In this document: piece by piece, positions 1 to 55,915 of the stretch
How positions within the stretch are numbered: the first letter of the stretch is position 1
Layout of the letters: each line of letters opens with the position of its first letter
NCBI GenBank assembly: GCA_033813475.1
Contig: JAPXRP010000002.1
Coordinates: forward strand, 1 to 55,915
Length of the DNA stretch: 55,915 nt
From: Candidatus Hydrogenedentota bacterium
Lineage (GTDB): Bacteria; Hydrogenedentota; Hydrogenedentia; Hydrogenedentales; CAITNO01
Direction: 5' to 3'
Notes under the pieces: generated by a model
The model's database searches: none
What the model was told of the DNA's origin: nothing
Seen by the model: the letters and a program-made list of their open reading frames with translations, nothing else
Translations under genes and position numbers: made by a program

Positions 1-148
1 GGCAAGAACCGGGCCAAAAGAATGCGCAGGAGGGAATAGGCCGCAAGTGATTTTATGGAAGCAGGTTGCGTCAGAGAGAGGGGACGAAGAAGAAAGGGTA
101 TAGACGCGTAAGCGCTACTATATAGACGCTTCAATAGACGCGCAGACG

Positions 149-1530
<1,382 letters not shown>

Positions 1531-1534
<4 letters not shown>

Positions 1535-2805
1535 AGGCGGAAGACCTCCATCGCGTTCTCGCGGAGGATGCGCGCGGCGACGCGCTTCGCCTCGTCCAGG
1601 GAAAACGCGCCCCCGTCCACCTTGTCCGCCAGCACGCGCGCGGCGATGCGCCGGGCAAGGTTGCAGTGGCCGTAGGCGCCCTCGGCGTAGTTGCTGTCGC
1701 CGCCGACGGCGAATATCTTGTTCGACGGGATCACGTCGAGCCACTCGTCGAGGATGCGCGCGGCGGACGCGGGGGACACCACCTGAATCCAGCACAGGTC
1801 GGCGTAGACATTGGGAAAATACTTGGCGAGGGCGGCCGTCTCGCCCGCCCACGGCCAGCCCGCGTGGAACAGCGCGAAGCGCGCGTCCGGAAAGTCCATG
1901 AGGAGGTCCGTCAGGAGCAGGGGGTGCGAGTTTTCCAGATGGTTGCCGTTGCCCTCCTGGAGGCCCGTGTGGATCTGGACCGGCAGGCCGCGCTCCGCCG
2001 CCAGGGCGACGATGCGGCGCATGACGAAGTCCTGGAGGGGTTTCAGGTCATCCTGCGCCAGGTCGAGGGCCTGCGAGAGCCACACGCGGTCAAAGGCGCG
2101 GGCCGCGTCGGCCTTCGGGATCCGGTCAAAGCGCAGGCTGCGGCGGTAGGCCAGGAAGATCTTCACCGCCACGATGCCCTCCTTAACAAAACCGTCCAGC
2201 CGCGCCTCCAGCGCCTCCAGCAACTGGTCCAGCGTCTGGATCGCGCGGCCCGTCTCCGCCTCCAGGGCGTTCAGCTCGGCCCGCGTGGACACCATGGCGA
2301 AGTGGTCCAGAATCGGCACCGCGCGGAACAGCTCCCGGTCCACCGCCACGGACTGCCCCGGCCACCGGATCACCAGCGCGCGGTCAATCCCCGCCTTCTC
2401 CCGCAGGACCGTGCGGTACCAGCCCGGTTTCCGCGCGGCGCGGATGCGGTCGCACAGGGTCCCGATGGTGTCGCGCCCGATCTCCGCCACGCCGAAGAGG
2501 TCGGCCATGTACTCGGTCATCGCGCGGCCGTAGCCCGTCGTGCGGACGTGCGGCCACCACGGCGCGACCAGGTCCCAGCGCTCCCCGTCCGACAACCCGT
2601 TCCCCGCTGTGCGCACCCGCTCCAGCGTTTCCCGGGGCATCCCCGCCGACACGAAATCCGACGAGACATAATGCTCCAGAAACCCGAAAAAGCCCAGCGG
2701 GTCCGCGCAGGCCACCGCCTCGTCCGGAATGTGCTCATGCGTGTCCACCACCCGCAGGGCGGTGATGAAGGGGGAAAGCTCCCCGAAAGCGGCGGTCTGT
2801 GTCAT
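1531..2805 (-). CDS. Amidohydrolase-family metal-dependent hydrolase
   Basis: Metal-binding start motif VVDTHEHIP plus a TIM-barrel amidohydrolase-like pattern (QIHTG..., HAGWPW). Start set at ATG 2805 ([10 protein letters not shown]). The 88 upstream codons of the track ORF are Pro/Arg-rich read-through. Confidence 0.8.
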
Positions 2806-2867
2806 GGCAGCAAGGTTCCTCCTGGGACAAAGGGAGATTATACGCGCCCAGGCACACCGCAGGGGAA

Positions 2868-2903
2868 ATGGACGGGATGGACGATATGGACGCGATGGAC
2901 ACA
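2868..2903. repeat. 4 x 9-bp tandem repeat ATGGACnnn in a divergent promoter region
   Basis: ATGGAC starts at 2868, 2877, 2886 and 2895, an exact 9-bp period. It lies between the divergent starts at 2805 (-) and 3024 (+). Confidence 0.6.
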
Positions 2904-3023
2904 ACGACCCAACGCGCGCGCCCCGAGGAGCGGGAACCGTGCCGGGAACTTGGCCGCTTCGGTCGCGGCGCGTTCTGGTAAGATTTCCCGGCTGGCGGGG
3001 CGGGCCCGCGGGGAGTTGCGCGC

Positions 3024-4817
3024 ATGGGTGTGAAGACGAAGGCTTCGGGCGGCGCGGGATGCCTGGCACTGTTTGCGCTGCCGTTTGCGGCGGTGGGCGT
3101 GGGGGCGCTGGGGATGTTCGCGTGGACCATTTCTTCGTGGGTGTCCATGCAGTCGTGGCGCGAGACGCCCGCGCGGATTGACCGCGTGGAGCTGGTGGCG
3201 GACGACTCGGGCGACAGCACCACCTACCGCGTGGAGGCGGAGTACGCCTACGGGTGGGAGGGGCGGGAATACTGCGGCGACCGGGTCTCCATGCACACGG
3301 GGAGCGACAACATCGGGTCGTTTCACCAGCGCGCGGCGGCGGAGCTGGGGGAGCACCGCGACAGCGGCCGCCCGTTCCCCTGCTTTGTGAACCCGGACGA
3401 CCCGTCGCAGGCCGTGCTCTACCGGAACCCGCGCATCGAGATGCTGGGGGCCATGCTGCTCTTCGGGCTGGTGTTCGGCGGGGCGGGCTTCGGCATCCTG
3501 GGGGCGGCGTTCTTCGGCGCGCGGGAAAACCGCGAGACGGCGGCGCTGCGGGGGCGGCATCCCGACGCCCCCTGGCGCTGGAAGAAGGAGTGGGACGCGG
3601 GGGTCATCTCGGCCCACAGCAAAGGAAAGATGATCGGCGCGTTTGCCTTCGCCGCACTGTGGAATCTGGTCTCGTCGCCCGTGCTGTTTTTCGTGCCCGG
3701 CGAGGTGCAGGGGGGCAACCTGGCGGCGCTGATCGGGCTGCTGTTTCCGCTGGTGGGGCTGGGGGCCATTGTCATGGCGGTCTACTTCGCCCTGCAGTGG
3801 CGGCGCTACGGCGACACGGTGTTTGAGATGGACGCCGTGCCCGGCGTGGTGGGCGGGACGCTCTCCGGACGGGTGCGCATCCCCACGGTGGTGCTGCCGG
3901 AGGAGGACGCGGTGATGGCGCTGGAATGCGTGCGCCGCCGCACAACGGGTTCCGGCAAGAACAGAAGCACCTCGGAGACCACCCTCTGGCAGGAGGAGCG
4001 CTCCGTGCCGCGCGGCGCGCTGGTGCAGGAAAGCCGCGCCACGCTCGTCCCGGTGCGCTTCCTCATCCCGCCGGAGCAACCCTCCACGGACGAAGAGGAC
4101 TCGGACAACCGGCTCCTCTGGCGGCTGCGCGCGCGGATGGCGGTGCCGGGGGTGGATTTTTCGGCCGCGTTCGAGGTGCCCGTGTTCCGCACGGCGGAAA
4201 GCCCCGCCCCGGGGGAGACGGCGGGGGACAACGGCACGGCGGTCATGGCGCTGGACGAGGCGGGCAACGCGATCCCCGACCCCGCCGCGCCGGACCCGGC
4301 GAAGACGGGGGAAGTCCTGCGGCGCGCGGGCGTGCTGACGGCGCCCGCCCCCGGCGGCGGCATGGCGCTCGTGTTTCCCATGTTCCGCCACCCCGGGATG
4401 GCGCTGGGCACCCTGGCCATCACGGCGGTCTGGGGCGGCGTGGTCGCGCTGCTTGTCCATCTCGGCGCCCCGCTGTTCTTCCCCCTCGTCTTTGGCCTGT
4501 TCCTGCTGCTTCTGGTGTGGATGACGCTGGAGGTCTGCTTCGGCAGCAGCCGGGTGGAGGTGAGCCGCGACGGGCTCCGCGCGCGGGGCGGGCTTTTCGG
4601 CCTCGGCGCCGAGCGGCGGCTGGCCTTCGGCGACGTCGCCGGACTGGACCTCCAGAGGACCATGCAGGCCGGAAACACCCTCTATTATTCCGTCTTCCTC
4701 CTGCGGGGCGGCGGCGGCAGGATCCGCATCGCCAGCCATCTGCGGCAGGACGCCGCCCGCGCCGCCGTCGCCGCGCTGGAGACGGCCCTCCGGGACTACG
4801 GCGGGCCGCCGGCATAG
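3024..4817 (+). CDS. Multi-pass membrane protein with DUF3592-like N-terminal module
   Basis: TM helix followed by [14 protein letters not shown]...[23 protein letters not shown], which fits the DUF3592 pattern, then several further hydrophobic helices. Function unknown. Confidence 0.6.
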
Positions 4818-4890
4818 GGGCGGGGGGGCGGCGCGTGTGGTATCATTCGGGGCTCATGGCGGCCCCGGGGCCGCCGCAGCGGAGGACATC

Positions 4891-5847
4891 ATGACGCGGG
4901 TAAATCTGGTCACGGGGGGCGCGGGCTTCATCGGGTCGCACCTGTGCGAGGCGCTGCTGGCGCGGGGCGAGGAGGTGCTGTGCCTCGACAATTTCTTCAC
5001 GGGGCGCAAGGCGAACATCGCGCATCTGGCGGGCAACCCGCGTTTTGAGCTGATCCGCCACGACATCACGCACCCGGTGGTGCTGGAGGCCGACCGCATC
5101 TTCAACCTGGCCTGCCCGGCGTCGCCGGTGCACTACCAGCACAACCCGGTGAAGACCATCAAGACGAACGTCATGGGGGCGCTGAACACGCTGGGGCTGG
5201 CGAAGCGGGTGGGCGCGCGCATCCTCCAGGCCTCCACGTCGGAGATTTACGGCGACCCGGAGGTGCACCCGCAGGTGGAGAGCTACTGGGGCAATGTGAA
5301 CACCATCGGCCCGCGGAGCTGCTACGACGAGGGAAAGCGGGTGGCCGAGGCGCTGTTCTTCGACTACCACCGGCAGAACCGCGTGGACATCCGGGTCATC
5401 CGCATTTTCAACACCTACGGCCCGCGCATGCTCGTGAACGACGGCCGCGTGGTCAGCAATTTCGTCGTGCAGGCGCTGAGAAACGCCCCCATCACCCTCT
5501 ACGGCGACGGGTCGCAGACCCGCTCCTTCTGCTATGTGGACGATCTGGTGCGCGGCATGACCGCCATGATGGACTGCGAGGGGTTCCACGGCCCGGTGAA
5601 CCTGGGGAACCCCGGCGAGTTCACCATCCGCGAGCTGGCCGAGATCGTCATCGAGCTGACAGGATCCCGGTCCAAGCTGGAGTACCAGCCCCTGCCGGTG
5701 AACGACCCCACCCGCCGCCGTCCGGACATCTCCCTCGCCCGGGAAAAGCTCGGCTGGGAGCCTGCGGTCCCCCTCCGCGAGGGACTCAGGCCCACAATCG
5801 CCCACTTCGACGCCCTTCTCTCCCAGGGGGACGCCCCGGACGCCTGA
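4891..5847 (+). CDS. UDP-glucuronate decarboxylase (UDP-xylose synthase), extended SDR
   Basis: Rossmann motif [12 protein letters not shown], then [39 protein letters not shown] and YDEGKR, all typical of UXS. Start at ATG 4891. Confidence 0.9.
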
Positions 5848-5886
5848 GCGGGCCGGTCCGCAGGACGGGGGCTTTCCGCGCCTCCG

Positions 5887-6672
5887 TCACTTCTTCAGCA
5901 GCCGGTCGAGCACGCCGGAGACGGCCTTCTCCTCGGCGGAACCGGCCTTGAGGTCGAGCAGGGTGGCGGCGGTGCCGCCGCTGAGGAGGTCCTTTTCGCC
6001 GAGTTTCAGGGTCTGGCCGACGCCGTATTTCATGACGAGCTGGGCGACGGTCTTCTTGAAGAAGGTGTTGGCAATGCCGCTGGTGAGCGGGCCGCCCACC
6101 TCAAGCTTCACGTTGTCCATCTTCGCGTCGGCCTTGCGGCGCTCGGGGATCACGCCGATGTCGTAGCCCTCGGGCTTCAGGAGGAAGTCCAGGGGCAGTT
6201 TGCCGTCGGTGAAGGTGGCGCCGAGGGGGATGACCCCCATCTTGGTCCTGGCCTCGATGGACAGGCCCAGCGTGGCGAAGTCGAGGAGCGCGGGCAGGCC
6301 GGGGCGCTCCGCCTCCACCCAGAGCGCCTTGGGCTCGCGGGCGACGCGGAGGTCCTTGAAGCGCAGCTCCTTGACATACAGCTCGATGTCGCGCTTGCGC
6401 AGCTCCTCGGTGCCCTCGATGAGCTCCAGGGGCACCCGCTGGAGGTCCCCCGGGACCTTCACGGTCATGCCGCCAAAGCGGGTGCTCTGGGCGAAGAGGT
6501 CCACCAGGTCGAGCTGCTCGCGGACCTTGGCCAGCGGCGGCTTCCATTCCTCCAGGGTTTCCGGGTCGGCCTTGGCCGCCGGGGCGGCCGCCGCCGCGGG
6601 AGCGGGGTCTTCTGCGACCGCCGCGGGCGCGGCGCCCAGCAGCAGGGCCAGGGCAAGAAAAAGGGGCTTCAT
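5887..6672 (-). CDS. Secreted hypothetical protein (possibly lipid-binding DUF2993/LmeA-like; unsure)
   Basis: Signal peptide MKPLFLALALLLGAAPAAVA. GGAGG SD 8 nt upstream of ATG 6672. Lies 20 nt downstream of ubiE on the same strand. Confidence 0.55.
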   Translation of the reverse strand: MKPLFLALALLLGAAPAAVAEDPAPAAAAAPAAKADPETLEEWKPPLAKVREQLDLVDLFAQSTRFGGMTVKVPGDLQRVPLELIEGTEELRKRDIELYVKELRFKDLRVAREPKALWVEAERPGLPALLDFATLGLSIEARTKMGVIPLGATFTDGKLPLDFLLKPEGYDIGVIPERRKADAKMDNVKLEVGGPLTSGIANTFFKKTVAQLVMKYGVGQTLKLGEKDLLSGGTAATLLDLKAGSAEEKAVSGVLDRLLKK

Positions 6673-6692
6673 GTACGGTGCCTCCAGGGGTC

Positions 6693-7424
6693 TCATCCGG
6701 TTTCGGGGCGGACCGCCTCGTAAATCGCCGCAATCCCGAAAGTGAGCGGGACCGCGCGCGGCGCGGAGAACCCCGCCTCGGCCATGAGGGCGCAGAACGC
6801 CCCGCCGTAGGGAAAGGTCTCCACGGTCCTGTTCAAATAACGGTAGGCGCCCGCCTCTCCGGAGACAAGCCCGCCCACGCGGGGCAGGATGTGCCGGAAG
6901 TACAGCAGGTAGCCGGCCCTTAACAGGACGCTTTTGGGCAGGGAAAATTCAAGGATGAGCGCGCGGCCGCCGGGACGCAGCACGCGGCGGATTTCCCGGA
7001 GCGCGCCGAGGGTGTCCGTGACGTTGCGGATGCCGAAGGCCATGGTGACGGCGTCGAAGGCGCCGTCGGCAAAGCCGAGGCGGGTGGCGTCGGCGCGGAC
7101 CAGGCCGCACCTCCCCCCCTGCCGGGCCACGGCCACCTTGCAGCAGCCCCGGCGCAGCATGCCCGCCGACAGGTCGGCGCCGACGGCCAGCCGGACGCCT
7201 TCGCGGCGCGCGAGGGTCAGCAGGACGTCGCAGGTGCCCGTGGCGAGGTCCAGCACGCGGGCGGCGCCGGGGGGGACCATGCCCGCCAGCCGCCGCCGCC
7301 AGGCACGGTCGCGCCCGGCGGAAAGCACCGTGTTCGCGCGGTCATAGGTGCAGGAGATGCGGTCGAACATCTCGGGCACGTCGTTGCGCGGGGGGCCGGG
7401 GGGCGTGCTGTGTTCTGCGGGCAT
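6693..7424 (-). CDS. ubiE: Demethylmenaquinone/ubiquinone C-methyltransferase
   Basis: FDRISCTYDRANTVLSAGRDRAWRR, SAM motif VLDLATGTCDV, AFGIRNV, and RVLRPGGRALILEFS...YLLYFRHILPRVGG. ATG 7424 is preferred (AAGGGA SD) over GTG 7445. Confidence 0.85.
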   Translation of the reverse strand: MPAEHSTPPGPPRNDVPEMFDRISCTYDRANTVLSAGRDRAWRRRLAGMVPPGAARVLDLATGTCDVLLTLARREGVRLAVGADLSAGMLRRGCCKVAVARQGGRCGLVRADATRLGFADGAFDAVTMAFGIRNVTDTLGALREIRRVLRPGGRALILEFSLPKSVLLRAGYLLYFRHILPRVGGLVSGEAGAYRYLNRTVETFPYGGAFCALMAEAGFSAPRAVPLTFGIAAIYEAVRPETG

Positions 7425-7494
7425 GGGCGTGTTCCCTTCGGGCACCGCTGATGCTACCCGAGGGCGGATTGTTTCCGCAACCGCGCGGCGGACC

Positions 7495-8133
7495 TCAACC
7501 GGCCGGGGCCGGGGCGGGAACGGCGCCCGCAGGGGCGGCGGCCTTGGCCGCCTTGTGCGCGGCGTATGCCGCGGGGTACGCCTCGAGAACCCACTGTTTG
7601 AACGGCCTGCCCGCGCCGCCCTTTTCGTAGAGGGTCAGCAGCCCGCCGATGGGCGCGTCGTTGAACATGGGGCCGAACTGCTTGCGCGCCGTGGCGACGT
7701 CCGCGCCCTTGAGCAGGAGGTAGACCGCCGCCGCGACGCCGGTGCGGTGGGTGCCGCCCTGGCAGTGGGCCAGGAAGGGCTTGCGCCCCGTCTCCAGCAC
7801 GCTGATGTACCGCGCCAGCGACTCGGGGTCGGGGAGGCTGTTCTTGGACCAGCCGAAGCTCTCGTGGGCGATGCCCGCCTCGGCGCAGGCCTTGGCCTCC
7901 TCGTCATACCACGACGAGCCGGGGTTCTGCCCGCGCATGTTGAGCAGGGTCTGGATGTTGTGCTTCTTCGCGTAGCGCTTGATGGCCGCGCCGCTCATCT
8001 GGCGCGACCCGTAGAAGGCGCCCTTCTCCACGGTGCGCCAGTTGTGCCCGGGAAAGTATGCGTACAGCGGAATGGCCAGCACCGCGAGGCTCACCCCCAC
8101 AATGCCGCCCACAATCTTGAGAAACGTGTTCAT
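7495..8133 (-). CDS. Membrane-anchored Cys-based protein phosphatase (tyrosine/dual-specificity-like)
   Basis: N-terminal TM helix [20 protein letters not shown]. Active-site CX5R loop [11 protein letters not shown]. Start at ATG 8133. Confidence 0.75.
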
Positions 8134-8224
8134 GTGTCTGCTCCCAGCCGCGCCGGGACGGGATGCCCCGGACAAGAGGGGATTGTACCGCCCTCCGCCC
8201 GCCGTGGGCAAGGCGCTCCCGGGG

Positions 8225-8276
8225 CATGACTTTTTCCGGCAGCCTGTCCCATAATCACAGACTGAACAGTGTTCAG
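8225..8276 (+). promoter_or_regulatory. Possible sigma-70-type promoter (ATGACT-N18-CATAAT) followed by a perfect 7-1-7 palindrome CTGAACAgTGTTCAG
   Basis: Palindrome at 8262-8276, read directly from the sequence. It lies about 120 nt upstream of the pseudopilin ATG. The promoter hexamers are weak. Confidence 0.3.
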
Positions 8277-8393
8277 CGCGCCCTTCCGGGGGGCGGTGGA
8301 CTGCGTGGTGTGCCGGCCGTAAACGCCTTGAGGACCGGATGTCCGGAGAGGCGACGTCATTCAATTGTCATCAACGTCATAAGGAATCACGGC

Positions 8394-9383
8394 ATGAAAA
8401 GAAAGGGCTTTACGCTGATCGAGCTGCTGGTCGTGATTGCGATCATCGGCATTCTGGCGGCGATCCTGCTGCCCGCGCTGGCGCGGGCGCGCGAGGCGGC
8501 CCGCCGGTCCTCCTGCCAGAACAACCTGAAGCAGTGGGGGCTGGTGATGAAAATGTACGCGAACGAGTCCAAGGGCATGAGCTTTCCGCCCATTGCCGCG
8601 GGCGCCTTCAATGAGATCAACGGCGGCTTCTATGCAACGCTGGACATGGGGCCGCGCGTGCCGAGCATCTACCCCGAGTACCTGACAGACCCGATGATCG
8701 TCTTCTGCCCTTCGGACCCCGGCCTGGGGGACTCCATTGAGAAGTCGAAGTACAAGAGCGGCCCCAAACAGGGCCAGTGGTGCTTTGACGTGATCGGCTG
8801 GGTGGACGAGTGCATGCGCGCCATAGACTCCAGCTACCTCTACATGGGCTGGGTCTTCGACCGCACGGACGAGAAATACGGGGTCACCCCGGTCGCCCCG
8901 GTGGCCTCCATTCTTGGCGCGCTGGTGGACTTGACCGGCATAGACACGACCGGCGACGGGCCCACCCAGCTGGTGAATGCGCTCCTGCAGATGATGGGCA
9001 CCTCCACCATCCAGGCCTTCCTGAACAGCAACGACGCGGGCATCATGAGCAGCCTGGACAGGGACATCACGGGCGATCTGATGACCGGCATCGGCAACGG
9101 CGGCGGGAACACCGTCTACCGCCTGCGCGAGGGTATCGAGCGCTTCCTCATCACGGACATCAACAACCCCGGCGCAAGCGCCCAGGCCCAGAGTCAGGTT
9201 TTCGTGATGATGGACATCGTGGCCACCAGCACGGGGACCTTCAACCACATCCCCGGCGGGTCGAACGTGCTCTACATGGACGGCCATGTGGAGTTCATCC
9301 GCTACCAGGAGATCAACGGGACCGCCCCAGTCATCGGCGCCGTGGCCAACGTGCTGGGCATCATCACGCCCGGCCTGAGCTAG
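8394..9383 (+). CDS. Pseudopilin-like protein: prepilin-type N-terminal cleavage/methylation domain + DUF1559
   Basis: [46 protein letters not shown] is the classic type II/IV pilin leader plus DUF1559 start. C-terminal [23 protein letters not shown] precedes ATG 8394. Confidence 0.85.
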
Positions 9384-9466
9384 AAGATTGCGGCGGGGCG
9401 GTCGTACAGGCCGCCCCGCCGTCCACAACCCCAAGGCCGCGCCGGAGCGCGCGGAAGGAGTGTTTC

Positions 9467-9889
9467 ATGAAGAAGGTTGCCGTGTTTTCCGTGGTGCTGG
9501 GAATGGCCGTCCTGATGGCGGCGGGCTGCGCCACGACGGCCAAGGGCCCGTCCGACGAGGAGCAGATCCGCCAGCGGGTCGAGGAGGGCCTCGCCGGCCT
9601 GAAGGCCAAGAACTACGACCTGTTCGGCGGCATGGTCTCCGAGAGCTTCTCCAGCGGCGCGGTCGGCGACAAGAACGACCTGCTGGACTACCTGAAGAAC
9701 GCGGACGACATGGGCTTCCTCGACGGGCTGGAAGTGAGCCTGGAAGACGCCGTGATCACGGTGGAGGGGGAGACGGCGACACTGGAGCCTGTTGACGCGT
9801 CGGGCTCGTTTGGCAGCCTCAGCCTGAGCTTTACGGGCGTCAGGGAAAAGGGCGTCTGGATGGTCTCGGGCGTCGAGCCCGGATACTGA
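9467..9889 (+). CDS. Small lipoprotein, function unknown
   Basis: Signal peptide with lipobox LMAAGC. AAGGAG SD 7 nt upstream of ATG 9467. Only the last 140 codons of track ORF 8810..9889 are used. Confidence 0.65.
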   Translation: MKKVAVFSVVLGMAVLMAAGCATTAKGPSDEEQIRQRVEEGLAGLKAKNYDLFGGMVSESFSSGAVGDKNDLLDYLKNADDMGFLDGLEVSLEDAVITVEGETATLEPVDASGSFGSLSLSFTGVREKGVWMVSGVEPGY

Positions 9890-10069
9890 TCCCACTGGCC
9901 AATCCTCCGGTGAGAGCGGAGAGGCGGGCCGGCCCCGCGCGTTCTTGCGCATGCGCGGGGCCGGCCTTTGTCTTGTGCGGCGGCCGCGGCCCGGGCATAA
10001 TGACACCCATCCTGCGGCGCGCGGGTCTATCCCCGTGGCCGGCCGCGTCAACAAAAAGGAGCCTGTCCG

Positions 10070-11233
10070 ATGAAGCAATCCCCCAAGCACGCCCTTCTTG
10101 CCGCCGCGCTGCTGTGCGCGCTCTGCGCGGGCGCCTTCGCCGCCGACAAGGCGACGGAGGTCCGCTGGGACCTGGAGGAGGGGCGCTGGAGCGCCGAAAA
10201 GGCCAACCAGTGGCACGCCGGGCACCGGTGGATGGCCGGGGCCAACTTCTCGCCAAGCACGGCGTCGAACCAGTTTGAGATGTGGCAGGCGGAGACCTGG
10301 GACCCGGAGACCATTGACCGGGAGCTGGGCTGGGCCGCCGGCCTCGGGTTCAACGTGATGCGCGTCTACCTGCACGACATGGTGTGGGCGGCGGACCCGG
10401 CGGGCTTCGAGCGGCGGATAGACGAGTATCTCGCCCTCGCGGACAAGCACGGCATCACCACCATGCTGGTGCCCTTCGACAGCGTGTGGGACCCCTTCCC
10501 CAAGCCGGGGCCCCAGCCGGAGCCGGTGCCGCATGTCCACAACTCGCGCTGGGTGCAGAGCCCGCACATTGACGTGCAGAAGGACCCGTCGAAATACGAG
10601 GAGCGCCTGAAACCCTACCTCACGGCGATCCTCACGCGCTTCAAGGACGACCCCCGCGTGCTCGCGTGGGACCTCCTCAACGAGCCGGGAAACCCCGTGC
10701 CGCAGTACCAGCCGAAAGAGGGCTGGACCCACGCGGAAAAGGAGGCGGCGCACCTCATCCTGCTCAACAAGCTCTTTGACTGGGCGCGCGAGGTGAACCC
10801 CTCGCAGCCGCTGACCGCCGGGGTGTGGGTCGAGGTGGGCCGCCGCCGGGGCCCGCTGCCCGCCCTCGACAGGGTCATGCTCGAGCGCTCCGACATCATC
10901 ACCTTCCACACCTACGACCCCCTGCCCCTGGCGAAAAAGGCGGTCGAGTGGCTCAAGCCCTCGGGCCGTCCGGTGATCTGCACGGAGTACATGTCGCGCG
11001 GCTCGGGGAGCACCTTCGAGACCGTCATGCCCTACTTCAAGGAGCAGAACGTGGGCGCCATCAACTGGGGGCTCGTCAGCGGCCGCTCGCAGACCATCTA
11101 CCCCTGGGACTCGTGGAACAAGAAGTACACCGAAGAGCCGACGCCGTGGTTCCATGACGTCTTCAGGAAGGACGGCGCCCCCTACTCCGAAAAGGAGGCC
11201 GCCCTGATCCGCTCCCTCACCGGCGCAAAATAG
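10070..11233 (+). CDS. Secreted TIM-barrel glycoside hydrolase (GH5-like)
   Basis: Signal peptide ...ALCAGAFAADK. GFNVMRVYLHD and the catalytic-acid context WDLLNEPGN are typical of clan GH-A enzymes. Substrate not inferable. Confidence 0.7.
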   Translation: MKQSPKHALLAAALLCALCAGAFAADKATEVRWDLEEGRWSAEKANQWHAGHRWMAGANFSPSTASNQFEMWQAETWDPETIDRELGWAAGLGFNVMRVYLHDMVWAADPAGFERRIDEYLALADKHGITTMLVPFDSVWDPFPKPGPQPEPVPHVHNSRWVQSPHIDVQKDPSKYEERLKPYLTAILTRFKDDPRVLAWDLLNEPGNPVPQYQPKEGWTHAEKEAAHLILLNKLFDWAREVNPSQPLTAGVWVEVGRRRGPLPALDRVMLERSDIITFHTYDPLPLAKKAVEWLKPSGRPVICTEYMSRGSGSTFETVMPYFKEQNVGAINWGLVSGRSQTIYPWDSWNKKYTEEPTPWFHDVFRKDGAPYSEKEAALIRSLTGAK

Positions 11234-11340
11234 GGGGGCGGTTCGCTTGGGCATGACCGCCTGCTCCCGATGCGCGCGCGGTTGCTTTGCCCCGCGGGAA
11301 AGGATATAGTGCAAAATCACTTGTGCGAGGAGTCCCGCGC

Positions 11341-13536
11341 ATGTACGACATATCCGCCGCCACCGCGCTGATCGCGCGCGCCCTGGAACAGGGCACCCCC
11401 TCCCTTTCCGAGCACGACTCGAAGCGCGTGCTGTCCGCCTATGGCGTGCGCGTGGCGGAGGCGTCTCTGGCCGACACCCCGGACGAAGCGGCCGACGCCG
11501 CGCAGCGGCTGGGGTTCCCCGTCGCCGTGAAGGGCTGCGGCGCGGGCCTGGCGCACAAGTCGGACCTGGGGCTGGTGCGCCTGAATCTGGCCGATGCCGC
11601 GGCGGTGCGGGACGCGGCGGCGGCGCTGCTGGCGGCGGGCGCGCCGGGGCTGCTGGTGCAGCGCATGGCCCGGGGACGCCGCGAGCTGATCCTCGGCGGC
11701 GCGCGCGACGCGGCGTTCGGGCCGCAGGTGATGCTGGGGCTGGGCGGCGTCTCGGTGGAGGCCGTGGGCGACGTCTCTTTCCGCCTGCCGCCGGTGGACG
11801 CGCGGAGCGTCCGCGAGATGATCCTGGAACTCCGGGGCCGCCGCCTCTTCGACGCCTTCCGCGGCGAGCCGCCGGTGTGCCTGGAGGCGCTGGAAACGGC
11901 GCTCAACGCCGTGGGCCGCATCCTGGCGGACCACCCCGCCGTGTCGCATGTGGACATCAACCCCCTCATCGTCGAGGACGGCGACCCCGTCGCCGTGGAC
12001 GCGCTGATTTCCCTGTCCCCCGGCGCGGCCGCGCCGCCGGAGGGGACCGCGCCCGTGTGGGCGCCCGAGCGTTTCCTCGCGCTCTTCGAGCCGGCATCCG
12101 TGGCCGTGGTCGGCGCGTCCGACTCGCCGCTGAAGTGGGGCTTCCGCATCCTGTTCAACACCATCGAGGGCGGCTACCGGGGCCGCCTCTACGGCGTGAA
12201 CCCGCGCCACAAAGAGCTGCTGGGCGTGCCGTGTTTCCCGTCCATCGCGGCCCTGCCGGAGGCGCCCGACCTCGCGGTGATCGTGATCCCGCCCCCGGGC
12301 GTGCCCGACGCCGTCCGCGCCTGCGCGGCGCGGGGGGCGAGGGCCGTTGTGGTGATCACAGCGGGCTTTGGCGAGCTGGAGGACGCCGCCGCGCGCGGGC
12401 TCCAGGACGAGGTCGTCCGCGCGGCCCGCGAGACGGGGCTCCTGCTGGCGGGGCCCAACTGCGCGGGCGTGGCGAGCCCCGCGCCCCGCGCCCTGTATTG
12501 CGGCATGTTCGTGCGCCATCCCGGCGCGGGCGGGCTGTCCATCGTCTCCCAGAGCGGGAACGTCGGCGGCACCGCGCTGGCCTGGGCGCAGTTCCACCGC
12601 GCGGGCGTCGCGCGCTTCATCAGCACGGGCAACGAGGCGGTGCTGCGGACGGCGGACTACCTGCGCTTCCTCACGGACGATCCGGCCACCACCGCGCTCC
12701 TCGCCTATGTCGAGGGCGTGCGCCCGGGCGACGGGTTCTTCGGCGCCCTGCGCGCGGCGGCGGCGGCCAAGCCCGTGGTGGTGCTCAAGGGCGGCCGGAG
12801 CGCCGCCGGACTCCAGGCGGCGCGGTCGCACACGGGGTCGCTCTCCGGCGGCGCGCGCGTGTTCCGGGCGGCGTGCCGCCAGGCGGGCGCCGTGGCCGTG
12901 GACGACCCCCTGGAGGCCATGGAGCTGGCCGCGGCCTTCGCGGCGCAACCCCTGCCGAAGGGGCGGCGCGTGGGCATCGTGTCGCAGGGCGGCGGATGGG
13001 GCGTCATGGCCGCCGACGCCTGCGCGGAGGAGGGGCTGGAGGTGGCCGTTTTACCGGAGGAAACCCTCGCCGAGTTGGACGCCTTCCTGCCCGGCTGGTG
13101 GAGCCGCGGCAACCCCGTGGACCTCGTCGCGGGCAACGACCTCATGCTCCTGCCGAAGGCCGTCGAGACGGTCATCAAGAGCCCCGCCGTGGACGCCGTC
13201 ATCGTCCTCGGCGTCGGCTACATCGCCGACAGTGTCGCGCGCTTTGCGGCGTCGGACCTCGCGAAGGGGATCGGCCTCGACCAGCTCGCCGCCATGGGGT
13301 CCGCCGTCGAGGTCGAGGGCGCGCGCCAGATCGCAGGCTTCGCCGCGCAGTACGGCAAGCCCGTGCTCGCCGCGTCCGACACCGCCCTCGGCGCGCCCGC
13401 CGGACACCCCAACGCCGCCATCGCCGAGATGGAGCGCCTGGGCGTGTGCGTGCTGTCCAGCCCCAACCACGCCGCGCGCGTTCTCGCCCGGCTCGCCGAA
13501 CGCCGCGAGTTCCTCGACGGCACCCCGAGACGTTAA
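11341..13536 (+). CDS. ADP-forming acetyl-CoA synthetase / acetate--CoA ligase family protein, ATP-grasp domain first
   Basis: N-terminal ATP-grasp part (SEHDSKRVLSAYGVRV...FPVAVKG). Then the CoA-binding/ligase part (PASVAVVGASDSPLKWGF...LYGVNPRH...AVIVIPP...VVVITAGFGE; GPNCAGV; SQSGNVG). Start at ATG 11341 with a GAGGAG SD. Confidence 0.85.
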   Translation: MYDISAATALIARALEQGTPSLSEHDSKRVLSAYGVRVAEASLADTPDEAADAAQRLGFPVAVKGCGAGLAHKSDLGLVRLNLADAAAVRDAAAALLAAGAPGLLVQRMARGRRELILGGARDAAFGPQVMLGLGGVSVEAVGDVSFRLPPVDARSVREMILELRGRRLFDAFRGEPPVCLEALETALNAVGRILADHPAVSHVDINPLIVEDGDPVAVDALISLSPGAAAPPEGTAPVWAPERFLALFEPASVAVVGASDSPLKWGFRILFNTIEGGYRGRLYGVNPRHKELLGVPCFPSIAALPEAPDLAVIVIPPPGVPDAVRACAARGARAVVVITAGFGELEDAAARGLQDEVVRAARETGLLLAGPNCAGVASPAPRALYCGMFVRHPGAGGLSIVSQSGNVGGTALAWAQFHRAGVARFISTGNEAVLRTADYLRFLTDDPATTALLAYVEGVRPGDGFFGALRAAAAAKPVVVLKGGRSAAGLQAARSHTGSLSGGARVFRAACRQAGAVAVDDPLEAMELAAAFAAQPLPKGRRVGIVSQGGGWGVMAADACAEEGLEVAVLPEETLAELDAFLPGWWSRGNPVDLVAGNDLMLLPKAVETVIKSPAVDAVIVLGVGYIADSVARFAASDLAKGIGLDQLAAMGSAVEVEGARQIAGFAAQYGKPVLAASDTALGAPAGHPNAAIAEMERLGVCVLSSPNHAARVLARLAERREFLDGTPRR

Positions 13537-13600
13537 CGCAAGTCAGGGCGCCGGGAGATTGGGACTCCATGTCCTCAGAAAGATGCCGGGGTCGCGCGCT

Positions 13601-13681
13601 GAGGTGACACGGGCTTCCAGCCCGTGATTTGGGGTCATGGATGCGGCTCAAGAACCACGGGCTGGAAGCCCGTGCCACCTC
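13601..13681. repeat. 81-bp nested-palindrome REP/MITE-like unit (family 2, copy A)
   Basis: GAGGTGaCACGGGCTTCCAGCCCGTG ... CACGGGCTGGAAGCCCGTGCCACCTC. The outer arms are reverse complements and each arm contains its own hairpin. About 93% identical to the unit at 28614-28692. Sits between convergent gene ends. Confidence 0.8.
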
Positions 13682-13709
13682 CCCCCCGCGCCTCCCCTTC
13701 TTCCCCCGC

Positions 13710-15081
<1,372 letters not shown>

Positions 15082-15089
<8 letters not shown>

Positions 15090-16785
15090 GCGCTGCCTCC
15101 TCCTGTCCGCCGCGCGCGGGCGCCAGTCCGGCCACCTCAAACACCGCCCCGCCGTCGTTCGGCAGGCACGCCACGCGCCAGTGGTGGGCGAGGGCGATCT
15201 GGCGCACGATGGCCAGGCCGAGGCCCGTGCCCTGCTCCGACGCGGTGAAGTAGGGGCGGAACACCTCCTCGCGGTGGGCGTCGGGCACGCCGGGCCCGGT
15301 GTCGCGCACCTGCACGCGCGCGCCGCGGCCGTCGGGCAGCACCCGCACGGTCACGCGGCCGCCGGGGGGCACGGCCTGCACCGCGTTCAGCACCAGGTTG
15401 AACAGCACCTGGCGCAGCATGTTTTCGTCGGCGGACACCCGGGTCTCCGGCCCCTCCAGCGAGAGGGTGACAGCCTTCTCCTCGCGGTCGCAGGCGAGCA
15501 CCTCGAAGAGGCCGCGCACGAGGGCGGACAGGTCCACGTCGCGCGGGGCCGGCTGCACGGGCCGGGCGTAGTCCAGGAACTGGTTGATGCGGCCCGTGAC
15601 GCGGTCGGCCTCCTCGGTGATCTTGACCGCCGTGCGCCGGGTGCCCGAGGGCACCTCCGGATCGCGGCCGATCATCTGGGCGAGGCCGCGGATCAGGTTG
15701 AGCGGGTTCTTGGTCTCGTGGACCAGCCCCGCCGCCGTCACGCTGAGGTCCTTGAGGTGGCTCTCCGTCTCGCGGCTGCGCACCAGGGCGATCTCCAGCT
15801 CCGCCGAGCGCGCCGCCGCGAGCCACGCCCACGCCAGGGCCGCGCAGGCCAGCGCCGTCACGGCCAGCACGATGCCGCGCAGGCGCAGGTCGCGCGTCAC
15901 CTCGGCGCGGACGGAGTCCGTGGGCACGCCCACGAGGAACCACATGACCCCGCGCTCGCGGGCGAGGCGGTCGTACTCCTTGCGGCCCATCCAGGGGGGC
16001 TGGTCCGGCGGCGGCCCCGGCTTCGGCATGGGCGCCGCCGCAATGAGCAGCGTGTCGCGCAGGGCCTCGCGGTCAAAAACGCGGCCCGTAAGGGTGCGGC
16101 GCAGGGTTTCCGCGCGGTGGTCGTTGAGGATGCCCGGTTGGAAAAGCGCCAGCAGCGCCTCCACCTGCTCCGCCGTCAGCGGCGCACCGTCCAGCCTGTC
16201 CAGCAGCGCACGCCGGCCCGCCTGGTCCAGCACGGGGTCCAGAAAGGGCGAGTTCAGGAAATGTTCAATGTTTCCCCCGGGTTCGGGGCCCGGTGGGTGG
16301 CCCGGCGGAGAACCCGGTGGAGGGCCGTGGAACGGCGGCCGGCCGCCAGGCCCCGGCATGCCGCCCTCCTCCATGGGAAGGATGCCCGGAAGCCCCTCCA
16401 CCCCCGCGCCCAGGGCGACCAGGTGCGTGAAGAAGGCCCGGTCCCGCGACCAGTGCTCGCGGGTGCGCAGGAGCCCGCTGAAGTCTCCGGGGACGGGCGC
16501 GCCCGCCGACGCCACCACGTCGCCCGACGCGCTGAGCAGCGCCACGGAGTCCAGCTCGGCCTCGCGCACCAGCTCGCCCAGCGCCTCCTCCAGCCGCGCC
16601 CGCGGCACGATGGCCAGCCGCCCCTGCGACCGGACCACCACGCTCATGGCCGCCGCCAGGTCGCGCGCGCGGTTGGTCAGCAGCCGCCGCGCGGACTGCT
16701 CCGCGCGCCGGTGCTCCAGCGCCTGCCACCCCGCCACCGGAAGCAGCACCAGCAGCAGCAGCGCGACGAATCCTGTTTTCCTCAT
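15082..16785 (-). CDS. Sensor histidine kinase with a large periplasmic region
   Basis: H-box [14 protein letters not shown]. HATPase motifs [16 protein letters not shown] and GTGLGLAIV. Two TM helices flank a ~300-aa periplasmic part that contains a Pro/Gly-rich stretch. Confidence 0.9.
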
Positions 16786-17061
16786 GCGGTCCATTCTACT
16801 CTCCAACGCCCTGGACCCGCCAAGTGCCCGGCGGAGCCGGCACAGCCGGGTAGGGCATGGCCCGTGTCAGAGCATTTCCGGGAACGCGATGGCTTCGCTT
16901 CGCTCGCCATGACGCGGAAAGGCACGTCTTTGCGAGCCGGCCGCCCCGGCCGGCGCGGCAATCTCGTGCCAGGAGGGCCTCGTTCCCGGCGAAACCGGAA
17001 GGGGGGCGCGGGAGCGTTTCCGCTTCCCGCGCCCCCGCCAAACGTCACCCCTGACGCATGG

Positions 17062-17709
17062 TCAACGCCGCGGGCCGCCGGGGGGCGGCGGACCCGGCCG
17101 CTTGGCCAGTTCCTCCTCGTCCAGCTTGCCGTCGCTGTTCGCGTCCATCCGCTTGAACATGGTCTCCACGGACTGCTCCCAGGCGTTCCGGTGCTCGTCC
17201 TTTGTCACGCGGCCGTCATGATCCTGGTCCATCTCCTTCTTGCCCGGGAAGGGCGGCTTGCGGTCGCCCGCCTGGCCCTCGCCGGGGGGCGGCCCTTCGG
17301 GCGGCGGACCCTGCGGTCCAGCCTGAGGCCCACCCTGCGGGCCCATGTGCGGGCCGCGCGGGCCTCGCGGGCCGTCCGGGCCGGGCCGTTCGCCGCGGCC
17401 GCGCCGCGGACCGGGCAGCCGGTCCAGCTCCCCGCCTTCCAAGACGCCGTTGCCGTCCGCGTCTAGGCCGGCGAACTGCTTCTCCACCTGCTTCATCCAC
17501 GCGATCTTGAACTCGTCATGCGTCACCGTGCCGTCCTGGTCCGCGTCCAGCGACTCAGGCGGGGGGAACATCGGGCCGCGTCCCATGCCGCCTCCCGGGG
17601 GCGGGCCCATCGGCCCGCCGGGGGGCTGCGCCGACACCGCGCCCGCGCCCAAACACACCGCGACGGCCAGCGCCGCCGCAACGCCCGTGATGGTCTGCCT
17701 CGTCTTCAT
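17062..17709 (-). CDS. Secreted four-EF-hand calcium-binding protein with Pro/Gly-rich linkers
   Basis: Signal peptide ...GAGAVSA-QPP. Four canonical loops: DADQDGTVTHDEF, DADGNGVLEGGEL, DQDHDGRVTKDEH and DANSDGKLDEEEL. AAGGAG SD precedes ATG 17709. The upstream 240 codons of the track ORF are rejected. Confidence 0.8.
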   Translation of the reverse strand: MKTRQTITGVAAALAVAVCLGAGAVSAQPPGGPMGPPPGGGMGRGPMFPPPESLDADQDGTVTHDEFKIAWMKQVEKQFAGLDADGNGVLEGGELDRLPGPRRGRGERPGPDGPRGPRGPHMGPQGGPQAGPQGPPPEGPPPGEGQAGDRKPPFPGKKEMDQDHDGRVTKDEHRNAWEQSVETMFKRMDANSDGKLDEEELAKRPGPPPPGGPRR

Positions 17710-17777
17710 GATCCGTCTCCTTTTCGTTGTCGCCCGTCTCTTCCCGGCGCCCAACACGCCGGACAAAGGCACAGGGA

Positions 17778-17792
17778 GCAACGCGCGTGCCA
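17778..17792 (-). promoter_or_regulatory. Sigma-54 (-24/-12) promoter TGGCACgcgcgTTGC
   Basis: The - strand reads TGGCAC-N5-TTGC with the canonical GG-N10-GC spacing. It lies about 70 nt upstream of the EF-hand gene ATG, and sigma-54 activator genes lie downstream in the same orientation. Confidence 0.7.
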
Positions 17793-17854
17793 AAGGGCGC
17801 CGGAAGCGCGAAAGGCGCATAAACAAAGGGGAAACTGGAGATGAAACAGGGGGG

Positions 17855-17874
17855 TGCGCAGGGGGAACTGCGCA
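17855..17874. promoter_or_regulatory. Inverted repeat TGCGCAG-N6-CTGCGCA, candidate enhancer (UAS) for the sigma-54 promoter
   Basis: Perfect 7-bp arms 65-80 bp upstream of the -24/-12 element. A third TGCGCAG lies at 17913-17919. Position is typical of NtrC-family UAS sites; the binding protein is unproven. Confidence 0.35.
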
Positions 17875-17972
17875 AAGAACCGCCCCCCTGCCCGCAGGGG
17901 GCGGGCAACTCTTGCGCAGTGCACGGGAAAACCGCCCGTGTCGGTCCGTGCGGGTCCGTGTTGCCGCCCGGC

Positions 17973-19667
17973 CTACAGGTCCTTGTCGGTCACCGCGCCC
18001 TCGGACGCCGTGGTCACCTGCTTGGCGTATTTCGCCAGCACGCCGCGGGTATAGCGGGGCTTGGGCTGTTTCCACGCCGCGCGGCGGCGCGCCAGCTCCT
18101 CCTCCGGCACGCCGAGGGTCAGGGTCCGTTTCTTCGCGTCTATCGCGACGGGGTCGCCGTCGCGCACGAGGGCGAGCGGGCCGCCGTCGAAGGCCTCGGG
18201 GGTGATGTGGCCGACCACGAAGCCGTGGCTGCCGCCGGAGAAGCGCCCGTCGGTGATGAGGGCGACATCCTTCCCCAAGCCGCGCCCCATGACGGCGGAG
18301 GTGGGGGACAGCATCTCGCGCATGCCGGGGCCGCCGCGCGGGCCCTCGTAGCGGATGACGATGACGTCGCCCTTGACGACGTTGCCGTCGAGGACGGCGC
18401 GCAGGGCCGTCTCCTCGGAGTCGTAGCAACGCGCGGTGCCCGCGAAGCGCAGACCCTCCTTGCCGGAAATCTTCGCCACGGCGCCGCCGGGCGCGAGGTT
18501 GCCCCGCAGGACCACGAGGTGGCCGTCTTTTTTCACCGGGTCGGACAGGGGCCGCACGACCTGCTGGCCCTTCGGGTATTTCTTCGCGCGGGCGAGGTTC
18601 TCCGCGAGGGTCTTCCCGGTGACGGTCATGCAGTCGCCGTGGAGGAGGCCCGCGTCAAGCAGCTCGCGCAGGAGCGGCGCGATGCCGCCGATCTTCACCA
18701 GGTCGTTCATGAGGAAGCGGCCGCTGGGCTTGAGGTCCGCGAGCACGGGCGTGCGCTTCCCGACACGCGTGAAGTCGTCGAGCGTGAGGCGGACCCCGGC
18801 GGACCACGCGATGGCGGGCAGGTGGAGCGCCGCGTTGGTGGAGCCGCCCAGGGCCATGACGATGGCGATGGCGTTCTCGAACGCCTTCCTCGTGAGGATG
18901 TCGCGGGGGCGCAGGTTAAGGTCGAGCAGTTTCAGCACCGCCGCACCCGCCCGGCGGCAGTCCTCGCGCTTCTCCTCGGACACGGCGGCCTGCGCCGAGC
19001 TGCCGGGCAGGCTCATCCCCATGGCCTCAATGGCGCTGGCCATCGTGTTCGCCGTGTACATGCCGCCGCAGGAGCCCGGCCCGGGGATCGCGCAGGACTC
19101 GACCGCCTTGAGGCCCCGGTCCGTGAGCTCGCCGCGGGCGTGCCGCCCCACGGCCTCGAACACCGACACGATGTCCACCTCTTTCCCCTCGTGGACCCCG
19201 GGCAGGATCGTGCCGCCGTAGACGAAGACCGACGGCCGGTTGAGCCGCGCCAGGGCCATGAGACAGCCCGGCATGTTCTTGTCGCAGCCGCCGATGGCCA
19301 CCAGCCCGTCGAACTGCTGGCACCCCGCCACCGTCTCGATGGAGTCGGCGATCACCTCGCGGGAAACCAGGGAGTACTTCATGCCCTCCGTGCCCATGGA
19401 GATGCCGTCGGAGATCGTGATGGTGTTGAAGATGACCCCCTTGCCGCCCGCCGCGTTCACCCCCGCCTCCGCCTCCCGCGCCAGCGCGTCAATGTGCATG
19501 TTGCATGGCGTCACCATGCTCCAGGTGGACGCCACGCCCACCTGGCTCTTCTTGAAATCGCGGTCGCCGAAGCCCACCGCCCGCAGCATGGCGCGGCTCG
19601 CCGCGCGCTCGGGCGTCTCCGTCACAGCCGATGAATACTTCCGGTTCCCCGTCTTCCTGGTGGACAT
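17973..19667 (-). CDS. ilvD: Dihydroxy-acid dehydratase
   Basis: Full-length match to the IlvD pattern: [52 protein letters not shown] and [14 protein letters not shown]. Confidence 0.95.
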
Positions 19668-19796
19668 AACGCGCCTCCTGCGTTGGGTGTGTCACAGGGT
19701 GTAAACACGACGCCCGCCCGGACTGTTCCCCCGGATCCCCGCGCAGCGAAACCGTCCCCCACCGTCATTCCCGCGAAAGCGGGAATCCACCCCCGG

Positions 19797-20633
19797 TCAG
19801 CGGTTTGCGCCGGCTTCTGCGGGCACACCCCCCCGCTCCAGCAGCAGCTTCCTCAGCGCCGCCAGGTTGTCCGCGTTAAGCAGGTCCACCCCCGCGTCCC
19901 GCAGCACCGGCCACACCGCATAGGGGCGCGGCAGCCCCCAGAACCGGATGCGCCGGCCCTGGGCATGGGCCTTCGTGACCATTTCCTTCAGGCGCGCGGC
20001 CTCGTCCTCCGGCATGGCGTCCTTCCCGTTCCATTTGAACGCGTCGCCCCAGCTCATGCTGACCAGGGGCACCAGATGGGGCGAGGGGTTCGCGTCCAGG
20101 TCCGGCAGGCGGCCGTCCACCGCGGCCAGCCGCGTCTCCTCGGCCGCCATGATGGCGCGCGGCGTGTTCCCCGAAAGGATCACCGTCACCGCCCGCGTTT
20201 CCGTCGCGTCCTTCGTGAACGACGTCAGCATCTCCGCATACTCCCGGAGCACGGCGCTTAGGCGGGCGTAGGTCGCCGCCGCGTCGTCCTTGATGTCAAT
20301 GAGCAGCGTGACCGGCGGGCCGTCCGGGTAGACCCGGCCCCCGTTTTGTTTGACCCGTTCGCGCAGGGGGTCCAGATACATCCCCCGCAGCGTGCGCGCC
20401 GGGTCCGTCTTGTCCGCGTCATGCGCCACCAGCAGCTCGCCGTCCACCAGGAAGATGTCCGCCTCCACACTGCAAAACCCCGCGTCCAGCGCGTCCAGCA
20501 GGGGACGCGGCCGCGAATAGTCGTTGTGCGAGTGCGCCCGCTCCAGGGGGACCACGGCGGGCGCCGCCCCCGCCGCCAGGCACACCGCTCCCGCGGCAAG
20601 CAGCGCCGCAACCGCACCATGAAACACCCGCAT
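19797..20633 (-). CDS. Secreted PI-PLC/GDPD-superfamily phosphodiesterase
   Basis: AHSHNDYSRPRPLLDALDAGFCSVEADIFLVDGELLVAHD matches the Ca-dependent PI-PLC-like / AIM6-type phosphodiesterase motif. Has a signal peptide. ATG 20633 is preferred (GGAGG SD 8 nt upstream). Confidence 0.7.
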   Translation of the reverse strand: MRVFHGAVAALLAAGAVCLAAGAAPAVVPLERAHSHNDYSRPRPLLDALDAGFCSVEADIFLVDGELLVAHDADKTDPARTLRGMYLDPLRERVKQNGGRVYPDGPPVTLLIDIKDDAAATYARLSAVLREYAEMLTSFTKDATETRAVTVILSGNTPRAIMAAEETRLAAVDGRLPDLDANPSPHLVPLVSMSWGDAFKWNGKDAMPEDEAARLKEMVTKAHAQGRRIRFWGLPRPYAVWPVLRDAGVDLLNADNLAALRKLLLERGGVPAEAGANR

Positions 20634-20771
20634 GACAGACACCTCCGCAGTTGGGCCGTCCGAAGACCCCGTGCGGGCATTGTAGGCCGCGCCGCCCCCC
20701 CAGTCAACGCGCCCGCGCGCGGGCCGGGGCCGCCCATTCCAGCCCGGCGCATTTCTTTCAGATGCGGCGTC

Positions 20772-21626
20772 TCACCTTTGAAACGTCCCGGACGGGGCGC
20801 TCCAGGTGATTTCGGGGTCAATGATGAGGGGAAGGGCGGCGTCGTGGGGGCCGGTGATGTCGAAACCGTAGGCGTGTCCGTCCACCAGGCGGAAGGCGGC
20901 CGCAACGGGCCGCTTTTCGCCGTTAACCTCCTGGAAGACGAGGGGGGCGGCGTCCACGAGGGGCTCCCATCCGTCCTTGACGCGGATTTCGAGGGAGCCG
21001 TCGTCGCGCAGGGAAAGGCCCTGAACGCCCTCGTAGCGCAGGGTGATGCGCTGCCAGGCGCCGGGGGCGGCGTGGAAGGTGTACTTGACCCCCGTGCGGC
21101 GGCCCGTGACCTCGAGGTCCACGCCGGGCCACACGTTGGTGTACCACACGGACGCGTAGGACCGCACGCCGGCCCGGTGGTTCTCGACGGGCCCCACGTT
21201 GTAGTTGTAGGTGCGCTCGGAGAGGCCGCGGCCCTCGGGGGCCGCCGCCGCCGCGCCGTCAAAGAGCAGGGCGAAGGCGTGCATTTCGCGGGGCGCGGGG
21301 GCGCGGTCCTTCGGGCTCATGGGGTCTGCGGGGTCCGCCGCCGGTTCCGCTTCGGGCCGGGGCAGCTCGCGGAAAAGCTGGAATTTCGGCCCCCGGTCCG
21401 TCAGGCCGACGTTTGCCCCCTGGCTGTCGAGGGCGAAGCGGATTTCCGGCGCGCCCCACTGTCCGGCGTTCTCAATGAACACCGACGGCCCCTGCATGAA
21501 GGCGGACACGGCCGCCTTCGCCTGGGGGGAGGCCTCCGCGGGCGTCTGGGGCGCCGTCTCCGCCCCCGCGATCCCCGCCACCGCCACCACAGCCGTCACC
21601 AACCATCGTCCTGCGCGCATGTCCAT
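20772..21626 (-). CDS. Secreted hypothetical protein
   Basis: Signal-peptide-like N-terminus WLVTAVVAVAGIAGA. Beta-rich sequence (VWYTNVWPGVDLEV...VKYTFHAAPG...ITLRYEG). No confident family assignment. Confidence 0.55.
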   Translation of the reverse strand: MDMRAGRWLVTAVVAVAGIAGAETAPQTPAEASPQAKAAVSAFMQGPSVFIENAGQWGAPEIRFALDSQGANVGLTDRGPKFQLFRELPRPEAEPAADPADPMSPKDRAPAPREMHAFALLFDGAAAAAPEGRGLSERTYNYNVGPVENHRAGVRSYASVWYTNVWPGVDLEVTGRRTGVKYTFHAAPGAWQRITLRYEGVQGLSLRDDGSLEIRVKDGWEPLVDAAPLVFQEVNGEKRPVAAAFRLVDGHAYGFDITGPHDAALPLIIDPEITWSAPSGTFQR

Positions 21627-21777
21627 GGTCTCCGCCTTTTTGTGTGCCCCGGGGGAATCGCGCCGGCCCGCCGCCGCCCGACGGCTCCGGCTGTCCGCAG
21701 GGAACAGGGCCGTTCCTTCAGATGATAGAGCGTTTTGCCGGAGGTGTCAAGGAAGGCGGGAACGAGGGGGCCGCGGG

Positions 21778-23190
21778 CTAGAAACCCATGATGAGCGGCG
21801 GGGGCGCGGGAAGGAGGGGCGGGGCCTCCGCCGTGGCGAACCAGTGGCGCAGCACCGCGCAGCGGTCGGCGTCTATGAGGTGGTCGCCCCCCTTGTCGAA
21901 GAGGACGCGGCCGCGCGCGCCGAGGGTGTAGGTGTGGGAGGCGTACTGGGCCTCGCGGTCGGGGCAGGGCGGGAAGACGAGGGTGCGCTCGGCCATGCGC
22001 CGCCGGAGGAGGTCGGTCATGAACTCCTTGGTGTGGCGGCGGGCGGGGGTGCCGTCGGGGAGGGTGGCGGTGTCGAGGACGCCGCCGAAGTCGTAGGCGT
22101 GGACGCGGGAGCACCAGTCGCCGCCGAGGGCCATGAGCCGGTGGGCCACGGCGCGGCCGTTGTTCCCCGCGTCTATGCCGAGGCCGGCGAAGCGCCAGCG
22201 GCGGTCGAGGTCCATGATCACGGACTCCTGGCGGGCGTAGTTGACCCCCTCCAGCCGCAGGCGGAACACGCCCACGAGGTGCGGGGGCGCGTCGCGATAG
22301 ATTACGAACTCCGACGGGTCGCGGGCGTAGCCGAGGTCCGCGCCGAGATAGTAGGCCCCCGGCCCCGGCGGGGGCGGCGGCGCGAAGGGCTCGTCCTCGC
22401 GCAGGACGCGGTCCGGCGCGCGCAGGGCGGGGTCCACGCAGGCGAGGTAGTCCTCCAGGGAGAACACGGCGGCGGAAGGCTCGCCGTGGAGGCCGAGGAC
22501 GCGGTGGAGGTAGCCGGGGGAGCTACGGCCGCCGTAGAGCCGGACGAGCTCGGCGTCCTTCTCGGGGGTGAAGTCCGGGTTGAGGAGGCTGGGCCAGTGG
22601 TGCCGCTCCACGGAGGGGTCCTGCGTCATGCGGTAAAAGGTGTTGCGCAGGCCGTTGGGCACGCCGTAGACCCAGCGGCGGCCGCCGCCGTTGAGCGACT
22701 GGAAGAGCTCGGCCCAGGAGGTCTCGGCCATCTCCTGCGCCTCGTCCACGATCTGCCAGTCCACGTGCATGCCCTGGAAGTTGACCCCGCGCGGCCCGGC
22801 GATGCGCCCCCAGAGCTGGAACCCGTTCTCAAAGCGGAAACTCCACGACGGGCTGCGGCGGCACTCGGCGAGGAGCTCGGCGAAGAGCGGGGTGCCCGTG
22901 AAGCGCCGGTGCAGGCGGTGCATGAGGGGCGACAGGTGGTTCTCAAACTGCGTGGCGATCATCATCTCCGTGCCCGGACGGTGGACGGCGGCCCAGCACG
23001 CGGTGATCTCGATCTCGGCGGTCTTGCCCACGTCGCGGCCGTCGCAGTGGACCTTGCGCGCCGCGTCCGACTCCAGCGAGGCGCGCTGATAGGGCCTCAC
23101 GATCCACGGGGTGCCGTGGCGGTCGGAGAGAAACACGCGGGCAAACGCCGCCCGCGAAGGCGGCGGCGGGGGCGCGGAGGGTGCGGGCAT
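21778..23190 (-). CDS. Phage terminase large subunit-like ATPase-nuclease (orphan)
   Basis: Walker A-like CDGRDVGKT and Walker B WQIVDEAQ. C-terminal RNase H-like nuclease acidic motifs: YLGADLGYARD, GIDAGNNG and DHLIDADRC. Start at ATG 23190; the TTG at 23238 lies inside a REP hairpin. Confidence 0.7.
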   Translation of the reverse strand: MPAPSAPPPPPSRAAFARVFLSDRHGTPWIVRPYQRASLESDAARKVHCDGRDVGKTAEIEITACWAAVHRPGTEMMIATQFENHLSPLMHRLHRRFTGTPLFAELLAECRRSPSWSFRFENGFQLWGRIAGPRGVNFQGMHVDWQIVDEAQEMAETSWAELFQSLNGGGRRWVYGVPNGLRNTFYRMTQDPSVERHHWPSLLNPDFTPEKDAELVRLYGGRSSPGYLHRVLGLHGEPSAAVFSLEDYLACVDPALRAPDRVLREDEPFAPPPPPGPGAYYLGADLGYARDPSEFVIYRDAPPHLVGVFRLRLEGVNYARQESVIMDLDRRWRFAGLGIDAGNNGRAVAHRLMALGGDWCSRVHAYDFGGVLDTATLPDGTPARRHTKEFMTDLLRRRMAERTLVFPPCPDREAQYASHTYTLGARGRVLFDKGGDHLIDADRCAVLRHWFATAEAPPLLPAPPPLIMGF

Positions 23191-23230
23191 GGGGGGAGTC
23201 CTTTGGGCGTGGGGGGGCGTTAAACACCTC

Positions 23231-23374
23231 GTTCCCAAGTTTTACTTGGGAACGCACTTGGCAGCGAAGCTCTGCTTCGTGATTCCTGCGGCGCAATGGA
23301 TTGCCTGCGAGAGCCGGAGCGAACGCAAAGCACAGCTTTGCACACAAGCGCGTTCCCAAGTAAAACTTGGGAAC
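23231..23374 (+). repeat. 144-bp composite palindromic REP unit, copy 1
   Basis: Terminal hairpins GTTCCCAAGTtttaACTTGGGAAC (23231-23253) and GTTCCCAAGTaaaaACTTGGGAAC (23352-23374) are reverse complements. The interior holds the hairpins cgaagctctgcttcg and gcaaagcacagctttgc. An extra half-site, gttacttgggaacgagg, lies at about 23387. Confidence 0.85.
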
Positions 23375-23469
23375 GAGGAGGCGGGTGTTACTTGGGAACG
23401 AGGAGGTGTGCGGAAAACGAGGGAGGAGAAGTTTGCCTTTCAAACGAGAGGCTGTTTTATACTCTGGCC

Positions 23470-24006
23470 ATGCGCAGCCGTTACCGCATCACGGAAGAAA
23501 ACCGGGTCTATTTTCTCACCTCAACGGTGGTCGAGTGGATTCCCGCTTTTCTTCTTCCCGAAACGCGGCGGGTGGTCGTGGACGCTCTGGTGTACTGCCG
23601 GAAGGAGAAAGGGCTGCGCCTCTACGCGTATGTGGTCATGGAAAACCATCTCCATCTGCTTGCCGAAGCCCCCGACCTTAGCCGCGTCATACAGTCGTTC
23701 AAGCGGCACACGGCGACCCGGGTCATGGAGGCCATAAGCAACGCGCGGCAAACGTGGATGCTGAATCAGTTCGCCTACTACCGGAAGAAGTACAAGGAGG
23801 AAAGCAGGCGTCAGTTCTGGCAGGAGGGGTCCCATCCCCAGCTTGTCGCCGGGATGGACATGCTGCGTCAGAAGGCGGACTACATCCACGCGAACCCCGT
23901 GCGCAGGGGATGGGTGGAGGCGCCCGAACACTGGCGGTATTCATCGGCGCGGAACTACCTCCTGGGGGACGACTCGGTTTTGGAGATTGATCCCGTCGAG
24001 TGGTGA
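23470..24006 (+). CDS. REP-associated tyrosine transposase (RAYT, IS200/IS605 Y1 HUH family)
   Basis: HUH motif MENHLHLL and catalytic Tyr context KADYIHANPVRRG, followed by WRYSSARNYL, which is typical of RAYTs. GC is lower than the flanks. Start at ATG 23470. Confidence 0.85.
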   Translation: MRSRYRITEENRVYFLTSTVVEWIPAFLLPETRRVVVDALVYCRKEKGLRLYAYVVMENHLHLLAEAPDLSRVIQSFKRHTATRVMEAISNARQTWMLNQFAYYRKKYKEESRRQFWQEGSHPQLVAGMDMLRQKADYIHANPVRRGWVEAPEHWRYSSARNYLLGDDSVLEIDPVEW

Positions 24007-24056
24007 ACCGGGGATCCGCTGTAGGCACCCCCGCCCCCTCGTTCCCTCGCCCCCTC

Positions 24057-24200
24057 GTTCCCAAGTTTTACTTGGGAACGCACTTGGCAGCGAAGCTCTG
24101 CTTCGTGATTCCTGCGGCGCAATGGATTGCCTGCGAGAGCCGGAGCGAACGCAAAGCACAGCTTTGCAGACAAGCGCGTTCCCAAGTAAAACTTGGGAAC
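24057..24200 (+). repeat. 144-bp composite palindromic REP unit, copy 2
   Basis: Same sequence and orientation as 23231-23374 with one mismatch. Confidence 0.85.
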
Positions 24201-24230
24201 GAGGAGGAGAGAGTCGGAGCGAAGGTGCCC

Positions 24231-24689
24231 CTACGGCAGCCAGACCTTGACGTTGGCGCGGCGGCGGCCCCATTCGAGGGCCTTCTTGTGGCTGGGGAAG
24301 TAGATGTCTATCTTGTTCGCGCCCTTCATGGCGGAACCGCGGTCCTCGACGCGGCCGTAGCCGTAGCCGGGGATGTACATGACGGTGCCGAAGGGGTAGT
24401 GGCCGGTGTCGGCGGCGATGGTGCCTTTCCTGGCCTTGCGGCCGGAGGCGGTGATGCCGACTTTTTTGGGCTGGCCCTTGCTGGGGCCGGAGGCGACCAC
24501 GGGCTTGAAGAGCCAGTTGCGCTTCCAGTTGCAGCACTTTTTGCAGGAGCAGTAGGCGCTGATGGACATCTCGCGGACGGAGGCTTTGCTGCGGGAGGAG
24601 GGCCGTGGACCCCGGGCGCAGCCGCCGAGAAGGAGCAGGGCCGCCAGAAGGAGACAGGAGGCGGAAAACCACAAGATGTTGTGTTTCAT
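24231..24689 (-). CDS. 3D-domain (MltA/RlpA-like) lipoprotein
   Basis: Lipobox LLLGGC. SAYCSCKKCC...GITASG...GTIAAD...PFGTVMYIPGYG...VEDRGSAMKG..IDIYF is the 3D-domain pattern. Start at ATG 24689. Confidence 0.8.
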   Translation of the reverse strand: MKHNILWFSASCLLLAALLLLGGCARGPRPSSRSKASVREMSISAYCSCKKCCNWKRNWLFKPVVASGPSKGQPKKVGITASGRKARKGTIAADTGHYPFGTVMYIPGYGYGRVEDRGSAMKGANKIDIYFPSHKKALEWGRRRANVKVWLP

Positions 24690-24743
24690 GGGAGGTAGTC
24701 TACCGGGAGTGGGGGAAAATGTCAATAGTTTTCCTCTGGGGGC

Positions 24744-24907
24744 ACAGACGAACACGGACTTGCGCAGACGGACACGGACAATAAAGACCCTTAAGGGCGC
24801 GCGCTTGGGCGCGCGGGGCCAAGCTGGAGCTTGGCGATCCCAGGGGGCGCGGACCGGCGTCCTACAGGTTGCTCCCCGGGGTTCCTCGTCCGTGTCTGTC
24901 CGTGTTC
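24744..24907. repeat. MITE/REP-like element with terminal inverted repeats and two internal perfect hairpins
   Basis: The left arm (gaacacggac...gacggacacggac, about 24750-24779) is the reverse complement of the right arm (gtccgtgtctgtccgtgttc, 24888-24907). Internal hairpins are cgcgcgcttgggcgcgcg and CCAAGCTggAGCTTGG (24819-24834). The latter shares the CCAAG/CTTGG core of the RAYT REP hairpin. Confidence 0.45.
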
Positions 24908-24910
24908 TCC

Positions 24911-24955
24911 CGAAAAGAAAGAAGAACGGCCCGCACTTGTGGGCGCGGGCCGTTT
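24911..24955 (-). terminator. Rho-independent terminator of the 28276->24976 operon
   Basis: 10-bp perfect stem: aacggcccgc (24925-24934) pairs with gcgggccgtt (24945-24954). On the - strand it is followed by the T-rich tract ttcttctttcttttc. It begins 21 nt after the cupin gene stop. Confidence 0.65.
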
Positions 24956-24975
24956 CAGGGGGCTGTTTGGGGGTC

Positions 24976-26193
24976 TTACTGGAGCACGAGGTCGGGGTTG
25001 CCGGGGCCGAAGTGCTTGAGCATGACGATGGGGTCGGTCTTGCTGGGGTTGGTGATGACGACGCCCTCCTTTGCGGCGCTCTCGGAGACGAAGAACTCGT
25101 CGTGCGTGAGCTGGCCGAAGCGGATGAGGGCGGGGGACTCGATGTCCCAGGCGCCCATGGTGCCGTGTCCCTGGAGGACGATGCAGCCGTAGGCGGCGGC
25201 GTCGCGGACGGTGACGGTGGCGCCGGGGAGGATGGTGAGCTCCTTGGCGCTGAAGGCGTCGGACTTGTAGCAGATCCACTGGTCCACGTATCCGGCGGCC
25301 CTCATCTCGTCGAGGGGCTTCACGGGCAGGGGCCGCATGAAGCGCTTGGCGGCAAAGTTCGGGTCGGTGTTCATCTCCCAGTCAATGACCTCGACGAGGT
25401 AGTCCACGTCGCCCTTGCGCTCGCCGGGGGTGTCCTTCCAGAGCAGCTCCTCGGGGACGATCTGGTCGCCGGTGAGGGACTGGTACATGGCGAAGACGTC
25501 GGAGGCCTTCTGGGGCTCGTAGGTGCAGAGGCTGCCGGGGGCGTGGAGCACGCCGGGGGGGACGTCCCAGCCGGTGCCGGGCTCGAGGCGGAAGGCCTGG
25601 GACAGGTTGGTGAGCTTGTTGTCGCCCTTGATGAAGTCCTTGAGGGCCTGGCGGACCTGGTCCTTCGAGACGCCGGGCTGGATGCCGAAGAAGGTGTAGG
25701 GGAAGTCGCCGCCGTGGTTGTTGAGCTGGGTCGGGAAGAAGTAGGCCTCGGGCTTTCCGAGCTGGCCGACCTTCGCGGCGTGGTCGTCGTCGTGGTGGAT
25801 GTGGTGCGGGAGCGCGCCCTTGTTGTCGAAGAACTTCGAGTACATGGGCCAGCGGCCGTATTCGTCCCAGATGCGGCCGCCGATGAGGGCGCCCTTGAGG
25901 TCGGCCACGGCGTCGCGCAGGAGAACCTGCCTCGTCTCGCCGCCGTCCTCGAACACGATGAAGCTGAGGCCCTCGTTGGGGCTCGTGAGGGGGCCGTTGT
26001 CGGCGGGGGTGGTGGACGAGAACCAGCGCTCGTCAATGCCGCCGCGCACGCCGCCGAGGGCGTAGTAGTCGTCCGGGTGCAGCTTGATGCGGCGTCCGGG
26101 GACGCAGAAGGACCGGGGCACCCACGCGGGGGCGAGGCGGACGACGCCCTTTCCCTGTTCCAGTGCCATTTCCGCCAGGTTCTTGGTGCTCAT
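24976..26193 (-). CDS. Type I phosphomannose-isomerase-like cupin protein
   Basis: PMYSKFFDNKGALPHHIHHDDDHAAKVGQLGKPEAYFF aligns to the PMI class I metal site pattern (..K..D....LS.QVHPDD..A....GK.E.WY). Start at ATG 26193 (MSTKNLAEM). The 152 upstream codons overlap the next gene and are rejected. Confidence 0.65.
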   Translation of the reverse strand: MSTKNLAEMALEQGKGVVRLAPAWVPRSFCVPGRRIKLHPDDYYALGGVRGGIDERWFSSTTPADNGPLTSPNEGLSFIVFEDGGETRQVLLRDAVADLKGALIGGRIWDEYGRWPMYSKFFDNKGALPHHIHHDDDHAAKVGQLGKPEAYFFPTQLNNHGGDFPYTFFGIQPGVSKDQVRQALKDFIKGDNKLTNLSQAFRLEPGTGWDVPPGVLHAPGSLCTYEPQKASDVFAMYQSLTGDQIVPEELLWKDTPGERKGDVDYLVEVIDWEMNTDPNFAAKRFMRPLPVKPLDEMRAAGYVDQWICYKSDAFSAKELTILPGATVTVRDAAAYGCIVLQGHGTMGAWDIESPALIRFGQLTHDEFFVSESAAKEGVVITNPSKTDPIVMLKHFGPGNPDLVLQ

Positions 26194-26215
26194 GTCGGGG
26201 TTTCCTTTCGCGGCG

Positions 26216-27355
26216 TCAGGCGCCGACGGTTTTCCAGGTTTCGGTTTTCGCGGAGTCGAGGACGGCGTCGCAGACGTACTGCGTCTCGAGGGCGTCGCGG
26301 AAGTTGGGGCGCACGGGCACGCCGGAGGCCAGCCCGCCGAGGAAGTCGGCGAGGGCGTTGATGAAGGTGTGCTCGTAGCCGATGACGCACCCGGGCACCC
26401 ACCAGTGGCCCATGTAGGGGTGGTCGGAGTCCGTGACGAGGATGGTGCGCCATCCGCGGGACTGCGAGTCGTTGCGGTGGTCGAAGTACTGGAGCTGGTG
26501 GGCGTCCTCGAGGTCGAAGTAGAGGGAGCCGAGCTCGCCGTTGACCTCGAAGGTGTTCTGGTTCTTGCGGCCGCGGGCGTAGCGCGTGGACTCGAAGGTG
26601 GCGAGGGCGCCGTTCTTGAAGCGCGCGAGGAAGGCGCAGGCATCGTCAATGGTGACGGACTTGACGGTGCCCGGGGCGTCCTGGAGGGGGCGCTCCTTGA
26701 TGAAGGTTTCGGTCATGGCGCAGACCTTGTCCACGCCGCCGATGAGCCAGAGGGCCGTGTCAATGCTGTGGGCGAGGAGGTCGCCCGTGACGCCGCTGCC
26801 GGCCACGTCGGCGTCGAGGCGCCAGAGGGCCGCGCCGCCCTGGGGCAGGTCGGGGCTGATGGTCCAGTCCTGGAGGTACTTGGCGCGGTAGTGGAAGACG
26901 CGGCCGAGGCGGCCCTCGTCCATGAACTGCTTGGCGAGGGTGATGGCGGGCACGCGGCGGTAGTTGAACCACACCATGTTGGGGACGCCGGCCTTCTCGA
27001 CGGCCTCGGTCATCTCGAGGCCCTCGGCGGCGCTCATGGCCAGGGGCTTCTCGCAGAGGATCATCTTTCCGGCCTTGGCGGCGGCCAGGACGATGTCGCG
27101 GTGGGTGTTGTTGGGGCTGCCGATGTCAATGGCGTCAATGTCGTCGCGCTCGATTAGTTTGCGCCAGTCGGTCTCGACGCTTTCCCAGCCCCAGTTGTCG
27201 GCGAAGGCCTTGACTTTGTCGGCGCTGCGGGCGCAGACCGCCTTGAGCACCGGCTGGTACTCCAGGTCGAAGAAGCGGTTGACCTTCAGATAGGCGTTCG
27301 AGTGGGCGCGGCCCATGAAGCCGTAGCCGATGAGCCCGATGTTCAGTTTCTTCAT
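26216..27355 (-). CDS. Gfo/Idh/MocA-family NAD(P)-dependent oxidoreductase
   Basis: N-terminal Rossmann motif [22 protein letters not shown] and the EKP motif ILCEKPLA. Confidence 0.9.
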
Positions 27356-27376
27356 GGTTCGGTTCTCCCCGCCCCC

Positions 27377-28276
27377 TCAGGAGGCGAATTTCCGGTTGAG
27401 CTCGTCAATGGCCCGCTTGCACTGCGCGGTGACCGCCCACGCGTCGGGCCAGAAGCACAGGTCAATGGTCCACCAGTCGTGCGGCACGCCCGACTGGAGC
27501 AGTTCCGGGATGAGGGTGTCGTAGTCGAGGATGCCGTCGCCGAAGGGGGCGTGCGTGCTCGTCTCGTCGCCGTGCAGGGTGCCGTCGGAGTCAATCAGGT
27601 GCAGGTGGTTGATCTTGCCGCGCAGTTTTTGGGCGAGCTCCAGGGCGCCGCCGGGCAGCGTCTCCTTCTCCCCGGGCTGGCGCGCGCCGACGGCCGCGAC
27701 CATGTGGGCGTGGCAGGTGTCGTACATGATCCCGAAGTTCGGGTGGTCCACCTCCTCCACGATGCCGATGATGTCCGACGGCTTGTTGAACGCGAAGCCC
27801 GGCTCGAACTCCCAGGTGACATAGACGCCCTCATCGGCGGCGTCCTTCGCGCACTGGCGCCAGGTGCGCACGGCGCGGTCGCGGGCCGTGGCGTAGTCCA
27901 CGGTGTCAAAAATCGTCGGCGGCTGCACGGCGTCCACGCGGATGCCGGGGATGCCCATGTCCACGCAGAAGGCCAGGTTCTTGCGGAACTCGGCGAGGTA
28001 GGCGGCGTTGTCCTCCGCATCCAGCAGATGCTCGCCCCAGAGGTTGGCGGCGAGGCCCGAGAAGGCCAGGCCCGCGTCCTTCACCTTCTGGGCGCATTCC
28101 CGGCGCCCCTCCTTGGTCGGAAGATTGTCCGGGTGGGGGTGGATGCCGAAACCGCCCAGCTCCAGGCCGTCAAAGCGCAGCGCGGCGAGCTTGGTCACCA
28201 CCTCGTCCCACGGCACCGGATTGTCCGCATACGGCCCAATCGTGTACGCCCACGTTCCAATCGAAATCTTCTTCAT
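27377..28276 (-). CDS. Sugar phosphate isomerase/epimerase (xylose-isomerase-like TIM barrel)
   Basis: FDGLELGGFG..., WEFEPGF, DTCHAHM and HLHLIDSDG fit the AP-endonuclease-2/xylose-isomerase-like TIM barrel metal-ligand pattern. Confidence 0.85.
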   Translation of the reverse strand: MKKISIGTWAYTIGPYADNPVPWDEVVTKLAALRFDGLELGGFGIHPHPDNLPTKEGRRECAQKVKDAGLAFSGLAANLWGEHLLDAEDNAAYLAEFRKNLAFCVDMGIPGIRVDAVQPPTIFDTVDYATARDRAVRTWRQCAKDAADEGVYVTWEFEPGFAFNKPSDIIGIVEEVDHPNFGIMYDTCHAHMVAAVGARQPGEKETLPGGALELAQKLRGKINHLHLIDSDGTLHGDETSTHAPFGDGILDYDTLIPELLQSGVPHDWWTIDLCFWPDAWAVTAQCKRAIDELNRKFAS

Positions 28277-28613
28277 GGCTAGAGCCTCTCCTGGTTGTGC
28301 CTGTTGTCCAAAAAGCCGCCCCCTATACTAGCAAATGCGGCCCCGTTTCCAAAATTGTCCAGCAGCCCCAACAGGGCAATCGCACTCAAATCCATGGGCG
28401 CTCTTGGGATGGAGTCCGGTGATTGCCCGTTGTCCGGCCTCTTCAACGCTGAAAGCGTTGCCGCATATAGCCCAGGCCAGGCCGCCGCCCGAAGGGCCAG
28501 GCCTGCCCTGGGGTGCCCGCGCAGAACAGCCATGCCCCAAGGGGGCAGCCGAAACTAGAGCAGTTTAAGGTTAAGGTGCGGCATTTCCAAGAGGACGTCC
28601 AGGAAGCACACCG

Positions 28614-28692
28614 AGGTGGCACGGGCTTCCAGCCCGTGACTTGGGTCATGGATGCAGCCCAAGAAACACGGGCTGGAAGCCCGTGCCACCTC
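28614..28692. repeat. 79-bp nested-palindrome REP/MITE-like unit (family 2, copy B)
   Basis: GAGGTGGCACGGGCTTCCAGCCCGTG...CACGGGCTGGAAGCCCGTGCCACCTC. About 93% identical to 13601-13681. Confidence 0.8.
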
Positions 28693-28962
28693 AAAGCCCG
28701 TCCCCGCCATCTTCCTTCCGATATGGAATTTCAACCTTGAAATGCCCTAGGGCGGGGGCGCCGCGCCGGCCTTGGGGAAACGCGCGGCCACGGTCCTTTC
28801 TCGCGGGCCCCCGCGCGGGCAAGCCCACGCGAAGAAAGGCGGCAGCAAGCTGCCGCACTCCAAGGCGCTGCGCGCCGCGCGGACCCGGGGCTGCGGTAAT
28901 GGGCGGCGGTGCCGGAAAAAGGCAGGCGCGGTGTCCTGGGAGGGTTGCCGCAGCGGAGGGCC

Positions 28963-28991
28963 TTGCGCAGCCCCTTGTTTTGTGCTATGAT
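28963..28991 (+). promoter_or_regulatory. Sigma-70-type promoter TTGCGC-N17-TATGAT (extended -10 TGc) for the MarR-GNAT gene
   Basis: Hexamers at 28963-28968 and 28986-28991 with exactly 17-nt spacing. GGAGG SD at 29016-29020, 6 nt before ATG 29027. Confidence 0.5.
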
Positions 28992-29026
28992 GTTTTGAAC
29001 CGAAAAGAAATATTTGGAGGTATTCT

Positions 29027-30073
29027 ATGTCCTTGACCGACAGTGACGCGTTGCTTTCGGAATTGCGCAAGATAGTGCGGGCGCTGGACTTGCACTCGCG
29101 CTGGCTGAACAAGTCGTTTGCCCTGACGGGGCCGCAATTGGTCTGTCTTACCCAAATCGGGCGGCAGGAGGGGTTGACGATCGGGGAATTGGCGCGCCAG
29201 ACGAGCCTGAGCTGCGCCACGGCCACGGGGATTGTGGACCGGCTGGAGCAGCGGGGGCTGGTCGTGCGCGACCGGAACGGCAAAGACCGGCGGCAGGTGC
29301 GCCTGAACCTGACGGAGGAGGGCCGGCTCCTGTCGGAGCGGCGCCCGCCGCTGCTGCAGGAAACCTTTCTGGCGTCTCTGGATCAACTGGGGGCCGGGGA
29401 GAAGCAGCGGATGCTGGAGGGGCTGCGGCGGCTGGCCGGCATGATGACGGGCATGGTCGAGGAGCGTCTGCCGAAAGATTTCACCGCGCCGCAGGGCGCG
29501 GGGGCGGCCCCGGCGGAGCCGCCGCTGGCGGAGACGGCGTCGCCCGCGGGGTTTCTGGAGTCCTGCCGCATGCTGATGCCGGCTTCGGACGGTCCGGCGC
29601 CGCCGTCGAGTCCGGAAATCGTGGAAATCCGCCGTCCAGCCGAGCTGGAGGCCCAGATGCCCCTGGACGACCTGGTCGCCTTCCTGCACGAGCATCTGAA
29701 GCCCTACGAAGACACCCCGCCGGACATCCGGGCGGGGGTGGAATACGCGCTTTCAGACGCCCCGGGCCGGGGGGGCGTTGTGCTGCTGGCCCGGGAGGGG
29801 GGCGCGCCCGCGGGCGCGCTGGTGCTGCTGAACACGGGCATGGCGGGCTATGTGCCGCCGAGGCTGCTGCTGTTTGTGGCGGTGCGGGGGGACCTGCGCG
29901 GGCGGGGGATCGGCGCGGCGCTGGTTCGGCGGGCCCAGGCCCTTTCCGGCGGCGACATCAAGCTGCATGTGGAGTATGACAACCCCGCGCGGCGGCTCTA
30001 TGAACGCCTTGGTTTCATGGGCAAATACGCGGAGATGAGGTGGGCCCATGAGCCGTGTCATCATCAGTCTTGA
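29027..30073 (+). CDS. MarR-type winged-helix regulator fused to a GNAT N-acetyltransferase
   Basis: N-terminal MarR pattern LTGPQLVCLTQIGRQEGLTIGELARQTSLSCATATGIVDRLEQRGLVVRDRNGKDRRQVRLNLTEEG. C-terminal GNAT acetyl-CoA motif RGRGIGAALVRRA...ARRLYERLGF. Confidence 0.8.
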   Translation: MSLTDSDALLSELRKIVRALDLHSRWLNKSFALTGPQLVCLTQIGRQEGLTIGELARQTSLSCATATGIVDRLEQRGLVVRDRNGKDRRQVRLNLTEEGRLLSERRPPLLQETFLASLDQLGAGEKQRMLEGLRRLAGMMTGMVEERLPKDFTAPQGAGAAPAEPPLAETASPAGFLESCRMLMPASDGPAPPSSPEIVEIRRPAELEAQMPLDDLVAFLHEHLKPYEDTPPDIRAGVEYALSDAPGRGGVVLLAREGGAPAGALVLLNTGMAGYVPPRLLLFVAVRGDLRGRGIGAALVRRAQALSGGDIKLHVEYDNPARRLYERLGFMGKYAEMRWAHEPCHHQS

Positions 30074-31145
30074 CGCGCTGTCGCACAATGTGTCCCGCGT
30101 GAACCGCCTGATGGCTGACCACGGGGCGCGGTGGACGGCGGTGACCAAGGTGCTCTGTGGAAACGGGGAAGTGCTGCGGGCGCTGTCAGAAATGGGGATC
30201 CGTTCGGTGGGGGAGTCGCGCTTTGCCAACCTCCGGGCGGTGCGCAAGGCGTTTCCGGACCCCGAGACGTGGTACCTGCGCATCCCCAGCCTGTCCATGT
30301 GCGAGAACGCGGTGACGCTGTCCGACGTGAGCCTGAACAGCGAACTGGAGACGATCCGGCGCCTGAACGAGGCGGCCGGGCGCCACGGGCTGCGGCACCG
30401 GGTCATCATCATGATCGAGCTGGGGGACCTGCGGGAGGGCATCCTGCCCGGCGGGCTGGTCGCCTTTTACCAGTCGGTCTTTCAGCTGCCGAACATCGAG
30501 GTGCTGGGCATCGGCACGAATCTCGGCTGCCTGGCCGGGGTGCCGCCCAACACGGACCAGTTGATGCAGCTGGTGCTGTACCGGGAGCTGCTGGAGCTCA
30601 AGTTCAAGACGCCCCTTCCGCTCATTTCCGCGGGGTCCAGCGCCGTGCTGCCGCTGCTGCTGGACGGGCAGGTGCCCCGGGCGGTAAACCATTTCCGCGT
30701 CGGCGAGGCGCTCTTCCTGGGCAGCGACCTGCTGCACGGCGGCACGCTGCCGGGCTTCCGGGATGATGTGATCCTGCTGGAGGCGGAGATTGTGGAGCTG
30801 AAGGAGAAGGGACTGGCGGCGCAGGGCGAGGCCGGCGTGACTTCGCCGTTTCCGGGGCTGGCGGACGCGGACGCGGCGCCCGGCCAGCGGGGCTTTCGCG
30901 CGCTGGTGGACATGGGGCAGCTGGACACGGACATCGCCGGGCTCGCGCCGACGCGCGGGGACTGCCAGATCGTGGGCGCCAGCAGCGACATCTCCGTGGT
31001 GAACGTCGGCGAGAACGCCGAGGGGCTGCGGGTGGGGGACAAGCTCACCTTCAAGATGAACTACGCGGCGCTCCTGCGCCTGATGAGCAGCCGCTACGTC
31101 CCCAAGGAGGTCGGCGGCGGCGCGGCGAGCCCCGTCCTGGCCTGA
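30048..31145 (+). CDS. Alanine/ornithine-racemase-family PLP-dependent enzyme
   Basis: The PLP-lysine context AVTKVLCGNGEVL and the overall fold-type III pattern (IMIELGDLREG, GIGTNLGC, SAGSS) are present. Start at ATG 30048 with a GAGGTG SD. Overlaps the upstream gene by 26 nt. Confidence 0.75.
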   Translation: MSRVIISLDALSHNVSRVNRLMADHGARWTAVTKVLCGNGEVLRALSEMGIRSVGESRFANLRAVRKAFPDPETWYLRIPSLSMCENAVTLSDVSLNSELETIRRLNEAAGRHGLRHRVIIMIELGDLREGILPGGLVAFYQSVFQLPNIEVLGIGTNLGCLAGVPPNTDQLMQLVLYRELLELKFKTPLPLISAGSSAVLPLLLDGQVPRAVNHFRVGEALFLGSDLLHGGTLPGFRDDVILLEAEIVELKEKGLAAQGEAGVTSPFPGLADADAAPGQRGFRALVDMGQLDTDIAGLAPTRGDCQIVGASSDISVVNVGENAEGLRVGDKLTFKMNYAALLRLMSSRYVPKEVGGGAASPVLA

Positions 31146-31151
31146 CCCCCG

Positions 31152-32396
31152 CTACCCGCAGACTGGCACAGCGGCCATGACCCGGTTGGTGACCGTGTTG
31201 CGGAGGCGCATCGTGTTGGCGGGCTCGCCGGGGGAGCCGGTGGTGATGAAGACGAGGGCGGTGTCGCGCCCGGGGTCGGCCACGCCGATGACGGTGTCTA
31301 TGCCCGCGTGGCCGAAGGTGCGCGGCGAGGCGATGTTGCCGAAGCCGAACCAGCCCTCCGTGGTGGCGCCGCGCAGGAGCCAGCCGAGGCCCCAGTACTC
31401 GTGTTTCGGCGTCTTGCCGTCGCGCAGGGCGGCGTCTATCTCCGCCTGATACTGCACGCGGTGCATCTCGGCGAGGGCGGCGGGCTGGATGAGCTGCTTC
31501 CCGTTCCACACGCCGCCCGCAAGGTGGAGGTTGAGCAGTCTGAGCATGCCGGAGGGCCGGGCCACCGCGCCGCCCGACGGGTGGCCGAGGAAGGGCATGT
31601 GCTTCGTGTCCACGGGCCACGGGTGGGTCTTGGGCGGCGGCACGACGGCCAGGGGCGCGTCGGCGCGCGGCGGGGCGAAGGTGAGGTCCGCGCCCAGCGG
31701 CTCAAAGAGGCGCTCGCGGCAGAGGTCGTTCCACGGGCGGTTGCCGGACACGCGGCGCACGATGTCGGCGGCGATGAGCATGCCGCTGACGCCGTGGTAG
31801 CCCGTGCGCGAGCCGGGTTCCCATTCCGTGTCCATCGCGCAGAGGGCGGCCATGGCGGCCTTCCACTCGTCCTCGCCGAGGACCGGCGCCACGGGCGCGG
31901 CGGTCAGGCCCGCCGAGTGCGTGAGGACGTGGCGCACCGTGACGGCCTCCTTGCCGCCGCCGGTGAACTCGGGGATGTACTTCATCACCGGGGCGTCGTA
32001 GTCCACCAGCCCGTCCTGGTGCGCCATGACGACAACGGTCGCCGTGACGGCCTTGGAGAACGAGTAGACGAAGTTCTGGGTGTTCCCGTCATAGGGGACG
32101 CCGTCGCGGTCCACCCCCGAGCACACGCCCCAGTATTTCTCCAGGAAGATCCGCCCCCCGCGCGTGGCCACCAGCGCCGCGCCGGGCACGGTCTTCGCGG
32201 CGACCGTTTCGGAAACGAAGTCCACCGCCTGCTGGAGCAGCGCGGGGTCCACCCCGACGGCCTCCGGCGCGACCGTGGCCAGGGCCTCGCGCGGCGGCAG
32301 GGCGTCCTGCGCGCAGGCGCGGCCCGCCACCGCCAGCCCCGCGGCGGCGGCGCACTTCAGGAACTCCCGGCGGCTGGGACGGAGGATGGGGTGCAT
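31152..32396 (-). CDS. Serine hydrolase (class C beta-lactamase / DD-peptidase / D-aminopeptidase family), Tat-exported
   Basis: Twin-arginine signal SRREFLKCAAAAGLAVAG. SxxK motif YSFSKAV. Later a YHG-type motif and HAGID. Start at ATG 32396. Confidence 0.8.
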   Translation of the reverse strand: MHPILRPSRREFLKCAAAAGLAVAGRACAQDALPPREALATVAPEAVGVDPALLQQAVDFVSETVAAKTVPGAALVATRGGRIFLEKYWGVCSGVDRDGVPYDGNTQNFVYSFSKAVTATVVVMAHQDGLVDYDAPVMKYIPEFTGGGKEAVTVRHVLTHSAGLTAAPVAPVLGEDEWKAAMAALCAMDTEWEPGSRTGYHGVSGMLIAADIVRRVSGNRPWNDLCRERLFEPLGADLTFAPPRADAPLAVVPPPKTHPWPVDTKHMPFLGHPSGGAVARPSGMLRLLNLHLAGGVWNGKQLIQPAALAEMHRVQYQAEIDAALRDGKTPKHEYWGLGWLLRGATTEGWFGFGNIASPRTFGHAGIDTVIGVADPGRDTALVFITTGSPGEPANTMRLRNTVTNRVMAAVPVCG

Positions 32397-32550
32397 GGCG
32401 CGGACTCCTGTGGGGTAACGGGGAGACGATAGCAGTCCCGCGCGCGGGAGGGCAAGGGGGCGGGGCCGGCGGCACACCGGCCGCCCTTCAGAAGCAACCC
32501 CCGATGAACACCGACAAAGCCGGGAGAAGGCTCGGGCGCACGCGCAGGCA

Positions 32551-32649
32551 GCGCCGCAATTCGCCCTCGGGCGCCTCCTGATGCGCCGCTTCCAGAAACC
32601 CGCGCCCCAGCTCCGAATGGACCGCCACCGCCGCGCCACTCACGGCATA
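32551..32649 (-). pseudogene. GxxExxY-family gene fragment (N-terminal part only, motif Tyr->His)
   Basis: YAVSGAAVAVHSELGRGFLEAAHQEAPEGELRR aligns to the family start (..IIGAAIEVH.ELGPGFLE.VYQEAL..EL). It breaks off into the dispersed repeat that reads ...LSVFIGGCF. Confidence 0.5.
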
Positions 32650-32704
32650 CGTCCCCGGATCCCTCTGGCCTTTCCCATCTGCGCCCATCTGCGCAATCTG
32701 CGGA

Positions 32705-35113
32705 TCACTCCTCCTCCAGGCCCTCCGCCAGCGCCAGGTTCACGGTCCATCCGGCGGGGGCGTTGACGGTGTGCCGGACCTTTTTTCCGTCGCGGAGCCA
32801 GGTGAGCTGGACGATGTCGGCGCCGACGGGCACGGTGCCCGCGCAGCGCTCCAGGGGCACGTCGGGAATGAGGATGTCCACCGTCCTGTTCACGGCGTCC
32901 ACACGGCGCAGGCCGAGGATGTCGCGGTAGAAGGTGACGGCCGCGTGGGACGCGAAGCCGTGGTTGAGGCTGGCGTTGTCCTGGGCGTTCTCCCAGAGGG
33001 TCCCCGTGCGGTCGGCCATGTACTTGAGGTAGCCGACGGACTCGTCCAGAATCTGCCGCGGACGCCCGGCGCGGGACAGCAGCTCCATGCGGAGCATGTT
33101 GCCGATGAAGGAGTTGGCCGGGGGCACGGTCGGGTGCCCGCCCTGTTTCACGCGGTCGGGGCCGAATTCGTCCAGCAGCGCGCGCCACAGCTCGGCGTCG
33201 CGCTCCGGCGTGGCCACGCCGAAGTAGAAGGCGAAGTACTGGCAGACCTCCGTCGTGTTGTCCGTCACCGTGAGCGCGCCGTCCTTCCGGAGGGCGTTGT
33301 CGGAGTAGAACAGTCCGCCCTTGCAGGACTGCTTCCGGATGGTCTCCCGGAGGGCGGCGGCCTTGTCGCGCAGGTCGTCGCGGCCGTAGAGCCGCGCCGC
33401 CGTGTCCAGCATCCCCGCGTAGAGCATGTTGCTCGGGTAGTTGACGTCCTGCACAAAGTTGTTCGCCGCGGACCATTCGACAAAGACCCAGCTCTCCAGC
33501 TTCTCCAGCAGGCCGTCCCTGTTCTCGAAGGGCTTGAAGTAATCCAGCAGCGCCATCACGCGCGGCTGGAGGGCGTCCACCAGCGCGCGGTCGCCGCTGC
33601 GCTCCAGATACTCGCCGAGTTCGACGACGAACCACATGGCCCAGTTGGGGATGAAGACCCCGTCGTTGTGGTCGGCGGGGTAGCACATGGGCAGCATGCC
33701 CTGGGGCAGGTGCGGAAAGGCGTCGGCGAGCAGGTAGTTCTCCAGGAAGACCCGCTCCACCCGCGTGTCGCCGCTGAGCATCAGGGCCGTCCGCGCGGTG
33801 AAGAAAGAGTCGCACAGCCACCCGGCGCGCTCGCGGTGGGGGCAGTCCATGAACACGTCCACAGCGTTCTGGGCGAAGGTGGTGCGGGCCGCCTCGAACA
33901 GCTCGTTGAGCCGCGGGTCGGAGGCCTGGAAAGAGGCGCGGGCCGTGTCGTCGTTCTGGTAGAGCCGCAGGCCGTAGTCGCCGATCTCCATGCCGCCGTC
34001 GGGGGAGTAGAACTTCATGTAGCGCATGGTGTGCGCCTCGAAGCCCTCCAGCGCGTGGTCGCCGGGCCGCAGGTCAAAGGTCAGGGCGTTCACGCAGCCC
34101 AGCCGCTTCCAGTCCACGTCACCGTTGGTCAGGGCCTCGTCGAACAGCACATAGAGCCGCCCCGGCCGGGCGCAGCGCACCTTCATGCGGGGGAACCCGC
34201 TCAGGTTGATCCCCAGGTCGGCGATGGCGAAATTCCCCGCGTCCAGCCGGATCACGGCGCCCGCCGCGTCCCTGGGCTCGATCTTCGTTGTCTTCAGGCG
34301 CTGGAGGTCCATCGAGGGGACGGTTTCCAGTTCGCTCTCCGGGTACCCCTTGAGTTCCGGGCCAATGTTCACCAGGCTCCGGTCCTTCCAGAACTGCTTC
34401 GGCTCGTGCGGCCCCATGACGCCCCACGCGCAGACCTTTTCCGCCGGGTGGACGGCGAACTGGGGATAGGGGACGCCCCGGGGCAGCAGGGGCCTCGGGG
34501 CCAGGGCGGCGCATTTCACCGGAGCGAAAGCCGCGTCCGGGTCGGCGCGCCAGGCGAAGGTTTCGGGGGCGAGGCGCCACACCTCGATCTGGGGCCGCTG
34601 GAAGCTGTACCGCTGGACCTTCTGCGCGCGCTCCGGGATGACCGTGCCCGGGAATCCGCCCGCGCCGTCGGCGCCGGTCCACGCGAGGGCCTTCCCCCCG
34701 GCCACCACCTCGGCCTGGAGGAAAGACGGCTGGTCGAGGACATAATAGCTGTTGGTGTTGTATCCGGCGACCTCCACGGCCACCACATTGCGGCCCGCGC
34801 GCACGCGGCCCGCCAGGGGCCACGCGTCCACGCGGTACTGGCCGCGCCCCGCCCGCGCGGGGCCGTAGCCCAGGAATTCGCCGTTGACGAAGCAGCGGTA
34901 GAGCGTGCTGCCCGTGGCGCGCAGGGAGAGGTCCGCCGCCTGCGCCTGTTCGGCGGACAGGTCCAGCACCGCCCGGAATCCCATCTGCACGTTGATCTCC
35001 GTTTCGCGGCCCTCGGCCCACACGGGTGCGGCGGACACGAAGGCGGCGGGCTCCGCCGGTGCGGAGAGGGAAAGGCCCCCCAGCAGGACAACGAGAAGGG
35101 CGGACGGGGTCAT
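32705..35113 (-). CDS. GH78-like alpha-L-rhamnosidase family protein, secreted
   Basis: Signal peptide MTPSALLVVLLGGLSLSAPA. Six-hairpin catalytic-domain motif MDCPHRERAGWLCD. Size (802 aa) and multi-domain layout fit bacterial rhamnosidases. Start at ATG 35113. Confidence 0.75.
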   Translation of the reverse strand: MTPSALLVVLLGGLSLSAPAEPAAFVSAAPVWAEGRETEINVQMGFRAVLDLSAEQAQAADLSLRATGSTLYRCFVNGEFLGYGPARAGRGQYRVDAWPLAGRVRAGRNVVAVEVAGYNTNSYYVLDQPSFLQAEVVAGGKALAWTGADGAGGFPGTVIPERAQKVQRYSFQRPQIEVWRLAPETFAWRADPDAAFAPVKCAALAPRPLLPRGVPYPQFAVHPAEKVCAWGVMGPHEPKQFWKDRSLVNIGPELKGYPESELETVPSMDLQRLKTTKIEPRDAAGAVIRLDAGNFAIADLGINLSGFPRMKVRCARPGRLYVLFDEALTNGDVDWKRLGCVNALTFDLRPGDHALEGFEAHTMRYMKFYSPDGGMEIGDYGLRLYQNDDTARASFQASDPRLNELFEAARTTFAQNAVDVFMDCPHRERAGWLCDSFFTARTALMLSGDTRVERVFLENYLLADAFPHLPQGMLPMCYPADHNDGVFIPNWAMWFVVELGEYLERSGDRALVDALQPRVMALLDYFKPFENRDGLLEKLESWVFVEWSAANNFVQDVNYPSNMLYAGMLDTAARLYGRDDLRDKAAALRETIRKQSCKGGLFYSDNALRKDGALTVTDNTTEVCQYFAFYFGVATPERDAELWRALLDEFGPDRVKQGGHPTVPPANSFIGNMLRMELLSRAGRPRQILDESVGYLKYMADRTGTLWENAQDNASLNHGFASHAAVTFYRDILGLRRVDAVNRTVDILIPDVPLERCAGTVPVGADIVQLTWLRDGKKVRHTVNAPAGWTVNLALAEGLEEE

Positions 35114-35544
35114 GGGGATTCCTCCTGTGCGGAACGCGGGTTCCGGGATACGGGTGCCGGTCGGGCCGTGCGGGATGGGCGCGGCTTCGGCGCAGTATAC
35201 CCGAAACCCGAAATGCGGGGGAACCGCGAAAGGCGGAAAACCTGCGCGCGCATGCGGCCCCAGGGGGGGGCTCCGTTTATTCTTGACCGGCGGGCCGTGT
35301 TTCGCCCCCCAGAAACCGGATTGAACCCGTTTATTTTCAAGCGGTTGCGCGGGAACAAAAAAAGTTCGGTAAAACGCTTGATTTCCGGGTCCAATTACTT
35401 TATGATTCGCGCTCCCAAACCGGAGGTGTGTCCAAAGGAGCGGGTGGGTAACCCCCCGCCGTGTGGGGATATCCGTCGTCTGCGGCTCAGGCGACGTACC
35501 TGCGCGGTTAGTCTGCGGCAACAAATCATAGGAGGGTTTATGAG

Positions 35545-35946
35545 TTGCAGAAGGGTAAACATCTACTGATCGACTGTCGTAATGTGGCCCGCGCCGTTTG
35601 TCTCGATGACAAAGGCATGCTGGACGCGATGGCGCGTGCGGCGGAGCGGGCCGGGGCCACCGTGGTCTCCCAGATCCGGTACAAATTCGGCCAAGACTCC
35701 CCCCCTGGTTTCACCGCCGTCGTCATGCTCGACGAGAGCCATGTCTCCGCGCACACCTACGCGGACCTCGGGCTGATCGCGCTGGACGTCTTCACCTGCG
35801 GCTCCACGGAGCCCAGGAACGTTCTGCGCTACATCCGCGAGGAGCTCAATCTCGGCGATGTCACCATCAAGGAGTGCGGCCGGTTTCTGACGCACGAGGC
35901 GGAAACCGCCCCGGCGTACGAGCCCGAAGCCGTCCTGGTTTCGTGA
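35545..35946 (+). CDS. speH: S-adenosylmethionine decarboxylase proenzyme (small bacterial class 1 type)
   Basis: GKHLLIDC..., self-processing site context VVMLDESHVSAHTYAD, then ALDVFTCG. The only in-frame start is TTG 35545, 8 nt after a GGAGGG SD. Confidence 0.85.
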   Translation: MQKGKHLLIDCRNVARAVCLDDKGMLDAMARAAERAGATVVSQIRYKFGQDSPPGFTAVVMLDESHVSAHTYADLGLIALDVFTCGSTEPRNVLRYIREELNLGDVTIKECGRFLTHEAETAPAYEPEAVLVS

Positions 35947-35974
35947 GCCGCCGCCCCCTTCGGAGCCTCCCTTA

Positions 35975-37066
35975 ATGTCCACCCGCAGCCTCCATGACGG
36001 GCGCGAAGACGGCCTTATGCCGTTGGAGAGCCTCGATTTGGCCCGTGTGAATTCCTTCGCCGGGCTGGTGCGCGCCATGGCCAAGACGGCCTTTGGCGGG
36101 CGCCAGCTCGGCGACGCCCTTGACGTGTTTCTCGCCATGGCCCGCGACCCCGGGTGCCGCGTCGTGCTCACCCTGTCCGGCGCCATGACCGTGGCCAAGC
36201 AGGGCCGCATCATCTGCGAGCTCATTGACCGGGGCCTTGTGCACGCCGTCGTGGCCACGGGCGCCCTCATGGCCCACGGCCTCACGGAGTCCATCGGCCT
36301 CACCCACTACGCCATCAACCCGGACGCCGACGACGCGGAGCTCTTCGAGAAGGGGTACAACCGCATCTACGACACCCTGGAGATGGAGTCGAACCTCAAC
36401 GACGTGTGCGAGCTCGTCGCCGGGGTGCTCGCCACCTACCAGCCCGAGGACGGCGTGTGGTCCTCCGGCCGTTTCTGCCGGGCCGTCGGCGAGGAGCTGG
36501 ACCGGCTCGACCAGGGCCCCGGCATCCTCCGCAGCGCGTACCGCGCCGGGGTGCCCGTGTTCATCCCCGCCTTCACGGACAGCGAGATGGGGCTGGACTT
36601 CTCCACCTGGGCCATGTCCGCCGCCCTGCGGGCGAAGGGGCTGCTGGACTCCGGCAAGGCCCTCGACCCCGACGAGGTCTTCGCGGCCATCCCGCCGTAC
36701 AACCCCTTCCTGGACCTCCAGGAATACGCCCGGTTCATCGGGAAGACCGAAACCCTGGGCATCTTCACCGTCGGCGGCGGCGTCCCCCGCAACTGGGCCC
36801 AGCAGGTGGCCCCCTACTACGACATCACCGCCGACCGCCTCGGCATTGAGCTGCCCGAGCCGCGCTTCAAGTACGGCCTGCGCATCTGCCCCGAGCCCGT
36901 GCAGTGGGGCGGCCTCTCCGGCTGCACCTACAGCGAGGGCGTGAGCTGGGGCAAGTTCATCGCCCCCGCCCAGGGCGGCCGCCACGCCGAGGTTCTCAGC
37001 GACGCCACCGTCGTCTGGCCCCTCCTCATGAAGGCCGCCTTCGAGATTCTCGACGGGGAGAAGTGA
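35975..37066 (+). CDS. Deoxyhypusine synthase-like protein (possible homospermidine-synthase-type enzyme)
   Basis: DHS-family pattern: VVLTLSGAMTVAKQGRIICELIDRGLVHAVVATGALMAHGL, IPAFTDSEMG, GGGVPRNW and SWGKF. Confidence 0.85.
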   Translation: MSTRSLHDGREDGLMPLESLDLARVNSFAGLVRAMAKTAFGGRQLGDALDVFLAMARDPGCRVVLTLSGAMTVAKQGRIICELIDRGLVHAVVATGALMAHGLTESIGLTHYAINPDADDAELFEKGYNRIYDTLEMESNLNDVCELVAGVLATYQPEDGVWSSGRFCRAVGEELDRLDQGPGILRSAYRAGVPVFIPAFTDSEMGLDFSTWAMSAALRAKGLLDSGKALDPDEVFAAIPPYNPFLDLQEYARFIGKTETLGIFTVGGGVPRNWAQQVAPYYDITADRLGIELPEPRFKYGLRICPEPVQWGGLSGCTYSEGVSWGKFIAPAQGGRHAEVLSDATVVWPLLMKAAFEILDGEK

Positions 37067-37126
37067 TCCCCACGCGGATCGGCCACACCGACGCGCGCAA
37101 TTCCATGGTTTTTTTCGAAAAGGCGG

Positions 37127-37573
37127 GTGTGGTATCCTCTGGGAATGAAGCCAATCGGGCGGAGTGAGCTTGACATGCGCACACCAGGAAGACGTCGTCC
37201 GGAGCCTCGTGTTCTCTGCAGGGAAATCCCTTCTGGTGTGGACTTGGAGTCTCTCGCCGAGACGGCGACCTATGTCGGCAGTCCTGAGCACAAGACATAC
37301 CCTTCGGAATCAGGGCCTCCATGTTTGCGGCGCGACGCGTCCCGGTGCGCCCCATCCCTTAAAGAAAGAGTCGAGGAAATCCAGGAAACGTTGCGGGAGT
37401 CCATAAAGGATGGCAGGGTGGGTGCACCTTGGTCGAACCGTTTTCCCCAGTATGTGTGGGGATACATTGACGGGGTGTGCTATGAGGCGCGCAGCGTGAA
37501 CTCAGCCAGTGGAACCTACAAAGCATACCCACTTCAGGAAGAGGAAATCCCGAAGGGGGTAAGACAGCCATGA
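37127..37573 (+). CDS. Small hypothetical protein (cassette gene 1)
   Basis: Low-GC ORF. Candidate starts are GTG 37127, ATG 37145 and ATG 37175. Its stop overlaps the next gene's ATG (ATGA). Motifs YVGSPEHKTYP, FPQYVWGYIDGVCYEA and GTYKAYPL. I recognise no HTH, TM helix or signal peptide. Confidence 0.5.
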   Translation: MWYPLGMKPIGRSELDMRTPGRRRPEPRVLCREIPSGVDLESLAETATYVGSPEHKTYPSESGPPCLRRDASRCAPSLKERVEEIQETLRESIKDGRVGAPWSNRFPQYVWGYIDGVCYEARSVNSASGTYKAYPLQEEEIPKGVRQP

Positions 37574-38865
37574 TGCTCTTGGAATATGATTGGGAGCCGG
37601 CCGAAGGGGTCAAGACGCCGGAGTTGCGGGCGACATGGGCGCGCTTGAAGATGGTTGTGGACGGCCACGTTGTGACCCAAGTGTCCGACGCCAGCTCCCG
37701 TTCGGTGCGTCCCATTCTCTATCTTCCGCTTTACCCCCTGGCAGAATGGATTGTCTCGCATTGGTTCGCGCTGTTCTGCGAGAGCGAGGTTCCCGGAAAG
37801 GCCGATCCCCGCGATTTCCGTCGCCGTCACGCTCTTCGGTTTGCGTCAGAGGGCTTCGCCCTTCCTGATCTGGAGATTGTCCCCGAAGGACGAAGCATAC
37901 GCATGGCATGGGAGCCCCTCAGTCTGCCCTCCATGGGGCTTGAGTTCCAGACATCAGGGGAGGCCCGGGTTGGCCGCGATGAGTTGAAGAGCGTATTGTG
38001 CCAGTTTTTGGACACGGTGGTTTGTCGCCTGGAAGCAGATGACGGTGCGCCGAGGACGTTTCTTCAGAGTGAATGGGAGGCGATAAAGGCGCTGGACAGC
38101 GAGGAAGTGGAGTTTTGTGAGGCGGCGGCAAGCCTTGGACTGGACCCATTCTCTCTGGACAAAAGGAGGGAGGAGGAACTTCTCGAAGTGGGGAACAGCG
38201 TTCCAGGGGAACTCCGGGAAGACTTCTTCTCCGCGGCACTTCCCGACAACCTTCGGGCCCACCTCGAGTGGGTTTCCGAGGCGCTGAACAAGGCGGTCCG
38301 GCAGTCCGGCGCGGCAGACGCTCTTCCGGGACTTAGAAGACACGCACAATCGTCCTTTTCTGCCGGATATTCTTCCGCCCCCTGGAATTACGGGTATGAA
38401 TGCGCCCGCAGCCTGCGGAAGTATCTGGGCATCGCCGGGGAATTAATGACGCCCCATGATTTTGAGGAAAAACTGGGCTACGCGTCTGCCGACTGGATTG
38501 TCAACGATGTTGTCAATCTTGACGCCCTGGCTGTGCGCGACTCGGCCTCACAGGCGGCCTCGTTCATCCTTTCAGGACGGTCGGAAACCTCCCGTCGCTT
38601 CGCCTTTGCCCGCGCCCTTTTTGAGTATCTGGAAGGTGACGCGTCCCGTGCGCTGGTCACTCGGGCGGTCACCAACCGTCAGCGGCAGAACCGGGCGTTT
38701 GCCGCTGAGCTTCTGGCACCCGCCGAGTCACTTTCCGGGAGGATGCGGCATGGAACGGTTTCCCATGAACAGATTGACGATCTTGCCGAGGAGTACAAGG
38801 TGTCGCCCTTTGTGATCCGGCATCAAATCGAAAACCACCGCCTTGCCAGGGTTATGCCTGTCTAG
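37570..38865 (+). CDS. Hypothetical protein with C-terminal ImmA/IrrE (COG2856, peptidase M78)-like domain lacking HExxH (cassette gene 2)
   Basis: RRFAFARALFEYL occupies the position of ..F..aHElgHll. NRAFAAELLAPAESL and YKVSPFVIRHQIENHRL match the M78 C-terminal pattern. The N-terminal ~300 aa are unassigned. Confidence 0.6.
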   Translation: MMLLEYDWEPAEGVKTPELRATWARLKMVVDGHVVTQVSDASSRSVRPILYLPLYPLAEWIVSHWFALFCESEVPGKADPRDFRRRHALRFASEGFALPDLEIVPEGRSIRMAWEPLSLPSMGLEFQTSGEARVGRDELKSVLCQFLDTVVCRLEADDGAPRTFLQSEWEAIKALDSEEVEFCEAAASLGLDPFSLDKRREEELLEVGNSVPGELREDFFSAALPDNLRAHLEWVSEALNKAVRQSGAADALPGLRRHAQSSFSAGYSSAPWNYGYECARSLRKYLGIAGELMTPHDFEEKLGYASADWIVNDVVNLDALAVRDSASQAASFILSGRSETSRRFAFARALFEYLEGDASRALVTRAVTNRQRQNRAFAAELLAPAESLSGRMRHGTVSHEQIDDLAEEYKVSPFVIRHQIENHRLARVMPV

Positions 38866-38952
38866 CGCGCCGTTCGGGCAGTCTCGGGAGATGTTCCTGT
38901 TAAGGACACGTTTTCACTGGGGGGGCGGTGTCCGGTATCTTCACGCCGCCCC

Positions 38953-39285
38953 TCAGCCCTCGCCCATCTCCCCGAGCAGGCAGTCCGCGCCGCCCTTGAC
39001 CACCAGGCGGATCTGCTGGCCCTCGATGGCCACCTGGATCGCGTTCAGGTCGAAGGTGTCCGGAAGCACGGCGATGCTCTCAATGTTGTCGCGCGGCACC
39101 AGCACCGGGGCCGCCTGCGCGTCCACCTGGGCGCCGCCGGGCAGGTTGCGCCCCACCATCACGCCCTTGGCCTCCAAAACGATCCACCCCTCGCTCTGGG
39201 TCTTGACCTTGCCGACGTAGGACAGGGCCCGCTGCTCGCGGTAGTGTTTCAGCAGCTTCACGCGCACCATGCGGTCTTTTAGCAT
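38953..39285 (-). CDS. Hypothetical protein (110 aa)
   Basis: Host-like GC. Start at ATG 39285 (MLKDRMVRVKLLKHY...). A GC hairpin at 38921-38952 lies between it and the convergent cassette gene. No family recognised. Confidence 0.45.
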   Translation of the reverse strand: MLKDRMVRVKLLKHYREQRALSYVGKVKTQSEGWIVLEAKGVMVGRNLPGGAQVDAQAAPVLVPRDNIESIAVLPDTFDLNAIQVAIEGQQIRLVVKGGADCLLGEMGEG

Positions 39286-39529
39286 GACTTGTGTCCTCCT
39301 CGTTGTCCGGGCCGGGGGCCCACTTCGAGTATAGCACGGACGGGACACGGACGGGGTGGACAGGGCGGATGGGGCGGGGGCAGACAGCCTGAAGGCACGC
39401 CCGTTTTGGTCCCCCGTCGGATTGCGCGCCCGCCCAAGTCCGGAGTGTCCTGCGTTCACGGGCTGTGCTAGAGTATGCCCGGGCGGCATGGACCGCCTTT
39501 TCGAACCTCCAAGGCAGACCCGGCAAATC

Positions 39530-40564
39530 ATGGATCCACACGGTCAGCACCCACCCCAGACAGCCGGCAAGGGCCGGCGGCTCCGTCTTCCGCCCGTCAG
39601 CGTGACCCTCCCCGCAGTGTCGGTTGGCGCCGTCTTCCTGCTTCTGGAATTGGCGCTCCGGATTCTGGGACCGCATGCAGACAGCCCCTTTGACGGCACC
39701 GTTTACGCGGTGCATGCCCCCCCCGAACTCGTTTCCGCCTTCACTTGGGACGGCGCGGGCGAAAGTCTCGCCCATGTCCGGTCCGAGAACCCGGTGCTCG
39801 TGTACGAGCCCCGCCCGAACACCCGGCTGAACGACTTCATCTCGATCAACTCGCACGGGTTCAGAGATGGTGAGTACCTGACCGAAAAGCCCCGGGATGT
39901 CTACCGGATTTGCGTGATCGGGGACTCCATCACCTTTGGGTGGTGGGACCGGCTGGAGGACACCTATCCCAAGGTTTTGGAGGGCCTTTTGAACCGCCGC
40001 GCCGTGCCGGGAACCCGCTACGAGGTGCTGAACATGGGGGTCGGGGGATACAATGCGGAACAGGAGGCCGAACTCTTCGAGGCCCGTGTTCTGGCCTTTC
40101 AGCCGGACCTGCTTCTGGTGCAATACTGCTACAACGACCACCTGATCGGCCAAGACGCGGGATTGTGGCGGCATTTCACCCGGTCCGGCTCCCATGCCTG
40201 GGACTGGATATCCCTGCGCCTTCTTCAGCTGCGCACGATCGCCTCCGGAGACCTTGTCCGCCGGTCGTACGAACGAATCGCCCGTGTGGCCCGCGAGAAC
40301 CGGGTGCCCGTGGCCGCTGTAATCTTCCACCCCAACGAGCCGGGCCGTTCCAAAATGATCGTCCGCGTTGCGGAGATGTGCGCCGGCCTGGGTTTCACCG
40401 TGGTGGACCTGTGGCCCCTCTGCCGGAGGCAGGGCGAGGAGGAGTTCTTCGCGGACGACATTCATCCGACAACTCTCGGCCACCGTCTCGCCGCCGAAGC
40501 CATACTCCAGCGGCTGGACGAGGCCGGGGTGCTTGGCGGACAGCCCGCCGCGAGTGTGCTATAG
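39530..40564 (+). CDS. SGNH/GDSL-family hydrolase with N-terminal membrane anchor
   Basis: Block I CVIGDSITFG, block II/III GVGGYN, and block V DDIHPTTLGH. TM helix AVSVGAVFLLLELALRIL. The start could also be ATG 39488. Confidence 0.8.
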   Translation: MDPHGQHPPQTAGKGRRLRLPPVSVTLPAVSVGAVFLLLELALRILGPHADSPFDGTVYAVHAPPELVSAFTWDGAGESLAHVRSENPVLVYEPRPNTRLNDFISINSHGFRDGEYLTEKPRDVYRICVIGDSITFGWWDRLEDTYPKVLEGLLNRRAVPGTRYEVLNMGVGGYNAEQEAELFEARVLAFQPDLLLVQYCYNDHLIGQDAGLWRHFTRSGSHAWDWISLRLLQLRTIASGDLVRRSYERIARVARENRVPVAAVIFHPNEPGRSKMIVRVAEMCAGLGFTVVDLWPLCRRQGEEEFFADDIHPTTLGHRLAAEAILQRLDEAGVLGGQPAASVL

Positions 40565-40618
40565 TCTTGCGGGGTGCGGGCTGCGGCGTGTCCGCCCCCA
40601 CACGGGAAGACCGACAAC

Positions 40619-42595
40619 ATGGCGATTTGCCCCCATTGCAGGCATCAGAACCCGCCCGGGGTGAGAATATGCGCCCGGTGCGCCAAGCCGCTGGCCAACG
40701 CGACGAGCGAGGAGGCCACCCGCCTCGCCACGCCGCCGGCCGAGGACATGCAGTTCCGCCGGGGCCAGGTGGTCAACGGCCGCTACACGGTCCTCGACAT
40801 GATCGGCCGGGGGGGGATGGGGTGCATCTACAAGGTCCACGACAACGTCCTGGGGGAGGATGTGGCGCTGAAGACGCTGCTGCCGCAGTTCCTGCGGGAC
40901 AAGATGGTGGTGGAGCGGTTCTTCAACGAGGCGCGGATCGCGCGGAAGCTGGCCCACCCGAACATTGTGCGGGTCCACGACATCGGCAGCGCGGGCAAGG
41001 GCGTCTTCATCTCGATGGAGTATGTGCAGGGCGAGTCCCTGCGCAACATGATCGAGAAGCTGCCGCCGGGCAAGCGGCTCCCCGTGGCCGAGGTGCTCCG
41101 GATCATTGACCAGCTCTGCGTGGCCCTGGAGTACGCCCACCAGTACACGATCCACCGGGACATCAAGCCCGAGAACGTGATGATTGACCGCGACCGGCGC
41201 GTCAAGCTGATGGACTTCGGCATCTCGAAGCTCATGGACAACCCGCGCATGACGGGCACGGCCGTCGTCATGGGCACGCCGTACTACATGTCGCCGGAGC
41301 AGCTCCGCACGAGCCACGACGTGGACGCCCGCGCGGACATCTACAGCGTCGGCGTCGTCCTCTACGAGGTGCTCACGGGCAACATGCCCACCGGCGTGCC
41401 CCGCCCCGCCTCGCAGATGCTCGAGGACATCCCGCCCGCCATGGACGAGATCGTGGCGAAATGCGTGGACCCCAACCCCGACCGCCGCTACCAGAACGCC
41501 GCGGAGCTGCGCGCCGCGCTCCAGCCCGTCATCCAGCTCGTGGCGCAGGGCCGGGACATCACCAAGGTCTCGCGGCGGCAGGCCCGCGGCGGCGGCGCCT
41601 TCCCCTGGCGGAAGGCCGCGGGCTGGACGCTCGCGGCCCTCATCGCCGGGGGCGTCCTGGTCGGCCTTGCCGGGCTGGGGCGCTCATGGGGCGCGGTCCC
41701 GGACGCGGCGCCCGCCGGCCCGGTTTCGGCCGCCGGGGGCCGCCTTGCCGAGGTGTGCGGCCTGATCGCCGGGGTGCGCGCGCGCGTGGAGCCCCTTGCC
41801 GGCGCCTCCGAGGCCAACCGGTCGCTTTTCACCGAGGCCGAGCGGCGGCGCGGCCTGCTGGAGGCCGCCGGGGCCGGCGCCCCCGTGTCCGACGCCGAGG
41901 AGGTGCTCCGGTGCTACCTCGCCCTCGCCCTCGCCCGGGCCGACATGGCTTTCGTGCCCGGCGGCCCCGTCACCGTCGGCGGCGTCCCCGTGGTGGTGCC
42001 GGGCTTCCTCATGGACACCACCGAGGTCACCATGGGGCGCTACGCCAAGTTCGCCGCCGAGATCACCGGCGGATGGCGCGTGCCCCCGGAGGTCCGCGAC
42101 ATGATGCAGGCCTACCCCGACTACCCCATGACCTGGGTCTCCCTCTTCGACGCCCAGGCCTGCGCCGCCCATTTCGGCAAGACCCTCCCCACCCGCGCCC
42201 AGTGGGCGCTGGCCGCCCACGGCGGCAAGGACACCTCGGACATGTACCCCTGGGGCGGCGACTGGCAGTCCGGCGCCTGCAACTGCCAGACCCAGAAGCT
42301 CTCCCCCGTGGCCGCCTTCGACCGCGACCGCTCCTGGTGCGGCATGGCCGACCTCGCCGGCAACGTCAGCGAGTGGACCCTCACCCCCGCCGACCCCGCC
42401 GCCGCCGGCCGCCGTCCCGACTTCGGCGACCTCCTGCTCGTCTGCGGCGGCAATTTCGCCGACGCCCCCGCGCCCCTGCGCGCCGACCGGCAGGTCGCCT
42501 ATGAGACCCGCGCGGCGAACCTCGGCTTCCGCTGCGTCCTCGAAATCGGCGTCGGCGCCGAAGAGGTCGCCGAGATTCTCCGCCGCCTCGGCTGA
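40619..42595 (+). CDS. Ser/Thr protein kinase with N-terminal zinc ribbon, TM segment and C-terminal FGE/SUMF1-type domain
   Basis: Zinc ribbon CPHCRHQNPPGVRICARCAKP. Kinase motifs HRDIKPENVMI, DFGISK and GTPYYMSPE. TM helix WTLAALIAGGVLVGLAGL. C-terminus (TEVTMGRYAKF..., WGGDW..., GNVSEWT, GFRCV) fits the FGE-sulfatase domain. Confidence 0.9.
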   Translation: MAICPHCRHQNPPGVRICARCAKPLANATSEEATRLATPPAEDMQFRRGQVVNGRYTVLDMIGRGGMGCIYKVHDNVLGEDVALKTLLPQFLRDKMVVERFFNEARIARKLAHPNIVRVHDIGSAGKGVFISMEYVQGESLRNMIEKLPPGKRLPVAEVLRIIDQLCVALEYAHQYTIHRDIKPENVMIDRDRRVKLMDFGISKLMDNPRMTGTAVVMGTPYYMSPEQLRTSHDVDARADIYSVGVVLYEVLTGNMPTGVPRPASQMLEDIPPAMDEIVAKCVDPNPDRRYQNAAELRAALQPVIQLVAQGRDITKVSRRQARGGGAFPWRKAAGWTLAALIAGGVLVGLAGLGRSWGAVPDAAPAGPVSAAGGRLAEVCGLIAGVRARVEPLAGASEANRSLFTEAERRRGLLEAAGAGAPVSDAEEVLRCYLALALARADMAFVPGGPVTVGGVPVVVPGFLMDTTEVTMGRYAKFAAEITGGWRVPPEVRDMMQAYPDYPMTWVSLFDAQACAAHFGKTLPTRAQWALAAHGGKDTSDMYPWGGDWQSGACNCQTQKLSPVAAFDRDRSWCGMADLAGNVSEWTLTPADPAAAGRRPDFGDLLLVCGGNFADAPAPLRADRQVAYETRAANLGFRCVLEIGVGAEEVAEILRRLG

Positions 42596-43031
42596 GGGCG
42601 CGCGCCTGTCACACCCATATTCCATGTGGCGCTCGCCAATGAACCCGAAAAGGTTGTTCGCCCGGCACAGGAAGGCCCCAAGTTTTGGGGGCTCCTTGCG
42701 CGTTTCCCCGCGTCTTTTCCCGGATTTGTCGGTGTTCATCGGTGGGTGCTTCTGAAGGAAGGCCGTTCTGCCTGCGTCCTTGGGGGGCGGCTTTGTGAGG
42801 AAACCACCGATGAACGGTGATGAACACCGATGGAGAGCGCGAGAACCCGGGGGCGGGCATTCCGACGCGGCGACCTCTTGCCGGATTGCCTGCGGTAGCA
42901 TGTGACATGGTCTGTCTGGTTCCGGCGTAGCGGGGCGGCGTGTTCCTGTCAATGGAGCCGCAGGGGCCTCCCCTGACCGGAAAGGCGGGGGGGGGCGGGG
43001 ACCGGAACCGGGATGGGTGTTATGGGGCGAA

Positions 43032-43286
43032 CGGGAATTTGCGGCGCACGGCACTCCCCATGAACGGAAAAAGGAACGGCCTGTCTTCTGCCGGGGACAG
43101 CGGCTGAAGACGTTCTACAAGGCCTACGTTGTCCGCTGCGGGGCCATTGTTGTCGAACTGAAGGCTTTGGGAGAGTTGTCTCGAACGGAGGACGCGCAGG
43201 TGATCAATCATCTCAACGCCTCCGGCCTCCACCGCGGGCTTCTCCTCAACCTCGTCACCCCCAGCCTGCAGCACAAGCGGCTTTTG
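43032..43286 (+). pseudogene. GxxExxY-family gene fragment (C-terminal ~85 aa, 5' truncated)
   Basis: REFAAHGTPHERKKERPVFCRGQRLKTFYKAYVVRCGAIVVELKALGELSRTEDAQVINHLNASGLHRGLLLNLVTPSLQHKRLL aligns to the family core (...VELKA...H.AQL.NYLKA.GL..GLL.NF......KR). The GxxExxY N-terminus is missing. No stop codon separates it from antisense read-through into thiL. Confidence 0.55.
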
Positions 43287-43358
43287 TCAGGGCACCGCCA
43301 ACGGCAGTTTCCCTTCTGCCTCTGCGAAAATCTGCGCAATCCGCGGACAAAACGTGTC

Positions 43359-44336
43359 TTACGCGGTGAAGTGGTCGAACCCGAGGTGGGCGGCCTCCTG
43401 GCCGTCGAGGCGGACGCCGCGCCAGCCCTCCTCGACGCGGCCGACGACGGTGAGGGGGACGCCGAATTCGGCGGCAAAGTCGGCGCAGAGGCCGGGGGCC
43501 TCGCGGGGGTCGAGGGCGACGGCAAGCTCGTAGTCCTCCCCGCCGGAGAGGGTGAGGCTTTCGAGGGACTGGCTGATGGCGCTCTCGAACCCGTTGAGCG
43601 CGGGGGCGAGGGGCACGAGGTCGGAGTCCACGTTGACGCCCAGGCCGCTGCGCCGGCCGATGTGGCCGAGGTCCTGCAGGAGCCCGTCGCTCAGGTCTAT
43701 CATGGCGTGCACGGCGGCGTGGCGGGCCATCCAGCGGCCCTCGGCCAGGCGGGGTTCGGGCCGCAGATGGGCCTGGAGCAGCACGGGCGCGTCCACCCCG
43801 TTCACCAGCGCCAGCAGGCCCGCGGCGGACTGCCCGGGGTAGCCCGTGACGGCGACCACGTCGCCGGGGCGCGCGCCGTCCCGGGTGACATGGCGGCCCT
43901 CGGTCACGGCGCCCACCACGGACAGGTCGAGCATCATGCCGGCGGGGGAGCAGGTCATGTCGCCGCCGACGAGGGCGGCGCCGCAGTGCTCCACGGCGGC
44001 GGCGATGCCCGCGCACACGCGGGCCATGTGGTCCGCGTCGCTGTCCCGGGGGCAGGAAATGGTGGCCAGGGCGAAAAGGGCCGAGCCGCCCATGGCGGCG
44101 ATGTCGCTCAGGGCGGCGGCGGCCGCCTTCCAGCCGATGTCCTCCGGCCCGGCCCATTCGCGGCGGAAGTGGACGTTCTCCACAAAGCCGTCGCAGCTCG
44201 CCAGCAGCAGCATGCCGCCCGCGCGCAGGACGGCGCAGTCGTCGCCGGGCCCCAGCACCACGCAGTCCGCCCCCTTGAGGGGCCCGGTGACGCGCTCGAT
44301 GAAATTGAACTCGCCCAGGTCGCAGATGGTGCCCAT
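43359..44336 (-). CDS. thiL: Thiamine-monophosphate kinase
   Basis: GEFNFIERV, GPGDDCAV, DGFVENVHF, and WKAAAAALSDIAAMGG...GGD, which is the ThiL/PurM-fold pattern. Confidence 0.9.
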   Translation of the reverse strand: MGTICDLGEFNFIERVTGPLKGADCVVLGPGDDCAVLRAGGMLLLASCDGFVENVHFRREWAGPEDIGWKAAAAALSDIAAMGGSALFALATISCPRDSDADHMARVCAGIAAAVEHCGAALVGGDMTCSPAGMMLDLSVVGAVTEGRHVTRDGARPGDVVAVTGYPGQSAAGLLALVNGVDAPVLLQAHLRPEPRLAEGRWMARHAAVHAMIDLSDGLLQDLGHIGRRSGLGVNVDSDLVPLAPALNGFESAISQSLESLTLSGGEDYELAVALDPREAPGLCADFAAEFGVPLTVVGRVEEGWRGVRLDGQEAAHLGFDHFTA

Positions 44337-44339
44337 GCC

Positions 44340-45227
44340 TCAGCCCTCCAGTTCGCGCCAGGCCTCCGACAGCCCGCGGACCAGGTCGCCCGCCGTCAGG
44401 GCGCGGGGGGACACCCCACGCACCGCAATGTCGCCCGCCAGCCCGTGGACGTACGCGGCCGCGCAGGCCGCCTCCCACGGGTCCATGCCCTGGGCCAGCA
44501 GCCCGCCGGCCAGGCCCGCCAGCACGTCGCCCGACCCCCCGGAGGCCATCCCCTGGTTCCCCGTCGGGTTCACCGCCGCGCGCCCGTCCGGCGCCGCGAT
44601 CACCGTGCGCCAGCCTTTCAGCACCACCACGGCGTTCCATTTCTCGGCATAGTGCAGCGCCGCCGTCTCCCGCGCCTCCTGGATTTCCGCCGTCGAAAGC
44701 CCCGTCAGGCGCGCCATCTCCCCCGGATGTGGCGTCAGCACCGGCGGCGGCAGCGCCCGCGCGCGGCAGGGCCCGGACAGGGGCCGGTCCCATGCCAGCG
44801 CGTGCAGCGCGTCGGCGTCCACCGCCAGCGGGCCGTCCCAGCCGCGAATGAACCGCCGCGCAAAGGAAATGGTCTTCGGGTGGCGCGAAAGTCCCGGCCC
44901 GATGAGGACCGCGCCGCGGTCCCTGGCCGCCTCCAGCGCGGGGGCTGCGGCCTCGCGGGAAAAGGAGGCGGCCTCCGTGGCGGGAAGCGGCAGCTTCATC
45001 GTCTCCACGAGAACGGCCTCCAGGATGTCCGCGAGAGGTTCGGGCACGCCCAGGGTGACCAGGCCCGCCCCGCTGCGGCAGGCCGCCTCGCAGGCGAGCC
45101 GGGCCGCGCCGGTCATCCCGCGCGACCCCGCCAGCACGAGCAGGTGCCCGAAGACGCCCTTGTGCGCGTCGCGGGGGCGCGGCGGCAGCCCTTTCAGCAC
45201 CTGGGAATGTGTCAGCATGTCCGCCAT
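44340..45227 (-). CDS. nnrD: ADP-dependent NAD(P)H-hydrate dehydratase (YjeF C-terminal type)
   Basis: HKGVFGHLLVLAGSRGMTGAARLA, GPGL, and GGSGDVLAGL. The stop lies 3 nt before the thiL start. Confidence 0.85.
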   Translation of the reverse strand: MADMLTHSQVLKGLPPRPRDAHKGVFGHLLVLAGSRGMTGAARLACEAACRSGAGLVTLGVPEPLADILEAVLVETMKLPLPATEAASFSREAAAPALEAARDRGAVLIGPGLSRHPKTISFARRFIRGWDGPLAVDADALHALAWDRPLSGPCRARALPPPVLTPHPGEMARLTGLSTAEIQEARETAALHYAEKWNAVVVLKGWRTVIAAPDGRAAVNPTGNQGMASGGSGDVLAGLAGGLLAQGMDPWEAACAAAYVHGLAGDIAVRGVSPRALTAGDLVRGLSEAWRELEG

Positions 45228-45401
45228 GATCCGCTCCTGCCTCCATGGTACCGCCGGACGCGCCCCGTGTCAACCGGCGCGGACGGGGAAACGGCCGGGA
45301 CGGCGGGGGTTTTTCACGCTCCAAGTCATTGCGCGGCAGAGCAGAAATGGCATACACTATATTTATTTACATGGCCATTTCCGCCTTTGTTTTCAACCCT
45401 A

Positions 45402-45430
45402 TTGACTTTTTAGAGGCCCTTTTGTAAACT
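45402..45430 (+). promoter_or_regulatory. Sigma-70-type promoter TTGACT-N17-TAAACT overlapping an 8-bp inverted repeat (TTGTAAAC...GTTTACAA)
   Basis: Hexamers at 45402-45407 and 45425-45430. Inverted-repeat arms at 45422-45429 and 45446-45453, directly upstream of integrase ATG 45470. The segment is AT-rich. Confidence 0.5.
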
Positions 45431-45469
45431 ACCCGGGTAATTCTTGTTTACAACCGACAGGGGTCACCG

Positions 45470-46660
45470 ATGGGAAAACACGCGGATTCGATGGGGTGGT
45501 CGCTTCAACTGAGGAGCAAAACTTACTTCGTATACCACCGGTACCACCCACAAGGCAAGCTGGTCGGAAAGACCACCGGGGAGCAGGACAAGGAAAAAGC
45601 CATCGTGAAGGCTCTTGAGATTGTCAAAGAAGCAAGGGCCGAACTGGGTGTTGTGACAGATAACTACTACGTCGCTTATCTTGATGCTGTTGATAGGCGG
45701 AAGAAAGAGGAAGAGCTTCTGCTGGGCAATGAGCTGGACAAGATCAACCCCCGTCTTACCACCCTCTGGAGGCTGGGAGACACCTACCTGCTGGACACGG
45801 GCTGGTTCGTGGACTGGCTCAGAGAGAATAAGCCCTTTTCCGTGCTGTGCAGTTACCGGACCGTCTGGAAGATGTTCGTTGAACAAAACCCCCAATTGGT
45901 CCGGATCAATGAAGTCCGGCCAGAGCACATCCAGAAGGTCTACGATCTCAAGCGGGGCGAAGTCACCCACACCACGATGGTTACGAGCTATTCGTCCTGG
46001 CTCAGGGGTATCTTCAAGCACCTGATCCGGTTGGAATGGTACCACGGGGAAAACCCAGCACCAACCCTCTCCCTTCAGCACAATTTGATCGCACCCAAAG
46101 AACGGCCAAACATCTTGTCGGAGAAGGAATTGGTTCAGTTGCAGGCCGTGTTCGATGAGTTCGGGAACGGGTTCGATCTGGCGTTCACCCTGATGAGGCA
46201 CACCGGGATGCGAAAGGCAGAGGCCGTCAATCTCCTTTGGGAGGAGGTTCATTTGGATGCTAAACCTCACCCGTATCTCCAAATCCAACCGCACGCTGAG
46301 GACAAGGCCCGTGGGGTTGTCAAAAGTACGATCAAGACCCGTAACAGTGTCCGGCTCGTCCCCATCCGACAGGACCTTTTGGACTGCCTGAAGAAGCATC
46401 GCAAGGAATCCGGATACGTGGTTCCCATGGAGAAGTACCGCTGGCTCAGGCATAACTTCATGTTGCCCACCTCTCTGCGAACCAAAATGAAGGCCGCGAA
46501 CCCGAGGTTTCACTTTCACCTGCTCCGCCACACCTTCATCTCCAACGCGTTGATGGCAGGAGTCCCGCCGGTAAAGGTTTCCAAGTGGGTTGGGGATTCC
46601 CTCGGGATGATCCTCAGCACCTACACGCATTGCATCCCCGACTCCGACATCAATTTCTAG
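45470..46660 (+). CDS. Tyrosine-type site-specific recombinase/integrase
   Basis: Catalytic-domain pattern: RHTGMRKAEAVNLLWEEV (Arg I), HLLRHTFISN (His-x-x-Arg) and ...LSTYTHC (Tyr). GC is about 60%. It marks the left edge of the low-GC island. Confidence 0.85.
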   Translation: MGKHADSMGWSLQLRSKTYFVYHRYHPQGKLVGKTTGEQDKEKAIVKALEIVKEARAELGVVTDNYYVAYLDAVDRRKKEEELLLGNELDKINPRLTTLWRLGDTYLLDTGWFVDWLRENKPFSVLCSYRTVWKMFVEQNPQLVRINEVRPEHIQKVYDLKRGEVTHTTMVTSYSSWLRGIFKHLIRLEWYHGENPAPTLSLQHNLIAPKERPNILSEKELVQLQAVFDEFGNGFDLAFTLMRHTGMRKAEAVNLLWEEVHLDAKPHPYLQIQPHAEDKARGVVKSTIKTRNSVRLVPIRQDLLDCLKKHRKESGYVVPMEKYRWLRHNFMLPTSLRTKMKAANPRFHFHLLRHTFISNALMAGVPPVKVSKWVGDSLGMILSTYTHCIPDSDINF

Positions 46661-46970
46661 CCGGCGTCGTCCGGCCATATCTGGCTGTGGCCCCCGAGTG
46701 CCAGCTGTCCTCAAGGCGTCTGTGCGGCTCAGGAGGCCTTTCCCTCGCTGGCATCCGTTAGTTGTACCCTACCGGTGACGGCGTGGCCTGTTGGCCGTCT
46801 GTCAGGCTTTCAGCTGTGCCAGGCTTTGGGGCGTCGGGCTGGGGTTTCGACACGTGACGAAACGACTAGCGCACGGATACGCCGTGCCTGCAACCTGATC
46901 CATGCAGTCAGTCCAGAGACGTCCCCTTGGGCATGCAACGTCGCATGGTCCGTATTTTCAGGGCCCTCAC

Positions 46971-47459
46971 TTATTGTGGTGGGCGGAGCTCCTTCGGGTT
47001 GATGCGGGCGAGAACCGGTTTCTTTGCCAATGTGTGCTCAACCCCACAGTACAATACGGAATCACCAACGCTCTCAAGCGCTTGTTTCCTGTCGATGAAG
47101 CCACACCATTCATCGCCCGGCGCAAGTGTCACCGGAAGGGGGGCGCTAGAATCGGGCTGACGGATAAAGAATCCCCCCCCTGCCGGTTTTCTAAGAAGAC
47201 GGTGTATTCGGCTCTTGAATGGATAGCCAACAAGGGTAGTTACTCTCGCTGGACGGCTTCCTATGTTCACAACTCGGATCTGAATGAGTTGTCTGGGATC
47301 AAGAGCTCTTGTGATGGGATGGATTGCCTGCATGTTGGGGTTCACCGAAACCTCCAGGCGGGGCCCATCCTTCTTCCACTTGATGACGTCCCAGACGATC
47401 GCCGCTGTTCCGGCGATGGCTCCCCACACTGCGATTGCCGTTGTTGCATCCACCTTCAC
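46971..47459 (-). CDS. Membrane-anchored hypothetical protein downstream of hsdR
   Basis: N-terminal TM helix TAIAVWGAIAGTAAIVWDVIKW, then a beta-rich ~130-aa domain (RLEVSVNPN...IQIRVVNIGSRPARV...VTLAPGDEW). The start lies 22 nt after the hsdR stop on the same strand. No family recognised. Confidence 0.55.
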   Translation of the reverse strand: MKVDATTAIAVWGAIAGTAAIVWDVIKWKKDGPRLEVSVNPNMQAIHPITRALDPRQLIQIRVVNIGSRPARVTTLVGYPFKSRIHRLLRKPAGGGFFIRQPDSSAPLPVTLAPGDEWCGFIDRKQALESVGDSVLYCGVEHTLAKKPVLARINPKELRPPQ

Positions 47460-47481
47460 TGCCTCCTCTTCCGTTGTCCGC

Positions 47482-50400
47482 TCACGCGCTGGTTATGGCG
47501 AAGACCATGTCGCTGATCGCGCGGCGGAAGGCGTCGTTCTCGACGAACTGCTTGTAGACCTGGGTGTCATCCCGCAGGAGGCCCTGCATCACCCGGTGCA
47601 GCGCCTGGTCGTGGGCCATGCGGGCGGTGTGCGGGGTGTTTTCCAGGGCGTTGCGGAACACGGTGTCCGCGGCCACCTTGGGCGCGATGTCGTCGCGGAT
47701 GCGCCGGGCCACCCGGTCGGCGTCGTCAAACAGGGTTCCGAACTGCTCGTTGAAGGTTTTCAGGATGTTGCTGAGCCGGTCGTACTCCGGGTCGGGCTTC
47801 ATGCCGCCGCCCTCGACGGGGACGGGGGGAATCTCCACATCCTCGTCCGCCAGCGCGATTCTCATCACCTCCCGCTTCTCCACCCGGTAACTGTCCATGT
47901 CAATGGCTTCGAGGATGCCCTTGGCACCGTCCGGCTCCAGCGGCGCGGGCAGTTTCGGGATGAGCAGGTTGAGCAGGATGGACAGCCGTTCCCATTCGCG
48001 GTTGGTGTAGGTGATGACCGACGCGAGGAAGTCATAGGCGCGCGTGAAGGTTTTCGCCTTGCCCTTGAAGTCCACCTGGCCGTCCTCGTCGAGCCGCTCC
48101 ACGTAAACGGCCACGCAGGCGTCGAGAAGGGGGTCGAGCTCCTCGCGGGGAGCCCCGGTGAGGAACAGCTCCACCACCCGGTCCCGCTGCTCCGGCGAGT
48201 ACACCTGGGCATTGTCCAGCGCGGCCTTGAGGTCATGCAGCTTGTCCGGGTCTGTCTCCTCGGCGAGCAGCGTCGTGCGGTAATAGTCCTGAAACGCGTA
48301 GGTGACGGCCTCCGCGTTGTCCTGGAAGTCGAGCACAAACACGTCGTGCTTCTTCGGGTGGGCGCGGTTCAGCCGGGACAGCGTCTGCACCGCCTTCACG
48401 CCGGACAGGGGCTTGTCCACATACATGGTGTGGAGCAGCGGCTCGTCATAGCCCGTCTGGAACTTGTCCGCGCAGATGAGGAAGCGGTACGGGTCCTCCT
48501 GGAACGCCTCCGGGATGTCGCCGCTGGGAATGCCGTTGAGCGACGACTCCGTCACCTTTGCGCCCCCGTATTCATGCTCCCCGGAAAAGGCGACGAGGGC
48601 GTGGTAGGGGCTTTTCCGCTCCAGCAGGTACGTCTGGAACGCGTGGTAGTACTGGATGGCCCGCTCGATGCCGGAGCACACCACCATGGCCCGGGCCTGT
48701 CCGCCGATCTTTCCATACGCCAGCACCTGGTCGTGGAAATGGTCCACCATGATCTCCGCCTTCAGGCGGATCGCGTGGTCGTGGCTCTCCACATACCGGC
48801 GCAGCTTCTTCTTCGCCTTCTTCGTGTCAAATTCCGGGTCGTCCTCCACCTTCTTCACCAGCCGGTAGTAGCTCTCGACGGGCGTGTAGTGCCGCAGCAC
48901 GTCGAGGATGAACCCCTCCTGCACCGCCTGCTTCATCGTGTAGCTGTGGAAGGGGCGGTGGCGCACCCGGCCCTCGGCGTCCGGCGGCAGCGCCTCGCCG
49001 AACATCTCCAGCGTCTTGTTCTTGGGGGTGGCCGTAAAGGCGAAATAGCTCGCGTTCCTGAGCATCTTCCGCGCCGCCATGCGCTTTTCCAGCGCGGCGT
49101 TCACCACGTCCTCCGGGTCCGGGCCGTCCGCCTCCCCGCCCAGCGCCTGGTTCATGGCCGAGCTCGTCTTCCCGCCCTGGCTGGAATGCGCCTCGTCAAT
49201 CACGATGGCAAAGCGGCGTCCGCCCTCCCCGGCGATCTCGTCGAGGATGAACGGAAACTTCTGCACCGTCGAGACGATGATCTTCTTTCCCTGCTCGATG
49301 AACTTCCGCAGGTCCCCCGAGTGCTCGGCGTGGCCCACCGTCGCCTGCACCTGCATGAACTGCTTGATCGTCTTCTGGATTTGGTCGTCCAGCACCCGCC
49401 GGTCCGTCACCACGATGACCGAGTCAAACACCTCTTTCCCGCCGCGCTTCACGCCGATCAGCTGGTGCGCCAGCCACGCGATGGAGTTCGACTTGCCGCT
49501 CCCCGCCGAATGCTGCACCAGGTAGCGCCCCCCGGCCCCGTGCGCGTGGACCGCCGCCAGCGCCTTCCGCACCACGTCCAGCTGGTGGTACCTGGGGAAG
49601 ATTTGCACCCGCTTCTTCTTGCCCGTCTTCCGGTCCCTGGTCTCGACGATCTGCGCGTAGTTCTCCAGGATGTCCGTCAGGCCCGCAGGCGTCAGAATGT
49701 CCTTCCACAGATAGTCCGTCTTCAGCCCGGCCGGGTTCGGCGGGTTTCCCGCGCCGTCGTCCCAGCCCTTGTTGAACGGCAGGAACCAGGACGCCTTGCC
49801 CTTCAGCTCCGTGCACATCCGCACCTCCGCGTCGTCCACGGCAAAATGCACCGCGCACCGGCCAAAGGCGAAGAGCGGCTCGCGGGGGTCCCGGTCGCGC
49901 CGGTACTGCTCCACCGCGTCCTCCACCGTCTGCTTCGTCAGGCTGTTCTTCAGCTCAAAGGTGGCAAAAGGCAGCCCGTTCACAAACAGGCACAGGTCCA
50001 GCGCGCGCCGCGTCTCGTCCAGGCTGTACGCCAGCTGCCGCGTGACCGAGAGCCGGTTCTCCGAGTGCAGCGCCGCCGCCGTCTCATTCCCCGGCGAGGG
50101 CGTCCCGTAGAACAGGGTGAAATGCTGCGGCCCGTGGTCCACGCCCCTCCGCAGCACGTCAATCACCCCCCGCTTCGTGATCTCCGACGACATCCGCGAC
50201 AGAAACTTGAGCCGAACGACATCCTTCGGGTCCCCGTAATTCCCCAGGCCGAGCTTTTCAAACGCCTCCTCCTGCGTCGCCTTCAGAAACGCGAACAGCT
50301 GCGCCGTGTCCAGACAGTGCGCCCGGTCATAGTCCTTCGGGCGTCCCGCATGATAGCCCGCCCCCGAAGCATACCCCGCCGTCAAGTCCCCCACCGCGCC

Positions 50401-50487
50401 CCCCGACCCGGCGGACAACCCGTCCGTCCCCGTCAGGTGGCGCGTGATCAGCGTCTCCAGGCCCTTCTCGGTGATGTCCGTGGTCAT
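47482..50487 (-). CDS. hsdR: Type I restriction enzyme R subunit
   Basis: N-terminal PD-(D/E)xK nuclease motif (DLCLFVNGLPFATFELKN). SF2 helicase motifs HSAGSGKS, IVIDEAHSSQ and FTATP. 1001 aa. AAGGGGA SD precedes ATG 50487. Confidence 0.95.
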   Translation of the reverse strand: MTTDITEKGLETLITRHLTGTDGLSAGSGGAVGDLTAGYASGAGYHAGRPKDYDRAHCLDTAQLFAFLKATQEEAFEKLGLGNYGDPKDVVRLKFLSRMSSEITKRGVIDVLRRGVDHGPQHFTLFYGTPSPGNETAAALHSENRLSVTRQLAYSLDETRRALDLCLFVNGLPFATFELKNSLTKQTVEDAVEQYRRDRDPREPLFAFGRCAVHFAVDDAEVRMCTELKGKASWFLPFNKGWDDGAGNPPNPAGLKTDYLWKDILTPAGLTDILENYAQIVETRDRKTGKKKRVQIFPRYHQLDVVRKALAAVHAHGAGGRYLVQHSAGSGKSNSIAWLAHQLIGVKRGGKEVFDSVIVVTDRRVLDDQIQKTIKQFMQVQATVGHAEHSGDLRKFIEQGKKIIVSTVQKFPFILDEIAGEGGRRFAIVIDEAHSSQGGKTSSAMNQALGGEADGPDPEDVVNAALEKRMAARKMLRNASYFAFTATPKNKTLEMFGEALPPDAEGRVRHRPFHSYTMKQAVQEGFILDVLRHYTPVESYYRLVKKVEDDPEFDTKKAKKKLRRYVESHDHAIRLKAEIMVDHFHDQVLAYGKIGGQARAMVVCSGIERAIQYYHAFQTYLLERKSPYHALVAFSGEHEYGGAKVTESSLNGIPSGDIPEAFQEDPYRFLICADKFQTGYDEPLLHTMYVDKPLSGVKAVQTLSRLNRAHPKKHDVFVLDFQDNAEAVTYAFQDYYRTTLLAEETDPDKLHDLKAALDNAQVYSPEQRDRVVELFLTGAPREELDPLLDACVAVYVERLDEDGQVDFKGKAKTFTRAYDFLASVITYTNREWERLSILLNLLIPKLPAPLEPDGAKGILEAIDMDSYRVEKREVMRIALADEDVEIPPVPVEGGGMKPDPEYDRLSNILKTFNEQFGTLFDDADRVARRIRDDIAPKVAADTVFRNALENTPHTARMAHDQALHRVMQGLLRDDTQVYKQFVENDAFRRAISDMVFAITSA

Positions 50488-51321
50488 GTGTCCCCTTGTG
50501 TTTTCCCGGTAAACCGCGCGCTATCTGCCGTTTCGTTTTCGTCCGCGCCTTGGCGGGTGTTGCCGCCGGACCTCCGCGTTTTTCCGGGTTCACGGCCCGG
50601 TGCGGCGATATGGGCTTTGCTCTTCAAAAAATGAAGTGCTATCCGTCCATCGGCGGGCGTTCCCCGGCGGGAAGACGCCCGCTGCGGGGCTCGCCGAAGG
50701 CGGTTTTGCATACCCTCCTTTGCTTCCGGCCATTCCCCGTGGGGGCGGGGCAAACGACACCGTCCCCCATGGTGGCACAACCCGTTTCCCAATGCAACCG
50801 GGCCGCGGGGGCGTCACGCCGACTTGTCCAGCACTTCGTGAACGCCTGATCGTACGATATGATTCTCCGGTCGTCGGCCCGCCGTGCTCATCGTCGCGCT
50901 TCACGCCCCGCTCCGGTTCTTTCCCGGCGCGCCGATTGGCTAAAACTTCCACAACACCTTCCCAACCGCCCGGAAATTAACTAATCCGTAAGACGTATAT
51001 GCGCAATGGGTTGAGAAAGAAAGACCATAGCAAGGTCAAGATAATATCCATAGACTATGGCGCGTTCAGGGGCGGATTTAACTAAAGACGCTCCAAGCCG
51101 TTCCACCCAGCCTCCCCGGGCCGTTCATGCCGCGTTGCGCTTTTGGCCCACCCCCTTATGAGAGCCTTGGGTTTACGGCCTTTCCTGCAGGCAAAACGAA
51201 GAAAAGCCGCCGACCTAACTGGCCGACGGCTCGCTGGCGCATGATTTGCCGTTGTTACGTGGTCTTGGGCTTCTGGCTGACGGGGGCCTTCGGGTCTCTC
51301 CAAGCCGGAAGGGTCTTGACA

Positions 51322-52929
51322 TCATTGGCCGCCCTTCGAACGGCTTCCTGCATCTCCTTTGGGCTTAGATGAAGCTTTTTTACCTGCTTTGCCGGGTTGC
51401 TTGCCATCGGGGTCTCCTTTCAGGTGCGTTTTGAGAATAGTAACAACAACCGCCTCCCGTTGCAAATAGCTGGTGGGAAGCATGGGAATCCTTATGGTTC
51501 CCGCCTTCCGGTCCCAGGGCACCGTTGCGCCGGTGTCCTTGCTCTTCCGCGTCAAGGGGAATCCGGACCCCTGCCTCATGGAGAAAAGATCGAAGAACCG
51601 GCGGGGGCCGATCCCCACGAAAGGCTCGAAAGCCACCAGCCCGCCCTTCTTCTGGTCGCGCTGGAAGCCCGAAAAGGCCGCGTCGCCATGGAACTTCAAG
51701 GCCCTGCTCTTGGGATAGGGCTCAATGTAGACCACCCGCGTGATGCCGGCGGCGATGATATGTTTGGCGCAGTTGTGGCAGGGGAAGGTGGTCGAGTAGA
51801 GCGTCGCCCCCTTGCAGTTGATGCCGTTTCGGGCGCAGGTCATCAGCGCGTTCATCTCGGCATGGACAACGCGGCCGTACTCCGTGATGTCGTCTATGGG
51901 GCTGCGTTTCAGCGCTTCGCGGACCGCTTCCTCGTCGGGAATCCCGGCCGCCTGTCCGCACCCGGCGCAAACACGCCCTATCGCCGACACAATACGGTTG
52001 ACAATCTCCGCCTTTTCCGCGTCATTGCTGTCGCATTGTCGCTTATAGTCCCGGCCATTGGGGGTGTCTGTGACTTTTCCGGAAGCCGCTATCTGGGGCC
52101 AGTAGGTTCCTCCTCCCGCGCAGGGGCACTCGTTGACGCCGGTTGCAAGCACCTCATTGTCCCGGGCGATCACCGCGCCGATCTGCCGCGAGAGGTCCGC
52201 CGAGCGGGTGGCCGCGGCGAAGGCCATGAACATGGCGTACTCGTCGAACAGCGGGGTGCGGTAGGGGTCCGCGAAGACAACGTCAAAAAAGCGGGTCAGG
52301 GACTGCCGCGCCGTCCGGTCCAGGTGGATGAAGAAATCGCTGAGATGAAAGGTGTCCCGCGTCCGCTGTCCGCAGGGAACCCCCTCGGCCTCGTCCCGCT
52401 GCATCAGCGCCCGCGCCTCCGAGTCCTTCATGTCTTTAGTTTTGAGGAGGTTGGTGTGGCGCTGTTTGGGGTCCACATAGACCCCGACGAGGAAGAACCC
52501 GTTTCCATAGATGCGGCGCAGCAGGTTCACCTCGTCCGGATGCTTCAGGGAGTTGATCACAAAAGCGTGCCGGGGGCGCGGCGAGGAGTCGGTCCGGCCC
52601 CCGTATATCTGCGCCGCGGCGACCATGGCGAGAATCGCGCTGTCCCCGGATGTTTCCCGCGCCTCGTTCCCGAGCGTCATCATGGTGTCTATGCGCGTGT
52701 ATTCGCTCGCCCCCGCCAGGTCCGGAACCTCCACCACATGGGAAATCAGCTCCGAGAGCCGGATCACCACCGTGGTGTAGTCGTACCGCTCCAGACAGCT
52801 GCTGATCCGCGGAACAAGCGACCCCAAGTCCGCGCCCACTGAACCCACCAAGCCGATAACAAGCTCAGCACCTGGAAGCTGTCCGGACAGAATGCTCCTG
52901 TAATGTTCTTCACGGTCCGCGTTGTCCAT
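51322..52929 (-). CDS. Kinase-like N-terminal domain + CMP/dCMP-type zinc deaminase (anti-phage dCTP-deaminase architecture)
   Basis: C-terminal deaminase motifs VHAEMNAL and PCHNCAKHIIAAGI. N-terminus with a degenerate P-loop, LVIGLVGSVGADLGS. GGGAGG SD lies in the 14-nt gap after hsdS. Lys-rich C-terminal tail. Confidence 0.8.
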   Translation of the reverse strand: MDNADREEHYRSILSGQLPGAELVIGLVGSVGADLGSLVPRISSCLERYDYTTVVIRLSELISHVVEVPDLAGASEYTRIDTMMTLGNEARETSGDSAILAMVAAAQIYGGRTDSSPRPRHAFVINSLKHPDEVNLLRRIYGNGFFLVGVYVDPKQRHTNLLKTKDMKDSEARALMQRDEAEGVPCGQRTRDTFHLSDFFIHLDRTARQSLTRFFDVVFADPYRTPLFDEYAMFMAFAAATRSADLSRQIGAVIARDNEVLATGVNECPCAGGGTYWPQIAASGKVTDTPNGRDYKRQCDSNDAEKAEIVNRIVSAIGRVCAGCGQAAGIPDEEAVREALKRSPIDDITEYGRVVHAEMNALMTCARNGINCKGATLYSTTFPCHNCAKHIIAAGITRVVYIEPYPKSRALKFHGDAAFSGFQRDQKKGGLVAFEPFVGIGPRRFFDLFSMRQGSGFPLTRKSKDTGATVPWDRKAGTIRIPMLPTSYLQREAVVVTILKTHLKGDPDGKQPGKAGKKASSKPKGDAGSRSKGGQ

Positions 52930-52943
52930 CGGTGCGACCTCCC

Positions 52944-54242
52944 TTATTCTCCCTCATCATCCATGATTTCATCCGGCGGGGCAAATTCCTCCCCCTCGGG
53001 GGACGGGTCGGGCTCGGGAGACGCGGATTCCGCCGGCAGGGACGCCGCCGCCGCCCGCACGTCCAGCTTCCCCGTCACCACGTCAGACGTCAGGCGCGTC
53101 CGGTATTCGCGCAGAAGGGCGATCTCGTGTTCGAGGCGGGTGATGACCACCTCAAGTCCGTCTGTCTCTGCCTTGATGGCACCCACAATGACCTGCTGCT
53201 CTTCAAGGGGTGGAACCACGGTTGGGAAGTTCTGGAGCAACGGAAGTCGCAGCGAGTCCACGGTTGACTTTGCGGAGGAATCCAGCGCTTCAAATCGAAG
53301 CGTGGACTTGAGGTAGAAGAAGAAGAACTCTCCGGAGACTAGCCTGAAGTTGCTAAACTTATAGACACGCTGATGGTAGTCAAACTTGCCGTTTATGTAG
53401 TGGAACACCTTTGCGACGCCCGCCCCATCGCCTGCGGTCAACACCGCCTCGCCATCGAACGAATACGTGGAAATTCGCTCCACGGTCTGGGATCTGACGA
53501 AGAACGGGTACTGTGCATCATCAACTCGATTGACCGTGTCGCACCCACCCGTCTTGATATGAGCCAGGAACTTTGTTCGCCGAACCTCCCAATGTGCGGG
53601 GATGTCCCCTAGCCAGGGGATGCCGGAGGGTTTCAGGGGGGCGTTGGGGTCGAGGCCGCGGGTGACGGCGCGGTGGATGATGGCCTGTTTCTGCTCGTTG
53701 AGCAGGGTGATGATCTTCCGCTTCGCCCGGATCGCCCGCTCCAGCCGCCCGTTCGCCCAGTCCAGAAAACGCACGATCGCCGCCTGCTCCTCCGCCGGGG
53801 GAAGGGGTACGACCTGCTGATAAGCATCTTCCCGATCAAGACCCGGAACCGCTGAGTCCTTTGAAACGCCATCTAGCCTGATCCAGCCAAGCGTGTAGTA
53901 GAGCCAGCGGAGATCACTCCTTGTGAAACGGGCATCAATGAAGAAGGCTGTGTCAATGACAAATGAAGCACCCCTGCAAAAGTTCACCTTGCCGAACGAG
54001 CCTTTACGGCCAATAACGATGCACGGCGCCTGCGTATTGCTTGAGGAATGCCAACCAACTCTGCCATTCGAACCAAAAACTGGAACACTTCCTTGTATGC
54101 GACCAGTTCGAGGCAAAGCATCTCCATAGGCAAGTCGTGCAATCTGCTTGATGCGTCGCACCTCCCAATGCCCCGGCACCTGCCCCACCCACGGCAGCCC
54201 GGAGTCCTTGTATTCAGAGTATGGCTCGAGGTCGGCGATCAT
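52944..54242 (-). CDS. hsdS: Type I restriction enzyme specificity subunit
   Basis: Two target-recognition halves, each opening with P..WEVRR(I/T)K. Two conserved coiled-coil regions, LPPAEEQAAIVRFLD... and VPPLEEQQVIVGAIK...REYRTRLTSDVVTGKLDV. Unusual acidic, Pro-rich C-terminal tail. Confidence 0.9.
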   Translation of the reverse strand: MIADLEPYSEYKDSGLPWVGQVPGHWEVRRIKQIARLAYGDALPRTGRIQGSVPVFGSNGRVGWHSSSNTQAPCIVIGRKGSFGKVNFCRGASFVIDTAFFIDARFTRSDLRWLYYTLGWIRLDGVSKDSAVPGLDREDAYQQVVPLPPAEEQAAIVRFLDWANGRLERAIRAKRKIITLLNEQKQAIIHRAVTRGLDPNAPLKPSGIPWLGDIPAHWEVRRTKFLAHIKTGGCDTVNRVDDAQYPFFVRSQTVERISTYSFDGEAVLTAGDGAGVAKVFHYINGKFDYHQRVYKFSNFRLVSGEFFFFYLKSTLRFEALDSSAKSTVDSLRLPLLQNFPTVVPPLEEQQVIVGAIKAETDGLEVVITRLEHEIALLREYRTRLTSDVVTGKLDVRAAAASLPAESASPEPDPSPEGEEFAPPDEIMDDEGE

Positions 54243-55915
54243 GCCTGCCCCCCGTCGCCCATCTGGCGTTCGAGGGCCTGGCGGACGAGTCCCATGATGT
54301 AGTGCAGGTCATCGAGGGACTCGAAGCCGATTTGCACATCGCCGGTTCCCCAGTGCCCCCGGTCTGTCACATCGGTGCAGAGGCTCTTGGGGTCGTTGAT
54401 TTCGCTGAAGGGCAGGTTGAGGATGAGTTGGAGGAGTTTGGCCTGGGGGATGACGTCCACAAAGTTGGTCTCAGCCTTGTAGGCCACATAGGCCTTGAGG
54501 AACTCCTCGACCACGCAGGGGTCCAGGGCCAGCACCTCTTTCCGGAAGGCCTCGAAAAGGTTGCGCACGTTGGGGCCGTACATCTTGCTGCCCTTGGCGA
54601 GGAAAGGGTGGTCCTCGATGGTGTATCCGCCGGACGCGGGGGTTTTCTTGGGCTGATAGGCGGCGAGGGTGGCGGCGTCGAGGCTGGGCGCGGCCCACAC
54701 TTGGAGGGCAAGGTCGGCCAGCTGTCCGGCGCGGTTCTGGATGGCGGCCTCGTTCCACGCTTCCGCCTGTCTCAGGGCTTCATTGAGCCGGAGAGGGCTC
54801 TCCTTGAAGCCTCCCTTCATGTCGCGCTTTTCGGCAAAGGGCCGGTCGCTGTATTCGGCATTGTATCCCGTGAGGGTGAGGTTGCCGAGGGTGTGGAGCC
54901 ACTGCTGCTGGACGCGCTGCCAGTCATCACCCAGGGCCTGCCGCCACTCCGGGGAGAGGTCGGGATTCTGGGGCAGGATGTGCTCGATGGTGTACTCGTC
55001 CACCGCCACGCGCTCCTTGCGGTCGTGGTTCTCCATGCGGCGCAGCCAGTAGGTGCGGCTGCGGAAGTTGTAGAGGTCGCGGGTGTGCAGGTCGCGGCGG
55101 AACTCCTCGTCGCCGGGGAAGCGGCGGTAGGAGGGCAGGGACAGGAAATGCGCCTGGATGCTCTCGAGGTAGCGGTCTTTCTTCAGCGCCTTGCCGAAGG
55201 TGCCGAAGGTCTTGTTCATCGAGTTGGTGGGGATGGCGCAGATGGCGCGGCGGAACACATAGGCCTCCACCAGGCGCACGGCGGCGGCGAGGTCGGCGGC
55301 GGAGAGGGCGTTGTTGGCGTAGTCGTTGTACAGCTCCAGCAGGAAGGGGTAAGCCACGTCCACCTTCAGCTCGCGCAGGTCGTGGAAGGCGGCGGCGAGG
55401 GCGGGGTCTTTCTCCCGGCCCAGCGCCAGGGCGCAGAAATACCGGGCGAAGGCGCGGATGTCGCCCACCAGCGCCTCGATGCCCGCCTCCAGCACGGGCT
55501 TTGTGCGGGAGTAGTCCTTGAACGCCTCGTAGACCTCGCGCTCGCGCGGAATGTCGCCGGTGCGCACGGTCAGGTAATGGCGCATGAAGCTGTCGAACTG
55601 GGTACCGTAGGCCTCCTGGCCGAAGTCCTGCTCCATGGGCCGCCAGTAGTCCTCATAGAGGCGGGTTTGGAGGTCGGGCTCAAGCCCCATGAGGATGAAG
55701 TTGCGGATCAGGTCCGCCTGGCTCAACTCCTTGCCGGTGGAGTTCATGCTCTCGAAGATGAGCTGGGGGTTGTCCTGTTCCCGGCTGAGGGCGATGTCCA
55801 CCACCACCAGCTTTTCCAGGCCGCGCCACACCGGCACGAGGTCGCCCTTCCGCGCGGCGATGAGGTCGGTGAACAGGGAGAAGTTCTGCTTCACGCGCAG
55901 GGAGGCGTCCTGGGG
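54239..55915 (-). CDS. GmrSD-type DUF262/DUF1524 protein (5' end outside the window)
   Basis: The frame is open to the window edge. The DUF262 tail (IFESMNSTGKELSQADLIRNF) is followed by the DUF1524 His-Me finger region (YTIEHILPQNP...WLHTLGNLTLTGYNAEYSDRPF) and a ~130-aa C-terminal extension. The stop overlaps the hsdS ATG (ATGA). Confidence 0.85.
   Translation of the reverse strand, partial: PQDASLRVKQNFSLFTDLIAARKGDLVPVWRGLEKLVVVDIALSREQDNPQLIFESMNSTGKELSQADLIRNFILMGLEPDLQTRLYEDYWRPMEQDFGQEAYGTQFDSFMRHYLTVRTGDIPREREVYEAFKDYSRTKPVLEAGIEALVGDIRAFARYFCALALGREKDPALAAAFHDLRELKVDVAYPFLLELYNDYANNALSAADLAAAVRLVEAYVFRRAICAIPTNSMNKTFGTFGKALKKDRYLESIQAHFLSLPSYRRFPGDEEFRRDLHTRDLYNFRSRTYWLRRMENHDRKERVAVDEYTIEHILPQNPDLSPEWRQALGDDWQRVQQQWLHTLGNLTLTGYNAEYSDRPFAEKRDMKGGFKESPLRLNEALRQAEAWNEAAIQNRAGQLADLALQVWAAPSLDAATLAAYQPKKTPASGGYTIEDHPFLAKGSKMYGPNVRNLFEAFRKEVLALDPCVVEEFLKAYVAYKAETNFVDVIPQAKLLQLILNLPFSEINDPKSLCTDVTDRGHWGTGDVQIGFESLDDLHYIMGLVRQALERQMGDGGQA

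What the first reader, a model, noticed from the sequence alone, without database searches (positions are those of the whole stretch)
37067..38952. Low-GC two-gene cassette: unknown small protein coupled to a 431-aa protein with an HExxH-less ImmA/IrrE domain
GC drops to about 60% here. Hand counts give 36/60 for 37141-37200 and 37/60 for 37681-37740, against 45/60 for 36541-36600 in the adjacent DHS-like gene. This looks like an insertion between the polyamine genes and a convergent host-like ORF. The two + strand ORFs overlap by ATGA (37570-37573), so they are translationally coupled. The last ~110 aa of the large protein follow the Peptidase_M78 / COG2856 (ImmA/IrrE) pattern: RRFAFARALFEYL ... 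NRAFAAELLAPAESL ... YKVSPFVIRHQIENHRL. However, the metal-binding HExxH position reads R-A-L-F-E, so the domain should be proteolytically inactive. I can name no family for its N-terminal ~300 aa (MMLLEYDWEPAEGVKTPELRATWARLKMVVDG...PLYPLAEWIVSHWFALF). The same holds for the 120-148-aa partner (YVGSPEHKTYP, FPQYVWGYIDGVCYEA, GTYKAYPL; no HTH, no TM helix). Canonical COG2856 proteins pair with an Xre-type HTH repressor as a protease/repressor switch or TA-like module. This pairing differs, so it is a candidate for an uncharacterised toxin-antitoxin or phage-sensing system.
Basis: partly seen in the sequence, partly recalled or inferred. Interest (0 to 1): 0.72.

Follow-up and report, generated by a model that had tools for sequence, protein, structure and literature searches.

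The report
Pseudo-protease toxin–antitoxin-like gene pair
Two overlapping, horizontally acquired genes are always found together across many bacterial phyla and look like an undescribed toxin–antitoxin or defence module: a small basic protein of an unnamed family, and a 431-aa partner whose ImmA/IrrE-type protease domain has lost its zinc site in every relative examined.

Summary
Genes at 37175-37573 (132 aa) and 37570-38865 (431 aa) overlap by ATGA. They lie in a GC trough: 59% against a window mean of 68%, with GC3 of 59-67% against 77-95% in neighbouring genes.

The large protein's C-terminus is a true M78 (ImmA/IrrE/CapP) fold. HExxH is replaced by R-A-L-F-E, and the third zinc ligand most likely by Gln. 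R348, Q371, R375 and E380 are invariant in 191 of 191 relatives, and none has HExxH. Its N-terminus is a PC4/Whirly/CdiI-like ββββα×2 domain.

The small protein has no Pfam or PDB relative. Its α+β model resembles RelE/ParE toxins only weakly.

The pair is obligate. The small gene or its remnant sits directly upstream in about 77 of 80 genomes, from about 20 phyla. The large gene lies directly downstream in 79 of 79 loci seeded on the small gene. No third gene is conserved, the flanking genes vary, and the pair is usually lower in GC than its flanks. I found it on four plasmids and in no phage.

Best reading: a RosmerTA-like toxin–antitoxin or defence module. The acidic pseudo-protease would neutralise the basic small protein by binding rather than cleavage. 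Toxicity, neutralisation and any trigger are untested.

The parts
37000..38900 (.). Low-GC tract that holds the two-gene cassette
   Evidence: GC is 0.57-0.62 here against 0.66-0.72 on both sides. The pair is 59.1% against a window mean of 67.8%, with depressed GC3.
37161..37164 (+). Shine-Dalgarno-like GGAG, 10 nt before the small gene's ATG
   Evidence: Read from the sequence. Supports the start at 37175.
37175..37573 (+). Small partner gene (132 aa, basic). Unnamed family with invariant Y33, G35, S36, E38, H39, K40, G47, R52, A55, C58, P91, Y93, W95, R106, N109, G113, K116. Proposed toxin or effector.
   Evidence: ORF. Family alignments A2 and A3. No Pfam, NCBIfam or PDB sequence match. AF2 model with pLDDT 77: helices followed by a 4-stranded antiparallel sheet. 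Median pI 9.5.
37570..37573 (+). ATGA stop/start overlap (translational coupling)
   Evidence: Across 142 related loci the commonest junction is the same 4-nt overlap (50 loci), and most of the rest overlap by 1-23 nt.
37570..38865 (+). Large partner gene (431 aa, acidic, three domains). Proposed non-catalytic antitoxin or sensor.
   Evidence: ORF. More than 1000 full-length homologues of about 437 aa. AF2 model with pLDDT 95.7 and pTM 0.92. Median pI 5.1 and net charge about -17.
37570..38037 (+). N-terminal domain (aa 1-156), ββββα-ββββα topology, PC4/Whirly/PurA/CdiI-like. Many invariant Trp and acidic residues (W8, E18, T22, R47, E59, W60, W65, E71, H87).
   Evidence: DSSP string of the model. 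Foldseek hit to CdiI 5ffp_A: E=0.025, prob 0.98, TM 0.47 normalised to the target. Weak PURA hits. 5FFP is assigned to the sPC4L superfamily in PMC9424270. Conservation. I infer that the 5ffp hit covers this domain; Foldseek gave no coordinates.
38038..38484 (+). All-helical, strongly acidic middle region (aa 157-305)
   Evidence: DSSP. pI 4.6 and charge -13. No family match.
38485..38862 (+). C-terminal M78 (ImmA/IrrE/CapP)-fold domain without a zinc site (aa 306-431)
   Evidence: Pfam PF06114. hhalign against IrrE, PprI, CapP and 9vzy: 95%, E=2.9e-8. Foldseek: CapP 7t5t at E=3.4e-4 and prob 1.0, plus IrrE and PprI.
38611..38625 (+). R348-A-L-F-E352, at the position of HExxH
   Evidence: Translation. 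hhalign column correspondence. R is present in 191 of 191 relatives, with A/G/S at the catalytic-Glu position and E/D at the second-His position in most.
38680..38721 (+). Q371-x3-R375-A-F-A-A-E380-x3-P384, at the position of the M78 'E-x-x-A-N-x-F-A...LLMP' motif. Q371 sits where the third zinc ligand (Glu) lies.
   Evidence: Translation. In IrrE, PprI, CapP and 9vzy the invariant Glu lies 13 residues before the invariant Pro, as Q371 does before P384. Q371, R375 and E380 are invariant in 191 of 191. hhalign puts a gap here, so Q371=Glu rests on spacing.

Best explanation
This is an autonomous, horizontally mobile two-gene module of the toxin-antitoxin / abortive-defence type. Its closest known relative in logic is the ImmA-domain ('RosmerTA-like') group of systems.

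The first gene encodes a small, basic, highly conserved protein of an unnamed α+β family. I take it to be the toxic effector. The cluster of invariant His/Lys/Arg/Glu/Tyr residues suggests an enzyme, possibly a nuclease acting on RNA.

The second gene is translationally coupled to the first. It encodes an acidic three-domain protein that neutralises the effector by stoichiometric binding, not by proteolysis. Its M78 domain keeps the fold, but every zinc-binding and catalytic position is replaced by an invariant Arg/Glu/Gln set. That domain probably survives as a peptide-binding groove or scaffold.

The N-terminal PC4/Whirly/CdiI-like domain either acts as the immunity-type clamp on the toxin, or senses single-stranded nucleic acid, as IrrE/PprI and CapP do, to trigger release.

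Shown: the gene pair, the coupling, obligate co-occurrence, mobility signatures, the M78 fold and the loss of the metal site. Inferred: which partner is toxic, the mode of neutralisation and the trigger.
For: Obligate pairing in both directions. Overlapping stop/start across the family. Correlated divergence of the two proteins: Pearson r=0.73, and 0 of 500 Mantel permutations reached it.

No third conserved gene. Variable, mostly housekeeping flanks with some transposases. The closest homologue sits in a different context. The distribution is patchy: 329 or more hits among 185,579 species genomes, from about 20 phyla. Two copies occur in one chromosome (L049 and L052). A divergent branch lies on 4 plasmids, one of them between dptH and a patatin gene. 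The pair is lower in GC than its flanks in 64 of 70 genomes, by 4.8 points on average.

M78 fold without a metal site.

The ImmA domain is an established hub antitoxin domain, paired with diverse toxins and toxin-first in 58% of cases (PMC10440598). RosmerTA has a Zn-peptidase antitoxin whose deletion could not be transformed (bioRxiv 10.1101/2022.05.11.491447). COG2856 proteins are strongly linked with RelE and PIN toxins (PMC2701414).

The small protein is basic (median pI 9.5) and the large one acidic (5.1). The small protein is the more conserved: mean pairwise identity 55% against 37%. Both features are usual for toxin versus antitoxin; that generalisation is my own knowledge.

About half of the top 30 Foldseek hits for the small model are RelE/ParE-superfamily toxins, though none is significant. 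The N-terminal domain resembles a CDI immunity protein of the sPC4L fold.
Against: No experiment bears on toxicity, neutralisation or phage defence.

The small protein shows no significant similarity to any toxin. The best Foldseek E-value is about 0.5, with TM 0.23-0.30. hhalign against RelE gives 0.1% probability. No Pfam hit appears in 64 members. The PADLOC NsnC hit is weak and seen in only 2 of 69 members.

The large protein has no recognisable DNA-binding domain, and no excess of inverted repeats lies upstream of the operon. The usual type II autoregulation is therefore not evident.

Gene decay is seen on both sides: small gene truncated or absent in about 11 of 80 loci, large gene frameshifted in about 5 of 79. 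Decay gives no asymmetric clue to which partner is toxic.

Immediate neighbours show no clear excess of defence genes. The pair is absent from viral contigs and phage genomes. Inter-protein covariation gave no signal (Neff about 80).
Confidence: 0.5

Rival explanations
1. Reversed roles. The small first gene is the antitoxin or regulator (the classical antitoxin-first order), and the 431-aa protein is the toxic or effector component. It would act through its conserved N-terminal domain (invariant E18, D40, R47, E59, E71, H87) or through a re-purposed R/E/Q site.
For: Antitoxin-first is the commonest order in type II systems (PMC10440598). COG2856 proteins were originally predicted to be the toxin (PMC2701414). 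The N-terminal domain carries many invariant polar residues. The Arg-rich N-terminus of the small protein could bind nucleic acid.
Against: The only enzyme-like domain of the large protein has lost all catalytic residues. The sPC4L fold is reported there as a toxin-binding or nucleic-acid-binding scaffold, not as a catalyst (PMC9424270). The small protein is basic and better conserved, and the large one acidic and more divergent. The small protein has no HTH, RHH or AbrB match.
Confidence: 0.17
2. A non-proteolytic regulator/anti-regulator switch descended from ImmR/ImmA, DdrO/IrrE or CapH/CapP. The small protein would be a novel DNA- or RNA-binding factor. The large protein would sequester it in response to a signal such as ssDNA, controlling genes elsewhere in the genome.
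For: The gene order (small factor, then M78 protein) matches immR-immA (my own knowledge). IrrE/PprI has been solved in complex with ssDNA (8sln). The N-terminal domain has a fold known for ssDNA/RNA binding.
Against: No conserved neighbouring target gene. Flanks are variable. The patchy, multi-phylum, low-GC distribution is typical of selfish modules rather than regulators of core functions. The small protein has no recognisable DNA-binding fold. No operator-like repeats were found.
Confidence: 0.15
3. The large protein is still a hydrolase using a non-canonical site (Arg/Glu/Gln, or His in the 'RALWH' variants). It processes the small protein, which would be a pro-toxin or substrate.
For: The replacement residues are as strictly conserved as a catalytic site would be: R348, Q371, R375 and E380 in 191 of 191.
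Against: All three metal ligands and the general-base Glu are gone. The residue at the Glu position is Ala, Gly or Ser. No precedent for a metal-free M78 protease turned up in my literature searches.
Confidence: 0.08
4. A housekeeping or niche-specific cellular function unrelated to conflict systems, with the GC dip being a family-specific composition bias.
For: Most immediate neighbours are ordinary metabolic genes. The pair is chromosomal in nearly all cases.
Against: Present in only about 0.2% of species genomes, scattered over about 20 phyla. No conserved context. Also on plasmids. Decayed copies are frequent.
Confidence: 0.05

Closest known systems
RosmerTA (RmrT/RmrA) and the NetFlax 'ImmA/D25' antitoxin hub
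   Same: A two-gene operon in which an ImmA/M78-domain protein partners an otherwise unrelated small toxin. Toxin-first order is common. The modules are mobile and patchily distributed.
   Different: RmrA-type antitoxins carry an intact Zn-peptidase and usually an N-terminal Xre HTH. Here there is no HTH and no HExxH, the M78 domain is C-terminal, and about 300 aa of a different architecture (PC4/CdiI-like domain plus helical region) precede it. PADLOC RmrA models match only at E about 0.01. The small partner matches no known RmrT or any other family.
COG2856-Xre three-component TA systems with RelE or PIN toxins (Makarova, Wolf and Koonin 2009)
   Same: An M78-family protein encoded next to a small toxin. 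The small protein's model has a loosely RelE/ParE-like α+β layout.
   Different: Those systems depend on proteolysis of an Xre repressor/antitoxin. Here there is no Xre component, no catalytic site, and no sequence-level relation of the small protein to RelE.
ImmR/ImmA (ICEBs1), DdrO/IrrE (Deinococcus), CapH/CapP (CBASS)
   Same: The same protease fold. CapP is the best structural match (7t5t, E=3.4e-4), followed by IrrE and PprI. The small-protein-then-M78-protein gene order matches immR-immA (my own knowledge).
   Different: All of these are active zinc proteases that cleave an HTH repressor, and carry a C-terminal GAF-like sensor domain (my own knowledge). This family lacks the zinc site, the HTH partner and the GAF domain, and is not next to CBASS or an integrative element.
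CdiI immunity proteins of the sPC4L (PC4/Whirly/PurA-like) fold, e.g. 5FFP and 4NTQ_B
   Same: The N-terminal domain has the ββββα×2 topology and hits CdiI 5ffp_A at prob 0.98. This fits a toxin-binding role.
   Different: No sequence similarity. Here the fold is fused to a helical region and a dead M78 domain, and the system is intracellular rather than part of a secreted polymorphic toxin locus.

Membership tests
Peptidase_M78 / COG2856 (ImmA/IrrE) | Homology to the family (sequence profile and fold) | tested here: met
   The window protein scores 20.4 bits against the 22-bit cut-off. 72 of 84 homologues match at E<0.01, best 3.5e-8. hhalign against IrrE, PprI, CapP and 9vzy gives 95.2% and E=2.9e-8. 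Foldseek gives CapP at E=3.4e-4 and prob 1.0.
Peptidase_M78 / COG2856 (ImmA/IrrE) | HExxH zinc-binding and catalytic motif | tested here: not met
   It aligns to R348-A-L-F-E352. 0 of 191 relatives have HExxH in the domain, and R is invariant at the first-His position.
Peptidase_M78 / COG2856 (ImmA/IrrE) | Third zinc ligand: a Glu 13 residues before the invariant Pro of the 'E-x-x-A-N-x-F-A..LLMP' motif | tested here: not met
   The Glu is invariant in four solved members. The equivalent position here is Q371, invariant in 191 of 191. hhalign gaps this stretch, so the equivalence rests on spacing.
Peptidase_M78 / COG2856 (ImmA/IrrE) | Xre-type HTH partner, fused or adjacent | tested here: not met
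   No HTH family in either protein. HTH_3 neighbours occur in only 4 of 149 flanking genes.
RosmerTA (RmrT/RmrA) | Match to the RmrA or RmrT models used by defence-system finders | tested here: not met
   PADLOC RmrA gives E=0.0095 and 12.8 bits over 55 residues only. The small protein has no RmrT hit.
RosmerTA (RmrT/RmrA) | Toxicity of one partner, neutralisation by the M78-domain partner, and anti-phage activity | not testable with these tools
   Needs expression and plaque assays.
Type II toxin-antitoxin module (generic) | Two adjacent co-directional, coupled genes that strictly co-occur | tested here: met
   ATGA overlap. The family-wide modal junction is a 4-nt overlap. Co-occurrence holds in both directions. 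Mirror-tree r=0.73.
Type II toxin-antitoxin module (generic) | Patchy distribution, variable context and signs of horizontal transfer | tested here: met
Type II toxin-antitoxin module (generic) | Antitoxin with a DNA-binding domain that autoregulates through an operator | tested here: not met
   No DNA-binding family was detected. There is no excess of inverted repeats upstream: mean best arm 5.7 against 5.4 in shuffles. This is not required of every TA type.
RelE/ParE toxin superfamily (small protein) | Sequence-profile similarity | tested here: not met
   No RelE, ParE, YoeB or HigB Pfam hit in 64 members. hhalign against E. coli and T. thermophilus RelE gives 0.1% probability.
RelE/ParE toxin superfamily (small protein) | Fold similarity | tested here: inconclusive
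   RelE, ParE, HigB and RegB chains make up about half of the top 30 Foldseek hits, but the best E-value is 0.5, prob is 0.18 or less, and TM is 0.23-0.30. The model has pLDDT 77, with a low-confidence loop at residues 39-55.
sPC4L (PC4/Whirly/PurA/CdiI) fold (N-terminal domain) | ββββα-ββββα topology and structural match to a member | tested here: met
   The DSSP order of elements over residues 2-156 fits. 5ffp_A gives E=0.025, prob 0.98 and TM 0.47 normalised to the target. 5FFP is assigned to sPC4L in PMC9424270. The TM score is borderline, and the aligned region is inferred.
CBASS CapH/CapP regulator | Adjacency to CapH and a CBASS operon, with an active protease | tested here: not met
   PADLOC capP matches only weakly (E=2.5e-4 over 37 residues). 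No CBASS or CapH families appear among the neighbours listed. HExxH is absent.

The most novel reading that the evidence does not exclude
A widespread, undescribed immune or stress module built on a pseudo-protease. The PC4/Whirly-like N-terminal domain of the large protein would sense single-stranded nucleic acid (phage replication intermediates or DNA damage), as the active relatives IrrE/PprI and CapP do. Instead of cleaving a repressor, the dead M78 groove would then release a bound toxin of a new fold and activity. This would be a case of a protease-based switch evolving into a purely allosteric sequestration switch.
Probability: 0.2. Interest if true: 0.8.

Novelty: new variant of a known kind. 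Interest (0 to 1): 0.6.

Why it matters
M78 (ImmA/IrrE/CapP) proteins are known as zinc proteases that flip genetic switches by cutting HTH repressors. They are also a hub antitoxin domain in phage-defence TA systems.

This family has more than 1000 clusters at 90% identity for the large protein. The small protein has 843 representatives at 50% identity. It spans about 20 phyla. It keeps the fold but has replaced the whole metal site with an equally invariant Arg/Glu/Gln set, lost the HTH, and gained a PC4/CdiI-like domain. It is locked to a small protein of a family that no database names and that annotation pipelines often fail to call.

If it is a TA or defence module, it adds both a new effector family and a non-catalytic way of using the M78 scaffold. 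It would also give a clean system for asking how pseudo-enzymes arise inside conflict systems. Cultured carriers exist for experiments: Planotetraspora thailandica NBRC 104271, Actinomycetospora soli SF1, Tistrella mobilis, Massilia sp. H6 and Rhizobium etli IE4771.

Tried and rejected
- **PADLOC NsnC (Menshen) hit for the small protein.** E about 1e-3, but only 2 of 69 family members hit it. Treated as chance.
- **PDB sequence searches** with profiles of the small family, the whole large family and the C-terminal domain. Nothing meaningful.
- **Small model against viral structures (BFVD).** Nothing significant.
- **RelE membership by hhalign.** The protein comparison failed. The local run gave 0.1% probability. 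An earlier local run gave a nonsensical output and was discarded.
- **Inter-protein mutual information** on 107 paired sequences (Neff about 80). The top z of about 4 is what chance gives, so there is no interface call.
- **Pseudogene asymmetry as a clue to the toxin.** Decay occurs in both genes, so it is uninformative.
- **Fusions of the small domain to polymorphic toxins.** None among the best 150 representatives. The long hits P0280 and P0265 are frameshift read-throughs into the large gene.
- **Empty-site test** using the window's deoxyhypusine-synthase-like protein. No other contig encodes it exactly.
- **Operator search upstream of the operon.** No enrichment of inverted repeats. The sigma-70 and terminator scans gave nothing useful near the operon ends.
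- **PD-(D/E)xK, HEPN, RES, ART and Doc-type readings of the small protein's motifs.** Considered and rejected on motif order, predicted fold or the lack of Pfam hits.
- **Literature searches** for an HExxH-less M78 antitoxin or this pair. None found.
Full report
**1. What is in the sequence**

Two + strand ORFs occupy 37127/37175-37573 and 37570-38865.

The small ORF can be read from GTG 37127. Relatives start M-R-A/T-P-x-R-R-R, and a GGAG lies 10 nt before ATG 37175. The product is therefore 132 aa. Its TGA stop overlaps the large gene's ATG as ATGA.

The pair lies in a GC trough. It is 59.1% GC against a window mean of 67.8% (sd 4.4% for windows of the same size). GC3 is 0.59 and 0.67, against 0.77-0.96 in the flanking genes.

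The flanking genes are:
- AdoMet decarboxylase (35545-35946) and a deoxyhypusine-synthase-family gene (35975-37066) upstream;
- an unassigned minus-strand ORF and a GDSL hydrolase downstream.

**2. The large protein**

It belongs to a large, full-length family. More than 1000 clusters at 90% identity, about 437 aa long, match at 38-54% identity over the whole length. Sources call them 'hypothetical' or 'ImmA/IrrE family metallo-endopeptidase'.

An AlphaFold2 model built on 84 homologues is very confident (pLDDT 95.7, pTM 0.92). It shows three parts.

*(i) Residues 1-156* have ββββα-ββββα topology. Foldseek finds the CDI immunity protein CdiI of Burkholderia dolosa (5ffp_A: E=0.025, prob 0.98, TM 0.47 on the target) and, weakly, PURA. 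A published analysis places 5FFP in the sPC4L (PC4/Whirly/PurA) superfamily. It describes that fold as a scaffold both for binding toxins and for binding single-stranded nucleic acid (PMC9424270). That the 5ffp hit covers this domain is my inference from topology, because Foldseek gave no coordinates.

*(ii) Residues 157-305* are all-helical and very acidic (charge -13). They match no family.

*(iii) Residues 306-431* are an M78 domain, on four lines of evidence:
- Pfam PF06114 just under threshold in the window protein (20.4 against 22 bits);
- a match in 72 of 84 homologues;
- CapP (7t5t) as the best structural match at E=3.4e-4, followed by IrrE and PprI;
- a profile-profile alignment to segments of four solved M78 proteins at 95% probability and E=2.9e-8.

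**3. The metal site is gone, family-wide**

hhalign puts H-E-x-x-H opposite R348-A349-L350-F351-E352.

The third ligand in IrrE, PprI, CapP and 9vzy is an invariant Glu 13 residues before the invariant Pro of the '...LLMP' motif. Here the residue 13 before P384 is Q371. hhalign gaps this stretch, so the equivalence rests on spacing.

I tabulated these positions in 191 family sequences:
- R348, Q371, R375 and E380 are present in all 191;
- the catalytic-Glu position is Ala, Gly or Ser in nearly all;
- the second-His position is Glu or Asp in most;
- none has HExxH anywhere in the domain.

A branch at only 24-29% identity, carried on plasmids, reads R-F-V-G-D and R-A-V-G-D.

So this is not a decayed copy. 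It is a stable, selected replacement of a zinc site by a charged or polar network. I infer a non-proteolytic role in binding or as a scaffold.

**4. The small protein**

It has no Pfam, NCBIfam or PDB sequence relative, whether tested singly or as a 64-member family. It is stand-alone: 843 representatives at 50% identity match it, nearly all 120-190 aa long.

It is basic (median pI 9.5), with an Arg-rich N-terminus. It carries a dense set of invariant residues:
- Y33, G35, S36, E38, H39, K40;
- R52, C58;
- P91, Y93, W95;
- R106, N109, G113, K116;
- E104 and Y115 are nearly invariant.

The AF2 model (pLDDT 77) has a helix, a poorly resolved loop that carries the EHK...R-x-D-A-S-x-C motif, a long helix, and a four-stranded antiparallel sheet.

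Foldseek finds nothing significant. About half of the top 30 hits are RelE, ParE, HigB or RegB toxins, at E of 0.5 or worse and TM 0.23-0.30. hhalign against RelE is negative. I therefore call it a new family with, at most, a RelE/ParE-like layout. An enzymatic role, possibly as an RNase, is inference only.

**5. The two genes are an obligate, self-contained, mobile unit**

A scan of one genome per species returned at least 329 relatives of the large protein. The 80 best come from about 20 phyla, including Chloroflexota, Acidobacteriota, Actinomycetota, Planctomycetota, Pseudomonadota, Bacteroidota, Hydrogenedentota, Omnitrophota, Spirochaetota and CPR.

*Co-occurrence.*
- In about 69 of these loci the small gene lies intact immediately upstream.
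- In about 8 more a C-terminal remnant or a frameshifted copy remains.
- In the reverse direction, 79 of 79 metagenomic loci seeded on the small protein, and with room downstream, have the large gene directly downstream.
- The commonest junction is the same 4-nt overlap.
- Pairwise divergences of the two proteins are correlated: r=0.73, and 0 of 500 permutations reached it.

*Context.*
- Clustering all ORFs of the 80 loci finds no third conserved gene.
- The 149 nearest neighbours share no Pfam family in more than 4 loci. They are mostly metabolic genes, with some transposases and a few defence genes.
- The nearest relative (54% identity) sits between a GH127-family gene and a DUF4838 gene.

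*Mobility.*
- In 64 of 70 genomes the pair is lower in GC than its flanks.
- It occurs on four plasmids, once between dptH and a patatin gene.
- It does not occur in viral contigs or phage genomes.

**6. Interpretation**

These are the genomic hallmarks of toxin-antitoxin-type modules.

The ImmA domain is already known as a hub antitoxin domain. It pairs with diverse toxins, often toxin-first, and RosmerTA is the validated defence example. COG2856 proteins have long been linked with RelE and PIN toxins.

Three things lead me to take the small protein as the effector and the large protein as its neutraliser:
- the charge contrast, basic small against acidic large;
- the higher conservation of the small protein;
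- the immunity-protein-like N-terminal domain of the large protein.

Because the protease site is absent, neutralisation should be by binding. The PC4/Whirly-like domain, and the ssDNA binding of the active relatives (PprI-ssDNA, 8sln), suggest a possible nucleic-acid trigger. That step is speculative.

Confidence by level:
- Conserved mobile pair with a dead M78 domain: about 0.95.
- TA or defence-type function with the small protein as toxin: about 0.5.

Rivals: reversed roles, a non-proteolytic regulator switch, a non-canonical hydrolase, and a housekeeping function.

**7. Comparison with known systems**

The module works most like RosmerTA and the COG2856-associated TA systems, but it fails their defining tests:
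- no HExxH;
- no HTH;
- no significant match to the RmrA, RmrT or capP models.

PADLOC and NCBIfam have no model for either protein. My literature searches found no description of it. I rate it a new variant of a known kind.

**8. What did not work**

The following gave nothing usable: the weak NsnC hit, the PDB profile searches, the BFVD search, inter-protein covariation, pseudogene asymmetry, the empty-site search and the operator search.

Noticed in passing
window 43017-55894: A low-GC (55-61%) defence and mobile island lies 4-17 kb downstream of the pair. It holds an ORF with a PDDEXK_3 N-terminus (43017-45413), a tyrosine integrase (45470-46660), type I R-M HsdR (47482-50487) and HsdS (52944-54242), and a GmrSD-type enzyme with DUF5655 (54239-55894).
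   Followed up: partly
window 51322-52929 (-): A 535-aa protein with a cytidine/MafB19-like deaminase domain is wedged between hsdR and hsdS of the type I R-M locus. This is an unusual passenger for that position.
   Followed up: no
window 23296-24006 (+): An IS200/Y1-transposase-like gene in another local GC dip.
   Followed up: no
L081 7605-7994; L165 about 3140-3511; L164 3247-3489: Public annotation often misses or truncates the small partner gene. It is uncalled in the Logan contig, uncalled in RefSeq Tistrella mobilis pTM2, and called as only 80 aa in the Massilia sp. H6 plasmid. This hides the pairing from annotation-based surveys.
   Followed up: yes
L164 (Massilia sp. H6 plasmid NZ_CP103373.1), L165 (Tistrella mobilis pTM2): A divergent branch of the same pair (24-29% identity) lies on plasmids. 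In Massilia it sits between dptH (Dnd restriction) and a patatin-like phospholipase. The HExxH-equivalent reads R-F-V-G-D or R-A-V-G-D.
   Followed up: partly
L049 and L052 (OZ220743.1, Acidimicrobiales MAG): Two copies of the pair about 19 kb apart in one chromosome.
   Followed up: no
P0280 (546 aa), P0265 (316 aa): Apparent small+large 'fusion' proteins in the databases are read-throughs caused by a frameshift near the 3' end of the small gene. They are not natural fusions.
   Followed up: yes
window 38953-39531 (-): The convergent ORF just downstream of the pair has no Pfam or NCBIfam family. Its long form overlaps the start of the GDSL hydrolase ORF (39356-40564), so its real start is probably internal. 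It is not conserved next to the pair elsewhere.
   Followed up: partly
window 40574-42595 (+): A Ser/Thr protein kinase fused to an FGE-sulfatase-like domain, with an N-terminal zinc ribbon.
   Followed up: no

Follow-up and report, generated by a model that had tools for sequence, protein, structure and literature searches.

A type I restriction-modification locus carrying GmrSD-like nuclease and anti-phage dCTP deaminase genes in a lower-GC island of Candidatus Hydrogenedentota

Genes and features of the locus

We analysed a stretch of 55,915 nucleotides from a Candidatus Hydrogenedentota bacterium (GCA_033813475.1 JAPXRP010000002.1:1-55915), referred to below as the window. On its minus strand lie, in this order, a GmrSD-like gene, hsdS, a gene for a 535-aa deaminase, and hsdR (Table 1). 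Pfam and PADLOC, and for the deaminase also NCBIfam, concur on this gene content, as an earlier note on the same DNA had proposed; hsdR, which that note had placed within positions 51322-55915, actually lies outside them. The integrase-led low-GC island of the note is likewise seen, because the GC content falls from about 0.70-0.75 to about 0.58-0.65 starting at about 45.4 kb, beside a tyrosine integrase gene. No tRNA was found near the integrase. The description of the genes as tightly packed holds for part of the locus: the GmrSD-like frame ends at 54239 and its stop shares 4 nt (ATGA) with the hsdS start, and the 14-nt gap with GGGAGG between hsdS and the deaminase gene can be read directly in the sequence, but 834 nt of noncoding DNA precede hsdR.

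Table 1. Predicted features of the locus and their positions in the window
Feature	Position	Strand	Remarks
GmrSD-like (DUF262/DUF1524) nuclease gene, C-terminal DUF5655	54239..55915	-	5' end beyond window
hsdS, type I specificity subunit, 432 aa	54242-52944	-	two target-recognition domains, 36-aa acidic C-terminal tail
hsdS-deaminase spacer, 14 nt, GGGAGGUCGCACCG	52930..52943	-	GGGAGG ribosome-binding site, 8 nt before ATG
Anti-phage dCTP deaminase (AvcD/DcdV family, short form), 535 aa	52929-51322	-	kinase-like N-domain, zinc deaminase C-domain, Lys-rich tail
Deaminase-hsdR spacer, 834 nt noncoding	50488..51321	-	no credible ORF
Intrinsic-terminator-like hairpin, then T-run TTCTTCGTTT	51232-51204	-	12 pairs, 8 G-C; ~90 nt past deaminase stop
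hsdR, type I restriction subunit (nuclease + SF2 translocase), 1001 aa	50487-47482	-	Pfam, PADLOC
ORF downstream of hsdR, 162 aa, hydrophobic N-terminus	46971..47459	-	no family match
Tyrosine integrase	45470..46660	+	Pfam Phage_integrase E = 4.4e-11; left edge of lower-GC island

The GmrSD-like gene, which the earlier note listed among the genes of the window, has its DUF1524 part here and runs past the window end. Its reading frame is open to the edge, with no stop upstream of 55894, and some 145-150 residues of the N-terminus, where the DGQQR motif would lie, are outside it. Pfam matched GmrSD_C (2e-25, above the cut-off), DUF5655 (2.6e-11) and, partially, GmrSD_N (30.6 bits against a cut-off of 33.2, over the last ~65 domain residues only), and the DUF1524 His-Me finger nuclease motif, (D/E)H-x-x-P, is present as IEHILPQN. 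The best PADLOC matches, 'Orf5' (6.7e-143, profile positions 146-542/543) and HEC-06 (7e-40), differ from classical GmrSD. The nearest solved structure, the DUF262 protein 9jfl, is distant (4e-10).

HsdS was matched by Pfam Methylase_S in two stretches (5.7e-18) and by PADLOC Specificity_I over residues 5-399 (2.3e-87). For HsdR, Pfam returned HSDR_N, SWI2_SNF2, ResIII and a T1R_D3-like domain, PADLOC returned REase_I (E = 1.4e-46), and the translation contains FELK and DEAH, motifs of an N-terminal PD-(D/E)xK nuclease and of an SF2 translocase. The TIGR00348 score of 200 bits, below the cut-off of 284, marks a divergent HsdR subfamily. The small ORF downstream of hsdR had no match in Pfam, PADLOC or NCBIfam, and none by tblastn in related loci.

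The nearest relative, locus L001 of a Hydrogenedentes MAG, carries a 92%-identical deaminase in the order hsdM-Abi_2-GmrSD-hsdS-deaminase-gap-hsdR, and shares 97% DNA identity with the window from the 3' end of hsdS up to and including hsdR. Its GmrSD-like orthologue (700 aa, 90.6% nucleotide identity) has a complete DUF262 domain with VIDGQQRL. In hsdS the conserved regions are 91-94% identical in nucleotides and the target-recognition domains differ, which is the pattern of swapped domains. In hsdR (98.5% nucleotide identity), 33 of the 46 differences fall at third codon positions, which indicates purifying selection. The hsdM gene of L001 is intact (785 aa, HsdM_N and N6_Mtase), and hsdM is also found in most of 80 loci of this HsdR family where contigs extend far enough upstream. 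Thus, by homology, hsdM very probably lies beyond the window end, past 55915, as the earlier note had expected. Since the window lacks hsdM and the start of the GmrSD-like gene, completeness of the locus is judged from a relative with 90-97% identity.

The deaminase, the noncoding spacer and the charged tails

The 535-aa protein scored 443.6 bits with NCBIfam NF041025 (equivalog cut-off 400; profile positions 1-434/437) and E = 6.8e-163 with PADLOC dCTPase (PDLC02373). These profiles place it in the anti-phage dCTP deaminase family that the note had named. The motifs HAEMNA (H356, E358) and PCHNCAKH (C384, C387) are present as the note quoted them, and these four residues fall in invariant alignment columns. 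In an AF2 model of the protein (pLDDT 83; block means mostly 84-96 over residues 21-240), Foldseek matched the C-domain to the dCMP deaminases 5c2o, 1vq2, 2w4l and 7fh4, and the N-domain to the adenylate-kinase-related structures 3h0k/3lw7 (TM 0.72-0.73 on the target) and also to shikimate and gluconate kinases. The model and these matches confirm, at the level of the fold, the kinase-like N-terminus that the note had proposed. A glycine-rich loop, GLVGSVG, is conserved; the Walker-A-like motif, GLVGSVGAD, has neither Lys nor Ser/Thr, with GAD common to the closest homologues and Thr in the family consensus (GLVGAVGT). The protein is a short form, lacking an N-terminal extension of about 100 aa (PADLOC profile positions 1-152).

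There is next to no chance that we are dealing with a housekeeping dCMP deaminase, or ComEB, whose gene only happens to adjoin a restriction system. The protein's sole Pfam match is the generic dCMP_cyt_deam_1 family (E = 1e-19), and some database sources name its homologues 'deoxycytidylate deaminase'. However, the ComEB model gave 72.6 bits, under its cut-off of 219, while the anti-phage equivalog cut-off was exceeded; the protein has an additional kinase-like domain, its gene lies within a horizontally acquired island, and type I loci embed 14 of 80 homologues. The profile scores thus refute a housekeeping identity at the sequence level, and the family call survives.

Within the spacer between the deaminase gene and hsdR, an AT-rich part includes the palindrome CCATAGTCTATGG (~51060-51048) and gives way to a GC-rich leader of about 480 nt that reaches the hsdR start codon. 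No tRNA and no Rfam match at E<=1 were found in the spacer, its folding z-scores were -0.75 and -1.8, and tblastx revealed no relic of a cargo gene. The spacer is 98.6% identical to that of L001, and the 165 related loci contained no homologues beyond L001 and a further locus, L002. The hairpin is the strongest of 10 terminator-like sites found; since shuffled sequences gave 8.1, the total count is not above chance, and it is the hairpin's own strength and position that argue for a terminator. A scan of the spacer for an hsdR promoter found nothing convincing with patterns that may not be those of this phylum. Because the 834 nt of noncoding DNA ahead of hsdR open with a strong terminator-like hairpin, two transcription units appear likelier than the single operon of the earlier note. 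The terminator and promoter evidence is pattern-based, and read-through that would express all genes as a single operon is possible.

The acidic tail of HsdS and the Lys-rich tail of the deaminase both read as the note had quoted them, and it had suggested that their opposite charges could mean physical coupling. An integrated three-part machine, in which the basic tail of the deaminase and the acidic tail of HsdS would tether the enzyme to the type I complex, is very improbable. The HsdS tail (charge -12 over the final 30 residues) and the Lys-rich tail are indeed opposite in charge, the deaminase gene comes nearly always directly after hsdS in embedded loci, and PrrC, which binds its type I host enzyme, is a precedent for such a cargo protein. 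On the other hand, acidic HsdS tails of at least 20 aa occur in 51 of 52 close relatives of this type I family, all from loci without a deaminase, and HsdS of other deaminase-bearing type I families ends right past the conserved helix, without an acidic tail. The deaminase tails of embedded loci are mostly 15-25 aa long with a net charge of -5 to +2; one locus, L003, has an acidic HsdS tail as here, yet its deaminase tail has a charge of -3. In the AF2 model, the Lys-rich tail (residues 506-535) is predicted to be disordered (pLDDT ~30). By these comparisons the acidic tail characterises this type I family and the basic tail is lineage-specific rather than conserved, leaving the charge-coupling idea unsupported.

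Recurrence of the arrangement and its interpretation

Among 80 species-representative loci with a deaminase homologue, the co-directional order hsdM-(x)-hsdS-deaminase-(x)-hsdR was found in 14, from Verrucomicrobia, Planctomycetes, Nitrosomonas, Thauera, Enterobacteriaceae, Chlorobi, Psychrobacter and Desulfobulbaceae. These embedded loci involve at least two distant HsdR families, and their deaminases occupy at least six separate places in the deaminase tree. The other 66 loci lie outside this type I arrangement, the family being found mostly outside restriction loci. A second survey covered the cargo of 80 loci from metagenomes whose HsdR belongs to this family (70-80% identity). The position between hsdS and hsdR is empty in about half of them, with hsdS and hsdR overlapping; otherwise it holds DarT and a Macro gene, Schlafen/AlbA_2, AAA_21 and DUF4276, or PLD-like or SMC-like genes. 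A GmrSD-like gene stands ahead of hsdS in seven of these loci, and six of the seven are close orthologues. The unusualness implied by the earlier note does not hold, since hsdS-deaminase-hsdR recurs in many phyla and embedding in type I loci is published: defence genes embedded in type I RM have been described in general as "guilt-by-embedding", with PrrC named (Payne et al. 2024, 10.1101/2024.01.29.577857). The note is largely borne out, with corrections on operon unity, tail coupling and unusualness, and the locus is a real yet familiar mode of bacterial defence packaging.

We consider it likely that the locus is an integrase-associated defence island around a type I RM locus that carries other defence genes, acting as independent layers. 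The basal layout of this type I family would be hsdM-hsdS-hsdR with overlapping genes, and cargo would be accepted at two points: slot A, which follows hsdM and precedes hsdS, and slot B, which follows hsdS and precedes hsdR. Slot A here holds the GmrSD-like nuclease gene, together with an Abi_2 gene that the nearest relative leads us to expect past the window end; slot B holds the AvcD/DcdV-family anti-phage dCTP deaminase gene and then the noncoding spacer. All component functions are assigned by homology. An M2S methyltransferase would mark host DNA and R2M2S would cut incoming DNA that lacks this methylation; the GmrSD-like enzyme (DUF262 NTPase and DUF1524 His-Me nuclease) may attack DNA that escapes by base modification; and the deaminase may convert dCTP/dCMP to deoxyuridine nucleotides on infection and so starve phage replication. 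The three defences would be inherited together, probably not as one physical machine. The first transcription unit most likely comprises hsdM...GmrSD-hsdS-deaminase, joined by the 4-nt overlap and the 14-nt spacer and ending at the hairpin, and the second most likely hsdR, whose expression would start inside the spacer or depend on read-through. The position of the deaminase directly after hsdS could reflect a functional coupling that the reading as independent layers underrates.

The deaminases characterised so far raise the question of an RNA antitoxin. AvcD/DcdV need a cognate RNA of 152-174 nt (~300-nt transcript) whose gene lies directly 5' on the same strand and is transcribed together with theirs, and AvcI RNAs have no sequence similarity between species (PMC10511110), so that absence of such an RNA is not provable by sequence. 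The 5' neighbour of the deaminase gene here is hsdS, 14 nt away across a spacer that is 100% identical in L001 and L002, and there appears to be no room for the 5' AvcI of the studied homologues. An equivalent RNA might instead come from the 834-nt spacer or from the 3' part of the hsdS mRNA and keep the deaminase inactive until phage halts host transcription; this we regard as unlikely. The setting fits to some degree: in the remaining embedded loci with a short form, the conserved core of the deaminase begins 38-85 nt past the hsdS stop, so any spacer there is at most a few tens of nt, and four non-embedded relatives have 101-757 nt of noncoding DNA upstream of the deaminase. In V. cholerae DcdV, DifV-insensitive mutations include K511E and Q514R near the C-terminus, by which a basic C-terminal tail could contact RNA. 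The spacer diverges from L001 by 1.4%, against 3.3% at the third codon positions of hsdR (p=0.014) and 9% at those of the deaminase gene, but this is weak evidence since only near-identical sequences of a mosaic region were compared. Against an antitoxin RNA, neither the hsdS 3' end (folding) nor the spacer (Rfam, folding) gave a structured-RNA signal, the z-scores of +1.17 for the hsdS 3' region and -0.75 for the spacer strand being no better than shuffled sequences. Apart from L001 and L002, the spacer has no homologue in other deaminase-bearing or HsdR-family loci, and embedded loci elsewhere either lack a spacer or carry protein genes at that position, while the 3' tail of hsdS is explained as a family-wide protein feature.

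Still less probable is a decaying remnant, with an inactive type I system and a spacer that is the wreck of a lost cargo gene. The window shows no hsdM, slot B has noncoding DNA where relatives have genes such as DarT/Macro, and in L003 a lone 157-aa Macro gene follows the deaminase gene. However, the four visible genes are called full-length with intact motifs, apart from the GmrSD-like 5' end outside the window; hsdR appears to be under purifying selection, hsdM is intact in the relative, and the spacer yielded no cargo-gene relic.

Comparison with known defence systems

The locus has several parallels among known systems. The deaminase resembles AvcD (DcdV) of AvcID, reportedly an anti-phage dCTP deaminase system (Tal et al. 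2022; Hsueh et al. 2022), in its two-domain build of about 530 aa (P-loop-kinase-like N-domain, zinc dCMP/dCTP deaminase C-domain), in passing the NCBIfam equivalog and PADLOC models with intact HAE and PCxxC motifs, and in lying in a defence island. Unlike AvcID, it has no separate 5' noncoding region for an AvcI RNA, and it differs further in the short form relative to the PADLOC profile, in the disordered, lineage-specific Lys-rich tail and in the Walker-A-like motif relative to the family consensus. The dCTP deaminase mechanism has been described (10.1101/2021.04.26.441389, 10.1101/2021.03.31.437871).

As with PrrC/EcoprrI, the gene between hsdS and hsdR is for a defence effector other than a restriction enzyme, which would act as a second defence line if the restriction enzyme is evaded. 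PrrC is an anticodon nuclease held in check physically by the type I complex, whereas such an interaction is unsupported for the deaminase here, whose family, unlike PrrC, occurs mostly outside restriction loci.

The GmrSD-like type IV enzymes RloF and BrxU are reportedly encoded within type I RM or BREX clusters or attached to them (Miller et al. 2005; Picton et al. 2021). TgvAB is also GmrSD-like and embedded in a type I cluster (PMC11411939). The present locus is like these in encoding a DUF262/DUF1524 protein within a type I cluster, co-directional and translationally coupled with hsdS, and in the proposed role of covering modified-DNA phages that evade the type I enzyme. It differs in that the GmrSD-like protein has an additional C-terminal DUF5655 and finds its best PADLOC matches in 'Orf5' and HEC-06, not in the models mREase_IV or SspE, and, compared with TgvAB, in being one polypeptide instead of two proteins.

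Finally, anti-phage dGTPases have been found inside type I RM operons in work that states deaminases only as adjoining known defence systems (Tal et al., 10.1101/2021.04.26.441389). The deaminase locus shares with them a nucleotide-depleting defence enzyme within a type I operon, and differs in enzyme family and substrate.

Gene order and identity of the proteins

The coordinates of the genes of interest and their neighbours are collected in the table. The stop of the GmrSD-like gene overlaps the hsdS start as ATGA, consistent with the ORF coordinates, and the 14-nt spacer between hsdS and the deaminase gene was found to be GGGAGGUCGCACCG, immediately before the deaminase ATG. Translation returned the HAEMNA and PCHNCAKH motifs and both charged tails as quoted in the earlier note. 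Its description of the genes as tightly packed holds for the GmrSD-like gene, hsdS and the deaminase gene and fails for the deaminase gene and hsdR, which are separated by an 834-nt gap with no credible ORF, tRNA or Rfam match (E<=1). Because the GmrSD-like reading frame is open up to the window edge and its PADLOC match starts at profile position 146, about 150 N-terminal residues lie outside the window.

Features of the restriction locus and its flank in the window
Feature	Position	Strand	Remark
GmrSD-like gene	54239 to beyond 55915	-	ORF coordinates
hsdS	54242-52944	-	432 aa
HsdS acidic C-terminal tail	52944-53051	-	last 36 aa
Deaminase gene	52929-51322	-	535 aa
hsdR	50487-47482	-	1001 aa; 834 nt past the deaminase gene
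Orphan ORF	47459-46971	-	162 aa, hydrophobic N-terminus, directly downstream of hsdR
Tyrosine integrase	45470-46660	+	beyond the orphan ORF

At roughly 45.4 kb of the window the GC content changes from about 0.70-0.75 to 0.58-0.65, and a tRNA/tmRNA search found no tRNA at this boundary. The 162-aa ORF had no match in Pfam, PADLOC or NCBIfam and no relative in any of the fetched related loci. Between the stop of the integrase gene and this ORF lies a non-coding segment of 173 nt (window 46691-46862) with 79% identity to positions 17785-17957 of L001, a Candidatus Hydrogenedentes MAG locus. A 39-nt part of the segment (window ~46761-46799) also matches L001 15452-15490, at the hsdR end, and the two L001 copies of the 39-nt match enclose 2.3 kb with a PASTA-domain gene, an att-like pattern.

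The gene families had been named correctly, as Pfam and PADLOC identified HsdS, HsdR and GmrSD_C/GmrSD_N/DUF5655. The 535-aa protein, which the earlier note had placed in the anti-phage dCTP deaminase family, matched the PADLOC dCTPase model (6.8e-163) and scored 443.6 bits against the NCBIfam curated equivalog 'anti-phage dCTP deaminase' (cut-off 400). The ComEB profile gave only 72.6 bits (cut-off 219), and an identity as ComEB or a housekeeping deaminase was rejected; this comparison, which the earlier note had set as a refuting test, favours the anti-phage family.

An AlphaFold2 model of the deaminase, built from a 32-sequence alignment, was confident (pLDDT 83, pTM 0.79), with predicted disorder confined to residues 506-535, the Lys-rich tail. 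In Foldseek searches of the PDB, the modelled C-terminal half matched dCMP deaminases, including a chlorovirus dCMP/dCTP enzyme, and the modelled N-terminal half matched adenylate-kinase-related proteins and shikimate and gluconate kinases, which indicates that the kinase-like N-terminus described earlier is real. The catalytic His, Glu and Cys fall in invariant alignment columns. The window deaminase is a short form; it lacks a further domain of about 100 aa that some relatives have at the N-terminus, which explains why PADLOC profile positions 1-152 were unmatched. This domain is conserved among the long forms (alignment A1 columns 1-120; examples P0047, P0055, P0063, P0067 and P0103), with stretches such as '...GEWIDLNENQKQF.H..G...NWYPSTGT..FQGK'.

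Related loci and their cargo slots

An exact-sequence look-up found no database record of the window deaminase, and its counterpart in L001 is 92% identical. L001 has the order hsdM (785 aa), Abi_2, GmrSD (700 aa, with DGQQR), hsdS, deaminase, 840 nt and hsdR. At the DNA level the window and L001 share 97% identity over the stretch that runs from the 3' end of hsdS to hsdR inclusive; in the GmrSD gene the figure is 90.6%. From this gene order and the near-identical DNA, hsdM very likely lies just beyond 55915, and the Abi_2 gene is probably there as well. The hsdS target-recognition domains of the two loci differ, as expected under specificity swapping.

Within the deaminase, codons 271-345 (window 51895-52119, - strand), a 75-codon variable insert of the deaminase domain, hold 28 of the 42 amino-acid changes and 18 of the 31 synonymous changes relative to L001, and the spacer and hsdR beside the insert are about 98.5% identical. 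This pattern suggests a recombination patch, by which the insert would be an exchangeable module of the enzyme.

To place the arrangement among its relatives, we call a deaminase gene embedded when it lies inside a type I locus (hsdS-deaminase-hsdR) and solo when it lies outside. Among the best 80 species-representative loci encoding a deaminase homologue (top identity to the window deaminase 57%), 14, or about one in six, had the co-directional order hsdM-(x)-hsdS-deaminase-(x)-hsdR. The 14 are spread over Verrucomicrobia, Planctomycetes, Nitrosomonas, Thauera, Enterobacteriaceae, Chlorobi, Psychrobacter and Desulfobulbaceae, include at least two distantly related HsdR families, and their deaminases occupy at least six separate places among the solo ones in a neighbour-joining tree. 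Other cargo of the embedded loci includes RhuM, DUF1016/YhcG, AAA_21 ATPases, MoxR with vWA, Bro-N, Fic-like, 23S-IVP and Macro genes. Two solo relatives with 54-59% identity to the window deaminase lie beside a GmrSD_N protein (L167 3830-7647) and an MmeI-like type IIG enzyme (L166 1127-7584), and from these neighbours the deaminase associates with restriction genes beyond type I.

A second sample consisted of 80 metagenomic loci with an HsdR 70-80% identical to that of the window, and none of these 80 loci of the same HsdR family encoded a deaminase. In about half of them hsdS and hsdR overlap, which is the basal state of this type I family. In the remaining loci the hsdS-hsdR interval holds DarT with a Macro gene, Schlafen/AlbA_2, AAA_21 with DUF4276, or PLD-like or SMC-like genes, and a GmrSD-like gene precedes hsdS in seven of the 80, six of which are close orthologues. 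Judged from this survey, the family has two cargo slots, the hsdM-hsdS and the hsdS-hsdR intervals, and the window is one combination among many. DarT next to a Macro-domain gene often fills the second slot (L101 5043-6772; L097 3291-4523). In L003, an embedded locus, a lone 157-aa Macro gene (2732-3205) lies downstream of hsdS-deaminase, from which the deaminase may have displaced part of an earlier cargo.

Transcription units and charged tails

The 4-nt GmrSD-hsdS overlap and the 14-nt spacer before the deaminase gene fit co-transcription and translational coupling. The single operon proposed earlier is probably not what the window holds, given a terminator-like hairpin and 834 nt before hsdR. 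The hairpin (51232-51204), about 90 nt past the deaminase stop, has 12 bp with 8 G-C pairs and is followed by TTCTTCGTTT. No other terminator-like site in the region comes close to it in strength; since the count of such sites is no higher than chance, the argument rests on the strength and position of this one. Further downstream, AT-rich DNA containing the palindrome CCATAGTCTATGG gives way to a GC-rich segment of about 480 nt that reaches the hsdR start. No hsdR promoter could be called in the spacer: the sigma-70 scan of 9.3 kb returned a single site, which lies within the GmrSD gene and is at the level expected by chance. Two transcription units, hsdM through deaminase and hsdR, would be the likeliest arrangement, and such a division is classical for type I systems (EcoKI).

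The oppositely charged tails of HsdS and the deaminase had been taken as a hint of physical coupling, an idea that we rejected after comparing the tails across loci. Close type I relatives contributed 52 HsdS proteins, of which 51 end in an acidic tail of at least 20 aa, and none of the loci concerned has a deaminase; these tails start like 'REAAARLPDE' ('REAAARLP(D/E)E') and are 24-44 aa long (L087-L164). In other type I families the HsdS encoded beside a deaminase lacks such an acidic tail. The basic tail is not general either, as deaminase tails in embedded loci are mostly short, neutral or acidic, and L003 has an acidic HsdS tail as in the window, yet a deaminase tail with a net charge of -3. 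Present in deaminase-free relatives and absent from the other families examined, the acidic tail is a trait of the window's type I family. DNA mimicry, auto-inhibition or contact with HsdR are guesses at its role.

Control of the deaminase and comparison with known systems

In the AvcID (DcdV-DifV) systems studied, an RNA of 152-174 nt (transcript ~300 nt) keeps the deaminase inactive. Its gene lies directly 5' of the deaminase gene on the same strand, and the two are transcribed together. When a phage shuts off transcription, the short-lived RNA is lost and the deaminase becomes active; between species the antitoxin RNAs have no sequence similarity (10.1101/2021.03.31.437871; PMC10511110). 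Unlike AvcID, the window deaminase has hsdS as its 5' neighbour at 14 nt. When N-termini were placed by profile coordinates, the conserved deaminase core in short-form embedded loci began 38-85 nt past the hsdS stop, so that the spacer is at most a few tens of nucleotides. In long-form embedded loci the reading frame is open back to, or past, the hsdS stop, and most of these genes directly abut hsdS. Four solo relatives have 101-757 nt of non-coding DNA upstream of the deaminase.

An antitoxin RNA could instead lie within the locus, in the hsdS 3' end or the spacer, and we consider the probability of this low. The hsdS 3' region folded no better than shuffled sequence (z = +1.17) and had no Rfam match (E<=1), and what it encodes is accounted for by the acidic tail found across the type I family. 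The 834-nt spacer likewise had no Rfam match (E<=1) and folding z-scores of -0.75 and -1.8, a tRNA/tmRNA search was negative for both regions, and blastn and tblastx against 165 related loci found no homologue or gene relic beyond L001 and a second near-identical locus, L002. In its favour, the spacer differs from L001 by 1.4%, less than hsdR third codon positions (3.3%, p = 0.014) and deaminase third positions (9%), which is weak evidence because it is one comparison in a mosaic region. A broader proposal, to which we give little credence, is that embedded AvcD-family deaminases have lost the 5' RNA-antitoxin gene and are controlled either without RNA or by an RNA of the host locus, from the 3' end of the hsdS mRNA or from the leader-like 834-nt spacer. 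If so, the position after hsdS would make deaminase control depend on transcription of the methyltransferase operon, and a shut-off of host transcription would set off nucleotide depletion as a second line where restriction has failed. Under this proposal the variable insert at codons 271-345 could be an exchangeable module for sensing or for binding an inhibitor.

Defence genes embedded in type I loci are known. TgvAB is a GmrSD-like pair embedded in a Vibrio cholerae type I cluster (PMC11411939), with the same rationale of covering modified plus unmodified DNA as was proposed for the window's GmrSD-like and type I pairing; Campylobacter RloF is another such example as cited there. The 'guilt-by-embedding' work of Payne et al. 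(10.1101/2024.01.29.577857) deals with thousands of embedded genes, PrrC among them, and the accessible parts of its text and supplements contain no explicit statement of dCTP deaminases between hsdS and hsdR. Tal et al. state placement inside type I operons only for dGTPases (10.1101/2021.04.26.441389). The hsdS-deaminase-hsdR placement is thus a small extension of known facts.

The reading of the locus as complementary layers is a reasonable one. By homology, it would be a clean example of layered immunity in one mobile unit, joining nucleotide starvation to the restriction of unmodified and, probably, of modified DNA, in type I loci whose two cargo slots exchange defence genes. As a general picture this is not new, and the gain lies mainly in correct annotation. 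The modest new point is that about one in six species representatives of the deaminase family, from many phyla, have the embedded arrangement, and that none of these leaves space for an upstream RNA antitoxin of the kind known from AvcID. This recurrence makes the control of embedded deaminases a concrete, testable question, and the one matter that merits experimental work is what silences AvcD-type deaminases of type I loci when no AvcI gene lies upstream.
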